From Candidatus Thorarchaeota archaeon (lineage in GTDB: Archaea; Asgardarchaeota; Thorarchaeia; Thorarchaeales; Thorarchaeaceae): DNA of 41,694 nucleotides. Shown here one piece after another: positions 1 to 41,694 of this stretch. The notes under the pieces were generated by a model. It was not told where the DNA came from. It ran no database searches and saw only the letters and a list, made by a program, of their open reading frames with translations. The translations under genes and the position numbers were made by a program. Location of the stretch: positions 1-41,694 of the forward strand of contig JAEORO010000015.1 in assembly GCA_016840855.1 (NCBI GenBank), given 5' to 3'. Position 1 is the stretch's first letter; the number at the start of each line of letters is the position of its first letter.

Positions 1-40
1 AAGGAATGTTGCCTATTGGGATGACATAGGTTTCAGCCAT
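1..40 (-). CDS. 5' end of a CDS running off the left edge (MAETYVIPIGNIP...)
   Basis: ATG at 40-38 on minus strand, GGAG about 10 nt upstream, TATA-like TATATATA near 143-150; only 13 codons visible. Confidence 0.4.
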   Translation of the reverse strand, partial: MAETYVIPIGNIP

Positions 41-358
41 TTCTTAGAACTCCGACGGATGCGTGGTGGTGCGACAGTCTAAGAGGGATTTTCACCCTTT
101 TTTGAGGGATGCAAGACTTGAGTCTATTTTACTCAACTGAGTATATATACGAGCGCCCAATAAATCGAGTCATTCTAACGGTCAGGAAATGAATTCTATG
201 ACACTCTCACAGGAGAGTAATCTTGTCATTCGGAAAAGACGGAGGTATGGAAGTTTCGCAGTTACATAGGTGTTTTAATCGTCTTAACAAATGGCCAAAG
301 GTTTTCAGGACAGTGATAGAACGCGATAAAATCGATGGCATCAATAGGCATGATGGGA

Positions 359-1837
359 TCATGGATTATATGCGAAGGGATGCCTGGCTGAATCTTTTCT
401 CGCAATGATCTCATCCACACTCTGTCGACCTTCAATAGCTCTCCTTAGTGCATGACGAACGGCGATGAAATTGTTGATGTGTACCCTCGTCTTATTCGCT
501 GCGCTTGGATGAACAAACACATTTGCTGCTATCACCAAATCAGGAACTAGTTCCTCGGGTATTATATTGTCAGTAATGGTCCGTCGTACTGCATCAGTCA
601 CTGCTCTTTGAGAGACCTCATAGACCATCTTCTTATGATTCTCAGATGTGATTGTGACTGTTGGTGCAAATATTGTTGTAAGCTCTAAGTCCTTGATAAT
701 ATTTGATTGATGCGTGTCTTCTGTAACTTTTCCTGCATTCTTTAGTGCCTCACTCATTGGGCCATCGCGCATGCCCAAGATGAGGTCAACATGAGCAACT
801 TCATTGCCTCCGCCAAACAGGGCTTCCCCATGAAGTAGAGTAAGATCTGGAATGACATCAGGCACCATTCCAACAGCTTTGGGGTAAGTTTCAGATTCAA
901 TAGAACGGTTCCCCATCTTGAATGTGACAAAGCCACGAGGAATCATCTGAAGATCCTCAAGACATGTCCGAATCTCATCATACATGTCATACCCGAGAAC
1001 ATCACCAATGAGGAGTGGAGGTCTTGAAGGACCTACTTCAACACCCATCATATTTAATGCAGCTTTGACGGCCAGACCGCCTCCATTGTTAACAAAAATA
1101 CGAACTATCTTCTGAATGCTTCTCTGTATGATTCGAGCTTCTTTCAAGTCGCCCGTTGCAAGGGCAGTCTGCATCCTGATATATCTATCAGGAAAGACAT
1201 TTGCACTTGCAAGAATCGCACCATTACAACCAGTTGCAAGTGCAGGTAAGACAACCTCATCATGACCTACCATGACTTGGAAATTCTCAGGTTTTCGCAC
1301 AAGGATAGTGGTCAGATTAATCAAATCGCCACTAGAATCCTTCATGCCTATTATTCCATCAATATCACGCAAACCATCTACGAGGGTCCAGCGCATTTGA
1401 ACTCCTGTCACTTGAGGAATATTATACACAATAATTGGTATATCACTGTTGTTAGCGATTTTTTCGAAATGCTCATAGATCTCTTTTTCTGATGGTTTGA
1501 GGAAATAAGGCGAAACGACAAGTGCTGCATCTGCTCCAAATTCTGCAGCTCTTCGTGTCAATTTAATAGCATCATTCGTGTATGCATGACCAGTGCCTGC
1601 AAGAACTGGGACTCGGCCTTTTGCGGCTTTACAAGCGATACGGATTGCTTCCTCTTTCTCTTCAAATCGCATACTGGTGAACTCCCCTGTGGTTCCACAC
1701 GGGACTATTCCAGTTGCACCACTCTTTATGGTGAAATCTATGAGGTTACGATATTGCTTTTCATTTACACCATTCTTGTCAAAAGGAGTTACAAGTGCCG
1801 GATACACACCTTTGAACCTATATTCATCTACCACCAT
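359..1837 (-). CDS. DapA/NAL-family class I aldolase fused to C-terminal formaldehyde-activating enzyme (Fae) domain
   Basis: GTTGE, YNIP and KDSSG motifs; C-terminal GEALFGGGNEVAHVDLILG...VFVHP...RHPFA resembles Fae; ATG at 1837 follows GGAGGTGA SD overlapping the upstream stop (ORF track starts at 1849). Confidence 0.85.
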   Translation of the reverse strand: MVVDEYRFKGVYPALVTPFDKNGVNEKQYRNLIDFTIKSGATGIVPCGTTGEFTSMRFEEKEEAIRIACKAAKGRVPVLAGTGHAYTNDAIKLTRRAAEFGADAALVVSPYFLKPSEKEIYEHFEKIANNSDIPIIVYNIPQVTGVQMRWTLVDGLRDIDGIIGMKDSSGDLINLTTILVRKPENFQVMVGHDEVVLPALATGCNGAILASANVFPDRYIRMQTALATGDLKEARIIQRSIQKIVRIFVNNGGGLAVKAALNMMGVEVGPSRPPLLIGDVLGYDMYDEIRTCLEDLQMIPRGFVTFKMGNRSIESETYPKAVGMVPDVIPDLTLLHGEALFGGGNEVAHVDLILGMRDGPMSEALKNAGKVTEDTHQSNIIKDLELTTIFAPTVTITSENHKKMVYEVSQRAVTDAVRRTITDNIIPEELVPDLVIAANVFVHPSAANKTRVHINNFIAVRHALRRAIEGRQSVDEIIARKDSARHPFAYNP

Positions 1838-1839
1838 AT

Positions 1840-3237
1840 TCACCTCCAAATACCTGAAAGAGCGCTCTCAACAGCTTGCTGCGTTGCGTTCGTTATCTCA
1901 CGTCTATCTCTTGCATTCAAATCAATATCAAGAGCTAGAATAATTACATCTTCTGTCAAAGTCTTCTTCGGAATCATATCTGATTCCAAGAATGATGTTA
2001 TCGCCTTAGCCGTGCCTGATTGTACAGGTCCATAGAAGAGTGATGCTTGACGCATTGATTCGATTTTTCGTACTGGCATCATCAAGCTGCTAGGTTTTAC
2101 AGCTAGATTTGGTTCAAGAATAACAGTCAAGGCTTCATATCCTATTTTTGGGACAGTCAGAAGTTTAACAAAAGCATGACCGATTTGACTTGTTTTTGGA
2201 CCAGAAACAATACCTACTGATACAGTATCATTAGCAGCACTACTTGTCATAAGATTCGTTGTTTGACCGAAAGCAACTCCTTGACTATCTAGAAACTCAA
2301 GTATCTTGATGTCTTCCTGAACCGGGGCATGCTGAAGTTTTTCAATAACACCCATCTTTTCAAGCTCGATACGAATCTCCTCTTTGATTTCAGGAGTAAG
2401 AGTTCCTCCACTATCGAGAGGCATTCTAGCACGACCAGCATTAATCCCCATCATTCTCAAGGCAGCTTTCACGGGTGGTGCCGCACCATGCTTGAGGACA
2501 AGTCGAGCAAAGGTTTGCGCGGACTTCTGAAGTTCTGAAGCCTCCTCTATTCTTCCATCCTTAGCCAACTTCATGATTTCAAGCCAGACATGAGGTATAA
2601 CATTAGCAGATGCCATAATTGCTGCATTTACTCCGGCTGCAACTGCAGAGAGAAAGCACTCATCTGCACCAATTATGACCTCTATTTTGCCCTTTAGCTT
2701 CTGAATAAGTTCAAGAATATAAGGCACACTTCCGCTGCTGTCTTTTATGCCAACAATATTATCCAATTCTGCTAGATCTTCAACAACATTAGAATTGAGA
2801 ACCCCTAGGGTGCATTGAGGAATATTGTACATGATTACCGGGAGGTTTCCATTATTAGCAACTTGTGCGTAATGCTCATAGTATCCCTTGTCTGTCGGAC
2901 GTAGGTAATAGGGTGAAATGACAAGTGCCGCATCGTATCCTAAATCAGCTGCGAACTTAGTGAGAGCGACGGTTGCACGAGTACTGTGTTGACCTGTACC
3001 CGCAATAATAGGTACACGACCATCAACATATTTCACAGTGAGTTTTAACATCTTCTTGCGTTCTTCTGTTCTTAGATAGGAGAACTCACCAGTAGTGCCT
3101 AACGTTACGACTCCAGTAGCTCCTTTTTCAATAGTATAATCAATCACCTGTTTGTACCCATCTTCACCGATATCACCATCACGCGTAAAGGGGGTCACAA
3201 GAGCGGGCATTACTCCTTCGGGCTTGAACTTCCTCAA
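1840..3237 (-). CDS. Second DapA-family aldolase fused to a partly degenerate Fae-like domain
   Basis: GTTGE, YNIP, KDSSG; C-terminal GHAF...ILEPNLAVKPSSLMMP...FYGPVQSGTAKAI...IP resembles the central Fae segment; TTG start with GGTGA SD. Confidence 0.8.
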   Translation of the reverse strand: MRKFKPEGVMPALVTPFTRDGDIGEDGYKQVIDYTIEKGATGVVTLGTTGEFSYLRTEERKKMLKLTVKYVDGRVPIIAGTGQHSTRATVALTKFAADLGYDAALVISPYYLRPTDKGYYEHYAQVANNGNLPVIMYNIPQCTLGVLNSNVVEDLAELDNIVGIKDSSGSVPYILELIQKLKGKIEVIIGADECFLSAVAAGVNAAIMASANVIPHVWLEIMKLAKDGRIEEASELQKSAQTFARLVLKHGAAPPVKAALRMMGINAGRARMPLDSGGTLTPEIKEEIRIELEKMGVIEKLQHAPVQEDIKILEFLDSQGVAFGQTTNLMTSSAANDTVSVGIVSGPKTSQIGHAFVKLLTVPKIGYEALTVILEPNLAVKPSSLMMPVRKIESMRQASLFYGPVQSGTAKAITSFLESDMIPKKTLTEDVIILALDIDLNARDRREITNATQQAVESALSGIWR

Positions 3238-3358
3238 GGAATCACCGAAACCTCCAGCTTTAAAGTGGGTATAAATGGCCTTCGATTTGTGAGAGTATGA
3301 AGAAAGAGTGTTTCAATGAATAGAAGTCGCTATATGATACTGTTGCGAGTGAAATGTT

Positions 3359-3676
3359 ATGCAGGATTATGTAGTTGCACTCACAACATGTCCAGAAAAA
3401 AGTAGTAAAGAGTTAGCTCGTATTTTAGTTGAATCACGATTGTGTGCTTGTGTTAACATCATTCATAATTTAACGAGTATCTACCACTGGAAAAATGAGA
3501 TAATTATTGATGATGAATCATTATTGATGATTAAAACAGAATCAAAGCATTCTGAGGCTCTTTGGGAGTGTGTGAAGAGTAATCACCCTTATGAGGTTCC
3601 AGAGTTTATTGTTCTTCCAATAAGATGGGGGTCTCAAGACTATTTTAACTGGATTTCACAGAGTATCAAGAATTGA
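3359..3676 (+). CDS. cutA: Divalent-cation tolerance protein CutA
   Basis: LCACVNI, SIYHW, E...IKT and HPYEVPE motifs; 105 aa. Confidence 0.93.
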   Translation: MQDYVVALTTCPEKSSKELARILVESRLCACVNIIHNLTSIYHWKNEIIIDDESLLMIKTESKHSEALWECVKSNHPYEVPEFIVLPIRWGSQDYFNWISQSIKN

Positions 3677-3688
3677 TGTACCAGTGAA

Positions 3689-6136
3689 TTATGCGATATC
3701 AGCTCTTCGAGCTGCATAAACAAGGGATTCATTGAAGTACTTACCTACAATCGCACATATAGCAGGTCCTATAACATAGTTGATTTCACCGGGCATTAGT
3801 TCCTTTAGATTTGTCTTGGAGGTCAATTTACCTCTTCTTTTAAGTATCCCAATCTCGCGCTCAACAGTAGACTTTGCCTTATCCCAAGACATCGGTTCAA
3901 CACCACGACCCTCGCCAATTAATCCCTCTTTAATCTCGAATAGACTCCGCATTATGAATACTGAAAGATTATCCATGTCTGTAGAATCCTTCATGAAGTT
4001 CCCTCCATGTTGTGGGCATTTCACATCACTAGGCACAGATCCGCAAGCACTGCATATCTTGCGTCCTCTGCCTGTCTTAATGTAGTATGCTAATAGATTC
4101 GCACATTTTGTTGTGTCATTTGGTGTCCACTCAAGACCAGAGGTTCCAACTCTACTTATTGCTCGAAAGACTGTGCGTGCTTTGTTGTGTAAGTACATCA
4201 AAACATCAATGCCTTCTTTCTTTTCCTCAATTCTTCGTTTCTCTTTTTGCTTAGCTTCGAAGGCAAATTCTTCCTTGGCTAGTTTCTCCAAACGTTCTTG
4301 CTTCAAGAACCGTTGCATGATGTCATAGGCTATCGCATAGTTGTCGAACTCCAAATTTGACATATCTAACGAATTGTCAACAATACCCTCAAAGACGGGA
4401 CTTGTAGATATTTCAAGATCTTTTCCAGCTGCTATCATATCCTTATTTGAAAACCGAGCGTGCATCCAGCTGCATATTGTCTTCGCTTCTAACTCAGGAT
4501 AAACAACTTTCATTTCATAGATTCTCATGGAAACAAGATCTATCAGAATCTCTTCCCTGAGGAATTGCATAACGACATCAGTATCTTCGTAGATACTTTT
4601 CAAAAGCGACTTTATTCTAAGCAAGTCCTGCTTTGACCTAATATAAGATTCAACGACTCTTGTAAGATTCGTAAGCATACCAATAGTGAAGTGCCAGATT
4701 AAATCCAGTCTAAGGCTTTGAATTGTTTCTTCTTCAGTTCTTTGTTGACTAAAATCACGGGCTGATGAGATACCAAGAGAACTAAGAGCACCACTTTTCA
4801 CATCTTCGCGCGTTTTTAAAAGCCGGACGATCTCTTCAGGAGGTGGAACGCGTATTTTCTTATTTAGAGCATCAAGCACCTCGGTTTCTATGCCAACGAG
4901 TTTCGAACGATCTTTGGTGAAGAGCTCTATACCGATTTTATCAAGCTCTGTTGCTCGAAGTCCCCTGGATCTGAGCATTCCCTTAACAGGACCATCAAGA
5001 GTGTGTTCTATTTTCTCTAGCGTTTTTAACGAACGTTCGAGCATCTCAAATTCTTCTTTACTAACTCGGGGTTTCTCTGTTTCAGAGGTGTGTTCAGAGG
5101 TCAATGATTTGAGTCCTGGACCAATGATTGATTGATCGCTTATTCCCTTCCTTCGGAGCTGCGCCTTAATTTCATCAACATCAACATTAAGAAAACATGA
5201 GATTGTGTCAAGCGCATGGTTGGGTTCTACGGATAGGATTTCTGCGGCTTTTGTTGTAACAATCATACCGATTCGTGACTCATAACCATCAAGAGTAGTG
5301 GGAATGTCGAATTCATCTTCAAGAGCTTCTAGCAGGTGAATTCTCATCTCATGTGCATTCTTAAGACCCTTCAGAGTATCAACTGGTTTGCAGAATCTCT
5401 CTGTTATTGCTAATGTAATTTCATCCCAGCTCTTGACAGGAATCGATGCATCAATTAAACGTCCCTTGGCATATTCTATTCGTCCAAGAATTTTGTCTAA
5501 GCCCATTCGAAGAATTGTAATTTCAGGAACTTCTGAAGGATGTTCGCGAAGTAATTCATCTCTGAGTGATAACGCACTTTCCTTTAGTCCAGATGCTTTA
5601 ACATATAGCTCTTTTCTCCATTCATCACCCCAACCAGTCACTTCCAAGATTAAATCAATATCATGATTAGGATTGTATTCAGAATGTACTTGTTTCAGAG
5701 TGTCTTTCACCAGATTGATGATTTTTTCTTTGTGAGAAGGAGAGGGACTTGTTCCGCTTAGTTCATCTACAAATCGAATAATCAGCTTACTAGCTAGTTT
5801 TGCTACATCAATTTCTTCTCGTTGTTTGTCCGAAAAGAGTTGACGCACTTCAAGTTCAAGCTGACGTCGTTCTTCATCTCCTAATTCATCCGTCATATCG
5901 CTACCAGCGCCAGGTTCCTCAGATGGAGTGAGAAGACGAATGCCTTGATAGCTATGTAAATAGAATGCAGCAAAGAAGGAAAAAACATCCTCAAGGGGTT
6001 GAGAGTCCTTAAGAAGCTCATGGAACAACTGTCGGTCTCTAGTGCTTCGCATATGTGAGGCAAGTGCTTCTCTGAGTAGAATTTCTTTTCCGGCCTCACT
6101 CATTTGACGTGTTTTTAAAACCCAAGAACTTGCCAC
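3689..6136 (-). CDS. Large helical hypothetical protein with C-terminal CxxC-x8-CxxH zinc-finger-like motif
   Basis: 815-aa ORF, GTG start with GAGGTGA SD overlapping the upstream stop; CSACG...CPQHG. Confidence 0.75.
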   Translation of the reverse strand: MASSWVLKTRQMSEAGKEILLREALASHMRSTRDRQLFHELLKDSQPLEDVFSFFAAFYLHSYQGIRLLTPSEEPGAGSDMTDELGDEERRQLELEVRQLFSDKQREEIDVAKLASKLIIRFVDELSGTSPSPSHKEKIINLVKDTLKQVHSEYNPNHDIDLILEVTGWGDEWRKELYVKASGLKESALSLRDELLREHPSEVPEITILRMGLDKILGRIEYAKGRLIDASIPVKSWDEITLAITERFCKPVDTLKGLKNAHEMRIHLLEALEDEFDIPTTLDGYESRIGMIVTTKAAEILSVEPNHALDTISCFLNVDVDEIKAQLRRKGISDQSIIGPGLKSLTSEHTSETEKPRVSKEEFEMLERSLKTLEKIEHTLDGPVKGMLRSRGLRATELDKIGIELFTKDRSKLVGIETEVLDALNKKIRVPPPEEIVRLLKTREDVKSGALSSLGISSARDFSQQRTEEETIQSLRLDLIWHFTIGMLTNLTRVVESYIRSKQDLLRIKSLLKSIYEDTDVVMQFLREEILIDLVSMRIYEMKVVYPELEAKTICSWMHARFSNKDMIAAGKDLEISTSPVFEGIVDNSLDMSNLEFDNYAIAYDIMQRFLKQERLEKLAKEEFAFEAKQKEKRRIEEKKEGIDVLMYLHNKARTVFRAISRVGTSGLEWTPNDTTKCANLLAYYIKTGRGRKICSACGSVPSDVKCPQHGGNFMKDSTDMDNLSVFIMRSLFEIKEGLIGEGRGVEPMSWDKAKSTVEREIGILKRRGKLTSKTNLKELMPGEINYVIGPAICAIVGKYFNESLVYAARRADIA

Positions 6137-6142
6137 CAGCTA

Positions 6143-8812
6143 TCACCTCAGAAATGTGTTCCCAACTGAAACTGTCAGCTCGTTTACTCCGTGTTGAAAT
6201 GTCACAAGGTATAGTAATTCATTCTCCTTAGGATCTCGCAAATACATGCGCGCAACTCGCGGAAGAAGCTTTCCAAGACCCCTCACTTTTGCCCCCATGA
6301 GGTACTCGATGAATTCATCGCCTATGTCAAGTCCAATCATCGAAGCTGCTCCAATACCTTCTGCTTGAAGTCTAAGAACTCGTTTGGCAAAGGTGGCTTC
6401 CATTTCTTTCTCCCGTTCCTTCAGTTGATTCAGCCTACTCTGGAGAAGATCTCGTAGCTCGACGAAGTATTTGAGGGAAGAATCTGGTTCAGGTTTTGGA
6501 GGTGAAGATATTTCTTCTTTGACAGGATATTGCATCCGAATTTCATGTAGCTCTGCATCTATAGGAGAAGGTTTTACGGGTTCTGTTGGTGGTAAAGGAA
6601 TAACAGCCTCAGAGGTCAATGTTTCAGGATATTCTTCTTCCATGACTTCTGGAGTCCTAGCCATTTGGGCGGCTTGCTCGGCTTCATATCGTTCTAGTTG
6701 CTCCATATGATTCCTCAGAGCAATCTCATATTCCCGCATTCTCGCCTCATATTCTTGGGTCTTCTGCATAATTAGCGCTTCACGTCTTGCATTGTGAGCA
6801 AGAATGGCTTCGTTTTCTTCTTGGATAACTTGGCATTCATGTTCCCATTCGTGTATTTTTGATAGGTAGATCTGTTCTCGCTGATCAGCTTCAAACTTAG
6901 CTCGATCAACCATAGCACTTGGAGTGACTGTTTCTCCAACAATCTCATGGATTGAGTTTAATAATTCTAGAAGCGCTTCTGAACGTGATATTGATTCATT
7001 TAAGCCAGTCTTGTAGCTATAGACCCATTCCATTGCTTCTTTTTTCCACTCATCAGGCCGTTCTCCAGCACCTTCAATAGCAGCCTCAAGTTCTGTGACA
7101 AGATTGGTTTGTTCAGATAACATCTTGTCAATGATGCGACGAATCAATGGCTTAGAGAGGAGAGTATCGGCTACATCTGGAATAGTATCAGAAACAAGCT
7201 CCTGAAAATTTTCAAGAAGAGTTAACATTGCTTTTCCGTGTTCTGTTAGTTCCTCGGAATTAGGCAGAGAATATTTCTGAATAATCTCACTCTTAGCAAT
7301 TTCAGCCACATTCTCGAAACCAATCAGCTCCCATATGTTGATTGCATTGAAAGAGTCGATTAGCTTCCTAGTAATTACATCCATGAGTTGTTTGAAATCA
7401 CTATACTTGGATCCCTCAAATTCCTCTTTTGAAAAAGCCGCGTTCAATTGTGCTTGAATTTCACTGTAGAATAAATCGAATAATGTTAAATCTGTAGAGC
7501 TGATATTGCCTTGGAGGGTTTCGTTTTTGAAATCTTGGAGAGCTGTGAAGAATGCTTTCTTTGCCGCATTTGTTACAAGATACTGATTAAGCTCCTTTGA
7601 AAAGTATTGAGAAACTCGTTTGGCATAAACAATCGCATATCTCATTGTAGCTTTGAGCTCCCAAGCTCGAATCTCACCAGAACTTGTGAACTCACGTGAA
7701 ACTGAGTTCATTATGCAATTTACAATTTCCATCGCCAAGGTGTTTTTTATACCGGAAGAAACCTCGCTCCGCGAAGAAATCCCAGAAATCAATGCATTTT
7801 TGTGATTCTCGATTGTAGAAGACTTTCCAGAGCCAAGATGTTCTTCAACTATGTACTCCAGAGAATTCACCGATTCTACAAGATATTGGATAAACTCATC
7901 AATACGAGGTTTTAAGGAATCGATATTAGCCAAAGAAATCTCTCGCTGACCAAGAAAGGTGCCTAGTGCTCCAACAACCCCATTAACAATCTCAGCTTCT
8001 TCAACAGCATAGGCATAGTAGTTAAGCTCACTTAGAAGAGCTTGACCAGTTTCAGGTACGACTTTTGTTAAGATTTCAATAGCACTAGGTGTCAAAACTC
8101 GCCGCTTGAAATGAGCTACGAGTTTTTCATCTGATTCATTTGGTAACTTGAATTCAAGACTTTTACGTCCTACTATCTTCATTCCTGGAGGTTGAAGTGT
8201 GAAATCGTCCGCTACAATCATTTTCGCAATAAAGTCAACATCAACATGATCTTGTTTGACTTGTAAAGAATCCCAAGATCCTTGAAATCTGCGATCTATC
8301 ATGTCAACAAAGAGTACACTATTCAATCGGTCTGCAAATTTATTCAAAACAGTGAGACCTTCCAAGTCATAGTTCAGCTGGTTGTTGATAACTGCACTCT
8401 CGATGTCAGAAATCTTCTTTGATACGACTTTCATATAATCGTTAATCTTGAATGGATCGACAACCCCCTTTTCCCAACTCAGTACACAAACGTGAGAACC
8501 AACTCCGCCTTCGGCACCACCAGCGACGACAAGCTGTTCCGGGAGCACACCAGGACTTGGAGTCCGATCGAGATTCCATTCTATTGAGAGAAGTTCTAAT
8601 CCTTCAGATGACATCAGTGTGTCACGGATTTTAAAAATTAATGGGATTATATTCATGGAAATAGATTCAGAGTGTTGTTCTAACATCGTTCCAGCACCAA
8701 TCGCACTACCAATTGGGTAACCAAGTCCGGATGATACTCCTAAAACAGAGGCAGATGCCATTCGAATAGCTTCAACCGTACTTGATGCTTGTTCGTTTCC
8801 ATGATTAGACAT
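6143..8812 (-). CDS. Large hypothetical protein with helical core, coiled coils and Pro-rich linker
   Basis: Long ORF; likely ATG at 8812 with GGAGA upstream (track start 8911 overlaps the neighbour); heptad E/Q/R-rich segments flank PLPPTEPVKPSP...PPKPEP. Confidence 0.75.
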   Translation of the reverse strand: MSNHGNEQASSTVEAIRMASASVLGVSSGLGYPIGSAIGAGTMLEQHSESISMNIIPLIFKIRDTLMSSEGLELLSIEWNLDRTPSPGVLPEQLVVAGGAEGGVGSHVCVLSWEKGVVDPFKINDYMKVVSKKISDIESAVINNQLNYDLEGLTVLNKFADRLNSVLFVDMIDRRFQGSWDSLQVKQDHVDVDFIAKMIVADDFTLQPPGMKIVGRKSLEFKLPNESDEKLVAHFKRRVLTPSAIEILTKVVPETGQALLSELNYYAYAVEEAEIVNGVVGALGTFLGQREISLANIDSLKPRIDEFIQYLVESVNSLEYIVEEHLGSGKSSTIENHKNALISGISSRSEVSSGIKNTLAMEIVNCIMNSVSREFTSSGEIRAWELKATMRYAIVYAKRVSQYFSKELNQYLVTNAAKKAFFTALQDFKNETLQGNISSTDLTLFDLFYSEIQAQLNAAFSKEEFEGSKYSDFKQLMDVITRKLIDSFNAINIWELIGFENVAEIAKSEIIQKYSLPNSEELTEHGKAMLTLLENFQELVSDTIPDVADTLLSKPLIRRIIDKMLSEQTNLVTELEAAIEGAGERPDEWKKEAMEWVYSYKTGLNESISRSEALLELLNSIHEIVGETVTPSAMVDRAKFEADQREQIYLSKIHEWEHECQVIQEENEAILAHNARREALIMQKTQEYEARMREYEIALRNHMEQLERYEAEQAAQMARTPEVMEEEYPETLTSEAVIPLPPTEPVKPSPIDAELHEIRMQYPVKEEISSPPKPEPDSSLKYFVELRDLLQSRLNQLKEREKEMEATFAKRVLRLQAEGIGAASMIGLDIGDEFIEYLMGAKVRGLGKLLPRVARMYLRDPKENELLYLVTFQHGVNELTVSVGNTFLR

Positions 8813-8892
8813 ATGTAGACTCTCCTTGATGAATTGAAAGTCGAGAGATATTTCAGAACCACATCGCAATCTTTTGAATCTAGCTCGGTCAG

Positions 8893-9843
8893 CTATTCTA
8901 CTGTAGTCCAAACTCCATTTCCTAGGTTTCGTACTAATCCAGCTTCACTTAAACTGATTAATGTCACGTGCAATGTTGTCGTGAGTAATGCATCATAGCT
9001 CAATGTGATAGGTACACTTCGTGATTGTTTAATATCAAAAACAAGCTGTTCAAGGTCTGCATCCCCTCGAGCACTTAGCAATGTTAACACAGTATCTTGG
9101 AGGTGTATTACACCATCCCGTACAGCTTCAAATTGAAGTCGAGCATCAGCAAAAATGTGGGGGGAATCATGTGCAGGAAATAGATGGTCAGCTCCTAGTT
9201 TTGATAAGGCTTCCAGTGCAGTTAATTTTGCTATAATACTACCAGTCTTGTCAACATAGAATTTACGAGGGTCATTTGGGAAATTGTTTACTTCATCGCC
9301 TGAGAATAATGCTTTTCGTGTTACATCAAAGAAAGCGCAATGTCCTGCAGAATGCCCGCCAGTATGGATTACTCTGAGAACTGTTTCACCAACTGAGATT
9401 TTTTGTCCGTGAGAGATTAGCTCATCAGCATCTATACCACGATAATTAACACGAAGTGGACCTTTATCGAATTTCATTGAAAATCTTTCAGCTCGATCCA
9501 TTACAAGTCGTTTATTCAAGAAGTCTGCCGGTGTTCGAAGAAGTTCTGCATCATCCTTATGTATCATTATAGGCGCTCCAACTGACTTCTTAAGTCGTCC
9601 AGCTCCAGCGGCATGATCCGGATGACCATGTGTACAAAGAATGCCTACTAGATCATTCTTAGGTTCCAGACCAAGATCCTTTATTGCCTTTTCAAGTCGA
9701 TCCCCTGGATCTCCTGCGGTCCCCGGATCAATCACAAGAACCTCGTTCTCATCAACAATCAAGTAGCTAGCAATAAAGCCAAACTCATCAGCGAACTTTC
9801 CTCGCACAACTTGAATTCCAGGTATAATTTCAGTCGATGCCAT
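8893..9843 (-). CDS. Metallo-beta-lactamase-fold hydrolase (glyoxalase II-like) with probable C-terminal winged helix
   Basis: IDPG, THGHPDH, GGHSAGH, LFSGD and PAHD motifs. Confidence 0.9.
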   Translation of the reverse strand: MASTEIIPGIQVVRGKFADEFGFIASYLIVDENEVLVIDPGTAGDPGDRLEKAIKDLGLEPKNDLVGILCTHGHPDHAAGAGRLKKSVGAPIMIHKDDAELLRTPADFLNKRLVMDRAERFSMKFDKGPLRVNYRGIDADELISHGQKISVGETVLRVIHTGGHSAGHCAFFDVTRKALFSGDEVNNFPNDPRKFYVDKTGSIIAKLTALEALSKLGADHLFPAHDSPHIFADARLQFEAVRDGVIHLQDTVLTLLSARGDADLEQLVFDIKQSRSVPITLSYDALLTTTLHVTLISLSEAGLVRNLGNGVWTTVE

Positions 9844-9953
9844 TTGTCTAGTTGGAGTTTCTCATTCAACACTTATGATAATATCGTCTATGGGCAAGTC
9901 TAAAAAATAAACACTAAATCCAATAGAATCTCTTGTCCTGTTGCTGAGGTTGA

Positions 9954-10418
9954 ATGTTGAAAGGTGTATACGTGCTTATTATAGAAACAAAGCGTACTGT
10001 TAGGTTTCAAAAAAGATCAGGTGATGAAACAGTTTTTGAGCCAGGAGAGTGGGTATACATCGGTTCAGCGATGGGGAGTGGTTCTACAAGTATTGAAAAT
10101 AGACTGAGAAGACATTTTCGAAAAGATAAAACAAATTACTGGCATATTGACTATCTAATTAACGCTGCTACAAAAATCAAAGAAGCAATTTGGGCTGAGA
10201 GCAAAAAGTCTGCAGAATGTGATTTGGCACTAAGTATAGCAAATCATATTGGCTTTGAGGTTGGTCCAAGGGGATTCGGAGCCTCTGATTGTCAAAGGGG
10301 ATGCTTCACTCACATCTACCTCTATATAGGAGAGGAACAGCTGCTAGAAATCATGATGACCATTTTCAGGAGATTGAATCTTCATCCACATATCACCTGG
10401 AATGGGCAGATATCATAA
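9954..10418 (+). CDS. GIY-YIG (Uri/DUF123-type) endonuclease
   Basis: GVY...YIGSA, RLRRH, WHIDYL, GFGASDCxxxCxTH. Confidence 0.85.
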   Translation: MLKGVYVLIIETKRTVRFQKRSGDETVFEPGEWVYIGSAMGSGSTSIENRLRRHFRKDKTNYWHIDYLINAATKIKEAIWAESKKSAECDLALSIANHIGFEVGPRGFGASDCQRGCFTHIYLYIGEEQLLEIMMTIFRRLNLHPHITWNGQIS

Positions 10419-10486
10419 CAAGCTCCTGAGCAGCAAGTATTAAATGGCTCTAGCATTCATCATTTTCAAACTGGAGGAAGCAAGGA

Positions 10487-10720
10487 ATGCCAGACTGGAG
10501 GAGCATTTTTCAAGATCTGAAAAATACAGGACAAACATTTACTGTCTACTTGAGATATCAACAAAAAGACACCCTTGCTAAGATACCCAACGTAAGGGTT
10601 CAAGAGGTGTATGATGACCACGTAAGGTTGGAAAATCCGAGTGGTTACGGAGTTCTCGGGTATGAAGATATTCTTTATGTATCAATTCCGAGACAGTCAA
10701 TGTCAAATCCGCTACAGTGA
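10487..10720 (+). CDS. Small hypothetical protein, possibly Sm/LSm- or SH3-like beta barrel
   Basis: 77 aa, GGAGG SD, upstream TATTAAAT; N-terminal helix followed by beta-strand pattern. Confidence 0.7.
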   Translation: MPDWRSIFQDLKNTGQTFTVYLRYQQKDTLAKIPNVRVQEVYDDHVRLENPSGYGVLGYEDILYVSIPRQSMSNPLQ

Positions 10721-10810
10721 GTAAGAACTCAAAGACCCTACTGCTAAGGTTTAATTAGCAAATGGCATTCTTAAGCGTACAGTCCAGACAATTAGTTGGT
10801 GTAAATAGAA

Positions 10811-11770
10811 GTGTCATCACTAGTATACATCCCAATTGAAAACGAACGTGTCCTTAGTCAACATCAGGAGTATATCCTGACCAACTACAGATGGATACAG
10901 TTTGATAGAGGGTCACGGACAAGTGCAAGTCTCCCACTACACATTGTCAAAGAGTACAAATTAACTACAAACTCTGCTATGTGCAAAGTTGTAAACGGAA
11001 TTGTTAATTTTGTAGGAGCAATGCCAAGACGGGAGGAGTTACGTGCCGCTCTTGGACTTCGTGAGTTTGATAATCTCAGGGTTGGAGGGCAGAGAAAAAT
11101 CTGTGAAGTAAGTGGTGTACCATTTATACATCCTGAACACCCCTATAATCGATGGATTTCAATTGGGTTCCATAGACCATTTTCAAGACACTTCTATCAG
11201 ACATTTGCTTGGCTGAAAGGGGAAGAAGTCTTTACCTATCATCCTGGAAGTTTCATACTTACAAACTATCGACTCTATCAATACGATGCGGGATCAAAGA
11301 AGATGTTCATTTTTCCACTTCATATGGTTGAAACATTTGAAGCAAGAGGAAATGAAATTAAGCTAAAAGCAACAACGGGTAAATTCAAAATCAGAGGAAA
11401 AGTTCCACGACAGGACCATCTGCTGAGTGTATGGCAAACTCGTGCATGGAGTCCTATTTCTAAGGAACATCTAGACTGGCTCGTTCGACCATATAGCTAT
11501 ATCACGCCGCATCATCCATTATCGCAGTATTATGTCAGCGATAGTGCAACAGTCACACCGACTCCAGTGGCTCAAGAAACAACTCAAGAGATGCAGGTTT
11601 CCGCGGGGTCTGGAGGGGCAGGTACAGTATTTGTTAAACCCGCTATCAAAGACAGATGCACCAATTGCTCCGCCCCAATGTCATGGGAGCAGATAGATTG
11701 GACTGGTCCGGACCAATACGCTTGCCCGTCCTGCGGTCACACACATCGGGTAGACTATATCCGCATGTGA
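10811..11770 (+). CDS. Protein with two PH-like repeats and a C-terminal zinc ribbon
   Basis: Repeated YILTNYRW / FILTNYRL followed by LPLHIV / FPLHMV; CTNC...CPSC at C-terminus. Confidence 0.7.
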   Translation: MSSLVYIPIENERVLSQHQEYILTNYRWIQFDRGSRTSASLPLHIVKEYKLTTNSAMCKVVNGIVNFVGAMPRREELRAALGLREFDNLRVGGQRKICEVSGVPFIHPEHPYNRWISIGFHRPFSRHFYQTFAWLKGEEVFTYHPGSFILTNYRLYQYDAGSKKMFIFPLHMVETFEARGNEIKLKATTGKFKIRGKVPRQDHLLSVWQTRAWSPISKEHLDWLVRPYSYITPHHPLSQYYVSDSATVTPTPVAQETTQEMQVSAGSGGAGTVFVKPAIKDRCTNCSAPMSWEQIDWTGPDQYACPSCGHTHRVDYIRM

Positions 11771-11776
11771 GGATCT

Positions 11777-13669
11777 TTAGGAGTGGGCTTTAGTCCACTC
11801 CATTGAGAGTCTTTTGATTGTTTTCTCCGTCGGGAGACCTGTTTCTAAATCCCAGCCTCTAAGTTTGTAATATTCGTCAAGCATGGGATCAAGATCAACA
11901 GTCTGTCCCTTCCCTGGGCCCTCAGGCATCGGCTCTTTAGTAAACCTATCAGGAAGTCTGTCATCCTTGCGTGTGATTCCTTCGCGGTTGTTGAAAAGAC
12001 GCTTCAGTGTTATCTGACGTTCTGCAATCTCTATTAGATTCTCAACTTTTCCAAGTTTCTTCTCGCCAGTGGCAAGAGGTAACATTTCTGCGAAGTCTTC
12101 CATCCAAAATATTGGTGGCCAAGATACTGAATACCAGCACACAATCAGTGTGTCTCTGATACAATATGAATTCTCACTCTCAAAAACAGCGACTGCTTTA
12201 TACTTCTCAGTATAAGGATCGATTATCTCTGGAAGTTTATCAGCACCCCATCTCTTTGCTGCAACATCCTCGTACCCGAGTTGATCAACAACAACCAAGC
12301 TTCTGAGATGGTCAGCACCTCTTGCGGCTGTAGCATGACCTAGCCCGATGCTCCGATGAGTGCGACCATCCTGACCAGAAACCTCCATCCCTTTTACATG
12401 AATAGCATACTTTTCCGAACCTTTGCCAATGGTGTCAGCAGCTCTCTTGCTTCCTTCTGCTAGAAGATTTCCAAAATCCCTTCGTTCAGCAATCATCTCC
12501 AATAGATGGATAGCTTGTTCTCTATTACCCCATTCTAACTTGAGACCATTAGTGTCATTCTCTGTGATGATACCATTCTCAAAAGCTTCAATCGCAAAAC
12601 CAATTGTTGCTCCTGCAGATATAATATCCATTCCATATCGATTACAAATCTGATTCGCCTTTAGAGTAGTCGCATAATCGTCAATACCAAGTGAGCTACC
12701 AAAAGCCATCAAGCCTTCGTATTCAGGACCCTCCTCAAGGGTACCTGCAAATGGCCCTGTTCGGACATAATTAACCTTCTTACATCCGAGGCTACAACCA
12801 AAACACGCCCTGTCAGAAATTGTAAATCTGGGTCGGATATAATCGCCAGTTAGCTTTTCATAGCCCGGAAAAACTCCTGTACGATGATTATAGGTTGGTA
12901 ATTCGCCAATCTCTTCTTTCACTGCAGTTAAGATCCATGTACCCCATTTGCCCATCTCTCTAGCCTGTGGATTCTCACGCACTCTCAAATGCGCTTTCTT
13001 TGCTAACTCGACAAATCCTTCATGGTCATAAACGTCAATTCCACCATGACCACGGATTGCAATTGCTTTCACATTCTTGGCTCCAAGAACAGCTCCCATA
13101 CCAGTACGCCCAGCTGCTCGGGCGTGATTCACCATCACTGATGCAAACCGAACCAGACGTTCACCAGCAGGACCAATTGCTGCAACTTGAAGATCAGGAT
13201 CTTTGTGTGCTTTTTTGATATTAATGGTGGTCTTATCTGTGGTTGTGCCCCATAACTTAGTAGCATCTTGGAGCTCTAGATGGGAGTCTTCAATGTGGAG
13301 ATATACAGGACTTTCCGACTTACCTTCAATAACCAACAAGTCATATCCAGCATATTTCAATTCAGGACCCAAGAATCCACCAACATGACTTTCACCCCAA
13401 ATACCAGTGAGAGGAGCTTTCGAGATGAAAACAGTCCTGCCACTCATAGGCCACATGGTTCCAGTGATTGGTCCTGTTGCCACAATGAGTTTATTTTCCG
13501 CTCCTAACGGATCAGCACCAGGGGGTAATTCTTCAAAGAGAATCTTGGCACCAAACCCATCTCCGCCTATATAGTCCTTTATCCATTTGGTAGGAAGCGG
13601 CTCAGTGTATAGCTTATTATCAGTTAAGTTAATGCGCAGAATCTTTCCCATGTAGCCGCCTTTAGTCAC
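11777..13669 (-). CDS. aor: Tungsten-containing aldehyde:ferredoxin oxidoreductase (AOR family)
   Basis: GKILRINL, GRTGMGAVLGAKNVKAI, CFGCSLGC, GPEYE, CNRYGMD, DDRLPDRF, YYKLRGWD; likely GTG start at 13669. Confidence 0.93.
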   Translation of the reverse strand: MTKGGYMGKILRINLTDNKLYTEPLPTKWIKDYIGGDGFGAKILFEELPPGADPLGAENKLIVATGPITGTMWPMSGRTVFISKAPLTGIWGESHVGGFLGPELKYAGYDLLVIEGKSESPVYLHIEDSHLELQDATKLWGTTTDKTTINIKKAHKDPDLQVAAIGPAGERLVRFASVMVNHARAAGRTGMGAVLGAKNVKAIAIRGHGGIDVYDHEGFVELAKKAHLRVRENPQAREMGKWGTWILTAVKEEIGELPTYNHRTGVFPGYEKLTGDYIRPRFTISDRACFGCSLGCKKVNYVRTGPFAGTLEEGPEYEGLMAFGSSLGIDDYATTLKANQICNRYGMDIISAGATIGFAIEAFENGIITENDTNGLKLEWGNREQAIHLLEMIAERRDFGNLLAEGSKRAADTIGKGSEKYAIHVKGMEVSGQDGRTHRSIGLGHATAARGADHLRSLVVVDQLGYEDVAAKRWGADKLPEIIDPYTEKYKAVAVFESENSYCIRDTLIVCWYSVSWPPIFWMEDFAEMLPLATGEKKLGKVENLIEIAERQITLKRLFNNREGITRKDDRLPDRFTKEPMPEGPGKGQTVDLDPMLDEYYKLRGWDLETGLPTEKTIKRLSMEWTKAHS

Positions 13670-13670
13670 C

Positions 13671-14180
13671 TTATTCCACTCCACTAGACTCTTGTGCAGT
13701 TCTTTCAATTTCTCTTAGATAACTTGAGATCTTGCTATGGCGATCGATTGAAGGGGCAACAGAAACCTCAGAGTAAGTTATTGCTCCAGTTGGACAAACA
13801 TTAGCACATTCTGGATCACCATTGCAGTGATCACACTTGATTATCTTCATTCTATGAGTGTCTAGCAGAATGACTCCATTCACACATACTCCGACACAGG
13901 ACTTACATAAAATGCATTTGTTCTCATCTAGATATGTCATCTTTGCTATCGGATCCCGGCGTATTGCATATACTGGACAGATATCTACACAAGGAGCAGT
14001 TTCGCAGGGACCACAAACATTGGGTAGGTCTATTCCAAGGTCATCATATCGGACAATCTTAAGTCTTGCAAGACTTGGCTGGAATCGACCTTCTTTTTTT
14101 GCTGAACACGCAAGTTCACAGATGCGGCAACCAGTGCATTTTGTAAAGTCAACGACAAGATGTGATGGCAATAAGTCCAC
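13671..14180 (-). CDS. 4Fe-4S dicluster electron-transfer subunit associated with AOR
   Basis: CTGCRICELAC, CGPCETAPCVDICP, CILCKSCVGVC, KCDHC...CANVCP; directly upstream of aor. Confidence 0.92.
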   Translation of the reverse strand: MDLLPSHLVVDFTKCTGCRICELACSAKKEGRFQPSLARLKIVRYDDLGIDLPNVCGPCETAPCVDICPVYAIRRDPIAKMTYLDENKCILCKSCVGVCVNGVILLDTHRMKIIKCDHCNGDPECANVCPTGAITYSEVSVAPSIDRHSKISSYLREIERTAQESSGVE

Positions 14181-14280
14181 CTCGTTGCATTGTCATTCTA
14201 TCAATTCAACACTAAAATGCTTCGGAGTATCTATACGGTTTATTAGGAATGAGGTACTACAAACGAAACCGGTGAATATT

Positions 14281-14667
14281 ATGTCAGAGGAAGAAAATAT
14301 CGAGGAAGGTACAGACAAAAAGAAAGGTAAGAAAGTCGACTATTGCGAGGTTGAATTCGAAATTGGTAATATCGAGTTTGAAGCAAAAGGTCGCAGCATA
14401 GTTGTTGAACGAATGTTTAGAATGTTATTAGAGAAGATAGAAGAAGGAAAACTTGTAGCTGAATTCAGACTACAAGATATTGATGAGGAGGAGGAAGAGG
14501 AAGAAGAAGAGGAAGAACTTCCACCAATGGAATACTTTGAAGAAACAGAGGAATCAGAGTATTCTTCCGAAGATTCATCATTAGACCCGCCCCCTGCTTG
14601 GGATACCTTGGAAACTGAGGAACCAGATGTTTCTGATGCTGAACGTGAAGAACTAGGTCTCGAGTAA
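14281..14667 (+). CDS. Small highly acidic hypothetical protein
   Basis: ATG at 14281 after GGTGA SD; short beta-beta-alpha domain then poly-Glu tail; the track's upstream extension is antisense to the Fe-S gene. Confidence 0.7.
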   Translation: MSEEENIEEGTDKKKGKKVDYCEVEFEIGNIEFEAKGRSIVVERMFRMLLEKIEEGKLVAEFRLQDIDEEEEEEEEEEELPPMEYFEETEESEYSSEDSSLDPPPAWDTLETEEPDVSDAEREELGLE

Positions 14668-14680
14668 TAGTAGCACTGAA

Positions 14681-15760
14681 CTATTCCACAGGTACAACCC
14701 AATCATGAGGGTCTTCTCGTTCACCTGACTGAATTCCAATTAGATCATCGAAGAGTTGCTGAGTCAATTTACCGGTTTTCCCATTGGCAATCTGATTTGG
14801 CTGGTTCTTGTACCATAAAGACCCAACTGGAGCTATGATTGCTGCGGTTCCACAACCAAACATCTCTAGGACTTTGCCAGTGTGGATACCTTCAATCACC
14901 TCATCAATCGATATTTGTCTCTCATTCACTGAATAGCCATAGTCCGTACATAACGTAAGTACTGAATCACGAGTGACACCGGGAAGAATAGAACCTGAGA
15001 GTGGAGGTGTGGCAACCTCATCGTCAAAGCGGACTACTATGTTCATAGTACCAATCTCTTCTAACCATCTGTGCTCCAGAGCATCTAGCCATAGAACCTG
15101 AGAACATCCAACCTTGGACGCATCTGTTCCAGCAAGTAAACCTGCAGCGTAATTTCCACTTGCCTTTGCTGCACCCGTCCCGCCCTTTACTGCACGAACA
15201 TATTTGTCACTAACAAAAATCTTCACAGGTGCGAATCCTTCCTTGAAGTAAGGACCTACTGGACTAAGTATGATATAGTAAAGATACTCGGCTGAAGGAC
15301 GAACGCCAAGCTTGGGTTCAGTTCCAATCATGGTAGGGCGAATGTAGAGAGAACTACCTGGCACTTCAGGAACCCAATCAGAGTCAATCTTCAGTAACTC
15401 CTTAAGTGAGTGTAAGGCAAAGTCAATATCTAACTTTGGCATCACCATCCGTTCTGCAGATAAATTGAGCCGCTTGAAGTTCATATCGGGTCGGAAAAGA
15501 AGAACACTCTCACCCCTACGATAAGCTTTCATCCCTTCAAAGATTCCCTGTCCATAATGGAGACATAATGCAGCAGGGCTTAGGGAGAGAGAACCGTATG
15601 GATGAATCCTTGCATTAGTCCAATGAACCCCATTATGAATCATTGAAAACATATGATCAGAAAAGATGGTACCAAATGTTACTTGCAAAACATCACTTGG
15701 CTTTTCTTTTCTTTCATCTTTTGGAACAAGGTTGATGTCGATGTTCACTCTCAAGCACAA
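14681..15760 (-). CDS. ilvE: Branched-chain amino acid aminotransferase
   Basis: LHYGQGIFEGMKAY, LYIRP, AKASGNY (PLP Lys), ILPGVTR, FGCGTAA. Confidence 0.95.
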   Translation of the reverse strand: MCLRVNIDINLVPKDERKEKPSDVLQVTFGTIFSDHMFSMIHNGVHWTNARIHPYGSLSLSPAALCLHYGQGIFEGMKAYRRGESVLLFRPDMNFKRLNLSAERMVMPKLDIDFALHSLKELLKIDSDWVPEVPGSSLYIRPTMIGTEPKLGVRPSAEYLYYIILSPVGPYFKEGFAPVKIFVSDKYVRAVKGGTGAAKASGNYAAGLLAGTDASKVGCSQVLWLDALEHRWLEEIGTMNIVVRFDDEVATPPLSGSILPGVTRDSVLTLCTDYGYSVNERQISIDEVIEGIHTGKVLEMFGCGTAAIIAPVGSLWYKNQPNQIANGKTGKLTQQLFDDLIGIQSGEREDPHDWVVPVE

Positions 15761-15897
15761 CAGTTATCGATGATACATATCTGCCTCTTAAGCGGATAGG
15801 TTTTTTTAAATTCTACAAAGATTGGTAGATATAGTGTCTTAGAAAATACCTTAAGTCAGACAATTACTGATGAACAAGATTATTGGAGTCAGATAAG

Positions 15898-16503
15898 ATG
15901 AGTCATCATGAAGGAGCTCCACCTGAAGATGTATACTATGTCGATCCAAAAGAGGTGTTATCTCAATATAGTGTGGAGTGGATTTCTCTCAGGAAATCAT
16001 ATGAAGAGATAAAGAATCAACTTCTTGATGTTCAAGCTGAACTCAGCCAAATTGACCGGCAACTGGAAAATGGTGAAATCACGGATCAAGAACACATAAC
16101 ATTGTACCGTGAGAAATGGTCTGAATCAACTCAGATTGTACAAGTGAAAAGAGAAGTGGAAAGTCGGTTATACGAGATTCAGAAAGAAATTCGTGCAGCT
16201 AATAGACAATTAAAACAAGCTGAAGAAGAACGTCAAAGAAGAGAGAGAGTGGAAGAAGAAAAGTCTCATGCAATGATTGAATGGATGTCTCTCAAGCAAG
16301 GATTTGATTTGGTAACAGCTCGACGGAACGAGATAAACGCAGAATCTGATAAACTTGAAATCTTGAGGCGAAGCGGAAAAATCTCCGAAGAAAAATATAG
16401 AGAAAACCGTATTCAGCACATTCGACAGCTGGCTGAACTTAGCACTGTTGAATCTGACGTGAAGCGAAGACTTGCTGAACTTTTAGAAATCATTAAACGA
16501 TAG
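15898..16503 (+). CDS. Coiled-coil protein with two SHOCT-like G(E/K)I(T/S)xxx(H/Y) turns
   Basis: ATG at 15898; heptad pattern; internal repeats EWISLRKSY / EWMSLKQGF and NGEITDQEH / SGKISEEKY. Confidence 0.7.
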   Translation: MSHHEGAPPEDVYYVDPKEVLSQYSVEWISLRKSYEEIKNQLLDVQAELSQIDRQLENGEITDQEHITLYREKWSESTQIVQVKREVESRLYEIQKEIRAANRQLKQAEEERQRRERVEEEKSHAMIEWMSLKQGFDLVTARRNEINAESDKLEILRRSGKISEEKYRENRIQHIRQLAELSTVESDVKRRLAELLEIIKR

Positions 16504-16518
16504 TCACTCAATAGTTAA

Positions 16519-16557
16519 GAAAAGGAAAATTGCAGTACCCGGAAACGGGCACTGCAA
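16519..16557 (-). terminator. Stem-loop plus U-tract downstream of gdhA, between convergent genes
   Basis: TTGCAGTGCCCG-TTTC-CGGGTACTGCAA followed by TTTTCCTTTT on minus strand. Confidence 0.7.
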
Positions 16558-16565
16558 ATCTCAAT

Positions 16566-17918
16566 CTATGCGCGATGACCTTGATCACTCATCGCCTCTG
16601 CAACTTTCAGGAAGCCTGCGATATTCGCACCAACGACATAATTGCCCTTCTTACCAAAAAGCTCTGATGTCTTGTATGCATTAGCATGAATGTTCTGCAT
16701 GATTTGGTGCAATTTGGCATCAACCTCTTCACGGGTCCAGAAGAAGCGCTGACTATTCTGAGCCATCTCAAGACCAGAAACTGAAACTCCACCTGCATTA
16801 GCAGCTTTCCCAGGCCCAAAGAGAATATTGTTCTCAATAAAGATTTCAACACCTTCTGGGACTGTGGGCATATTGGCACCCTCACCAACAGCTAGCACAC
16901 CATTATCGACAAGCATTTTTGCTTCCTTTGCGTCGACTTCATTTTGGGTGGCACTTGGAAGTGCAATATCACACTTGAGGCTCCATGGAGTCCCTTCTTT
17001 GGTTTCAGTGTAATCCACCTTGAAGTGCTCAGCATATTCCTTGATGCGGCCTCTTCTAACATTCTTCAAATCCATGATCCATGCTAGTTTTTCTTCATTA
17101 ATACCATCTGGATCGTGAATCCAACCGGTCGAGTCGCTCATTGCAATAACCTTTGCACCTAACTGAATACACTTCTCAGTAGCATATTGAGCAACATTAC
17201 CAGAACCAGAAACCACAGCAATCTTACCTTTCATATCTTCGCCACGAGTCTTGAGCATCTCCTGAACAAAATAGACACAACCAAAACCAGTTGCTTCAGG
17301 TCGAATCAGAGAACCACCCCAACCAGCACCCTTACCAGTTAGGACACAGGTGCCATGATTGTTCGTAATTTTTCGGTATGCACCATATAGATACCCAATC
17401 TCACGAGCTCCTACTCCAATGTCTCCAGCAGGCACATCTATGAATTGTCCAACGTGCCTGTAGAGCTCAAACATTAGACTCTCGCAGAAATTCTCAACTT
17501 CCGCATCTGTCTTGCCTTTTGGATCAAAATCAGATCCACCTTTACCACCACCCATCGGTAGTGTTGTAAGGCTGTTCTTAAAGACCTGCTCAAACCCAAG
17601 GAATTTCAAAACACCTTGTGTGACTGTAGGATGAAAACGAAGACCCCCTTTATAGGGTCCAATGGCAGAGTTGAATTGAATTCTATATCCACGGTTAACC
17701 TGTATCTTGCCATCTCTATCCTTCCAAGGAATACGGAACTGAATAATACGTTCAGGTTCAGTAATTCTCTCAAGGATAGAGTACTCTTCATACTTAGGAT
17801 ATTTTTTGATTGCAGGCTCTAGGGATTCTAGAACTTCTAAAACAGCTTGATGGAAGACCTTTTGATCAGGATCTTTCTCAACAACGCGGTTGTAAACAGA
17901 TTCAATATATTTGTCCAA
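16566..17918 (-). CDS. gdhA: NADP-specific glutamate dehydrogenase
   Basis: GPYKGGLRFHP, MGGGKGGSDFDPK, DVPAGDIGVG, RPEATGFG, SGSGNVA, KAANAGGV; likely TTG start at 17918 (450 aa). Confidence 0.96.
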   Translation of the reverse strand: MDKYIESVYNRVVEKDPDQKVFHQAVLEVLESLEPAIKKYPKYEEYSILERITEPERIIQFRIPWKDRDGKIQVNRGYRIQFNSAIGPYKGGLRFHPTVTQGVLKFLGFEQVFKNSLTTLPMGGGKGGSDFDPKGKTDAEVENFCESLMFELYRHVGQFIDVPAGDIGVGAREIGYLYGAYRKITNNHGTCVLTGKGAGWGGSLIRPEATGFGCVYFVQEMLKTRGEDMKGKIAVVSGSGNVAQYATEKCIQLGAKVIAMSDSTGWIHDPDGINEEKLAWIMDLKNVRRGRIKEYAEHFKVDYTETKEGTPWSLKCDIALPSATQNEVDAKEAKMLVDNGVLAVGEGANMPTVPEGVEIFIENNILFGPGKAANAGGVSVSGLEMAQNSQRFFWTREEVDAKLHQIMQNIHANAYKTSELFGKKGNYVVGANIAGFLKVAEAMSDQGHRA

Positions 17919-18099
17919 AGGAACACACTCACCATTAGTTAACTTCGCATGGGGCGCGTTAGGACTTCCACATAAATCAATCGGAATCGGACCTGAGCAT
18001 GAAAAGCCTCTAAAACTATTGTTTTTATCCATCCAACAAATTCTTTGTAAGACAAACAGTCATTAGTCCTCTTAGTCTATGAAAACTGGGCAGACAGAG

Positions 18100-18741
18100 A
18101 TGCCAACATTTGAGCAGGAATGGATTAGTCCAATCTTAGAAGTTTACAAAAAGAGAAAAATCACAGAGAGTTATTCTGTAATTTTAGGTCTCAATCCTAT
18201 AGGACAGGCACTTTGTAGAAGATTGTACGAGAATAATGAGTTTGAAACCGTACTTCTTTTCAACTCTCCTGCATTTTCATCATGGAATAGGTATCCAATA
18301 GATCTGAAACCTCCAGTTGTTCCAGTTCACGGTATGATAGCTGAAGACCTGATGATAATATTTGGAGATGTAATGATAAAGGAATATGATTGGATGACGG
18401 ATTTGTTATTCTACCTCCGGGGGAATGTGCCAACAAGATTTGTAATTTCATTAATGACACATGATGGTCCTACCTGTGGGCAAGTGCTTTCGAAAAAAGG
18501 AGACCGCTTGTTGAAGAGAATGGATGTTCCACTTGGCAGGTCTGATTTCTATGATGCAATAACAGCACCTCTCATTAGTGCTGGAAGTGCCGCGGGCTTG
18601 GATCCTGTGGTTCTTTTCCTTGAAGAAACGAAAGATCGTGAGATACTACTTCAAATCGATGATATAACTGTCACACAGGCAGATGTTGATGAAGCACATA
18701 TGCTCCTCCAGAGAGGATTAGATTTTCAACTAGTCGGATAA
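18100..18741 (+). CDS. Hypothetical protein, possibly a divergent PAC2/PbaB proteasome-assembly-chaperone-like fold
   Basis: Pattern ILGLNPIG...LMIIFGD...ITAPLISAG...PVVLF loosely matches the PAC2 family; real ORF, tentative function. Confidence 0.5.
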   Translation: MPTFEQEWISPILEVYKKRKITESYSVILGLNPIGQALCRRLYENNEFETVLLFNSPAFSSWNRYPIDLKPPVVPVHGMIAEDLMIIFGDVMIKEYDWMTDLLFYLRGNVPTRFVISLMTHDGPTCGQVLSKKGDRLLKRMDVPLGRSDFYDAITAPLISAGSAAGLDPVVLFLEETKDREILLQIDDITVTQADVDEAHMLLQRGLDFQLVG

Positions 18742-19463
18742 TCGTTTTCTTCATCTTTGCTCGTTTGTCCATATCCTGTTCGCCTGCGTCCACTCATTTG
18801 ATCAAATCGTTCGTGTATGTCGCTACGTGAGAGCCTACTATCGCAACTTGTGCACATGAGTGCTCTTGTTTCCTTGATGTTCACTATTTCGCCACATGAG
18901 ATACATGTCCATAAGCCGCCTTGCAGAAGCTTCGTCTTTCGGAATACGACTTTTGCCATATCCCTAAGAGATTCAGGACAGTCATCAGCGACTCCTATGA
19001 TTCCCTTCTCTGACCACTCACAAAGAACAGACACGAGGGTGGTCATAAGTTCAATAATCCTGGTCGCTCGATCTTCAATCTCACTAGAAGTTTCAGATCT
19101 TGTGTCTCGGGGGGCATCAGAAATTTTCTGTAGCACCTCAATGAATGCGAAGAATGCAGGAGCTGGGAATCGGTCTCTACCTCGAGCTTCAACCATTTGA
19201 CCAAGGACAGCTGAAATCATCAATGTCTGAGTATAATCTTCACGTAGAATCTGTTCTGCTTCCTTTACAATTTTTGTAGCATCAATCTTGTAGTTTGTTT
19301 CTTTCAGCCCATGTTCTTCAGCAATTGACTTTACAGAGTCTAAAAGTCCTTTCCCCTTGGACATCAATCGATTGACCTTTTTGGCAATAGTTTGATAGGG
19401 CAATCCAGCATCATTAGCTAGCTCTTGTAAGAGGTCTCGGGCTGTTAAACTCAATCGAAGCAC
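18726..19463 (-). CDS. Hypothetical protein with N-terminal HTH-like segment and C-terminal Cys4 zinc finger
   Basis: ELANDAGLPYQTIAKKV; CISC...CTSC. Confidence 0.7.
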   Translation of the reverse strand: MLRLSLTARDLLQELANDAGLPYQTIAKKVNRLMSKGKGLLDSVKSIAEEHGLKETNYKIDATKIVKEAEQILREDYTQTLMISAVLGQMVEARGRDRFPAPAFFAFIEVLQKISDAPRDTRSETSSEIEDRATRIIELMTTLVSVLCEWSEKGIIGVADDCPESLRDMAKVVFRKTKLLQGGLWTCISCGEIVNIKETRALMCTSCDSRLSRSDIHERFDQMSGRRRTGYGQTSKDEENDYPTS

Positions 19464-19590
19464 GTACCTGTGACGACTTGATTTAATGACACTACGACCA
19501 TTTTAGGTTACCGAAGTATTCTTAGAGGATACATGGATGCGGGACAAATCTCATAAAGGGAAAATTGACGCCAACAGATGGTGGTTCCTG

Positions 19591-20577
19591 ATGAAAGATT
19601 ATGATGTTGTTCTGGCAAGTGGAGCAGAACACTTGAAGGAGAGTTTTCAGGAAGATGGATTCCGTGTGTTCACATCAGGTCTGAATTATGATAGAAGGAG
19701 ATTATTCCCGAATGCAGACATTTATGCAAAGCTAGAAGATATATCGGAACTTTCAGACAGAAGAGTCATCATCATCCAGAGTTGCACTGGTTCAGGCCCC
19801 GCTGAAAATGAACAGTACACAACATCAGATCGTGTTGTTGAACTCCTTCTTCTGCTTGATCTTCTATCAAGACCCGTAGCTGTCAGAGAAGTGAATCACA
19901 AATGCTACGAGTGCGAACCTATTGCTCCACCATCTCGAGTTGAGGTGGTTTTAACATTCCAACCGTTTGCATTACAAGATAAAGCATTTAGAACGGGAGA
20001 AGCAATATCAGCCAGATGGGCAATTGAAACCATTGTTAAAGCATGTAACAAAATCTGGGTTGTAAATCCTCATGCTCCAGATAGTCTTGATTGGGTCAGA
20101 GCATTGAGAGAAAGGAATCTCTATGAAACAATTGATGTGATTCCTGATTTAGTACAATATGCAGAAAAGCAGTTTAGTTTTAATGATGCAATTCTAGTGT
20201 CTCCAGATGAAGGGGCTCAGGAGAGGTACAAAATTAGGGGTTTTGGAAAATCTAGGGAGAATTCTTTCAAAGTAGATCTTCATGGAAACATCGAAGTGAG
20301 AGACAAGCAAGTCATTATCGTAGATGACTTAACAAAGAGTGGAAGTACTCTACTGAAAGCTGCAGATAGACTAAGGAACCAAGGAGCGTCTGATGTAGGA
20401 ATGGCTGTTGCACACGTGTTACCTTTAATCGAGAGAGGTGAAGAACTCCTCGAAGAACTTTTGGAGAACGCTCGTGGCATGATTGTGACAACAAACACAA
20501 TACATACTGATATCTTTGGAGGAAAGAACCCAGAATTAACCTACAATATCGTTCAAACTTTGGTCAAACATTTATAG
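19591..20577 (+). CDS. Divergent ribose-phosphate pyrophosphokinase (Prs)-like protein
   Basis: FPNAD, VIIIQS, QDKAFRTGEAISA, VSPDEGA and PRPP loop VIIVDDLTKSGSTL. Confidence 0.8.
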   Translation: MKDYDVVLASGAEHLKESFQEDGFRVFTSGLNYDRRRLFPNADIYAKLEDISELSDRRVIIIQSCTGSGPAENEQYTTSDRVVELLLLLDLLSRPVAVREVNHKCYECEPIAPPSRVEVVLTFQPFALQDKAFRTGEAISARWAIETIVKACNKIWVVNPHAPDSLDWVRALRERNLYETIDVIPDLVQYAEKQFSFNDAILVSPDEGAQERYKIRGFGKSRENSFKVDLHGNIEVRDKQVIIVDDLTKSGSTLLKAADRLRNQGASDVGMAVAHVLPLIERGEELLEELLENARGMIVTTNTIHTDIFGGKNPELTYNIVQTLVKHL

Positions 20578-20591
20578 AACTCAAGATAGCT

Positions 20592-20816
20592 CTAATCAAT
20601 GAGTTCTTCCGCTTTCCCTTTTGCAGTCCAAGATTTCGTACTAAGTTTCTCAACAAGATTTCTCTTTTCAAGATCAAGAAGGGCTTGTACAACATCATTT
20701 TGGTTGCACTCAATGTTTCGTCGCTTCAAGAATGAAGCGATTGCATTTGGTCTGCGATTATCAGCTAAGATGATTTTTAGAATATTCTTTTGGAGCTCAG
20801 TAATTTCCTCGGACAT
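20592..20816 (-). CDS. Small winged-helix protein
   Basis: LQKNILKII...PNAIASFL...VVQALLDLEKRNLVEK...W pattern. Confidence 0.7.
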   Translation of the reverse strand: MSEEITELQKNILKIILADNRRPNAIASFLKRRNIECNQNDVVQALLDLEKRNLVEKLSTKSWTAKGKAEELID

Positions 20817-20927
20817 TATAACCAAGCAGTTGGGTTTTTCTTGGTTCTTAAGGCTATCTCTGAGTCAAGACTAGCTGATGACGAAACCCTTTTGTTACCA
20901 GAGTCAACTGCGCGAGAGGGAAAATGA

Positions 20928-21683
20928 ATGACAGACAACAGAGAATATCACATTGGAATTGCGCCTGGAGAGATACCTGAACTTGTCCTATTACCTGGAG
21001 ATCCTGACCGATCGCGAGATATTGCGATGAATTTCTTTGATGAGCCAATTGAGATAGCTAAGAAGAGAGAGTATTGGAGTTTCAAAGGAAAATGGAAAGG
21101 AATACCAGTTGCAGTTTGTTCGACCGGGATAGGTTGTCCTTCCGCAGCAATAGCGTTAGAGGAACTAGTCAAAGTCGGATGCACGACATTTCTCCGAGTA
21201 GGAACATCTGGTGCAATTAGTCGTTCTATTGCAGCAGGGGACTTGGTAATCTTCACGGGTTCAGTTAGAGATGATGGAACCTCACGCCAGTATGTACCAA
21301 TCCAATTCCCTGCTGTAGCAGATCCAGAGATGGTATTAGCGCTTATGGAAGCCGCGGAGGAAAATAAAGCAAAGTTCCATGTTGGAATTGGTCACTCAAA
21401 AGATGCTTTCTATAGTGAACACCCCGAATATGTTGCAGATCCCGATAGCACACGACGCAAATGGGAGTCCCTAAGGAACGCTCGAGTCTTAGCAACCGAA
21501 ATGGAATCAGCAGCTCTTTTTGTCATTGGACATCTTAGGGGTGTCAAAGTAGGGACAATATGTGTAGTCATAGGTGAGAATATTGAGAAAGAAGCTAAAA
21601 TTGTTGGTAAACCACCAATTGATTTGTTAATACCTGTAGCATTGGATGCGATGACCTCGTTCAAGCGATTGAAAGAATCTTAG
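20928..21683 (+). CDS. udp: Uridine/nucleoside phosphorylase (NP-I family)
   Basis: YHI, LPGDPDR, STGIGCPS, RVGTSG, RDDGTS, EMESAALF. Confidence 0.9.
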   Translation: MTDNREYHIGIAPGEIPELVLLPGDPDRSRDIAMNFFDEPIEIAKKREYWSFKGKWKGIPVAVCSTGIGCPSAAIALEELVKVGCTTFLRVGTSGAISRSIAAGDLVIFTGSVRDDGTSRQYVPIQFPAVADPEMVLALMEAAEENKAKFHVGIGHSKDAFYSEHPEYVADPDSTRRKWESLRNARVLATEMESAALFVIGHLRGVKVGTICVVIGENIEKEAKIVGKPPIDLLIPVALDAMTSFKRLKES

Positions 21684-22477
21684 ATTCCACCAAACCATAC
21701 TCTCTTTTGAACAGCCATATGCAAATCTTCTGCAGTTCTCTTATCGATGCCAGTGATACTTGCTAGCTGCTCAGGACTTGTCGCTACAAGCTCAGTTGTG
21801 GTCGCAATTCCAGAATTGAATATCAAATTGATAGTTGGTTCGGGTGTACCGAGTTCAGTGAGAAGGCCTCTAAGGTCAGCCATTGCGTCAGCGGTTGCTA
21901 ACGGTGGTGTAACTTCTGGCATCTCTTTTTCAATCGGATCTTCCTCACTCTCTTCACCTTCTTCGAGAGCTTGGGGTTTAGTTTTTACTTCAGGCTCAGC
22001 AGATTTCTTCAATTCACGAAACTCAGCCATCTCACCTCTAACACCATGCTTTGCAATAAATGAGGGTCGCAAGAATATGATTCCGATTATCACACATAAA
22101 ATTAGAATTGGAAGAACAAAGTCACTTCTGATATCGATTGGTACAATTGAGGGTCCAATTCCTGGTCCAATAAGACCGCCGATAATACCATCACGAAATA
22201 GTGTTGTCCAGGAGTCGCCCGAAAGGTCAGTGAAAAGAATTAACCAAAGCGGGGAAAATAATCCGAAACCTCCGGTTTCATAGATTAGAAATTCTCTCAC
22301 GATTCTCCTTCTTGCGATGTAGATGAGAATAGGGGGAACAATCGCTATCAATATTGAAATGAAGAACCAAGTGACGTAGATATCCCATGATAAGGCAAGT
22401 ATCTTGATTATTGCAGCGCCTAGAAATATAACAAGCGTAAGAAGTGCACTTATAGTAACACCATGAGCATATCTCAT
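21680..22477 (-). CDS. Membrane protein (about 4 TM) with acidic linker and C-terminal helix-hairpin-helix-like domain
   Basis: Hydrophobic N-terminal half; C-terminal SGIATTTELVATSPEQLASITGIDKRTAEDL resembles RadA-N/HHH_5; GAGGTGAG SD. Confidence 0.75.
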   Translation of the reverse strand: MRYAHGVTISALLTLVIFLGAAIIKILALSWDIYVTWFFISILIAIVPPILIYIARRRIVREFLIYETGGFGLFSPLWLILFTDLSGDSWTTLFRDGIIGGLIGPGIGPSIVPIDIRSDFVLPILILCVIIGIIFLRPSFIAKHGVRGEMAEFRELKKSAEPEVKTKPQALEEGEESEEDPIEKEMPEVTPPLATADAMADLRGLLTELGTPEPTINLIFNSGIATTTELVATSPEQLASITGIDKRTAEDLHMAVQKRVWFGGI

Positions 22478-22731
22478 ATTTTCAACTCACCTCAACGGGA
22501 TTAATCAATTCGATATTGCGAGAGAATCTTTTAGGTGTTTGTAGGATTTCATCCCGGAAGTGCTTGCCATGTATATTGAAACCACAGGGAGTGAAAACAC
22601 ATAAGTTGGACTATGAATTGCGCAAATGGCTCAAAATAGGGGGAAGCGCGCTCTAGAGTGCATTTCTAAGATAAGTCTTATAAGGGTCTAGAGTGACTTT
22701 AAACGCACCCTTTTGGAGGAGAAATGAAAAA

Positions 22732-22902
22732 ATGACATTTATCGTTAAGAAGGCAGTGCAAGATTATGCAAAGAAGAAGAATCTACAAGTTAGTGGAGAC
22801 TTCTACGATGCTCTTGACAAGAAGATTGGAACAATTTTAGATCACGCTGCCAAAAGGACTGGCGAAAATAAGCGTAAGACCCTCAAGGCTTACGACTTAT
22901 AA
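22732..22902 (+). CDS. Minimal archaeal histone-fold protein (truncated alpha3, face-to-face/HTkC-like type)
   Basis: 56 aa: IVKKAV...QVSGDFYDAL...AAKRT..NKRKTLKAYDL; GGAGGAG SD and CTTATAAG TATA upstream. Confidence 0.85.
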   Translation: MTFIVKKAVQDYAKKKNLQVSGDFYDALDKKIGTILDHAAKRTGENKRKTLKAYDL

Positions 22903-22923
22903 TTAAGGCCGATGATGCCGGGA

Positions 22924-22961
22924 GTGGGAGCACACTAGAAAGTGCTTCCACAACCTTTTTT
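22924..22961 (+). terminator. Hairpin plus T-tract after the histone gene
   Basis: GTGGGAGCAC-ACTAGAAA-GTGCTTCCAC (10 bp, one G.U) then AACCTTTTTT. Confidence 0.65.
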
Positions 22962-23034
22962 CTTCTCTAAAACGTCATCCTTATCAACTCGTATTTTAGT
23001 GGCTGGCTGTTTCATTGTTAAGGAGTAATGATAT

Positions 23035-23814
23035 TTGTACAAGGTATGCCTCACTAATGATGATGGCCCGCGGAGTGAAGGATTGTTAAGACTTGCAGAT
23101 TTTCTAAGTAAGGAAGTAGAGCTGATAGTAGTAGTGCCAGATGCTCAGCGCAGCGCGTCAGGGAAATCATTGACTTTGAAGAGACCAATAAGGATTACTG
23201 AGAAACATGAGAATAATGGATACAAGTTCATCTCACATGATGGTGCACCAGCAGATTCAGTAATACTCGCTCAAGCATTCTATCAGGATATCGACCTTGT
23301 AATCTCAGGTATAAACTCTGGTGCGAATGTAGGATATCAAAGTATTTTGACAAGTGGGACTGTAGGTGCAGCTTTTGAGGCGGCCATTAGAGACCTACCT
23401 GCGATTGCAGCATCTCGTGAAGCTTCACCAAGTGATTGGTTTGAAGCAAAGGGCACGAATGGAGATTGCGAAAAAGCGTGCATCATCATAAGGGACCTTG
23501 CAATGAAGGTCCTAGAAAAAGGATTACCCCAAGGTATCGATATGTTGAATCTGAATTTCCCGCGTAATATTACAGAAAACTCAATGATCATAGTCACCAA
23601 ACCAACCAAAGTTCGGATGCATAATGAAGTAGAAAAAAGAACAGACCCAAATGGTCGTCCATACTACTGGTACCTCGGAATCGAAAAAGATCCCCAACCA
23701 AAATCTGATGCATACGAGGTAATCGTTAATGGAAACATCTCAATTTCTCCGATAATTCTTAATTGGATAGGAGATGCTGAACTTAAGAGCTTAGAAGAGT
23801 TCATGAAGATGTGA
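23035..23814 (+). CDS. surE: 5'/3'-nucleotidase SurE
   Basis: LTNDDG, QRSASG, GAPAD, SGINSGAN, SGTVGAA, LNLNFP, DPNGRPYYW. Confidence 0.95.
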   Translation: MYKVCLTNDDGPRSEGLLRLADFLSKEVELIVVVPDAQRSASGKSLTLKRPIRITEKHENNGYKFISHDGAPADSVILAQAFYQDIDLVISGINSGANVGYQSILTSGTVGAAFEAAIRDLPAIAASREASPSDWFEAKGTNGDCEKACIIIRDLAMKVLEKGLPQGIDMLNLNFPRNITENSMIIVTKPTKVRMHNEVEKRTDPNGRPYYWYLGIEKDPQPKSDAYEVIVNGNISISPIILNWIGDAELKSLEEFMKM

Positions 23815-24811
23815 TCTTCTCCAGCGCACGCCATAATGCATCCACTTTAGGTCGCTGAAGTGAATATCCATCAGAATCAGTTACTATTATCCTATGATCC
23901 GGATTTGCCATAATCCTACCAATAACTCTTGCAGATATTCCTCTTGATTGAACCGTATTCACAACCTCAGTTGAATATTCTTCATCGCAACAGATGATCA
24001 TACAACCACTACTAATTAGCTCTAGCGGATCAATTTTCAACAAGTCACAAATCAGTCTAGTAGTTACATCAATTGGTATAGCATCTCTGTATATCTCAAA
24101 TCCAACATTACTGGCGTCACAGATTTCATGGATTCCTCCTGAGAAACCGCCTTCGGTAGGATCATGCATGGCAGTGACATGACCTGTTTCGAATGCTGCA
24201 AGGCCTTCTGCAACCACGCTAATCTTGTTTCTCAGAGCCTTTGCTTGCGTAATTACTGACATGTCAACCTTCGATTTAAGATAATCTTCACCCTCAGTTG
24301 CGAGAATTGCGGTACCCTCATATGCAATTGATTTAGTGATGATTATCGAGTTACCTGGTTTTGCACCTGATGATGTAACATAGTTTCCTTGATCAGCAAG
24401 TCCCACCATAAACCCGACTATTATTGGTCTATCAATACCATCAGTAATTTCTGAATGACCTCCAGCAACAGCTATTCCAAGCATTGATGTAGCTGCATCA
24501 ATTTGGCTCATTATTCTCTCAAGTTGATCAGCAGTGGTTTTGGTGGGCAACATTATCGTTGCAAGAAACCATCGAGGGGACACGCCAAAAGTTGCAATGT
24601 CATTAGCATTTACATGAACCGCAAGCCATCCTATATCAGATATTGACCCAGTTATTGGATCCGTTGCTGCAATTATGACCTTATCACCAATACGAATTAC
24701 TGATGCATCCTCTCCAAGGCGAGGCCCAAGTAGGACATCTGGATCAGTCATACCCAGTTTTGCAAAGACAATCCTTTGAAGGACTTCAGGTGGAACCTTT
24801 CCAACAAGCAT
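23801..24811 (-). CDS. AIR synthase-related (PurM/HypE/ThiL superfamily) protein
   Basis: GEDA, TDPITG, NANDIA, GGHSE, MHDPTEGG, LISSG. Confidence 0.88.
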   Translation of the reverse strand: MLVGKVPPEVLQRIVFAKLGMTDPDVLLGPRLGEDASVIRIGDKVIIAATDPITGSISDIGWLAVHVNANDIATFGVSPRWFLATIMLPTKTTADQLERIMSQIDAATSMLGIAVAGGHSEITDGIDRPIIVGFMVGLADQGNYVTSSGAKPGNSIIITKSIAYEGTAILATEGEDYLKSKVDMSVITQAKALRNKISVVAEGLAAFETGHVTAMHDPTEGGFSGGIHEICDASNVGFEIYRDAIPIDVTTRLICDLLKIDPLELISSGCMIICCDEEYSTEVVNTVQSRGISARVIGRIMANPDHRIIVTDSDGYSLQRPKVDALWRALEKITSS

Positions 24812-24819
24812 CTAATATA

Positions 24820-24944
24820 CACCTCTATAGGAGGTGCGCACAGATCATGTGCCTGATGCATGAAAAGCAGATTCATAGCAACCCAATTTTGGGCTCTCCT
24901 CGCTCACTATGACACCAGGCATCACTCTGACCTTGTGCGCATCT
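24820..24944 (-). promoter_or_regulatory. Candidate structured 5' leader RNA with SD-sequestering hairpin
   Basis: Nested complementary segments with several G.U pairs only on the minus strand; CACCUC can pair with SD GAGGUG. Confidence 0.5.
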
Positions 24945-24998
24945 TAGAAACCGATTTCGTGCTAATAACATAATCGAGAATGGCACTGTTATAGATTA

Positions 24999-26477
24999 TT
25001 ATCGAGGAAGATAGGTTTCTACTTGACGGAGGTCTTGTTCTCGTAAGCGAGTCCTAGATAGACTAGCACTAAGAAGTGTTCGTAGGATTGATTTTTCCTT
25101 GAGTAGGTCACGAGAAAGGTAAGCACGACCACCTGCAGCTCTAGCGACAAGGTATGCGCCAAATGTCTTTCTGAATTCATCAACCATAAGGATGGTTTCG
25201 ATAGTATCATGCAAACCCTCCTTCTTCATTCTCAATGTGGCGGCTAGCTCGAGAGCTTCATGGTATGGACGCTTCAGAAAACGAGGCCATTTAGATTGCT
25301 CAGAATCGACATTGACAGCTGCAAGCCGAACTTTTGCTTTCCTAACCAATCGTGCAGTACGAACAAGGTCTTGAACAGGTGTATATTGCTCATGACCAGG
25401 ACCAGCGGATTGAGCAAGAGGAATATTGGGAGAGAAATCTGAAACTAGTATCAAAAGGGGTTCGATGTCGTTGTTACGCATGCGTTCTCTCCGAATTGTA
25501 TCAAGGGACTTCTTGAGAGCCTCAGCTAAAGGTGTAAGCCCTGAAATCTTAAGACGCCCCAAAGCTCGATAGATTTTGTTCCAATTAGTTGTTGGTGCTT
25601 GAATCTCAACAGCTCCACTATCTTTGAAAGCAATAATCCCAGTACGATCCTTTGATCCTCTTGTTTCACTCTCTATTCTTTCAAGAAATTCTCTGACCTC
25701 TTCCATACTACCTTTCATTGAGAGACTTACATCAATTACAAGAATGATTGTGAGTGGTGTGCGTCCTGTAAAAACACTCTCACGGAGATCTGCTTTCTTA
25801 ATCTTGAGTGAACCATCGGATTTCTTCCCAGTTCGTGCGATTGCGGCCATTATGGTGGATGGGACATGTATACTTCCTACTTCTCCAGTCGGAATTCTTG
25901 AACGAACAGGTCTACCATATTTTATTGTGTCGGAGGACTTTAGAGACCCTACTGCTCTTGAGCTAATTCGTTTCTTGATCCAACCACCTGATGAAACCCG
26001 TGCTCGGATCATCGCCCTTTTTCTCAACATATCCAAATCGAATAGTTCTTCGCCTGTGTCAATGTCTGGCATCTTCACAAAGAATAAATCATCCAATCCA
26101 AAAGGTGCTTCTCTAATTTCAGATTTGGGACCTGATACCATATCCGGCGTTTGAGGGGTATATGGTCTCGTTGCTAGACCCCACTCATCACCTGGTTCTG
26201 GCTTCCCTCCACCAGGTTCTACAGTATCGATGCCTGCAGCAGGTCCACTGCTTCTACGGGTCATAACATCCAACCATTTCCTGACTACATACCACAAAAT
26301 AGGAGCAATAACAATACTATCAATAATCAAAGCCGGCGCTGAGGGGAACTGAAAAATCGGAACTCCAAGAATCCAGTTGATAGGACTTACATAGAGCCAT
26401 GCAAGATAGATGAAGAAAACCACCATCATTACTGCAATGATAGTTCCTTTAATGGGATCACCCTGAGGACTCCTCAC
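24999..26477 (-). CDS. VWA-domain protein (ChlD/BchD C-terminal-like) with two N-terminal TM helices
   Basis: MIDAS DVSLSM, GLTPLAEAL, LVSD; upstream TIMAAI...DLRESV motif as in ChlD; hydrophobic N-terminus. Confidence 0.85.
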   Translation of the reverse strand: MRSPQGDPIKGTIIAVMMVVFFIYLAWLYVSPINWILGVPIFQFPSAPALIIDSIVIAPILWYVVRKWLDVMTRRSSGPAAGIDTVEPGGGKPEPGDEWGLATRPYTPQTPDMVSGPKSEIREAPFGLDDLFFVKMPDIDTGEELFDLDMLRKRAMIRARVSSGGWIKKRISSRAVGSLKSSDTIKYGRPVRSRIPTGEVGSIHVPSTIMAAIARTGKKSDGSLKIKKADLRESVFTGRTPLTIILVIDVSLSMKGSMEEVREFLERIESETRGSKDRTGIIAFKDSGAVEIQAPTTNWNKIYRALGRLKISGLTPLAEALKKSLDTIRRERMRNNDIEPLLILVSDFSPNIPLAQSAGPGHEQYTPVQDLVRTARLVRKAKVRLAAVNVDSEQSKWPRFLKRPYHEALELAATLRMKKEGLHDTIETILMVDEFRKTFGAYLVARAAGGRAYLSRDLLKEKSILRTLLSASLSRTRLREQDLRQVETYLPR

Positions 26478-26497
26478 TCCTTCCGGAGTTTTTTTTT
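26457..26497 (-). other. Candidate -1 frameshift signal: A9 run followed by hairpins
   Basis: GGC AAA AAA AAA CTC CGG AAG GAG TGA; -1 frame reads ACT CCG GAA GGA GTG AGG AGT CCT into the VWA ORF. Confidence 0.6.
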
Positions 26498-27667
26498 GCC
26501 TTCTTGTTTTCCAGAAGTTGCAAATCTGGATCCTCGACCAAAGCGACCTCCACTGATTCGAGCACCAGATTTATCGTCATCCTCTTCTGGAACCTCGGTA
26601 GGAGATTTTCGTCGCTCTGTTTTCTGAGCTACATCTACAGCTTTTGTTATCGCTTGATCTACATCTTCTGGAGAGGGAGGTTCTAACAGTCCACCACGAC
26701 GAGTCCTATGACTAAGTACAAGTTGTGATGCAAGCTTCATATCATCAAGTGTAACCTGCTTGCGTCCCTCGAGTGCAGCATTTGTGATTGCAGCTTTACT
26801 AATGATGATATCTGGTCTAACACCATCTACTTCGAGAGCATCGCAAGCCATTGCAATTGCTCTCAAATTTACATCAGGCAGAACTACTTCTCGGAGTATT
26901 TCTTTAGCTTGGATTATTCTATCACGAAGCTCTGCTTGTTGAGCTGCCCAGCATTCTCTGAATTTGTCAGGATCTTCTTCGAACGCAAGATTTCTCCTAA
27001 CGAGTTCCATTCTTTCTTCAATTGAATGATGACTTCCAACAGCGACATGAAGTGGAAATCGATCTAATAGCTGTGGTCTTAGCTCACCTTCTTCTGGATT
27101 CATAGTGCCGATTAAGACAAAATCTGATGGATGAGCTATTGAGATGCCTTCACGTTCAATCACATTGATCTTTGTTGCTGCTGCATCAAGGAGGTCATCA
27201 ACAAGATGATCTGGAAGTAGGTTCACTTCATCTACATAAAGGACATTCTGATGAGCCTCAGCGAGTATTCCAGGCCGAAGAGCTTGAATTCCATCTTGTA
27301 ATACTCTTTCAATATCAAGTGCTCCAATCAATCGATCTTCAGTTGTTGAGAGCGGGAGATTCACAACCCTCATTTTTCTTGATTCAGATTGTATCTTTTT
27401 TCCAGATTCAAGATTAGTTCTACATTCTTCACATAAGAAATCATGATTGTTGGGGTTACAACCAAACCTGCATCCTACCACAACTTCTACTTCAGGTAAG
27501 AGGTCTGCTAACGCTCGCACTACGGTCGTTTTCCCAGTGCCTTTTGGACCAGATACAAGGACACCACCAATTTGTGGGTTAATACCATTAAGAATGAGGG
27601 CAAGCTTTAATCGCTCAAGACCGACTAGAGATGTGAAAGGTAATGTTGTCCGTCTTAGCTCGCCCAT
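26474..27667 (-). CDS. Mg/Co-chelatase subunit I (ChlI/BchI)-like AAA+ ATPase
   Basis: GGVLVSGPKGTGKT, TEDRLIGALD, LYVDEVNLL, EREGIS, MNPEEGELRPQLLDRF. Confidence 0.93.
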   Translation of the reverse strand: MGELRRTTLPFTSLVGLERLKLALILNGINPQIGGVLVSGPKGTGKTTVVRALADLLPEVEVVVGCRFGCNPNNHDFLCEECRTNLESGKKIQSESRKMRVVNLPLSTTEDRLIGALDIERVLQDGIQALRPGILAEAHQNVLYVDEVNLLPDHLVDDLLDAAATKINVIEREGISIAHPSDFVLIGTMNPEEGELRPQLLDRFPLHVAVGSHHSIEERMELVRRNLAFEEDPDKFRECWAAQQAELRDRIIQAKEILREVVLPDVNLRAIAMACDALEVDGVRPDIIISKAAITNAALEGRKQVTLDDMKLASQLVLSHRTRRGGLLEPPSPEDVDQAITKAVDVAQKTERRKSPTEVPEEDDDKSGARISGGRFGRGSRFATSGKQEGKKKLRKE

Positions 27668-27751
27668 CAGTATCACTTTTAGCTATATTTCCGCGGAAAT
27701 AGAGTGATAGTTACAAATAAGGCTAAGTGTTCATGTAATATAGTGAGTGTT

Positions 27752-28906
27752 TTGATATCGTACATCTCACACCTGGAATGTCCGCAATGCAGAAGAAAGC
27801 ATTCACCTGAAACTATGGCGACATATTGTATTTGCGGATCTCCCCTCTTCGCCATATACAACCTAGATGGTGTACAAGATGCTCTTACAAATAGTGAGTT
27901 TCCCTCAGAAATGAATTCCATGTGGAGATATTCACAACTTCTGCCAGTGAAATCTCCTTCTTGTGTGATTAGTCTTGGTGAAGGATGGACACCTCTAATT
28001 CTATCAAGGCGGCTTGGAAAGCACATTGGTCTCCAGATGCTTCGTATTAAAGATGAAGCCCAAAATCCAACTGCAAGCTTCAAGGACAGAGGTCTCTCTG
28101 CAGCTGTTTCAAGGCATTTCGAACTGGGAGCAAAAGCCTTTGCCCTACCTTCAGCCGGAAATGCTGCAGTTTCTGCAAGTGCATATGCGGCAGCAGCAGG
28201 GCTAGAAGCACATATCTTCATGCCTGATGATACTCCAGAGCCATTCTTTCAGCAATGCGAACTTTTTGGCGCGAAAACAACCAGAGTGAAGGGAACCATA
28301 TCAGAAGCAAGTAAAGTCATGAACGAGCAAAACGGGAACTGGACTGATTTATCGACAACAAAAGAACCCTATCGCGTAGAGGGTAAGAAAACTCTTGGCT
28401 TTGAAATATGTGAACAACTAGGGTGGTCAGTACCGGATGCCATCATCTGTCCAACAGGTGGTGGTACTGCGATTATAGGTATTTGGAAAGCCTTTGATGA
28501 ACTTGAAGCGATTGGATTAATTGGTTCTGAGAGACCTAGAATGTACGCTGCGCAAAGTGGGGGATGTGCTCCTATAGTTCGAGCTATAGAGAAGGGGACT
28601 GATGATATTGAGCCATGGGTAAACGGTGAAACAGAGGCTTTTGGGCTGAGAGTGCCCAATCCATTTGCTGGTAGACTCATACTCAATGTAATAAGGAATT
28701 CAAAAGGAAGTGCAGTGGCTGTAGCTGACCAAGAAATTGGACCCGCTAGGAGGACTGCAGCAAAACTAGAGGGACTCGATTTTTGTCCCGAATCAGCTGT
28801 TGGTATATGCGGACTTTGGAACTTGATTGAGTCTGGTAAGATAGATTATGACGAAGATGTTGTTCTACTTAATACTGGAAGTGGAGCTAAATATACAAAC
28901 CAGTAG
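27752..28906 (+). CDS. thrC: Threonine synthase (PLP fold II) with N-terminal Zn ribbon
   Basis: SLGEGWTPL, NPTASFKDRG, SAGNA, YRVEGKKT, PTGGG, LNTGSG; likely TTG start at 27752. Confidence 0.9.
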   Translation: MISYISHLECPQCRRKHSPETMATYCICGSPLFAIYNLDGVQDALTNSEFPSEMNSMWRYSQLLPVKSPSCVISLGEGWTPLILSRRLGKHIGLQMLRIKDEAQNPTASFKDRGLSAAVSRHFELGAKAFALPSAGNAAVSASAYAAAAGLEAHIFMPDDTPEPFFQQCELFGAKTTRVKGTISEASKVMNEQNGNWTDLSTTKEPYRVEGKKTLGFEICEQLGWSVPDAIICPTGGGTAIIGIWKAFDELEAIGLIGSERPRMYAAQSGGCAPIVRAIEKGTDDIEPWVNGETEAFGLRVPNPFAGRLILNVIRNSKGSAVAVADQEIGPARRTAAKLEGLDFCPESAVGICGLWNLIESGKIDYDEDVVLLNTGSGAKYTNQ

Positions 28907-28977
28907 TAACCTGTGCGTAAAAAACCATTATTATTAATAATCGGGTTAGGAACATACTAGGATACTCAAGATGACTC

Positions 28978-30144
28978 ATGGAGGAAATTCAAATCGAAGA
29001 GTCTACTGACAATCAAGACCAGTACCATGGGGTAAAGGATTCACTTGTTGCAGGCAGAAAGGAGCTCGCCTTTTTCATCGGTCTTCTGATATTCTATTTC
29101 TATCTGAGATTTACAGGGATTGAACCAACACTCGTTGTCATTCTCGGATTAATTGGGGGTACTTGGCTTGCCTTTAGACCATCTGAATGGGCTGTTGAAG
29201 GGATGGAGAGCGCAGCTGGTCATCTCGGATATACAGCATATGTTGCGGGAATGCTGTCAAGTCTGGCAAGCAATATGCCTGAAGCAGTCATTAGTGGGAT
29301 AGCAGCTTTCGATGGTTGGAGAACTGGAAGTCAAGACTTACTTGACATTGCTGTTCTTTCAATTCTCATTGCTGCAGGATTCAATATGTTGCTTCTTGGA
29401 ATAACAATTATCATATCCACAAAAGGCAAAGACGACATGGCAGTTCCTGAGGAAGCCATTAAGAAAGATTCTGTATTAATAAGATGGACATTTGTTGCGT
29501 TATTGAGTATGTTTGCTCTTGGCATCTTGGATATGGTAGCTCCTGATGCTCCAGTAGATCCAAGATTTCCACCAGTTGCATCATTCGTGTTGTTCCTCTC
29601 ATATGTCATCTACGCAGCTGCATTGACTACTGGTGATGTCGTTAATGAGAAAGAAAAAGCCGAAGCAAGTCATTCTAAAAGATCTGCAGCAATTTTAGCT
29701 GTTATGGGTTTCATAGGCATCTTTTTTGCAGGCGAGATTCTCACACACTCCATTGAGATTCTTCTCTCAGACTATCATAGTGTCATTGGTCTCCTTGGTA
29801 ACCAAGTAGCAATTGCAGCATTAATCCTAGGTGCAGCTGGAGCACTACCTGAACATGGCATCGCATTGATTGCAGCAACAAAAGGCAAAGTCGGTCTTGC
29901 AGTGGGTAATCTTATTGGAGGGGTTCTACAGATTGTACTACTTGTCATGGGAGGAATAGGAATGTTTGTACCAATCCCCTTGGACAGATATGTTTTGTTT
30001 CAAATCATGGTTATTGCTGGAAGTCTATGGTTCCTGAAAAGAGCAATAACAGATGATCACAAGCTAGATTTCTTTGAAGGGGCAATGATCATTTTACTTC
30101 AAGCGTATGTCTTTGTCTTACTTATTGCAGGTACTCCGGTATGA
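28978..30144 (+). CDS. Ca2+/cation antiporter (CaCA superfamily)
   Basis: About 11 TM segments; alpha-repeats SLASNMPE and AAGALPEH...AVGNLIG. Confidence 0.85.
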   Translation: MEEIQIEESTDNQDQYHGVKDSLVAGRKELAFFIGLLIFYFYLRFTGIEPTLVVILGLIGGTWLAFRPSEWAVEGMESAAGHLGYTAYVAGMLSSLASNMPEAVISGIAAFDGWRTGSQDLLDIAVLSILIAAGFNMLLLGITIIISTKGKDDMAVPEEAIKKDSVLIRWTFVALLSMFALGILDMVAPDAPVDPRFPPVASFVLFLSYVIYAAALTTGDVVNEKEKAEASHSKRSAAILAVMGFIGIFFAGEILTHSIEILLSDYHSVIGLLGNQVAIAALILGAAGALPEHGIALIAATKGKVGLAVGNLIGGVLQIVLLVMGGIGMFVPIPLDRYVLFQIMVIAGSLWFLKRAITDDHKLDFFEGAMIILLQAYVFVLLIAGTPV

Positions 30145-30769
30145 AATAAGGTAGAATAACTCGAAGGTCATTTTCTCTAATGACAACATTAGCAGCATCA
30201 GCTACATCTTGGTCTTCAGGATTATAAGCAATTGAGAGGCCTACAACACTGAACACACTAACGTCATTGCGGCCATCTCCTACAAACGCAGTCCTCTCCA
30301 ATGGAATTTGGAAATGTTCACATATCTGAGAAATCACATCGGATTTATTGCCCCACGCTACTTGGTTTTTAACAGCCCCTGTAAGAATGCCATCTTGATG
30401 GTGGAGTATGTTAGTAAGAACATAATCTATACCCACCCTTCGACCAATGTCATCAGCCATGATATCTAGACCACCTGAAAGTATTGCAGTCTTCAAGCCA
30501 TGTTTTTTTAAAATTGAGATTGCTTCTTCTGCACCAGGTGAGAGTTGTGTCGAATGAACAACTTTCATGACTTCTGAGAGTGCTTTTCCCTTCCACAAAC
30601 TAGCATCAAGTTCAGCCCATTGATCATAAGTGATTTCACCAGCAAAATACTTGTCATAGTAAAGCTTTCCTTCTTCTGTTGTACCAAAGTGCTCATGAAG
30701 CCTCCACCAAACACTACTGTGTTTTGTAAGAGTCCCATCCACGTCAAAGACGACTAATTGTATTTTCAA
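30122..30769 (-). CDS. HAD-IB phosphatase, phosphoserine phosphatase-like
   Basis: FDVDGTLT, ILSGG, K, VGDGRND. Confidence 0.88.
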   Translation of the reverse strand: MKIQLVVFDVDGTLTKHSSVWWRLHEHFGTTEEGKLYYDKYFAGEITYDQWAELDASLWKGKALSEVMKVVHSTQLSPGAEEAISILKKHGLKTAILSGGLDIMADDIGRRVGIDYVLTNILHHQDGILTGAVKNQVAWGNKSDVISQICEHFQIPLERTAFVGDGRNDVSVFSVVGLSIAYNPEDQDVADAANVVIRENDLRVILPYFIPEYLQ

Positions 30770-30808
30770 TCTGAACTACTCCTGAAAATCTGTAGAATGA
30801 GATGGGTC

Positions 30809-31474
30809 CTAACTCTCTTTTTCTCTCGCTCTCTCTTCACGTGCTTCTTTTTCAAGATCTGCTAGTAACTCATCAATACGTTTCTCATCTGAAGCTTCAC
30901 CTTTACTAGTCTTTGAAGGCATAGCACTTTCAGTTTCAAGAGGGGGGAGGACACCTTCTTTCTCAAGCAATACTTCCGCTTCCATTGCTTCCAACTGTCT
31001 GTCTATTCTCTCCTCATCTTCAATAGTCGAATCTGCTCCAGACAGATCCTCAGAGAGTAACTCACCAGCAATGGAGATATGTTCAAAGGATTCGGACAGC
31101 TTATCTAACTGAGTCTGAATTTCTTCTGGTCGTAGCATTGACCGTGCCTCAGTCAGAGCATCGTTTGCTATAGTAAAGGCTCGTAGAACTTCAGCTTGGG
31201 TTTTAGCTTCTTCCAAGTTTAGTAATGCAGTTTCCAATGTAAGAAACTGCTGCTGATAACGAGACTTTCGATTTTCAAGATCCACAACAATTGTAAGATG
31301 AGACCTTGCCATTGAGCGATTACCCTGAGCCATAGCTTCCTTTGCAGACTTTTGTTCCTCTATCATTCTAGTTTCAAGTCTGCGCATCCTCAAGGTCAGA
31401 GCGTTCATTGTGCCCTTCATCTCAAGGATTCCTCGTTCTGCATCTACTTTTTTCTTACCACTAAGAAAGCCCAT
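30809..31474 (-). CDS. ESCRT-III Snf7-family protein (Vps20/32/60-like)
   Basis: MGFLSGKKK start, helical hairpin AKEAMAQGNRSMARSHL...LETALLNLEEAKTQAEVLRAF, acidic tail with LPPL and IDELLADLE. Confidence 0.85.
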   Translation of the reverse strand: MGFLSGKKKVDAERGILEMKGTMNALTLRMRRLETRMIEEQKSAKEAMAQGNRSMARSHLTIVVDLENRKSRYQQQFLTLETALLNLEEAKTQAEVLRAFTIANDALTEARSMLRPEEIQTQLDKLSESFEHISIAGELLSEDLSGADSTIEDEERIDRQLEAMEAEVLLEKEGVLPPLETESAMPSKTSKGEASDEKRIDELLADLEKEAREERAREKES

Positions 31475-31539
31475 TTGTTCCACCAAGTTTGCCTTACGAT
31501 TCTATCTCCTTACTTGACGCATTTAAGGTATTGTAATCA

Positions 31540-31559
31540 CTACCCAACAAGTGATATAG
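31540..31559 (+). promoter_or_regulatory. 20-bp upstream element, copy 1 (CTACCCAACAAGTGATATAG)
   Basis: Identical to 32411-32430; ends about 31 nt before the ATG, at the expected BRE/TATA position. Confidence 0.7.
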
Positions 31560-31590
31560 TGATTCCAAATAGCACGAGATTGGTTGTATA

Positions 31591-32403
31591 ATGACAATAC
31601 TCAGGATAGTCCAAGATGCAATAGCAGCGGCTAAGACAGTCATCATTGAGAATCTTGACAAAGCAGCACAAAGAACAGGTGATATGAATCCATTTGGTGA
31701 ACAGACTCTTCTTCTTGATAGAAAAGCGGAGGACACAATTATCGAAGTCTTTTCTGGTTCTAGTACTGATTTTGATATTTTGACTGAGGAAAAAGGTTTC
31801 ATTAAGATTAGAAAAAAACCAGAATACCTAGCAATTATTGACCCAATTGATGGATCAATTAACTTGGAAAGAGGAATCCCGCTTTCTTCTATTGGTGTTT
31901 CAGTAGTCCCCTACAAAGATGCCATGACATCAGATGATATTGAAATTAGCATGATAGATTCACTGTTTACAAATGAAACTTTCACAGCAATTACAGGAAA
32001 AGGCGTGACTAGAAATGGTATTCGAATTCGTCCATCAGCTACTGTTAAACTCCAAGATGCGATAATCTCATGCAACACAAAAAAGACTTGGGACCAAGAC
32101 TATTTGAAGCGGACGATGAGTACTATTAGTGCAGTTCAGGATTTGAGAAGAACTGCGAGTCCACTTTTAGACCTCTGCTGGACAGCTGCAGGATTCATTG
32201 ATGGAATGGTGGACCTAAGAGATATGCTCCCAATAATTCATCTCTGTGGCACACATATGGTTTTTGAAGCTGGTGGTTTTGTATTCGATAAGAATGACAA
32301 TCGATTTTGTGAACCAATAGAACCAAACAAGATGATGAATTTCGTGGCTGCATCCAATGAAGCATTAGCTAGACAAATCTTAGCTAAATTCAAGGGTGAC
32401 TAG
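31591..32403 (+). CDS. Inositol monophosphatase / FBPase class IV family protein, paralog 1
   Basis: DRKAE, ILTEE, IDPIDGS, EAGG. Confidence 0.88.
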   Translation: MTILRIVQDAIAAAKTVIIENLDKAAQRTGDMNPFGEQTLLLDRKAEDTIIEVFSGSSTDFDILTEEKGFIKIRKKPEYLAIIDPIDGSINLERGIPLSSIGVSVVPYKDAMTSDDIEISMIDSLFTNETFTAITGKGVTRNGIRIRPSATVKLQDAIISCNTKKTWDQDYLKRTMSTISAVQDLRRTASPLLDLCWTAAGFIDGMVDLRDMLPIIHLCGTHMVFEAGGFVFDKNDNRFCEPIEPNKMMNFVAASNEALARQILAKFKGD

Positions 32404-32410
32404 TTAAACC

Positions 32411-32430
32411 CTACCCAACAAGTGATATAG
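32411..32430 (+). promoter_or_regulatory. 20-bp upstream element, copy 2
   Basis: Identical to 31540-31559; ends 30 nt before the ATG. Confidence 0.7.
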
Positions 32431-32460
32431 AGCCATCAAATACAAACAATATGATGGCAG

Positions 32461-33273
32461 ATGACTCTTCATAGGACCATTCAGGATGCGGTTCAAGGTG
32501 CAAAGCAGGAAATAATTGAGAATCTTGACATTGCTAGAGAACTCACAGGTAAACTAAATCCCTACGGAGACAAAACTCTCACGCTAGATGCTAAAGCGGA
32601 GGATGCCATAATCGATGTACTCACTAGTTCTGGAACTTCTTTTCAGATTCTGACAGAAGAGAGTGGATTCATCAAGAGCGAGCGCAAGCCCGAGTATCTT
32701 GCGCTGATTGATCCAATTGATGGGTCAGCCAATCTCGAACGAGGAATTCCTTTGGTTTCAATTGGCATATCAGTGGTTCCTTTCAATGACCTCATGACAT
32801 CTGACGATGCTGAAATCAGTGTCATTGAATCAGTTTTTACAGATGAAACATATATTGCAGTCACAGATAGAGGTGTGACAAGAAACGGTTTAACCGTTAA
32901 GACATCAGCTCCAATCGATGTCAATAATGCAATAATATCGTATGATACAAAGAAGACTTGGGATATGGATTTCATGAAAAGGTCACTGAGAGCTATTGGT
33001 TCAGTTCATGATATTAGAAGAACTGCAAGTAATCTTCTTGACCTCTGTTGGACAGCAGCTGGTTTCATTGATGGAATGGTAGACCTCAGGAATATGCTGC
33101 CTATCATTCATCTTTGTGGAACACACATGGTATTTACAGCTGGAGGTTTTGTATTGGACGTAAACGGAACTCGCTTTTCAGCTGTCCTTGAACCGAAAAC
33201 TATGATGAATTTTGTTGCAGCATCCAACGAAACACTTGCTCGCCAAATCTTAGATAAATTCAAAGAAAGCTAA
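32461..33273 (+). CDS. Inositol monophosphatase / FBPase class IV family protein, paralog 2
   Basis: Same length (270 aa) and collinear with paralog 1; IDPIDGS. Confidence 0.88.
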   Translation: MTLHRTIQDAVQGAKQEIIENLDIARELTGKLNPYGDKTLTLDAKAEDAIIDVLTSSGTSFQILTEESGFIKSERKPEYLALIDPIDGSANLERGIPLVSIGISVVPFNDLMTSDDAEISVIESVFTDETYIAVTDRGVTRNGLTVKTSAPIDVNNAIISYDTKKTWDMDFMKRSLRAIGSVHDIRRTASNLLDLCWTAAGFIDGMVDLRNMLPIIHLCGTHMVFTAGGFVLDVNGTRFSAVLEPKTMMNFVAASNETLARQILDKFKES

Positions 33274-33326
33274 CATTTCAGACATATGCGATATTTTATT
33301 AGAATCTCACAGGCGCGGCTGCTTGG

Positions 33327-34139
33327 ATGACAATGTCGAAAATTCAAGTACCACCTGAAATTGTTGAGAATATGAAAGACATCAAACATAAAATCGTCGT
33401 TCTTTCAGGTAAAGGTGGTGTTGGAAAGACAACCGTCGCCACCAATTTAGCAGTATCATTTGCTAAACAAGGAAAATCCACTGGCATTGTGGACGTAGAT
33501 ATCTATGGTCCAAATGTGCCTAAACTTCTTGGACTAGAAGGACTACATCCTACCGGAGATGGAGAATTCATCGAACCAATAGTAGGTCCTGAAGGAGTAA
33601 AGGTCATGAGCATGGGATTCCTTCTGAGAAAGGACGATGATGCAGTTGCATGGCGAGGACCATTAGTAGCTAGGGCAATTAGTCAATTTCTTGCTAATGT
33701 TAGATGGGGAGAGCTAGACATGCTTGTTGTTGACCTCCCACCTGGAACAGGCGATGAGATACTTAGTATATTGCAATCAATTCCTAAAATTGATGGGGTT
33801 GTCATCGTTTCAACACCTCAAGAAGTAGCTGTACTTGATGCACGAAGAGCAATCCAATTGGTTAGGAAAATGAATGTGCCGGTTCTTGGAATCATAGAGA
33901 ACATGTCCGAATTTGTATGTCCAAAATGTGGTGAGTCATATAAGATATTTGGAGAAGGTGCTGCGAAGAGAGCAACAGAAGAGTATGGTGTTGACCACCT
34001 TGGGAAATTACCCCTTGACCCCCGAATCATCACGCTTAGTGATGAAGGGACTCCTTTTGTTATGCAGGAACCAGATTCAAAAGCTGCTCATGCTTTTTCT
34101 GTACTTGTTGATAAACTAGCCACAAAGATTCAGATGTAA
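33327..34139 (+). CDS. mrp: Mrp/NBP35 (ApbC) Fe-S cluster carrier ATPase
   Basis: SGKGGVGKT, DVDIYGPNVP, WRGP, DLPPGTGD, ENMS, CPKC. Confidence 0.95.
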   Translation: MTMSKIQVPPEIVENMKDIKHKIVVLSGKGGVGKTTVATNLAVSFAKQGKSTGIVDVDIYGPNVPKLLGLEGLHPTGDGEFIEPIVGPEGVKVMSMGFLLRKDDDAVAWRGPLVARAISQFLANVRWGELDMLVVDLPPGTGDEILSILQSIPKIDGVVIVSTPQEVAVLDARRAIQLVRKMNVPVLGIIENMSEFVCPKCGESYKIFGEGAAKRATEEYGVDHLGKLPLDPRIITLSDEGTPFVMQEPDSKAAHAFSVLVDKLATKIQM

Positions 34140-34167
34140 TAGTCATTCAAATTAGAAAAGGGACAGA

Positions 34168-34659
34168 TTATTCTTCTTCAACAATATCATCACCGATGTC
34201 TTCGAAAGGTTCTTCATCTGATTCAGATTCAGTAACTTCTTCGACTTCTTGATCTTCGGCCTCTTCTCTATCCTCTACTACTTCCTCTCGCTCTTCAGTA
34301 TCCAGCTCCTCGACTTCTTCCTCATCAGCATCCTCTAATTGAGGTTCCTGATCTACGACTTCAGTAGTGATGCCTGGTTTCAATCTGAGGATAAACACAT
34401 AGCCAAGAACGAAGCTGACTAGACCAAGCAGAATTGTTAACCATATAGCACCATCCAGACCAAACCATCTGACAGGATCAAGAGCAAGTTGAGTCCTTGG
34501 CCGGCCTAAAAGAAATGCCTGCAACCACATCGGAACTACAAACCCTAATGGAATACAGATTATCACTAGAAGAATGATGGATAATATGATCTCTGCGGTA
34601 TATTTGAGAATTCTTCTTATTGTGCTGTCAACAGCTTTCTTTGCCACAGACAATTTCAC
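34168..34659 (-). CDS. Two-TM membrane protein with acidic C-terminal tail
   Basis: Two hydrophobic stretches then E/D-rich tail. Confidence 0.7.
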   Translation of the reverse strand: MKLSVAKKAVDSTIRRILKYTAEIILSIILLVIICIPLGFVVPMWLQAFLLGRPRTQLALDPVRWFGLDGAIWLTILLGLVSFVLGYVFILRLKPGITTEVVDQEPQLEDADEEEVEELDTEEREEVVEDREEAEDQEVEEVTESESDEEPFEDIGDDIVEEE

Positions 34660-34773
34660 TCGCCTTGCCTTGGCACTCTACGAACTCCATTAAAACCTTC
34701 TGGCTGAGAAACAGTTGCACCAAAAAACGAAGACCTTAATGGTGTTCAATATCTGTTAATTTGAGGAACACTT

Positions 34774-35262
34774 GTGACTGACAAGTACTGCCTTAGATGT
34801 GGGAGCACAAAACTTCAACCTGGTGTCATTTACGACCATTTTCAAGTTTCTAAAAACCCATTAATGGTTTATTGGAAATCCGACTCTATATTCGGTGGAG
34901 ATGCAGTCATACTTAATGCGATTGTCTGTATGTCATGTGGTCATACAGAGTTGGTTGCTGATCTCGGCATATACGCCCCATCAACACGATATGAATGTCC
35001 ACAATGTAAGGCGGTCTATGCTTATTATGAGGAGGATGAAATTTCTCCAAATGTTGTCAAGTGTCAAAATTGCAATAAAACCTTCAATATACCTACACCA
35101 AGGAAGTGTCCCTTGTGCGAAGCAGTGTATCGCTATAGTCAGGAAAAAATCAAAGAAGGTGCAATTATTTGTCAGAATTGCGGGAATCTTTTCTTAATAC
35201 AAGACTCAGGAGAGTCTGATCAACTAATTGATGATATCGAAGCTGGCTTGAAAGAAGAATAA
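34774..35262 (+). CDS. Multi zinc-ribbon protein (six CxxC motifs)
   Basis: CLRC/CMSC, CPQC/CQNC, CPLC/CQNC; last two ribbons are an internal repeat; GAGGA SD. Confidence 0.75.
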   Translation: MTDKYCLRCGSTKLQPGVIYDHFQVSKNPLMVYWKSDSIFGGDAVILNAIVCMSCGHTELVADLGIYAPSTRYECPQCKAVYAYYEEDEISPNVVKCQNCNKTFNIPTPRKCPLCEAVYRYSQEKIKEGAIICQNCGNLFLIQDSGESDQLIDDIEAGLKEE

Positions 35263-35380
35263 AGAGAGGAGGAGGGGGCCCGTGAAAACGAGCGAGTAGT
35301 TCGCCAGTCGGGTCGGACGTTTTTTGAGAGAGGGAGGGAGTGACAGTATTCATGATGGTCGCGATTCGGACCCCCTGTCC
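35262..35380 (-). ncRNA. Candidate small RNA copy A (GC clamp stem, CU-rich loop)
   Basis: AGGGGGUCCG / CGGGCCCCCU terminal stem; CTTATATG box about 22 nt upstream; pyrimidine tail. Confidence 0.5.
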
Positions 35381-35474
35381 AAAATATAATATGAATTATT
35401 AGCATATAAGGGTTATTCATATCCTGTTAGGGGTCTGAGGTGGAGAATTTTTCAACCATTGAACAGTTTGCGTT

Positions 35475-36431
35475 TCATGCTAACTTCTTTAGATCGATCT
35501 CAACTGCACTCAATTCTTTGTTCTTAATCTTATATTCCAAGGAGGTCAAGTTTCTCATCAGGGATTTCTCATAAACAACATAAACAACAGAAATGGGACC
35601 TAAAGCGAGTATTGGCGAAACAATTACTGCAGCCACAGGAATGAGGAAGATAAGCATAGTAAAACCACCAGGGGGAGGAGATGTCAGCATAAACTGGTAC
35701 CATTCAACGGTCTGGAAGATTGTAAAAACGTAGGCGACAACCGTTGAAATTCCAGCAAAACCTTTCAACATTTTAAGATACCAATTTCCCACGCCTTCAA
35801 TATCTGCGGTCGTCCTTGGTCTAGTTTTGAACTCACAGACTAGTCCTTTGTCTTGCATAAGCCACATAGGAGTAAATAGCAATACGATGAAACAAGAGAG
35901 TAGTAGAAGTATAAACAAAATAGCTAGACTGGTGACGATTGTTTCAGCCTCAGAAGCTATTTCACCGAAACTCTCGGACACAAAGATAGCATTTGCGAAA
36001 CTCCTGATATTTGAGATTGAATAGGAGATGCCAAGAGCAGCGAAAGCAGGCAGAATCATTCGTTTTGGTTGAGGAACAGAGATTTCGCGTTTATCAAAAT
36101 CCTGAATGTAGTAATTGTAGTTATTGTTTGTAAGATAACGGTGTAGCTTCCACAAGAACATGGATAATGATGGTGAAGCCACATAAACCAAGATTCCAAT
36201 CAATAATGAGAGAACATAAAGCCAAATGAAATCAAACAGAATGTTTCCGGGCAAAATCCGATATATACCAAGATTGGTATCAAATGGGAAGGCACCCATG
36301 AAGGTGAATACAACTGTCACAAATATTGTGATGAACACCAGTATTTGTATAGGAATCACAACTCTCCAGGAAACCTTTGGTCGTATTTCATCAACTGTGG
36401 ATAGAGTGCCATTGTTAGTCAGTAGATTCAA
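35475..36431 (-). CDS. Polytopic membrane protein of unknown function
   Basis: About 6 hydrophobic segments in 318 aa. Confidence 0.75.
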   Translation of the reverse strand: MNLLTNNGTLSTVDEIRPKVSWRVVIPIQILVFITIFVTVVFTFMGAFPFDTNLGIYRILPGNILFDFIWLYVLSLLIGILVYVASPSLSMFLWKLHRYLTNNNYNYYIQDFDKREISVPQPKRMILPAFAALGISYSISNIRSFANAIFVSESFGEIASEAETIVTSLAILFILLLLSCFIVLLFTPMWLMQDKGLVCEFKTRPRTTADIEGVGNWYLKMLKGFAGISTVVAYVFTIFQTVEWYQFMLTSPPPGGFTMLIFLIPVAAVIVSPILALGPISVVYVVYEKSLMRNLTSLEYKIKNKELSAVEIDLKKLA

Positions 36432-36657
36432 CTCCTATGTTATTCTACGCGAAGGTACTGGTAGAATTTATGCTCATCTCGTATAGGTTTACTAGTGGAC
36501 GGTTCCATTAACTAATTCCTCCATTATCTCTTGAGATCCTTATCCTAACATAGTAAATGGTACTTTTCTTGCTAGTTTGTCAGCAATCTACGGCTGCGAA
36601 AGATTACACGGACCATAAATTCGAGATATCGAAAAATCATGAAGTCATGATTAAGGG

Positions 36658-36738
36658 AAAAATGAGGAGGGAGAGAAGGGGGCCGTAGAGAACATGGAAG
36701 GAGGAGAGAACTTCTGAGAGAGAAAGGCCCCCTGGCCC
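36658..36738 (-). ncRNA. Candidate small RNA copy B
   Basis: AGGGGGCC / GGCCCCCU stem; loop with UUCUCUCCUCC; TTAAATATA box about 21 nt upstream; U-tract at 3' end. Confidence 0.5.
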
Positions 36739-36936
36739 TATTGATATTAATGTTTAGAATATATTTAAGCAAATGTAAGATTGTGGAGATTTTTACTATA
36801 AATTTTCGTCAGTTTGGCACTTTATCATCAGTGAAAATGTACGACTCAATTGTCTGAACAATGATATTCGGGAATGAATAGCAACCCCAGTTACATTGAG
36901 CTAAGAATTTTAAATCAGGAAGACTCGGGATAAGAC

Positions 36937-37266
36937 ATGTCAGGATTACAGATAGAAGACATTGTTGTGGGTTCCGGAAGTTCACCCAAGCAAGGACAAA
37001 CAGTTGTTGTCCATTACACTGGATGGCTGACGGATGGAAAGAAATTCGATAGTTCCGTTGATCGAGGACAACCTTTCGAGTTCAAGATTGGTATTGGTCA
37101 AGTCATCGAGGGATGGGATCAAGGTGTTTTAACCATGAAGGTAGGAGGCAAACGAAAATTGGTCATTCCTCCTGAACTCGCCTATGGAAACCGTGACGTG
37201 GGTGATGGGCTAATCCCTGCAAATTCTACACTTGTATTTGAGGTTGAACTACTGAAGCTAAAATGA
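36937..37266 (+). CDS. FKBP-type peptidyl-prolyl isomerase (short, FKBP12-like)
   Basis: VHYTGWL, KFDSS, QVIEGWDQG, IPPELAYG, IPANSTLVFEVELL. Confidence 0.96.
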   Translation: MSGLQIEDIVVGSGSSPKQGQTVVVHYTGWLTDGKKFDSSVDRGQPFEFKIGIGQVIEGWDQGVLTMKVGGKRKLVIPPELAYGNRDVGDGLIPANSTLVFEVELLKLK

Positions 37267-37335
37267 ATATTATTTGTCAGCAGACAAAAGACCCTATATT
37301 TTTTCAAATAAAAAATCCATCAAGAGGCTTGAATT

Positions 37336-37686
37336 TTGCGAACCCTAGCATTCGACGGTCAGTATACAAATAAAGTGATTAATTATCTATCTCATAATTA
37401 TGCAGCAGTAACAAGGAAAGTGCTTAACACCGACCAAGGAGTGATGGCAATCTTCATCCATGAAGAGTATGTCTTCAGGACTGGTTCATATCAGACCCTT
37501 ACATCTATTGTCGAGGCGAGTGGGAAATTTGGCCGTGCAACATTGACCGTTATTGGGAGTGGAGGTGGCGGAGGAATCTGCAATTTTAATTGGGGCTCTC
37601 ACTCTGCAGGCGAGGATACAGTAATCAGGAATGTTGAGAATCTAATTAACCATGAAACAAGAATGTACGCTGGAGATAGCTGGTAG
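37336..37686 (+). CDS. Hypothetical protein, DUF6054-like
   Basis: EEYVFRTGS..TLT...VIGSGGGGG...WG pattern; TTG start with GAGG SD. Confidence 0.6.
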   Translation: MRTLAFDGQYTNKVINYLSHNYAAVTRKVLNTDQGVMAIFIHEEYVFRTGSYQTLTSIVEASGKFGRATLTVIGSGGGGGICNFNWGSHSAGEDTVIRNVENLINHETRMYAGDSW

Positions 37687-37776
37687 ACTTGTAATGTCTT
37701 GCATTTTCAGTTAATATTCAAAGCAGAGGTGGAACACCCTCAGATATTTTACTTTCCAAAATGGAACGAGAATTTC

Positions 37777-37863
37777 GGGGACACAGGAGGAAAATTGAGA
37801 TTCGCATGGTTGCTTGAGGAGGAGAGAAATATTGGTATTTCAGGAGAGAACCTCCCGCGCCCC
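37777..37863 (-). ncRNA. Candidate small RNA copy C
   Basis: GGGG-CGCGGGAGG / CCUCCUGUG-U-CCCC stem with two G.U pairs; loop with UUCUCUCCUCC; TTTAAGTA box about 23 nt upstream. Confidence 0.5.
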
Positions 37864-38042
37864 ATATTGAAATTTTTTAAAATATCTACTTAAATATTGT
37901 GTTAAATACAAATAAATTTGGATAAATTCAGATAATCACAATGATCTACCACGTATCAGAAAATACAATGAATTTGAAATATCTTCTCCGGATAACGAGT
38001 TTCTCCCTTCGATGACAAAGAAGATGATAGAAAATCAGGAAA

Positions 38043-38492
38043 CTACATCTGTGGTATCATGTTCATAACGATTGGCGCATAACCATGGGAAAAAACCTCG
38101 ACGACAAATGGATCACTTGCTTCTGCGACTTTGGTCCACGCACCATTATCCCGGCGATAATAAGCATATTGTGAAGAGCTACTACGAATCTCGATGATGG
38201 ACTTTGAAGGGATTTTATCAAGATCAGCAACTTCGAGCTTTCGATTACTTTTATGCTCATTATCTTCGGGTTTTGATAGAAAGACAGGAAATATACTACC
38301 AGCGTTGGGCAAGAGCAAAGCTACATGAGGCCGGTCAAGAGAGTTCCATCTCTTTGGAATAGGTGGATAACGGCATGTGAACGCACCTGTCGCAGAGCGA
38401 AGAACCAGATATGTACCCTCATCTATTGTCATCGAGTCAGTTACCTCTAGCGTGCTTTGCGAATGTTGGGATATTCCTGTACTGATTGTCAC
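38043..38492 (-). CDS. Hypothetical protein
   Basis: 149-aa ORF with TTATATA box about 25 nt upstream (possibly leaderless); no recognised motif. Confidence 0.6.
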   Translation of the reverse strand: MTISTGISQHSQSTLEVTDSMTIDEGTYLVLRSATGAFTCRYPPIPKRWNSLDRPHVALLLPNAGSIFPVFLSKPEDNEHKSNRKLEVADLDKIPSKSIIEIRSSSSQYAYYRRDNGAWTKVAEASDPFVVEVFSHGYAPIVMNMIPQM

Positions 38493-38718
38493 ATAGAATA
38501 TTTACCCGAAAATGTATATAACCTTCAGTTGAGCACCTATCAAATTTCATCTCCCTTAGAGATGAGATAGAGCTAAGCTAGACGCCATTTCAAAAGGATG
38601 ATCCTAAATAATACATTTGAATAATGCAAGGCGAAGAAACCTACTAGAATCAAAAATTGTGACAGGTCAATGATTTTTCTGGTTCCTTAACAATTGGCCA
38701 CGATGTTTGTATCTTATT

Positions 38719-39393
38719 TCATCCAAGAGCTGAGAGAACTGTTTCATAAACACCCTGCAATGATGAGAATACTCTAGATGCTCCTGCATCATATAGAACG
38801 TCAGCGGCAGTTTCACCAGTGCATACACCCCAGAACTCAATTCCAGCTCGTTTTGCCGCAGTAGCGTCAATAAGTGCATCACCAACGTATACAATCTCGC
38901 TTGGGAATACTCCTAAATCAGATGCAACTTTCAAAAGACCATCAGGATAGGGTTTTGGTTTTGGTGATTCGTGTCGAGTTTGAATTATATCAAAATTCTC
39001 TCTTAGTGGTATCTGTCTCATGATCATATCAAGAGCAGGTCTACCATTGTTAGTGAGGATTGCAAGCCCCAATCCTAAGTTTCGGAGTTTCATGACTATC
39101 TCTAGAGCCCCTTTGATTGGAGTTGCTGTTGCAGCAGCAAATCCTTCATGCCGACTTAGGATCTCATCAACCTCAGATTCCATTTGGTCCCATTCCTCTA
39201 TGGAGACCCCATTGTTCAAAAAATAATCTCTAGCCTTCCCAGTAGTACTGGATATTCCATCTGCAGGTTCTAAAAGCTCAAGAGGCAGGCCTTTGGTAAT
39301 GTAGTATTCCTTGGTATCTGTTCTCATATCCTCGAGAGGGAGCGTCAGATGGGTTATTGTACCATCCATATCAAACACCAAAGCTTTCAACAT
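38719..39393 (-). CDS. HAD-IA hydrolase (phosphoglycolate phosphatase-like)
   Basis: FDMDGT, ILTNN, KPKPYPD, YVGDALID. Confidence 0.9.
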   Translation of the reverse strand: MLKALVFDMDGTITHLTLPLEDMRTDTKEYYITKGLPLELLEPADGISSTTGKARDYFLNNGVSIEEWDQMESEVDEILSRHEGFAAATATPIKGALEIVMKLRNLGLGLAILTNNGRPALDMIMRQIPLRENFDIIQTRHESPKPKPYPDGLLKVASDLGVFPSEIVYVGDALIDATAAKRAGIEFWGVCTGETAADVLYDAGASRVFSSLQGVYETVLSALG

Positions 39394-39455
39394 GAGCAGT
39401 CTACCAGCTCGATTGCAAAAAGACCGCTACTTAAGGATACCCTTAACCTCATCGA

Positions 39456-40100
39456 CTATTCAAGATAGAGCGTTCTAATGAAGTTGCGAATTGTTGAGAC
39501 CACAAGAGGGAGTGTTCTCTGGTAGAAATGGTCTTCATTCTCTAATGATACACAATTACTTGGATCAATTTTGATTGCTTCTGCTATTTCTCGTAGGTCA
39601 TCAAAGGGAATCATTTGATCAGACACTCCATGGAATAGGAGTACCGGACAATCAATGTTGGAGAGTTGTTCAACATTAAATCCACTTTCTGAAATAATCG
39701 CTCTTGACGCACTAAGTGAAATAAGAAAAGGAGGAGGTTTAATCAAAGCAGATCTCAATGCAGTAGATGCACCAAAAGAGTAACCGACTATTCCAACATC
39801 ATTGACCTTGATGTACGATTCAAGGAATTTGATTGCATTTAGAGTGTCCATTACTGCGCTCTTAATTCCGGAATATCCTTGAGGTGATGATGAAGTACCT
39901 CGGAAGTTAAATCGGAGTGTGGCAAAGTTCAGCTCACAAAAAACTTGTTCTAGTTTTATTACCACGTGGTTTTCCATGTCCCCCCCATAGAGTGGATGTG
40001 GATGCAACAAGACGACCCCTGTTTTGTTCATAGACCCTTTGTGTGTAATTATTCCATGAAGCTTGAAACCCTCAGAGAAGAATTCTACATGCTCAGACAT
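39456..40100 (-). CDS. Alpha/beta hydrolase
   Basis: HPHPLYGG, RFNFRG, GYSFG nucleophile, HGVSD, DHFY. Confidence 0.9.
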   Translation of the reverse strand: MSEHVEFFSEGFKLHGIITHKGSMNKTGVVLLHPHPLYGGDMENHVVIKLEQVFCELNFATLRFNFRGTSSSPQGYSGIKSAVMDTLNAIKFLESYIKVNDVGIVGYSFGASTALRSALIKPPPFLISLSASRAIISESGFNVEQLSNIDCPVLLFHGVSDQMIPFDDLREIAEAIKIDPSNCVSLENEDHFYQRTLPLVVSTIRNFIRTLYLE

Positions 40101-40108
40101 CAGACAAT

Positions 40109-40627
40109 TCACTCATTTTTAGAAGGCTTGAAAACCAAAGCTTTGGTACAAGACCTGTTCATATCTGCTGGTCTCACAATTTCCATTTTGACTCCTGGAG
40201 CTATCGTTTCCCCTATTGTGCTGACGTATGGCCAACACGCAGACTCACAGTAAAGCTTGCCCTTCTTTTTGAATTCCTCATATTGAGGGCAATACGGATG
40301 GTCAGTAACTGCTCGGTTTTCACCGTCCCATGTCACATCCAACTTTGAGCCCATAATATGACCAATTAGAATCCAGGCATCGACTGCATCTCTAAGTGTT
40401 TCACCTAATCCTAGTTGATTTTTGATTGTCGCTGCATCCTGCTCTCCAAGATGTTGAAATATCTCAGACGTGGTTTCAAGTCCTTCTGCGCCAAATCTTC
40501 TTTCCAAGACATAAGACATTTCGGTTATCAGACGGAATAAGTTACTTCGGAGCTCGTTAACCTTGTTTCCAGATGGAATAATACCTTTCACAGCCATGGT
40601 TTTTAGTAAACCCATTTCAAATTTCAA
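40109..40627 (-). CDS. ATC-hydrolase / V4R-like Cys-containing protein
   Basis: ERRFGAE, CPQYE, CESAC, SC pattern. Confidence 0.6.
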   Translation of the reverse strand: MKFEMGLLKTMAVKGIIPSGNKVNELRSNLFRLITEMSYVLERRFGAEGLETTSEIFQHLGEQDAATIKNQLGLGETLRDAVDAWILIGHIMGSKLDVTWDGENRAVTDHPYCPQYEEFKKKGKLYCESACWPYVSTIGETIAPGVKMEIVRPADMNRSCTKALVFKPSKNE

Positions 40628-40739
40628 CTCCTTGAGATTTTTCTTTTAAGACAAAAATCATGTAAATTAGTTTTATCCCTAATTACTTGAGCTGTAGGGA
40701 AATTACCATATAGGCAAAAGGTACAATAGTTTCATAATC

Positions 40740-41694
40740 ATGGGCAATGTAGCTGAGATTGATATGTCTGATATGTATAGTATTGTGAAAGAATTCCCGA
40801 ATCTTCTGGCACAATTCAAGATAGATTCTGAAATCCAAGAAGGTTGTATTCGGCTAGGAGATGAAGGCATCAATGGTATTATAATCATAGGAATGGGTGG
40901 AAGTGCCATCGCAGGGCGTTATGTTCAAGAAATCACAAGAAATTCCGCATCAGTTCCACTTTTAGTGATTCAGGAATATTTACTTCCAGCATATATTGAT
41001 TCAAGTTGGGCTGCACTTGTAATTAGCTATAGTGGAAATACAGAAGAAACCTTGACTGCATATGATCAGGCAATAAAACGTGGTTGTCCCACCTTCACAA
41101 TAACCTCTGGGGGAGAGCTCCATACAAAAGGAAACAGCTTAAGGGAAATCCATCTTAAAGGAGGATATCAACCAAGGGCAGCGTTTCCAATTATTTTTCC
41201 GCCAGTGTTGAATCTTGTTGAATGTCTTTTGGGATTGAAACCGACAGACCTGACCAATATTGCAAATTCGCTTTTAGGGAAGATATCAGAATGGGAAAAA
41301 TCGTCAGTAGCGCCTAAGGTTTTTGCTCAAGACCTGTTCGGAAATGTACCAGTTTTCATTGGGTCTAGACACTTAGTTCCTGTAGCTTATAGAGCAAAAT
41401 GCCAGATGAACGAAAATGCCAAGACTATGGCATTCTACTCAGTGATACCAGAAGCAAATCATAACGAGATAGAGAGTTTCATTGCTAAAAATGATTTCCA
41501 GATGCTACCAGTGTTCCTTAGAAGCAAATTCGAGGATGAAAGAATCAAAAAGAGGATTGACATCACGACAACCCTATATGAGGAGGAAGGATATTCACCA
41601 GTTCGTCTCAGTATTAATAGCTCAAGCGAATTGGAGGAAATGCTGGCTCATACTCTATTCCTAGATCTTGTTTCGGTAGAGCTTGCTCAAATTC
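40740..41694 (+). CDS. Bifunctional phosphoglucose/phosphomannose isomerase (3'-truncated by window edge; absent from ORF track)
   Basis: Own translation from ATG 40740: GMGGSAIAG, ISYSGNTEET, ITSGG, QPRAA, QMNENAK, PEANHNEIE. Confidence 0.9.
   Translation, partial: MGNVAEIDMSDMYSIVKEFPNLLAQFKIDSEIQEGCIRLGDEGINGIIIIGMGGSAIAGRYVQEITRNSASVPLLVIQEYLLPAYIDSSWAALVISYSGNTEETLTAYDQAIKRGCPTFTITSGGELHTKGNSLREIHLKGGYQPRAAFPIIFPPVLNLVECLLGLKPTDLTNIANSLLGKISEWEKSSVAPKVFAQDLFGNVPVFIGSRHLVPVAYRAKCQMNENAKTMAFYSVIPEANHNEIESFIAKNDFQMLPVFLRSKFEDERIKKRIDITTTLYEEEGYSPVRLSINSSSELEEMLAHTLFLDLVSVELAQI

Follow-up and report, generated by a model that had tools for sequence, protein, structure and literature searches.

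Tandem aldolase-Fae fusion proteins of a Thorarchaeota-type archaeon carry complementary Fae domains and probably connect a small keto acid with one-carbon metabolism as one two-subunit enzyme

In this study, we analysed a 41,694-nucleotide stretch of DNA (the window) from an Asgard (Thorarchaeota-type) archaeon, the genome of which is 92% complete, and found two coupled genes on its minus strand, A (1840-3237) and B (359-1849), both with a product in which a class I aldolase of the DHDPS family is joined to a domain of the Fae family. The pair probably works as one two-subunit enzyme that connects a small keto acid with one-carbon metabolism. In the proposed mechanism, A and B would be the two subunits, each made up of an aldolase barrel of the pyruvate type (class I, Schiff-base Lys) and a domain with the Fae fold, and would share one working Fae-type site at the A/B interface, to which B would contribute its catalytic His/Asp motif as well as its C-terminal arm, and A its PNLxVKP loop together with its YGPxQ segment. 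The aldolase would convert a 4-hydroxy-2-oxo acid, for which 4-hydroxy-2-oxobutanoate is the best guess, into pyruvate and formaldehyde and back, and the Fae site would join that formaldehyde to an H4MPT-type carrier to give the methylene form, possibly in either direction by analogy with Fae-Hps. This proposal as a whole, namely one two-subunit enzyme in which a split Fae-type site couples an aldolase to C1 transfer to an H4MPT-type carrier, is put forward tentatively, with a confidence a shade short of even.

The upstream gene, A, encodes 465 aa from TTG 3237, and the downstream gene, B, 496 aa from TTG 1849. Direct reading places the stop codon of A (TGA, 1842-1840) inside the B open reading frame, and a ribosome-binding-like GGAGGTG for B (1841-1847, minus strand) overlaps this stop codon. 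The start of B is more likely ATG 1837 than TTG 1849, since the resulting 492 aa is the length of most homologues, and A may start at ATG 3210, which is preceded by AAGGAG and gives 456 aa as in many homologues, rather than at TTG 3237. All 120 of the 120 A homologues among the matches listed are fused proteins. Public DNA data sets covering positions 300-3300 of the window come from six studies, and no RNA data set is among those listed.

In Pfam profile searches, the two proteins scored 256.1 and 259 bits with DHDPS (PF00701, curated cut-off 22.1) and 105.1 and 91.9 bits with Fae (PF08714, cut-off 27), and, considering that all four domain scores lie far beyond the curated cut-offs, chance can be excluded. 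The aldolase domains lie at 2410-3222 in A (minus strand, residues 6-276, E 4.8e-77) and at 1010-1816 in B (minus strand, residues 12-280, E 3.5e-76), and the Fae-like domains at 1858-2229 in A (minus strand, residues 337-460, E 5.6e-26) and at 374-829 in B (minus strand, residues 341-492, E 4.9e-30). Like DapA/DHDPS, with which they share about 35% identity, both proteins contain GTTGE, the Tyr of YNIP (Tyr133) and the Schiff-base Lys (Lys161); A retains T48/T49, Y137 and K165, and B retains T53/T54, Y142 and K170. Among the fused proteins tallied, the Lys161 and Tyr133 equivalents are kept in 62/62 single-copy proteins, 26/26 A-types and 28/28 B-types, and the Thr45 equivalent in all, while the Thr44 equivalent is Thr, or Ser in four. 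The AF2 model of B (pLDDT 90.1) has a TIM barrel, which Foldseek matches to 2ehh with a target-normalised TM-score of 0.93. Thus, the view of an earlier note on this DNA, made from the letters alone, that each of two coupled genes carries an intact class I aldolase and a C-terminal domain matching Fae, is confirmed, and no publication on a DHDPS-Fae fusion turned up in the literature searches, in agreement with its remark that it knew of no characterised enzyme with this architecture.

The databases name this protein group DapA, and a reading of A and B as true 4-hydroxy-tetrahydrodipicolinate synthases with an accessory domain has the family on its side: DHDPS proteins are the best structural and sequence neighbours, and the DapA equivalog TIGR00674 gives 238.1 and 227.5 bits, above its cut-off of 206.15. 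However, the substrate-binding Arg138, present in the aligned solved DHDPS chains (YNIPSRT in 2EHH, YNVPGRS in 1XKY), is replaced by Cys in A (YNIPQCT, 2809-2829, minus strand) and by Val in B (YNIPQVT, 1406-1426, minus strand). YNIPQCT recurs in 115/120 A homologues and YNIPQVT in 102/120 B homologues among the matches listed, and none of the 116 classed fused proteins that were tallied (62 singles, 26 A-types and 28 B-types) retains Arg138, the residue there being Cys in 25 of the 26 A-types and Val in 24 of the 28 B-types. A and B further differ from DapA/DHDPS by the added 190-aa Fae domain. The equivalent of Tyr107, a residue contributed across the tight dimer of DHDPS, is Phe in 23/28 B-types, including B of the window (F116), and Tyr in 25/26 A-types and 62/62 singles.

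The pathway context also argues against DapA. In the 92% complete host genome, which shows no aspartate semialdehyde pathway, no match to Semialdhyde_dhC (PF02774; aspartate-semialdehyde dehydrogenase, ASD) and no homoserine dehydrogenase were found, both of which were found in 14/14 control genomes; no convincing DapB was found either, the DapB_N match reaching only 31.6 bits in a 344-aa frame. ASD had no match in the Asgard families f12 (0/19), f13 (0/3) and f21 (0/3), although genomes of each hold fusion genes. A search of the host genome for a separate dapA, as the earlier note had called for, found none, the sole other DHDPS-family gene encoding a GNTGEF-type protein of 297 aa. The suspicion in that note that loss of the Arg points away from DapA therefore holds: it is very unlikely that A and B are DapA, the accessory-domain reading keeps the faintest probability of those weighed here, and the database name is almost certainly a misnomer. 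It is borne by hundreds of public proteins of Asgard archaea, Bathyarchaeia and Anaerolineae-labelled bacteria, and thereby skews metabolic reconstructions of these sediment lineages, which are under much discussion.

The Fae domains of A and B, judged from their sequences, are not equivalent but degenerate in complementary ways. The A domain keeps LEPNLAVKP and YGPVQ and has neither the His/Asp motif nor the C-terminal arm, whereas the B domain keeps GEALxGGGNEVAHVDL and the C-terminal ..RHPFAY arm, has the PNLxVKP loop deleted and has EVSQ in place of GPAQ. In the alignment to 1y5y, the equivalent of the catalytic His of Fae is H353 in B (codon 791-793, minus strand), which we take to be His22 in Methylorubrum extorquens Fae numbering; it is Ser in A, and is present only for the pair taken together, with His in 27/27 proteins of the H-C class. 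The loop E375-P382 of A (EPNLAVKP; 2092-2115, minus strand) is (nearly) invariant in the A family. When 117 aligned fused proteins were scored for the His motif, the loop, GPxQ and the C-terminal arm, 62 had a complete Fae domain, every one of them encoded by a single-copy gene, 27 were B-type (His motif and arm without the loop) and 24 were A-type (loop without His motif or arm). The remaining four were odd, two being cut by a contig end and two being Bathyarchaeia A-types that retain the His with the Asp changed to Phe. Given this complementary degeneration, which the earlier note had missed, a single heteromeric enzyme is a better reading of the pair than two fusion proteins working in parallel.

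A two-chain model of the A and B Fae domains is consistent with such a heteromer. The complex scored 0.88, the best of three controls scoring 0.01, the comparison being with these controls and not with A-A or B-B; the mark set for this score was reached by 58/80 solved complexes and by 2/110 mismatched pairs. The runs agreed in at least 86% of contacts, with a partner pLDDT of at least 87. In the modelled interface, residues 373-381, 402-404 and 406 of A meet residues 340-344, H353, D355 and 476-492 of B, so that the retained Fae parts of the two proteins would be brought together, with the A loop predicted to face the B His motif. Within the Fae domain of A, conservation is higher at the interface than elsewhere (entropy 0.76 versus 1.18, p 0.003), whereas in that of B the two do not differ significantly (0.84 versus 0.87). 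The complex score may partly reflect likeness to the solved Fae homopentamer (1Y5Y/1Y60). Overall, we consider it likely that A and B form a heteromer.

M. extorquens Fae (PF08714; TIGR03126; EC 4.2.1.147) belongs to the same fold family, 1y5y matching B with E 1.2e-19 and A with E 5.5e-11, and its His motif, PNLxxKP loop, GPAQ and C-terminal HPF can be recognised across the pair; in Fae they reside in one chain, whereas neither A nor B has them all. This Fae is said to be a homopentamer that binds the cofactor between adjacent subunits, and its His22 reportedly serves as acid catalyst, with Gln88 and the C-terminal arm rearranging. Two kinds of subunit cannot alternate around a ring of five, so the A/B oligomer must differ from that of Fae. 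The clusters of the protein atlas nearest to the pair are ordinary Fae families, at 0.91.

The two genes are inherited as a pair. In 23 of 24 Thorarchaeota-type loci, the gene immediately upstream of the B-type gene is of A-type, whole or as a fragment, and the 24th locus begins inside B. A tree built from the aldolase columns only, which places 16/16 B-types on one side of one branch (SH-aLRT 97) and 15/15 A-types on one side of another (94), indicates that they probably arose by one old duplication. The pair would also be a clear natural example of an active site between subunits that was shared out over two paralogues once the gene had duplicated. The pair is also common in a lineage of 57-67% GC in which the sole organism labels read 'Anaerolineae bacterium'. 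In Lokiarchaeota-labelled and other Asgard lineages and in Bathyarchaeia, single-copy DHDPS-Fae fusions are found at 44-52% identity. These share the architecture and the loss of Arg138 with the pair, but hold all four Fae features in one chain (62/62), with a Fae domain of about 190 bits, and are presumably homo-oligomers because this domain is complete.

With respect to its logic, the pair resembles archaeal Fae-Hps (NF009833; 5,6,7,8-tetrahydromethanopterin hydro-lyase / 3-hexulose-6-phosphate synthase), which likewise combines Fae with an enzyme of the aldolase type by which formaldehyde is set free or taken up, for capture on H4MPT. Unlike in Fae-Hps, in which the partner is a C-terminal HPS, the partner in A and B is an N-terminal DHDPS-family Schiff-base aldolase, and the Fae site is divided over two paralogous subunits; accordingly distinct are the NF009833 scores of only 91.5 and 66.8, from the Fae part alone, against a cut-off of 274. 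In other Asgard families, open reading frames roughly 400-430 aa long match Fae at around 235 bits and, judged by length, are probably Fae-Hps. In the host genome, no further Fae gene beyond A and B and no HPS above cut-off were found. The H4MPT pathway invoked by the earlier note is borne out in part: Mch, an H4MPT-dependent enzyme, is present in the host genome (428.7 bits) and in 45/46 genomes of its family, but a search of the host genome for beta-RFAP synthase, the canonical starter enzyme and committed step in making methanopterin, found none, and it was found in 2/46 genomes of the family, only one of them above cut-off. Considering this near absence, the carrier may not be standard H4MPT. 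The occurrence of the pair in the Anaerolineae-labelled lineage is a further complication for an H4MPT-type carrier. We infer the formaldehyde and 4-hydroxy-2-oxobutanoate chemistry because of the domain families; use of formaldehyde together with a pterin carrier is possible, albeit we lean slightly against it, and 4-hydroxy-2-oxobutanoate as the keto acid is our best guess and a doubtful one.

The same gap could mean that the pair helps to make the C1 carrier itself in lineages without the canonical starter enzyme, and the pair-bearing families f1 (1/43) and f21 (0/3) are indeed almost without beta-RFAP synthase while Mch is nearly universal in f1. However, a pair-bearing genome of another family (G007, f8) has beta-RFAP synthase, families f3, f15 and f16 are without it and yet show no pair among the loci examined, and no chemistry joins a pyruvate aldolase to pterin synthesis, which leaves this idea very little probability.

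Alternatively, the aldolase domains alone may be catalytic, acting on another aldehyde (hydroxylated or sugar-derived), while the Fae folds, with no catalytic role, would keep the heteromer together or sense a pterin. Neither Fae domain reaches the cut-off of the Fae equivalog TIGR03126 (118.05 bits), B scoring 117.4 and A 83.8, and the rarity of beta-RFAP synthase in the host family, as well as the occurrence of the pair in Anaerolineae-labelled DNA, would fit this alternative. So would a conserved G-[HWYF]-D-E / G-[H/A]-D-E motif: GxDE is a sugar-binding motif of sialic acid lyases, and by this analogy it would suit a hydroxylated aldehyde rather than formaldehyde. The N-acetylneuraminate lyase equivalogs (NF003164, TIGR00683) gave 181.9 and 178.1, below the cut-off of 281. 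In contrast, the catalytic His is kept in 27/27 B-types and the loop with GPxQ in 24/24 A-types, a selective conservation of mutually complementing active-site parts that would be difficult to account for in a module with a purely structural role. The single-copy forms, moreover, have a complete Fae domain. We therefore regard a non-catalytic Fae domain as unlikely.

Another possibility is that the pair transfers a hydroxymethyl group to some other 2-oxo acid (2-oxobutanoate or 2-oxoisovalerate, for example) and is thus a class I analogue of ketopantoate hydroxymethyltransferase with a methylene-pterin donor. The domain logic would be the same as for aldolase-Fae coupling, and the small hydrophobic or Cys residue at the Arg138 site leaves the acceptor unfixed. 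However, the host genome contains a normal PanB (381.9 bits), so there is no pantoate gap to fill and the ketopantoate idea is lowered, and the characterised DHDPS-family enzymes are, to our knowledge, pyruvate users almost without exception; we consider this possibility quite improbable.

The reaction proposed for the aldolase half of the pair, that of pyruvate with formaldehyde, is also that of the 4-hydroxy-2-oxobutanoate aldolase in the engineered 'homoserine cycle'. The aldolases used there are reportedly promiscuous E. coli enzymes with neither a Fae domain nor a pterin carrier, and we know of no natural dedicated 4-hydroxy-2-oxobutanoate aldolase. If the proposal of a split aldolase-Fae enzyme is true, the pair would be a natural aldolase that moves a C1 unit between a pterin carrier and pyruvate, a transfer known to us only from engineered formaldehyde-assimilation pathways. 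In its most far-reaching form, which we consider improbable, both the pair and its single-copy counterparts in other Asgard archaea and in Bathyarchaeia would be natural dedicated 4-hydroxy-2-oxobutanoate aldolases coupled to a pterin C1 carrier, which would build the homoserine skeleton from pyruvate and Wood-Ljungdahl-derived C1, or run in reverse, and would replace the aspartate semialdehyde / homoserine dehydrogenase pathway, which is missing from most of the host family (homoserine dehydrogenase in 3/46 genomes, ASD-type matches in 11/43).

The gene neighbourhood was also considered as a guide to the substrate, and its methyl-cycle signal is too weak to name one; no conserved operon partner pointing to 4-hydroxy-2-oxobutanoate or homoserine was seen in the loci compared, and homoserine kinase was not found in the host genome, both of which speak against these compounds. 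CutA1, an M20 peptidase and two large proteins that match no Pfam family are the only neighbours common to the Thorarchaeota-type loci. Elsewhere, the neighbour genes give hints of a methyl cycle. A GCD14/TrmI-type methyltransferase gene lies 3' of the single-copy fusion in 42/56 non-Thorarchaeota loci and is common to the Bathyarchaeia loci. Among the 44 Anaerolineae-labelled loci with at least 1.5 kb of downstream DNA, a TrmO_N-type gene occurs within 1.5 kb in 16 and adenosylhomocysteinase within the same distance downstream in 13, and a few Anaerolineae-labelled loci have threonine synthase and a CysK/CBS-like gene farther off.

Two minus-strand ORFs at the start of the window (G+C 41%), the upstream A (1840-3237, 465 aa) and the downstream B (359-1849, 496 aa), had been read in an earlier note as aldolases each fused to a Fae-like domain. 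Pfam bears this out, with matches far over the cut-offs in both proteins for the DHDPS domain (259 bits in A, 256.1 bits in B) and for the formaldehyde-activating enzyme (Fae) domain (91.9 and 105.1 bits, respectively). The sequence GGAGGTG overlaps the stop codon of A (1842-1840, minus strand) and is followed by an ATG at 1837, from which B has 492 aa, the usual length among its homologues; A has two start candidates, TTG 3237 and ATG 3210, the latter preceded by AAGGAG. Near-identical and related proteins of both carry the source names Thorarchaeota or Promethearchaeota. In the window genome (3.36 Mb, 259 contigs, 92% complete) no Fae genes were found besides A and B, and one further DHDPS-family gene, on contig C218, encodes a 297-aa GNTGEF-type protein. 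Literature searches for such a fusion found no published description of a DHDPS-Fae pair. The pair makes up a genuine two-gene enzyme, widespread and mis-annotated; the known kinds behind it are Fae fusions and DHDPS-family aldolases, and it varies on both.

Judged by alignment, the Fae domains of A and B are complementary halves. B aligns with the solved Fae 1y5y over chain residues 8-168 and keeps both GEALxGGGNEVAHVDL and the C-terminal RHPFA. A aligns over residues 16-137 only, with ANDTVSVGIVSG at the site of the His/Asp motif, and retains LEPNLAVKP and RQASLFYGPVQSG. When A and B are compared by BLASTP, their aldolase domains are 42% identical and their Fae domains are not alignable. The sample comprised 80 loci in species genomes plus 13 further ones in Asgard genomes; Fae features were classed in an alignment of 117 fusion proteins, each 440 aa or longer. 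All four features are present in 62 of the 117, all of them encoded by single-copy genes; their sources are Bathyarchaeia, Atabeyarchaeia, a Lokiarchaeota-labelled cluster and other Asgard families. Another 27 are B-type, with the His motif and C-terminal arm kept and the loop deleted, and 24 are A-type, with the loop and YGPVQ kept and the His/Asp motif and arm absent. The four odd cases are two proteins cut by contig ends and two Bathyarchaeia A-types that keep the His, have Phe for Asp and lack the arm.

An A-type gene or fragment lies directly upstream of B in 23 of 24 Thorarchaeota-type loci, the remaining locus starting inside B, and a tandem arrangement was also seen at three Bathyarchaeia loci and, within Asgard, in three genomes from two other families. 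A tree was built from the aldolase columns only and is thus independent of the Fae traits; its rows were subsampled (32 of 63 single-copy rows, 10 Thorarchaeota-type loci). One branch splits off all 16 B-types (SH-aLRT 97) and another all 15 A-types (SH-aLRT 94). Because the aldolase-only tree separates the two types, it points to a single old duplication, after which A and B were inherited together.

The pair is also confirmed in Anaerolineae-labelled (Chloroflexota) DNA. The B-type cluster P0248/P0410 bears the NCBI label 'Anaerolineae bacterium', as do all six organism labels among its best 120 relatives, and G+C is 57-67% across the 67 metagenome loci that carry such a gene. Of these, 49 have an A-type ORF upstream, adjoining B in 47 and 3-4 kb off in two; of the other 18, ten start within B or no more than 250 nt from it, and eight were left unclassified. 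Chloroflexi are named among the bacteria with H4MPT (tetrahydromethanopterin)-linked genes by Chistoserdova 2016 (PMC5020050). In Anaerolineae-labelled loci (L137, L139, L150 and other high-GC ones) the pair is often found beside a TrmO_N-type gene (16 of the 44 loci whose downstream DNA extends for at least 1.5 kb) and an adenosylhomocysteinase gene (13 of the 44), and further along lie threonine synthase, a CysK/CBS-like enzyme, carbamate kinase and heme o synthase.

Residues 296-465 of A and 305-496 of B were modelled together, with a family alignment for each. The A-B pairing, the only one of A-B, A-A and B-B that was scored, reached 0.88 against 0.01 for the best of three controls. Among reference pairs, 58 of 80 solved complexes attain that mark, as do 2 of 110 mismatched pairs; contact agreement among the runs is at least 86%, with partner pLDDT of at least 87. 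The modelled interface comprises loop 373-381, Y402-P404 and Q406 of A, and HGEAL 340-344, H353, D355 and the C-terminal arm 476-492 of B, which are the parts that each chain has kept. Since solved Fae is reportedly a homopentamer with its cofactor between adjacent subunits, the model's pass may reflect likeness to that homopentamer. In A, conservation is higher at the interface than in the remaining Fae domain (p 0.003); in B it is not.

The AF2 model of whole B (pLDDT 90.1, pTM 0.89) has a barrel that matches DHDPS structures, and Thr44/45, Tyr133 and the Schiff-base Lys are kept in A-types, B-types and single-copy forms alike. In DHDPS, Tyr107 crosses the tight-dimer interface. Its equivalent is Tyr in 62/62 single-copy proteins and 25/26 A-types and Phe in 23/28 B-types, and position 138 is Cys in 49/62 and 25/26, respectively, and Val in 24/28 B-types. 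Because the groups differ at these positions, A seems to retain the ancestral aldolase state and B to have kept the catalytic residues of Fae. Comparative evidence gives good support to a heteromer whose Fae site is composite, and we infer a division of labour inside an A2B2-type assembly.

Both proteins pass the NCBI dapA equivalog model (238.1 and 227.5 bits, cut-off 206.15), hence their database name DapA. In DHDPS an Arg binds aspartate semialdehyde. The motif around it reads YNIPSRT in 2ehh and YNVPGRS in 1xky, and at the aligned position B has Val and A has Cys; among the matches listed, YNIPQVT occurs in 102 of 120 B-homologues and YNIPQCT in 115 of 120 A-homologues, and none of the 116 classed fusion proteins has Arg there. 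The window genome gave no match to the aspartate semialdehyde dehydrogenase (ASD) C-domain or to homoserine dehydrogenase, each present in 14/14 control genomes, and its DapB_N match has 31.6 bits only. The lost Arg, the missing ASD and homoserine dehydrogenase and the weak DapB_N match disfavour a DapA function, so that the earlier view of the proteins as probably not DapA holds. Within the window's family, homoserine dehydrogenase was detected in 3 of 46 genomes and ASD-type matches in 11 of 43; the Asgard families f12 (n=19), f13 (n=3) and f21 (n=3) have no ASD-type matches, and fusion genes are present in all three.

Fae-Hps joins Fae to a formaldehyde-handling aldolase activity, and we propose the same logic for the pair. 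The aldolase half would release or take up formaldehyde beside the Fae site, which would condense it with an H4MPT-type carrier; were pyruvate the nucleophile, the partner compound would be 4-hydroxy-2-oxobutanoate. By this analogy the pair may well exchange formaldehyde between an aldolase and an H4MPT-type carrier site, substrate and carrier both being inferences. This reading is favoured by the methenyl-H4MPT cyclohydrolase Mch, present in the window genome and in 45 of 46 genomes of its family, by the finding of neither a free Fae gene nor an above-cut-off HPS in the window genome, and by the small residue that replaces the carboxylate-binding Arg. The G-x-D-E motif of the fusions, which resembles that of sialic acid lyases, counts against it or leaves it open, as do the negative searches for beta-RFAP synthase and homoserine kinase in the window genome. 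PanB is present, so there is no ketopantoate gap to fill.

The H4MPT pathway expected in this genome is borne out for Mch, and not for beta-RFAP synthase, the committed step of methanopterin synthesis, which was not found there (TIGR00144). Two of 46 genomes of the family have a match, one over the cut-off; elsewhere in Asgard it was detected in 39/40 genomes of family f9 and 18/19 of f12. It was also not found in families f3, f15 and f16 despite strong Fae matches there, and the model may therefore overlook divergent forms. Mch without beta-RFAP synthase means either that the starter enzyme is divergent or unrelated, or that the carrier is a different one.

The window genome holds three threonine-synthase-like genes, without detected homoserine dehydrogenase, ASD or homoserine kinase; one of them, a PLP enzyme gene at 27704-28906 (plus strand), scores 165.8 bits, just below the thrC cut-off of 167.1.

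Two large minus-strand ORFs with no Pfam match, of 815 aa (3689-6136) and 922 aa (6143-8911), adjoin the pair on its upstream side. Among the 24 Thorarchaeota-type loci, a no-Pfam protein of about 820 aa stands beside the pair in 21, and one of at least 692 aa (cut by a contig end) in 17. A GCD14/TrmI-type SAM methyltransferase gene follows the single-copy fusion in 42 of 56 non-Thorarchaeota loci (Bathyarchaeia, L032-L088), and in the Bathyarchaeia locus L067 the two genes abut. Elsewhere in the window, minus-strand genes for an aldehyde:ferredoxin oxidoreductase (11777-13708), a class IV aminotransferase (14681-15760) and a glutamate/leucine-type dehydrogenase (16566-18032) lie near one another, a grouping that fits an amino-acid-fermenting lifestyle. 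A typical Asgard signature gene, for a protein of the Snf7 (ESCRT-III) family, lies at 30809-31486 (minus strand). Two tandem plus-strand paralogues of the inositol-monophosphatase/FBPase family (31591-32403 and 32461-33273, 270 aa each) precede a third ORF of the same length, which encodes an unrelated ParA/NUBPL-type P-loop NTPase.

Follow-up and report, generated by a model that had tools for sequence, protein, structure and literature searches.

Single-hairpin box H/ACA sRNAs of archaea, such as Pyrococcus Pab91 and Pf9, were the described systems closest to the element studied here (PMC2377435, PMC7991803). In the parts of Muller et al. 2008 (PMC2377435) used here, an archaeal H/ACA hairpin has a lower stem (H1) of at least 7 bp, two pocket strands of 5-11 nt each, and a functional upper stem (H2) of 5 or 6 bp, mostly 6. 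The ACA box flanks H1, the distance from the ANA to the target is 14 or 15 nt, and the 3'-guide duplex matters more than the 5' one (same source). A K-turn or K-loop lies 5-6 nt above the pocket, as stated in the portion of a review that deals with it (PMC7991803). For Haloferax volcanii, the relevant part of PMC7075261 describes stem-loop 2 of sR-h45, which guides Psi1940/1942 in helix 69 of 23S.

The present element was found in a Thorarchaeota archaeon (Asgard) with a genome of 3.36 Mb. The window was the whole stretch of DNA that was analysed, 41,694 nt in length, and a 187-nt spacer at 24812-24998 on its minus strand separated a VWA/ChlD-like ORF from an AIR-synthase-family ORF. The initial annotation had placed a structured minus-strand RNA at 24820-24944, as a riboswitch-like 5' leader of the AIR-synthase-like gene. 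The features are given below in the direction of the minus strand, with the H/ACA names of the parts as we propose them and with column numbers from the alignment of homologues.

24999-26477, minus strand: VWA/ChlD-like ORF, preceded by a ChlI-like AAA+ ORF.
24963..24978, minus strand: promoter-like box CTCGATTATGTTATTA with the TATA-like TTATTA at its 3' end; putative promoter.
24934..24941, minus strand: 5' strand of P1, UGCGCACA, part of the outer clamp and predicted transcript start; pairs with 24835-24842, 7/8 pairs double-changed.
24928..24932, minus strand: 5' strand of P2, GGUCA, second part of the outer clamp; pairs with 24843-24847, 5/5 pairs covary.
24922..24927, minus strand: internal loop between P2 and P3, 5' side, GAGUGA (consensus G-A-n-A), opposite the CA of the ACA box.
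24913..24921, minus strand: 5' strand of P3, UGCCUGGUG, the candidate H/ACA lower stem H1; pairs with 24850-24858.
24906..24912, minus strand: 5' strand of the pocket (putative 5' guide), UCAUAGU.
24900..24905, minus strand: 5' strand of the upper stem H2 (Px), GAGCGA; pairs with 24865-24870.
24896..24899, minus strand: non-bulged strand of the putative K-turn, G52-G53-A54-G55 (GGAG); G53, A54 and G55 in 86/86.
24881..24894, minus strand: P5, the C-stem hairpin of the putative K-turn, GCCCA AAAU UGGGU; loop sequence unconserved.
24873..24878, minus strand: bulged strand of the putative K-turn, C75-[N76 A77 U78]-G79-A80 (CUAUGA).
24865..24870, minus strand: 3' strand of the upper stem H2, CUGCUU; C87, U88 and U89 invariant.
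24859..24864, minus strand: 3' strand of the pocket (putative 3' guide), UUCAUG.
24850..24858, minus strand: 3' strand of P3, CAUCAGGCA, the 3' strand of H1; covariation.
24848..24850, minus strand: ACA box, directly 3' of H1; A105, C106 and A107 in 86/86.
24835..24847, minus strand: 3' strand of P2, UGAUC, then 3' strand of P1, UGUGCGCA; covariation.
24809..24834, minus strand: linker to the gene, with CC, a weak hairpin with the Shine-Dalgarno site, and ATG; C122 in 86/86.
24820-24825, minus strand: Shine-Dalgarno site GAGGUG, 8 nt before the ATG.
24809-24811, minus strand: ATG of the AIR-synthase-family gene.
23801..24811, minus strand: AIR-synthase-family gene, 336 aa, with Pfam AIRS and AIRS_C matches.

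The sequence was as the initial annotation had described it, and the structured RNA was borne out by folding. RNAfold gave a nested rod of -54.4 kcal/mol for 24835-24941 (minus strand), compared to a mean of -36.8 for the shuffled sequences (z -4.92), and 0/200 shuffles were as good. The helices of this fold were P1 UGCGCAC/GUGCGCA, P2 AGGUCA/UGAUCU, P3 UGCCUGGUG/CAUCAGGCA and P5 CCCAA/UUGGG. Homologous leaders were collected for covariation, the check proposed at the outset. We found 86 distinct homologues, one per genome, each directly 5' of the same AIR-synthase-family gene, and the assignment as the leader of this gene was supported. A covariance model was built from 57 sequences and matched 92/92 true sources and 0/7 decoys. 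The 86-row alignment of distinct sequences was a product of this model and is biased towards the model's own structure, whereas the MAFFT alignment of the 57 sequences is independent. Pairing was found in 88.3% of the cells of the MAFFT alignment, and in 31-52% when the 3' partner was slid by 1-3 columns. The trend in the model-based alignment was similar, with 88.9% of the cells paired and 30-51% after sliding by 1-3 columns. Changes on both sides were seen in 20/37 pairs (MAFFT, 57 sequences) and in 25/38 pairs (model-based, 86 rows). Any observed measure was reached by 0/500 shuffles on each of the two alignments.

The covariation was spread over the helices. Among the 86 homologues, 12/13 pairs of P1 and P2, 7/9 pairs of P3 and 4/5 pairs of P5 were changed on both sides. 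An extra helix, GAGNNN/NNNCUU, absent from the initial list, had 2/6 pairs double-changed and 3 invariant. When mutual information was calculated for all column pairs, this structure took 9 of the 12 top ranks; the P2 pairs had the highest scores and pair 49:86 of the extra helix was third. This helix showed compensatory changes in divergent members (GAGUAC/GUACUU, GAGUGU/ACACUU), and the sister-family genome G037 differed even at those base pairs of this helix that were otherwise invariant (GCAGAAU/AUUCUGU). Five nested helices had been listed in the initial annotation. P1, P2, P3 and P5 covaried and were kept, whereas UCAUAGUGA/UUGCUAUGA was dropped: 0/5 tested pairs covaried, its central pair was unpaired in 58/86, and its UGA/UUG end clashed with the covarying GAGNNN/NNNCUU helix. 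This helix, as the pseudoknot UCAUAG/CUAUGA, was the fourth of that list, and a K-turn better explained the same invariant bases and the free N76. K-turns at the P2/P3 junction and from GCGA/UUGC were ruled out by eye on the alignment; column 75 had no covariation with column 51.

The strand of the RNA was indicated by the G.U pairs, which had been noted as mismatches on the other strand. We counted 5 G.U pairs in the window's own fold and, family-wide, 360 G.U/U.G cells versus 84 A.C/C.A cells. This surplus fixed the RNA strand as minus. No coding potential was found in the family, where the best frame was stop-free in only 22/86 members and the core lengths of 97-109 nt were non-multiples of 3. 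The core length varied by single nucleotides across the family.

The taxonomic range of the element was narrow. In its own genome, blastn found a single copy of the spacer, and all other matches had E >=0.5. Among related genomes, blastn of the spacer matched 30/36 of the same family and 0/24 outside it. A degenerate pattern of the invariant core, searched with one genome per species, matched 67 stretches, of which 61 carried the whole element. All 61 were Thorarchaeota/Promethearchaeota records (one labelled Hermodarchaeota) or archaeal MAGs; the remaining 6 were chance matches in four bacterial records, one Nitrososphaerota record and one Heimdallarchaeota record. The same pattern matched 46 stretches in metagenomes, 42 of them real. 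In 150 Asgard genomes, the covariance model found the element in 22/26 members of the family, exactly once each, and in 0/124 genomes outside it. These whole-genome scans were insensitive: G037, the sister family's single genome, has a divergent copy that went undetected. That copy scored 46.9 bits (E 2e-11) when the fetched upstream region was searched with filters off. In 9 genomes that represent 7 other Asgard families, a search with filters off did not find the element in front of the orthologous gene, and its absence outside the order rests on these 9 regions, since the genome scans had missed G037. One further genome, G004, was left out of the upstream comparison because its gene was cut by the contig end. 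In the case of genus g33, the element was absent from the upstream regions of 3/3 genomes (filters off). The promoter-like box and the gene were kept there and the leaders were unrelated; genus g33 has lost the element.

The box upstream of P1 was conserved. In the window, CTCGATTATGTTATTA ended 21 nt ahead of the first P1 base. Among the 84 homologues with >=70 nt of upstream sequence, the box CTCGATTAnnTTATTA (CGAWK-N2-4-TWAWH) was present in 73 and ended 21-24 nt before P1, with a mode of 22. The other 11/84 had A/T-rich boxes at the equivalent place. Archaeal TATA boxes lie about 26 nt upstream of the transcript start. Given this textbook spacing and the conserved box, the transcript should start within the first bases of P1, and the outer helix is probably the start of the transcript. 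Two possibilities that would have spoken against the initial annotation, a transcript start downstream of the element and a dispersed MITE, were thus disfavoured by the predicted start at P1 and by the single copy in the genome.

On the downstream side, the position of the element was fixed. Between the P1 end and the start codon lay 11-35 nt in 86/86, mostly 21-28. ChlI/VWA genes lay upstream in 13/14 wider loci; in G001 they were fused into one ORF, and elsewhere they formed a pair. The Pfam check covers those of the window only. In G029, a divergent PLP-enzyme gene stood upstream in place of ChlI/VWA. Since the upstream neighbours differ and the downstream gene is constant, the element belongs to the downstream gene. 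An oligo-T terminator after P1 was not found in the window sequence. Four sets of metatranscriptome contigs yielded 0 records for the stretch, a result that is uninformative about expression.

We then compared the inner hairpin (about 77 nt, 24848-24921) with the archaeal box H/ACA descriptor, and it matched feature by feature. The lower stem H1 was represented by P3, with 9 pairs, or 8 when A105 is assigned to the ACA box. The pocket had a 5' strand of 7 nt (8 nt in 2/86) and a 3' strand of 6 nt. The extra helix took the place of H2, with 6 pairs (columns 46-51 with 84-89), 3 of them invariant and 2 double-changed. It was imperfect, as pair 49:86 was unpaired in 21/86 (C-G 35, U-A 28, U-G 2 of 86) and pair 50:85 in 29/86. 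The ACA box was directly 3' of H1 in 86/86; atypically, 13 bp of clamp came straight after it. From the ACA to the last H2 base at the top of the pocket, the distance was 14 nt in 66/86 and 15 nt in 20/86.

On the 5' strand, the sequence 6 nt above the pocket (7 nt when G52 is counted) was compatible with a K-turn. G53-A54 and G79-A80, present in 86/86, could form its tandem sheared pairs with a 3-nt bulge N76-A77-U78. In the bulged strand, C75, U78, G79 and A80 were found in 86/86 and A77 in 84/86. N76 was free (G 34, U 28, A 23, C 1), which fits the expectation for bulge position L1. The C-stem opened with G55-C75, a G-C pair in 86/86, and continued into P5.

The conserved columns followed the same parts. 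Among the 31 invariant columns, 28 belonged to the pocket, the base of H2, the ACA box, or the K-turn and its C-stem. The lower stem contributed one more (C32), and the last 2 were C120 and C122, at and after the clamp. In the 5' pocket strand, columns 40 and 42-45 were invariant in 86/86, column 41 was conserved in 85/86, and column 39 varied. In the 3' pocket strand, U90-U94 (columns 90-94) were invariant in 86/86 and column 95 was G in 65 and A in 21. The outermost positions 39 and 95 were thus variable, with the inner 6 and 5 positions given as invariant. This would be the pattern expected of guide strands that face an invariant target. Outside the inner hairpin, the columns of the internal loop were well conserved (G21 79/86, A22 74/86, A24 71/86).

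The descriptor was also run as a scan of our own writing. In the 3.36-Mb genome, it found 2 loci including the element versus 1 in the reversed-sequence control, with a descriptor that had been relaxed (one bulge, irregular C-stem) after the element was known. Only 14/86 family members passed the strict descriptor, because H2 is often mismatched. A loosened version was unspecific, with 105 matches versus 95 in the control. Among the candidate protein partners of such an RNA, a Cbf5 gene (421.7 bits, over cut-off) and two L7Ae-family genes were found in the genome. In P1/P2 of the inspected alignment, there was no bulge-helix-bulge signal (two 3-nt bulges on opposite strands with a 4-bp helix between); the 5' strand had only a 0-1-nt bulge, and the 3' strand was free of bulges.

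A target was predicted from the pocket strands as 5'-YRUGRR-U-N-RYURUGR-3'. The 5' guide was a perfect 7-nt Watson-Crick complement of ACUAUGA in the loop of 23S helix 69 in 5/5 Thorarchaeota genes examined. The U-N was placed correctly in this match and pointed at the equivalent of E. coli U1911. In the case of the 3' guide, there were 0 contiguous pairs beside the target U in 3/5 genomes and 3 in the other 2. Beside the target U, G110 had an A-U pair, and G037 had a G-C pair with a U-to-C change in the guide. The totals for helix 69 were 11-12 of 13 pairs, a value also reached by 155/200 shuffles. The genome itself contained no assembled rRNA, and the rRNA comparison was made with the genes of relatives. 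No better conserved site was found in the 23S/16S rRNA of the relatives examined, and no conserved target in the genome's 24 ARAGORN-called tRNAs, SRP RNA or RNase P RNA. A 12-bp site in the 23S gene of G001 was rejected, as it lay in a variable hairpin and was unconserved. Searches for other sites stayed at background: the full target pattern YRTGRRTNRYTRTGR had 8 matches in the genome, about chance level, and the pattern RTGRRTNRYTRTG gave counts across 41 genomes near those of the reversed-pattern control. The U1911 equivalent in helix 69 was therefore the only conserved candidate target, and it is half-supported.

This candidate allowed a comparison with sR-h45, as far as the part of PMC7075261 used here describes it. 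Like sR-h45, the element would be an archaeal H/ACA motif that has a K-turn and an ACA and is directed at the helix 69 loop, which contains UAUG in both organisms. However, UAUG stays unpaired with sR-h45, and the residues modified there correspond to E. coli U1915 and U1917 (PMC7075261). The 5' guide of the present element would instead base-pair over these uridines and be directed at the equivalent of U1911. The 3' guide duplex of the element is also weak.

The likeness to the single-hairpin archaeal sRNAs, taken from the descriptions in PMC2377435 and PMC7991803, covered the stems, the pocket, the K-turn with its variable hairpin, the ACA directly 3' of the lower stem, the 14/15-nt ruler and the invariant guide strands. 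Against the same descriptions, the element differed in several respects. The sRNAs have a free 3' tail, whereas its ACA runs into the 13-bp outer clamp; it is the 5' leader of a protein-coding gene; its upper stem is mismatched in a quarter to a third of members; and no two-sided rRNA or tRNA target was found for it. Three features are atypical: the outer clamp, the position in an mRNA leader and the half-supported target in 23S helix 69.

Based on the above results, we consider the leader to be an H/ACA-type RNP element with an outer clamp that locks it, which stays in, or is processed from, the 5' leader of the AIR-synthase-family mRNA. We give this reading a probability of roughly 55%. The H/ACA fit assigns a role to every invariant block inside the inner hairpin. 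The hairpin would have the build of an archaeal box H/ACA pseudouridylation guide, in the order P3, pocket UCAUAGU/UUCAUG, 6-bp upper stem, K-turn with a variable hairpin, and ACA. Through the 13-bp clamp of P1 and P2, the 5' end predicted for the transcript would be joined to the bases shortly before the Shine-Dalgarno site. L7Ae may bind the K-turn, and Cbf5-Nop10-Gar1 may bind the ACA box, the lower stem and the pocket. The resulting RNP would be made from, or would remain in, the leader of its host mRNA, and its pseudouridylation target would be the U1911 equivalent of helix 69. Translation of the gene may also be dampened by the bound RNP, since 11-35 nt separate the end of the clamp from the start codon. 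The structure, its covariation, the invariant motifs with their spacing, the linkage to the gene and the taxonomic range are results of the analysis, and protein binding, guide activity, the target and any effect on translation are what we infer.

Eukaryotic snoRNA host genes carry the guide in an intron, from which it is freed by splicing. The element would resemble them as a guide-type RNA inside the transcript of a protein-coding gene. It differs in being a 5' leader, and no splice or bulge-helix-bulge signal was seen. That an H/ACA-type RNP acts in cis on this Asgard mRNA leader, as a prokaryotic forerunner of the host-gene arrangement or as a translational operator in which the pseudouridylation proteins, once bound to the clamped hairpin, would set the expression of the enzyme, is a speculative extension that we hold to be rather unlikely.

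If the H/ACA reading is true, Thorarchaeota have a box H/ACA-type RNA that is built into a messenger leader and locked by an extra helix. Neither a leader-embedded, clamped archaeal guide RNA nor a published description of the element was found in our literature searches. The arrangement would bear on the production of guide RNAs in the closest archaeal relatives of eukaryotes, where guides ride on host-gene transcripts, and on RNP assembly that doubles as gene control. The element is a compact object of 115 nt for testing, with the K-turn, the ACA box and the clamp as defined mutation sites.

The first alternative is the one in the initial annotation, a metabolite- or ion-sensing riboswitch whose core would be the aptamer and whose ligand would alter access to the Shine-Dalgarno site 8-14 nt after P1. 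We regard it as unlikely. In orphan riboswitch candidates, yjdF for example, a conserved motif in the 5' UTR goes with a single gene whose function is unknown. The element is like them in being a narrowly distributed, highly conserved structured leader of a single gene family with no inferable ligand. Its covarying stems around a highly conserved core are those of a structured 5' UTR with a predicted start at P1, and the strict linkage to one enzyme gene in 86/86 agrees with such a switch. The statement that CACCUC overlaps the 3' strand of P1 and that GAGGUG lies 8 nt before the ATG was correct on both counts. The conserved CC after P1 is able to pair with the GG of the Shine-Dalgarno site, and one clade has a GCGCA copy beside that site as a possible competitor for the 5' strand of P1. 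However, the CC(U)/(A)GG hairpin was weak, inconsistent and non-universal, with 0 to -8 kcal/mol, and the P1-P2-P3 stack of 22 bp appeared too stable for a switch helix. Orphan candidates also differ from the element in that it has the full protein-binding signature of an H/ACA RNA, and its long stable stack is unlike a switching P1.

A described riboswitch class was not indicated by the searches. In the window, 0 matches to Rfam 15 reached the gathering score, and with E allowed up to 10 nothing relevant came up. This agrees with the initial annotation, which by eye had matched the RNA to none of the TPP, FMN, ZTP, Moco and fluoride consensus sequences. No known RNA family was found upstream of the orthologues in 13 other Asgard loci, and Rfam HgcG (RF00064) had no match in the element's own genome.

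The downstream gene did not point to a ligand either. Its product, which begins M-L-P-G-K-V-P-P in the homologues, was below every NCBIfam cut-off. It was nearest to HypE, with 127.5 bits versus a cut-off of 251.6 bits and PDB 2z1e at 4e-22, and it was without the C-terminal Cys motif of HypE (PRVC in the HypE of the same genome). The only name from the protein atlas, PDB and homologue searches was 'AIR synthase family protein', and the nearest solved structure was that of HypE. As no source names the function, no ligand can be inferred. The gene was the sixth AIRS-family paralogue of its genome. ThiL, HypE and SelD were encoded elsewhere, all over the NCBIfam cut-offs, and these identities were therefore ruled out for this uncharacterised paralogue. 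PurL, assigned by its domain structure, and a methanogenesis-marker-2-like gene below cut-off were also present elsewhere. The gene itself was widespread, in 103/151 genomes at E <=1e-60 and in 26/26 of the element's family. A replacement of PurM, which would have hinted at a purine ligand, was ruled out by co-occurrence with true PurM: among the 24 same-genus genomes searched, 8 had PurM over cut-off, and 7 of these 8 carry the element (blastn). In the element's own genome, PurE-PurM, PurD and GuaA were lost together.

The riboswitch reading assigns a role to none of the invariant blocks inside the inner hairpin, and the invariant ACA, the 14/15-nt spacing and the K-turn signature would all have to be coincidence. 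These results suggested that 'riboswitch-like' was not the best description. The initial annotation had also left a choice between a translational switch and an independent ncRNA. The second option was nearer the mark. Were the riboswitch reading true instead, the element would represent a riboswitch class specific to an archaeal lineage, itself a notable outcome.

In another reading, the leader would be a translational operator that depends on a protein and has no guide activity. L7Ae or another protein that binds K-turns or helices would repress or stabilise the mRNA, and the likeness to H/ACA would be partial or vestigial. L7Ae binding to K-turns in archaeal 5' UTRs is on record, and the K-turn signature of the element was invariant. 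The position fits a cis-regulator equally well, fixed before the Shine-Dalgarno site and the start codon of one gene in 86/86. The lack of a good pseudouridylation target in the rRNA of relatives, the tRNAs, SRP RNA and RNase P RNA is also consistent with an operator, as is the conservation of the clamp sequence GCGCA/UGCGC and the G-A-n-A loop beyond the needs of pairing. However, a plain K-turn operator would require neither an invariant ACA spaced at exactly 14/15 nt nor a pair of invariant pocket strands, and we judge a pure operator to be quite improbable.

The weakest alternative is another stable ncRNA that shares the promoter of the gene (a processing signal, an RNA chaperone of helix 69 or, through its GCGC-A-CC tail, a mimic of a tRNA end), and we consider it very unlikely, since it has no positive evidence beyond that covered by the H/ACA reading, with no bulge-helix-bulge motif in P1/P2 by inspection and no oligo-T terminator after P1, although it would agree with the element's own promoter-like box and with a terminal stem that brings a conserved A-C-C tail (C120 and C122 in 86/86) to the predicted 5' end.

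Two conserved features near the ends of the leader RNA of the AIR-synthase-family (AIRS) gene were located on the minus strand of the window.

24963-24978, minus strand: promoter-like box, including CTCGATTA, upstream of the RNA element
24833-24835, minus strand: clamp terminus GCGC-A-CC, alignment columns 120-123

The box was found at the same position in 73 of the 84 homologues with at least 70 nt of upstream sequence. Conservation of its CTCGATTA part exceeded what a TATA box needs and extended to genus g33, in which the RNA element is lost. This part is possibly a BRE or the site of a regulator. At the other end, C120 and C122 of the clamp, the outer helix of the element, were invariant (86/86 homologues). 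The terminus GCGC-A-CC resembled a tRNA acceptor stem with a discriminator followed by CC, and the CCA end of tRNA is reportedly used by the PUA domain of Cbf5 (PMC2018633). The CC could equally be an anti-Shine-Dalgarno. Among database matches to the AIRS protein, many public gene calls were 353-394 aa long, compared with 336 aa here. The longer calls are ORFs that gene callers extended upstream into the structured leader.

Two loci elsewhere in the same genome (GCA_016840855.1) were also noted.

Contig C64, about 25000-28600: reduced purine operon (locus L222), compared with locus L223 of comparison genome G002
Contig C21, about 32070-33200: SelD gene (locus L154), profile match

In G002, the order was PurF, PurP, PurP, PurC/S, PurQ, PurL, PurE-PurM fusion, PurD and GuaA, followed by a deacetylase gene. 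The deacetylase gene directly followed PurL in L222, which meant that PurE-PurM, PurD and GuaA were absent from this operon compared with that of G002. Of 24 genomes of the same genus that were searched, just 8 had a PurM match scoring above its cut-off. The SelD ORF was 288 aa from its first start codon, and the open frame extended to only 329 aa. Since the match began only at position 58 of the profile, the N-terminal part was absent from the called ORF. One possible cause of the truncated call is an upstream in-frame Sec (TGA) codon.

Two other neighbourhoods were observed.

Contig C183, 32492-32832, minus strand: RNase P RNA gene
Contig C183, 32896-33852, minus strand: Cbf5 gene
Window 30809-31486, minus strand: Snf7/ESCRT-III family gene (counterpart at 4214-4882 of locus L164)

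The Cbf5 gene directly adjoined the RNase P RNA gene. The Snf7/ESCRT-III family gene belonged to a conserved neighbourhood, which also contained HAD hydrolase, Na/Ca exchanger, PLP enzyme, SurE, PNP and phosphoribosyltransferase genes.
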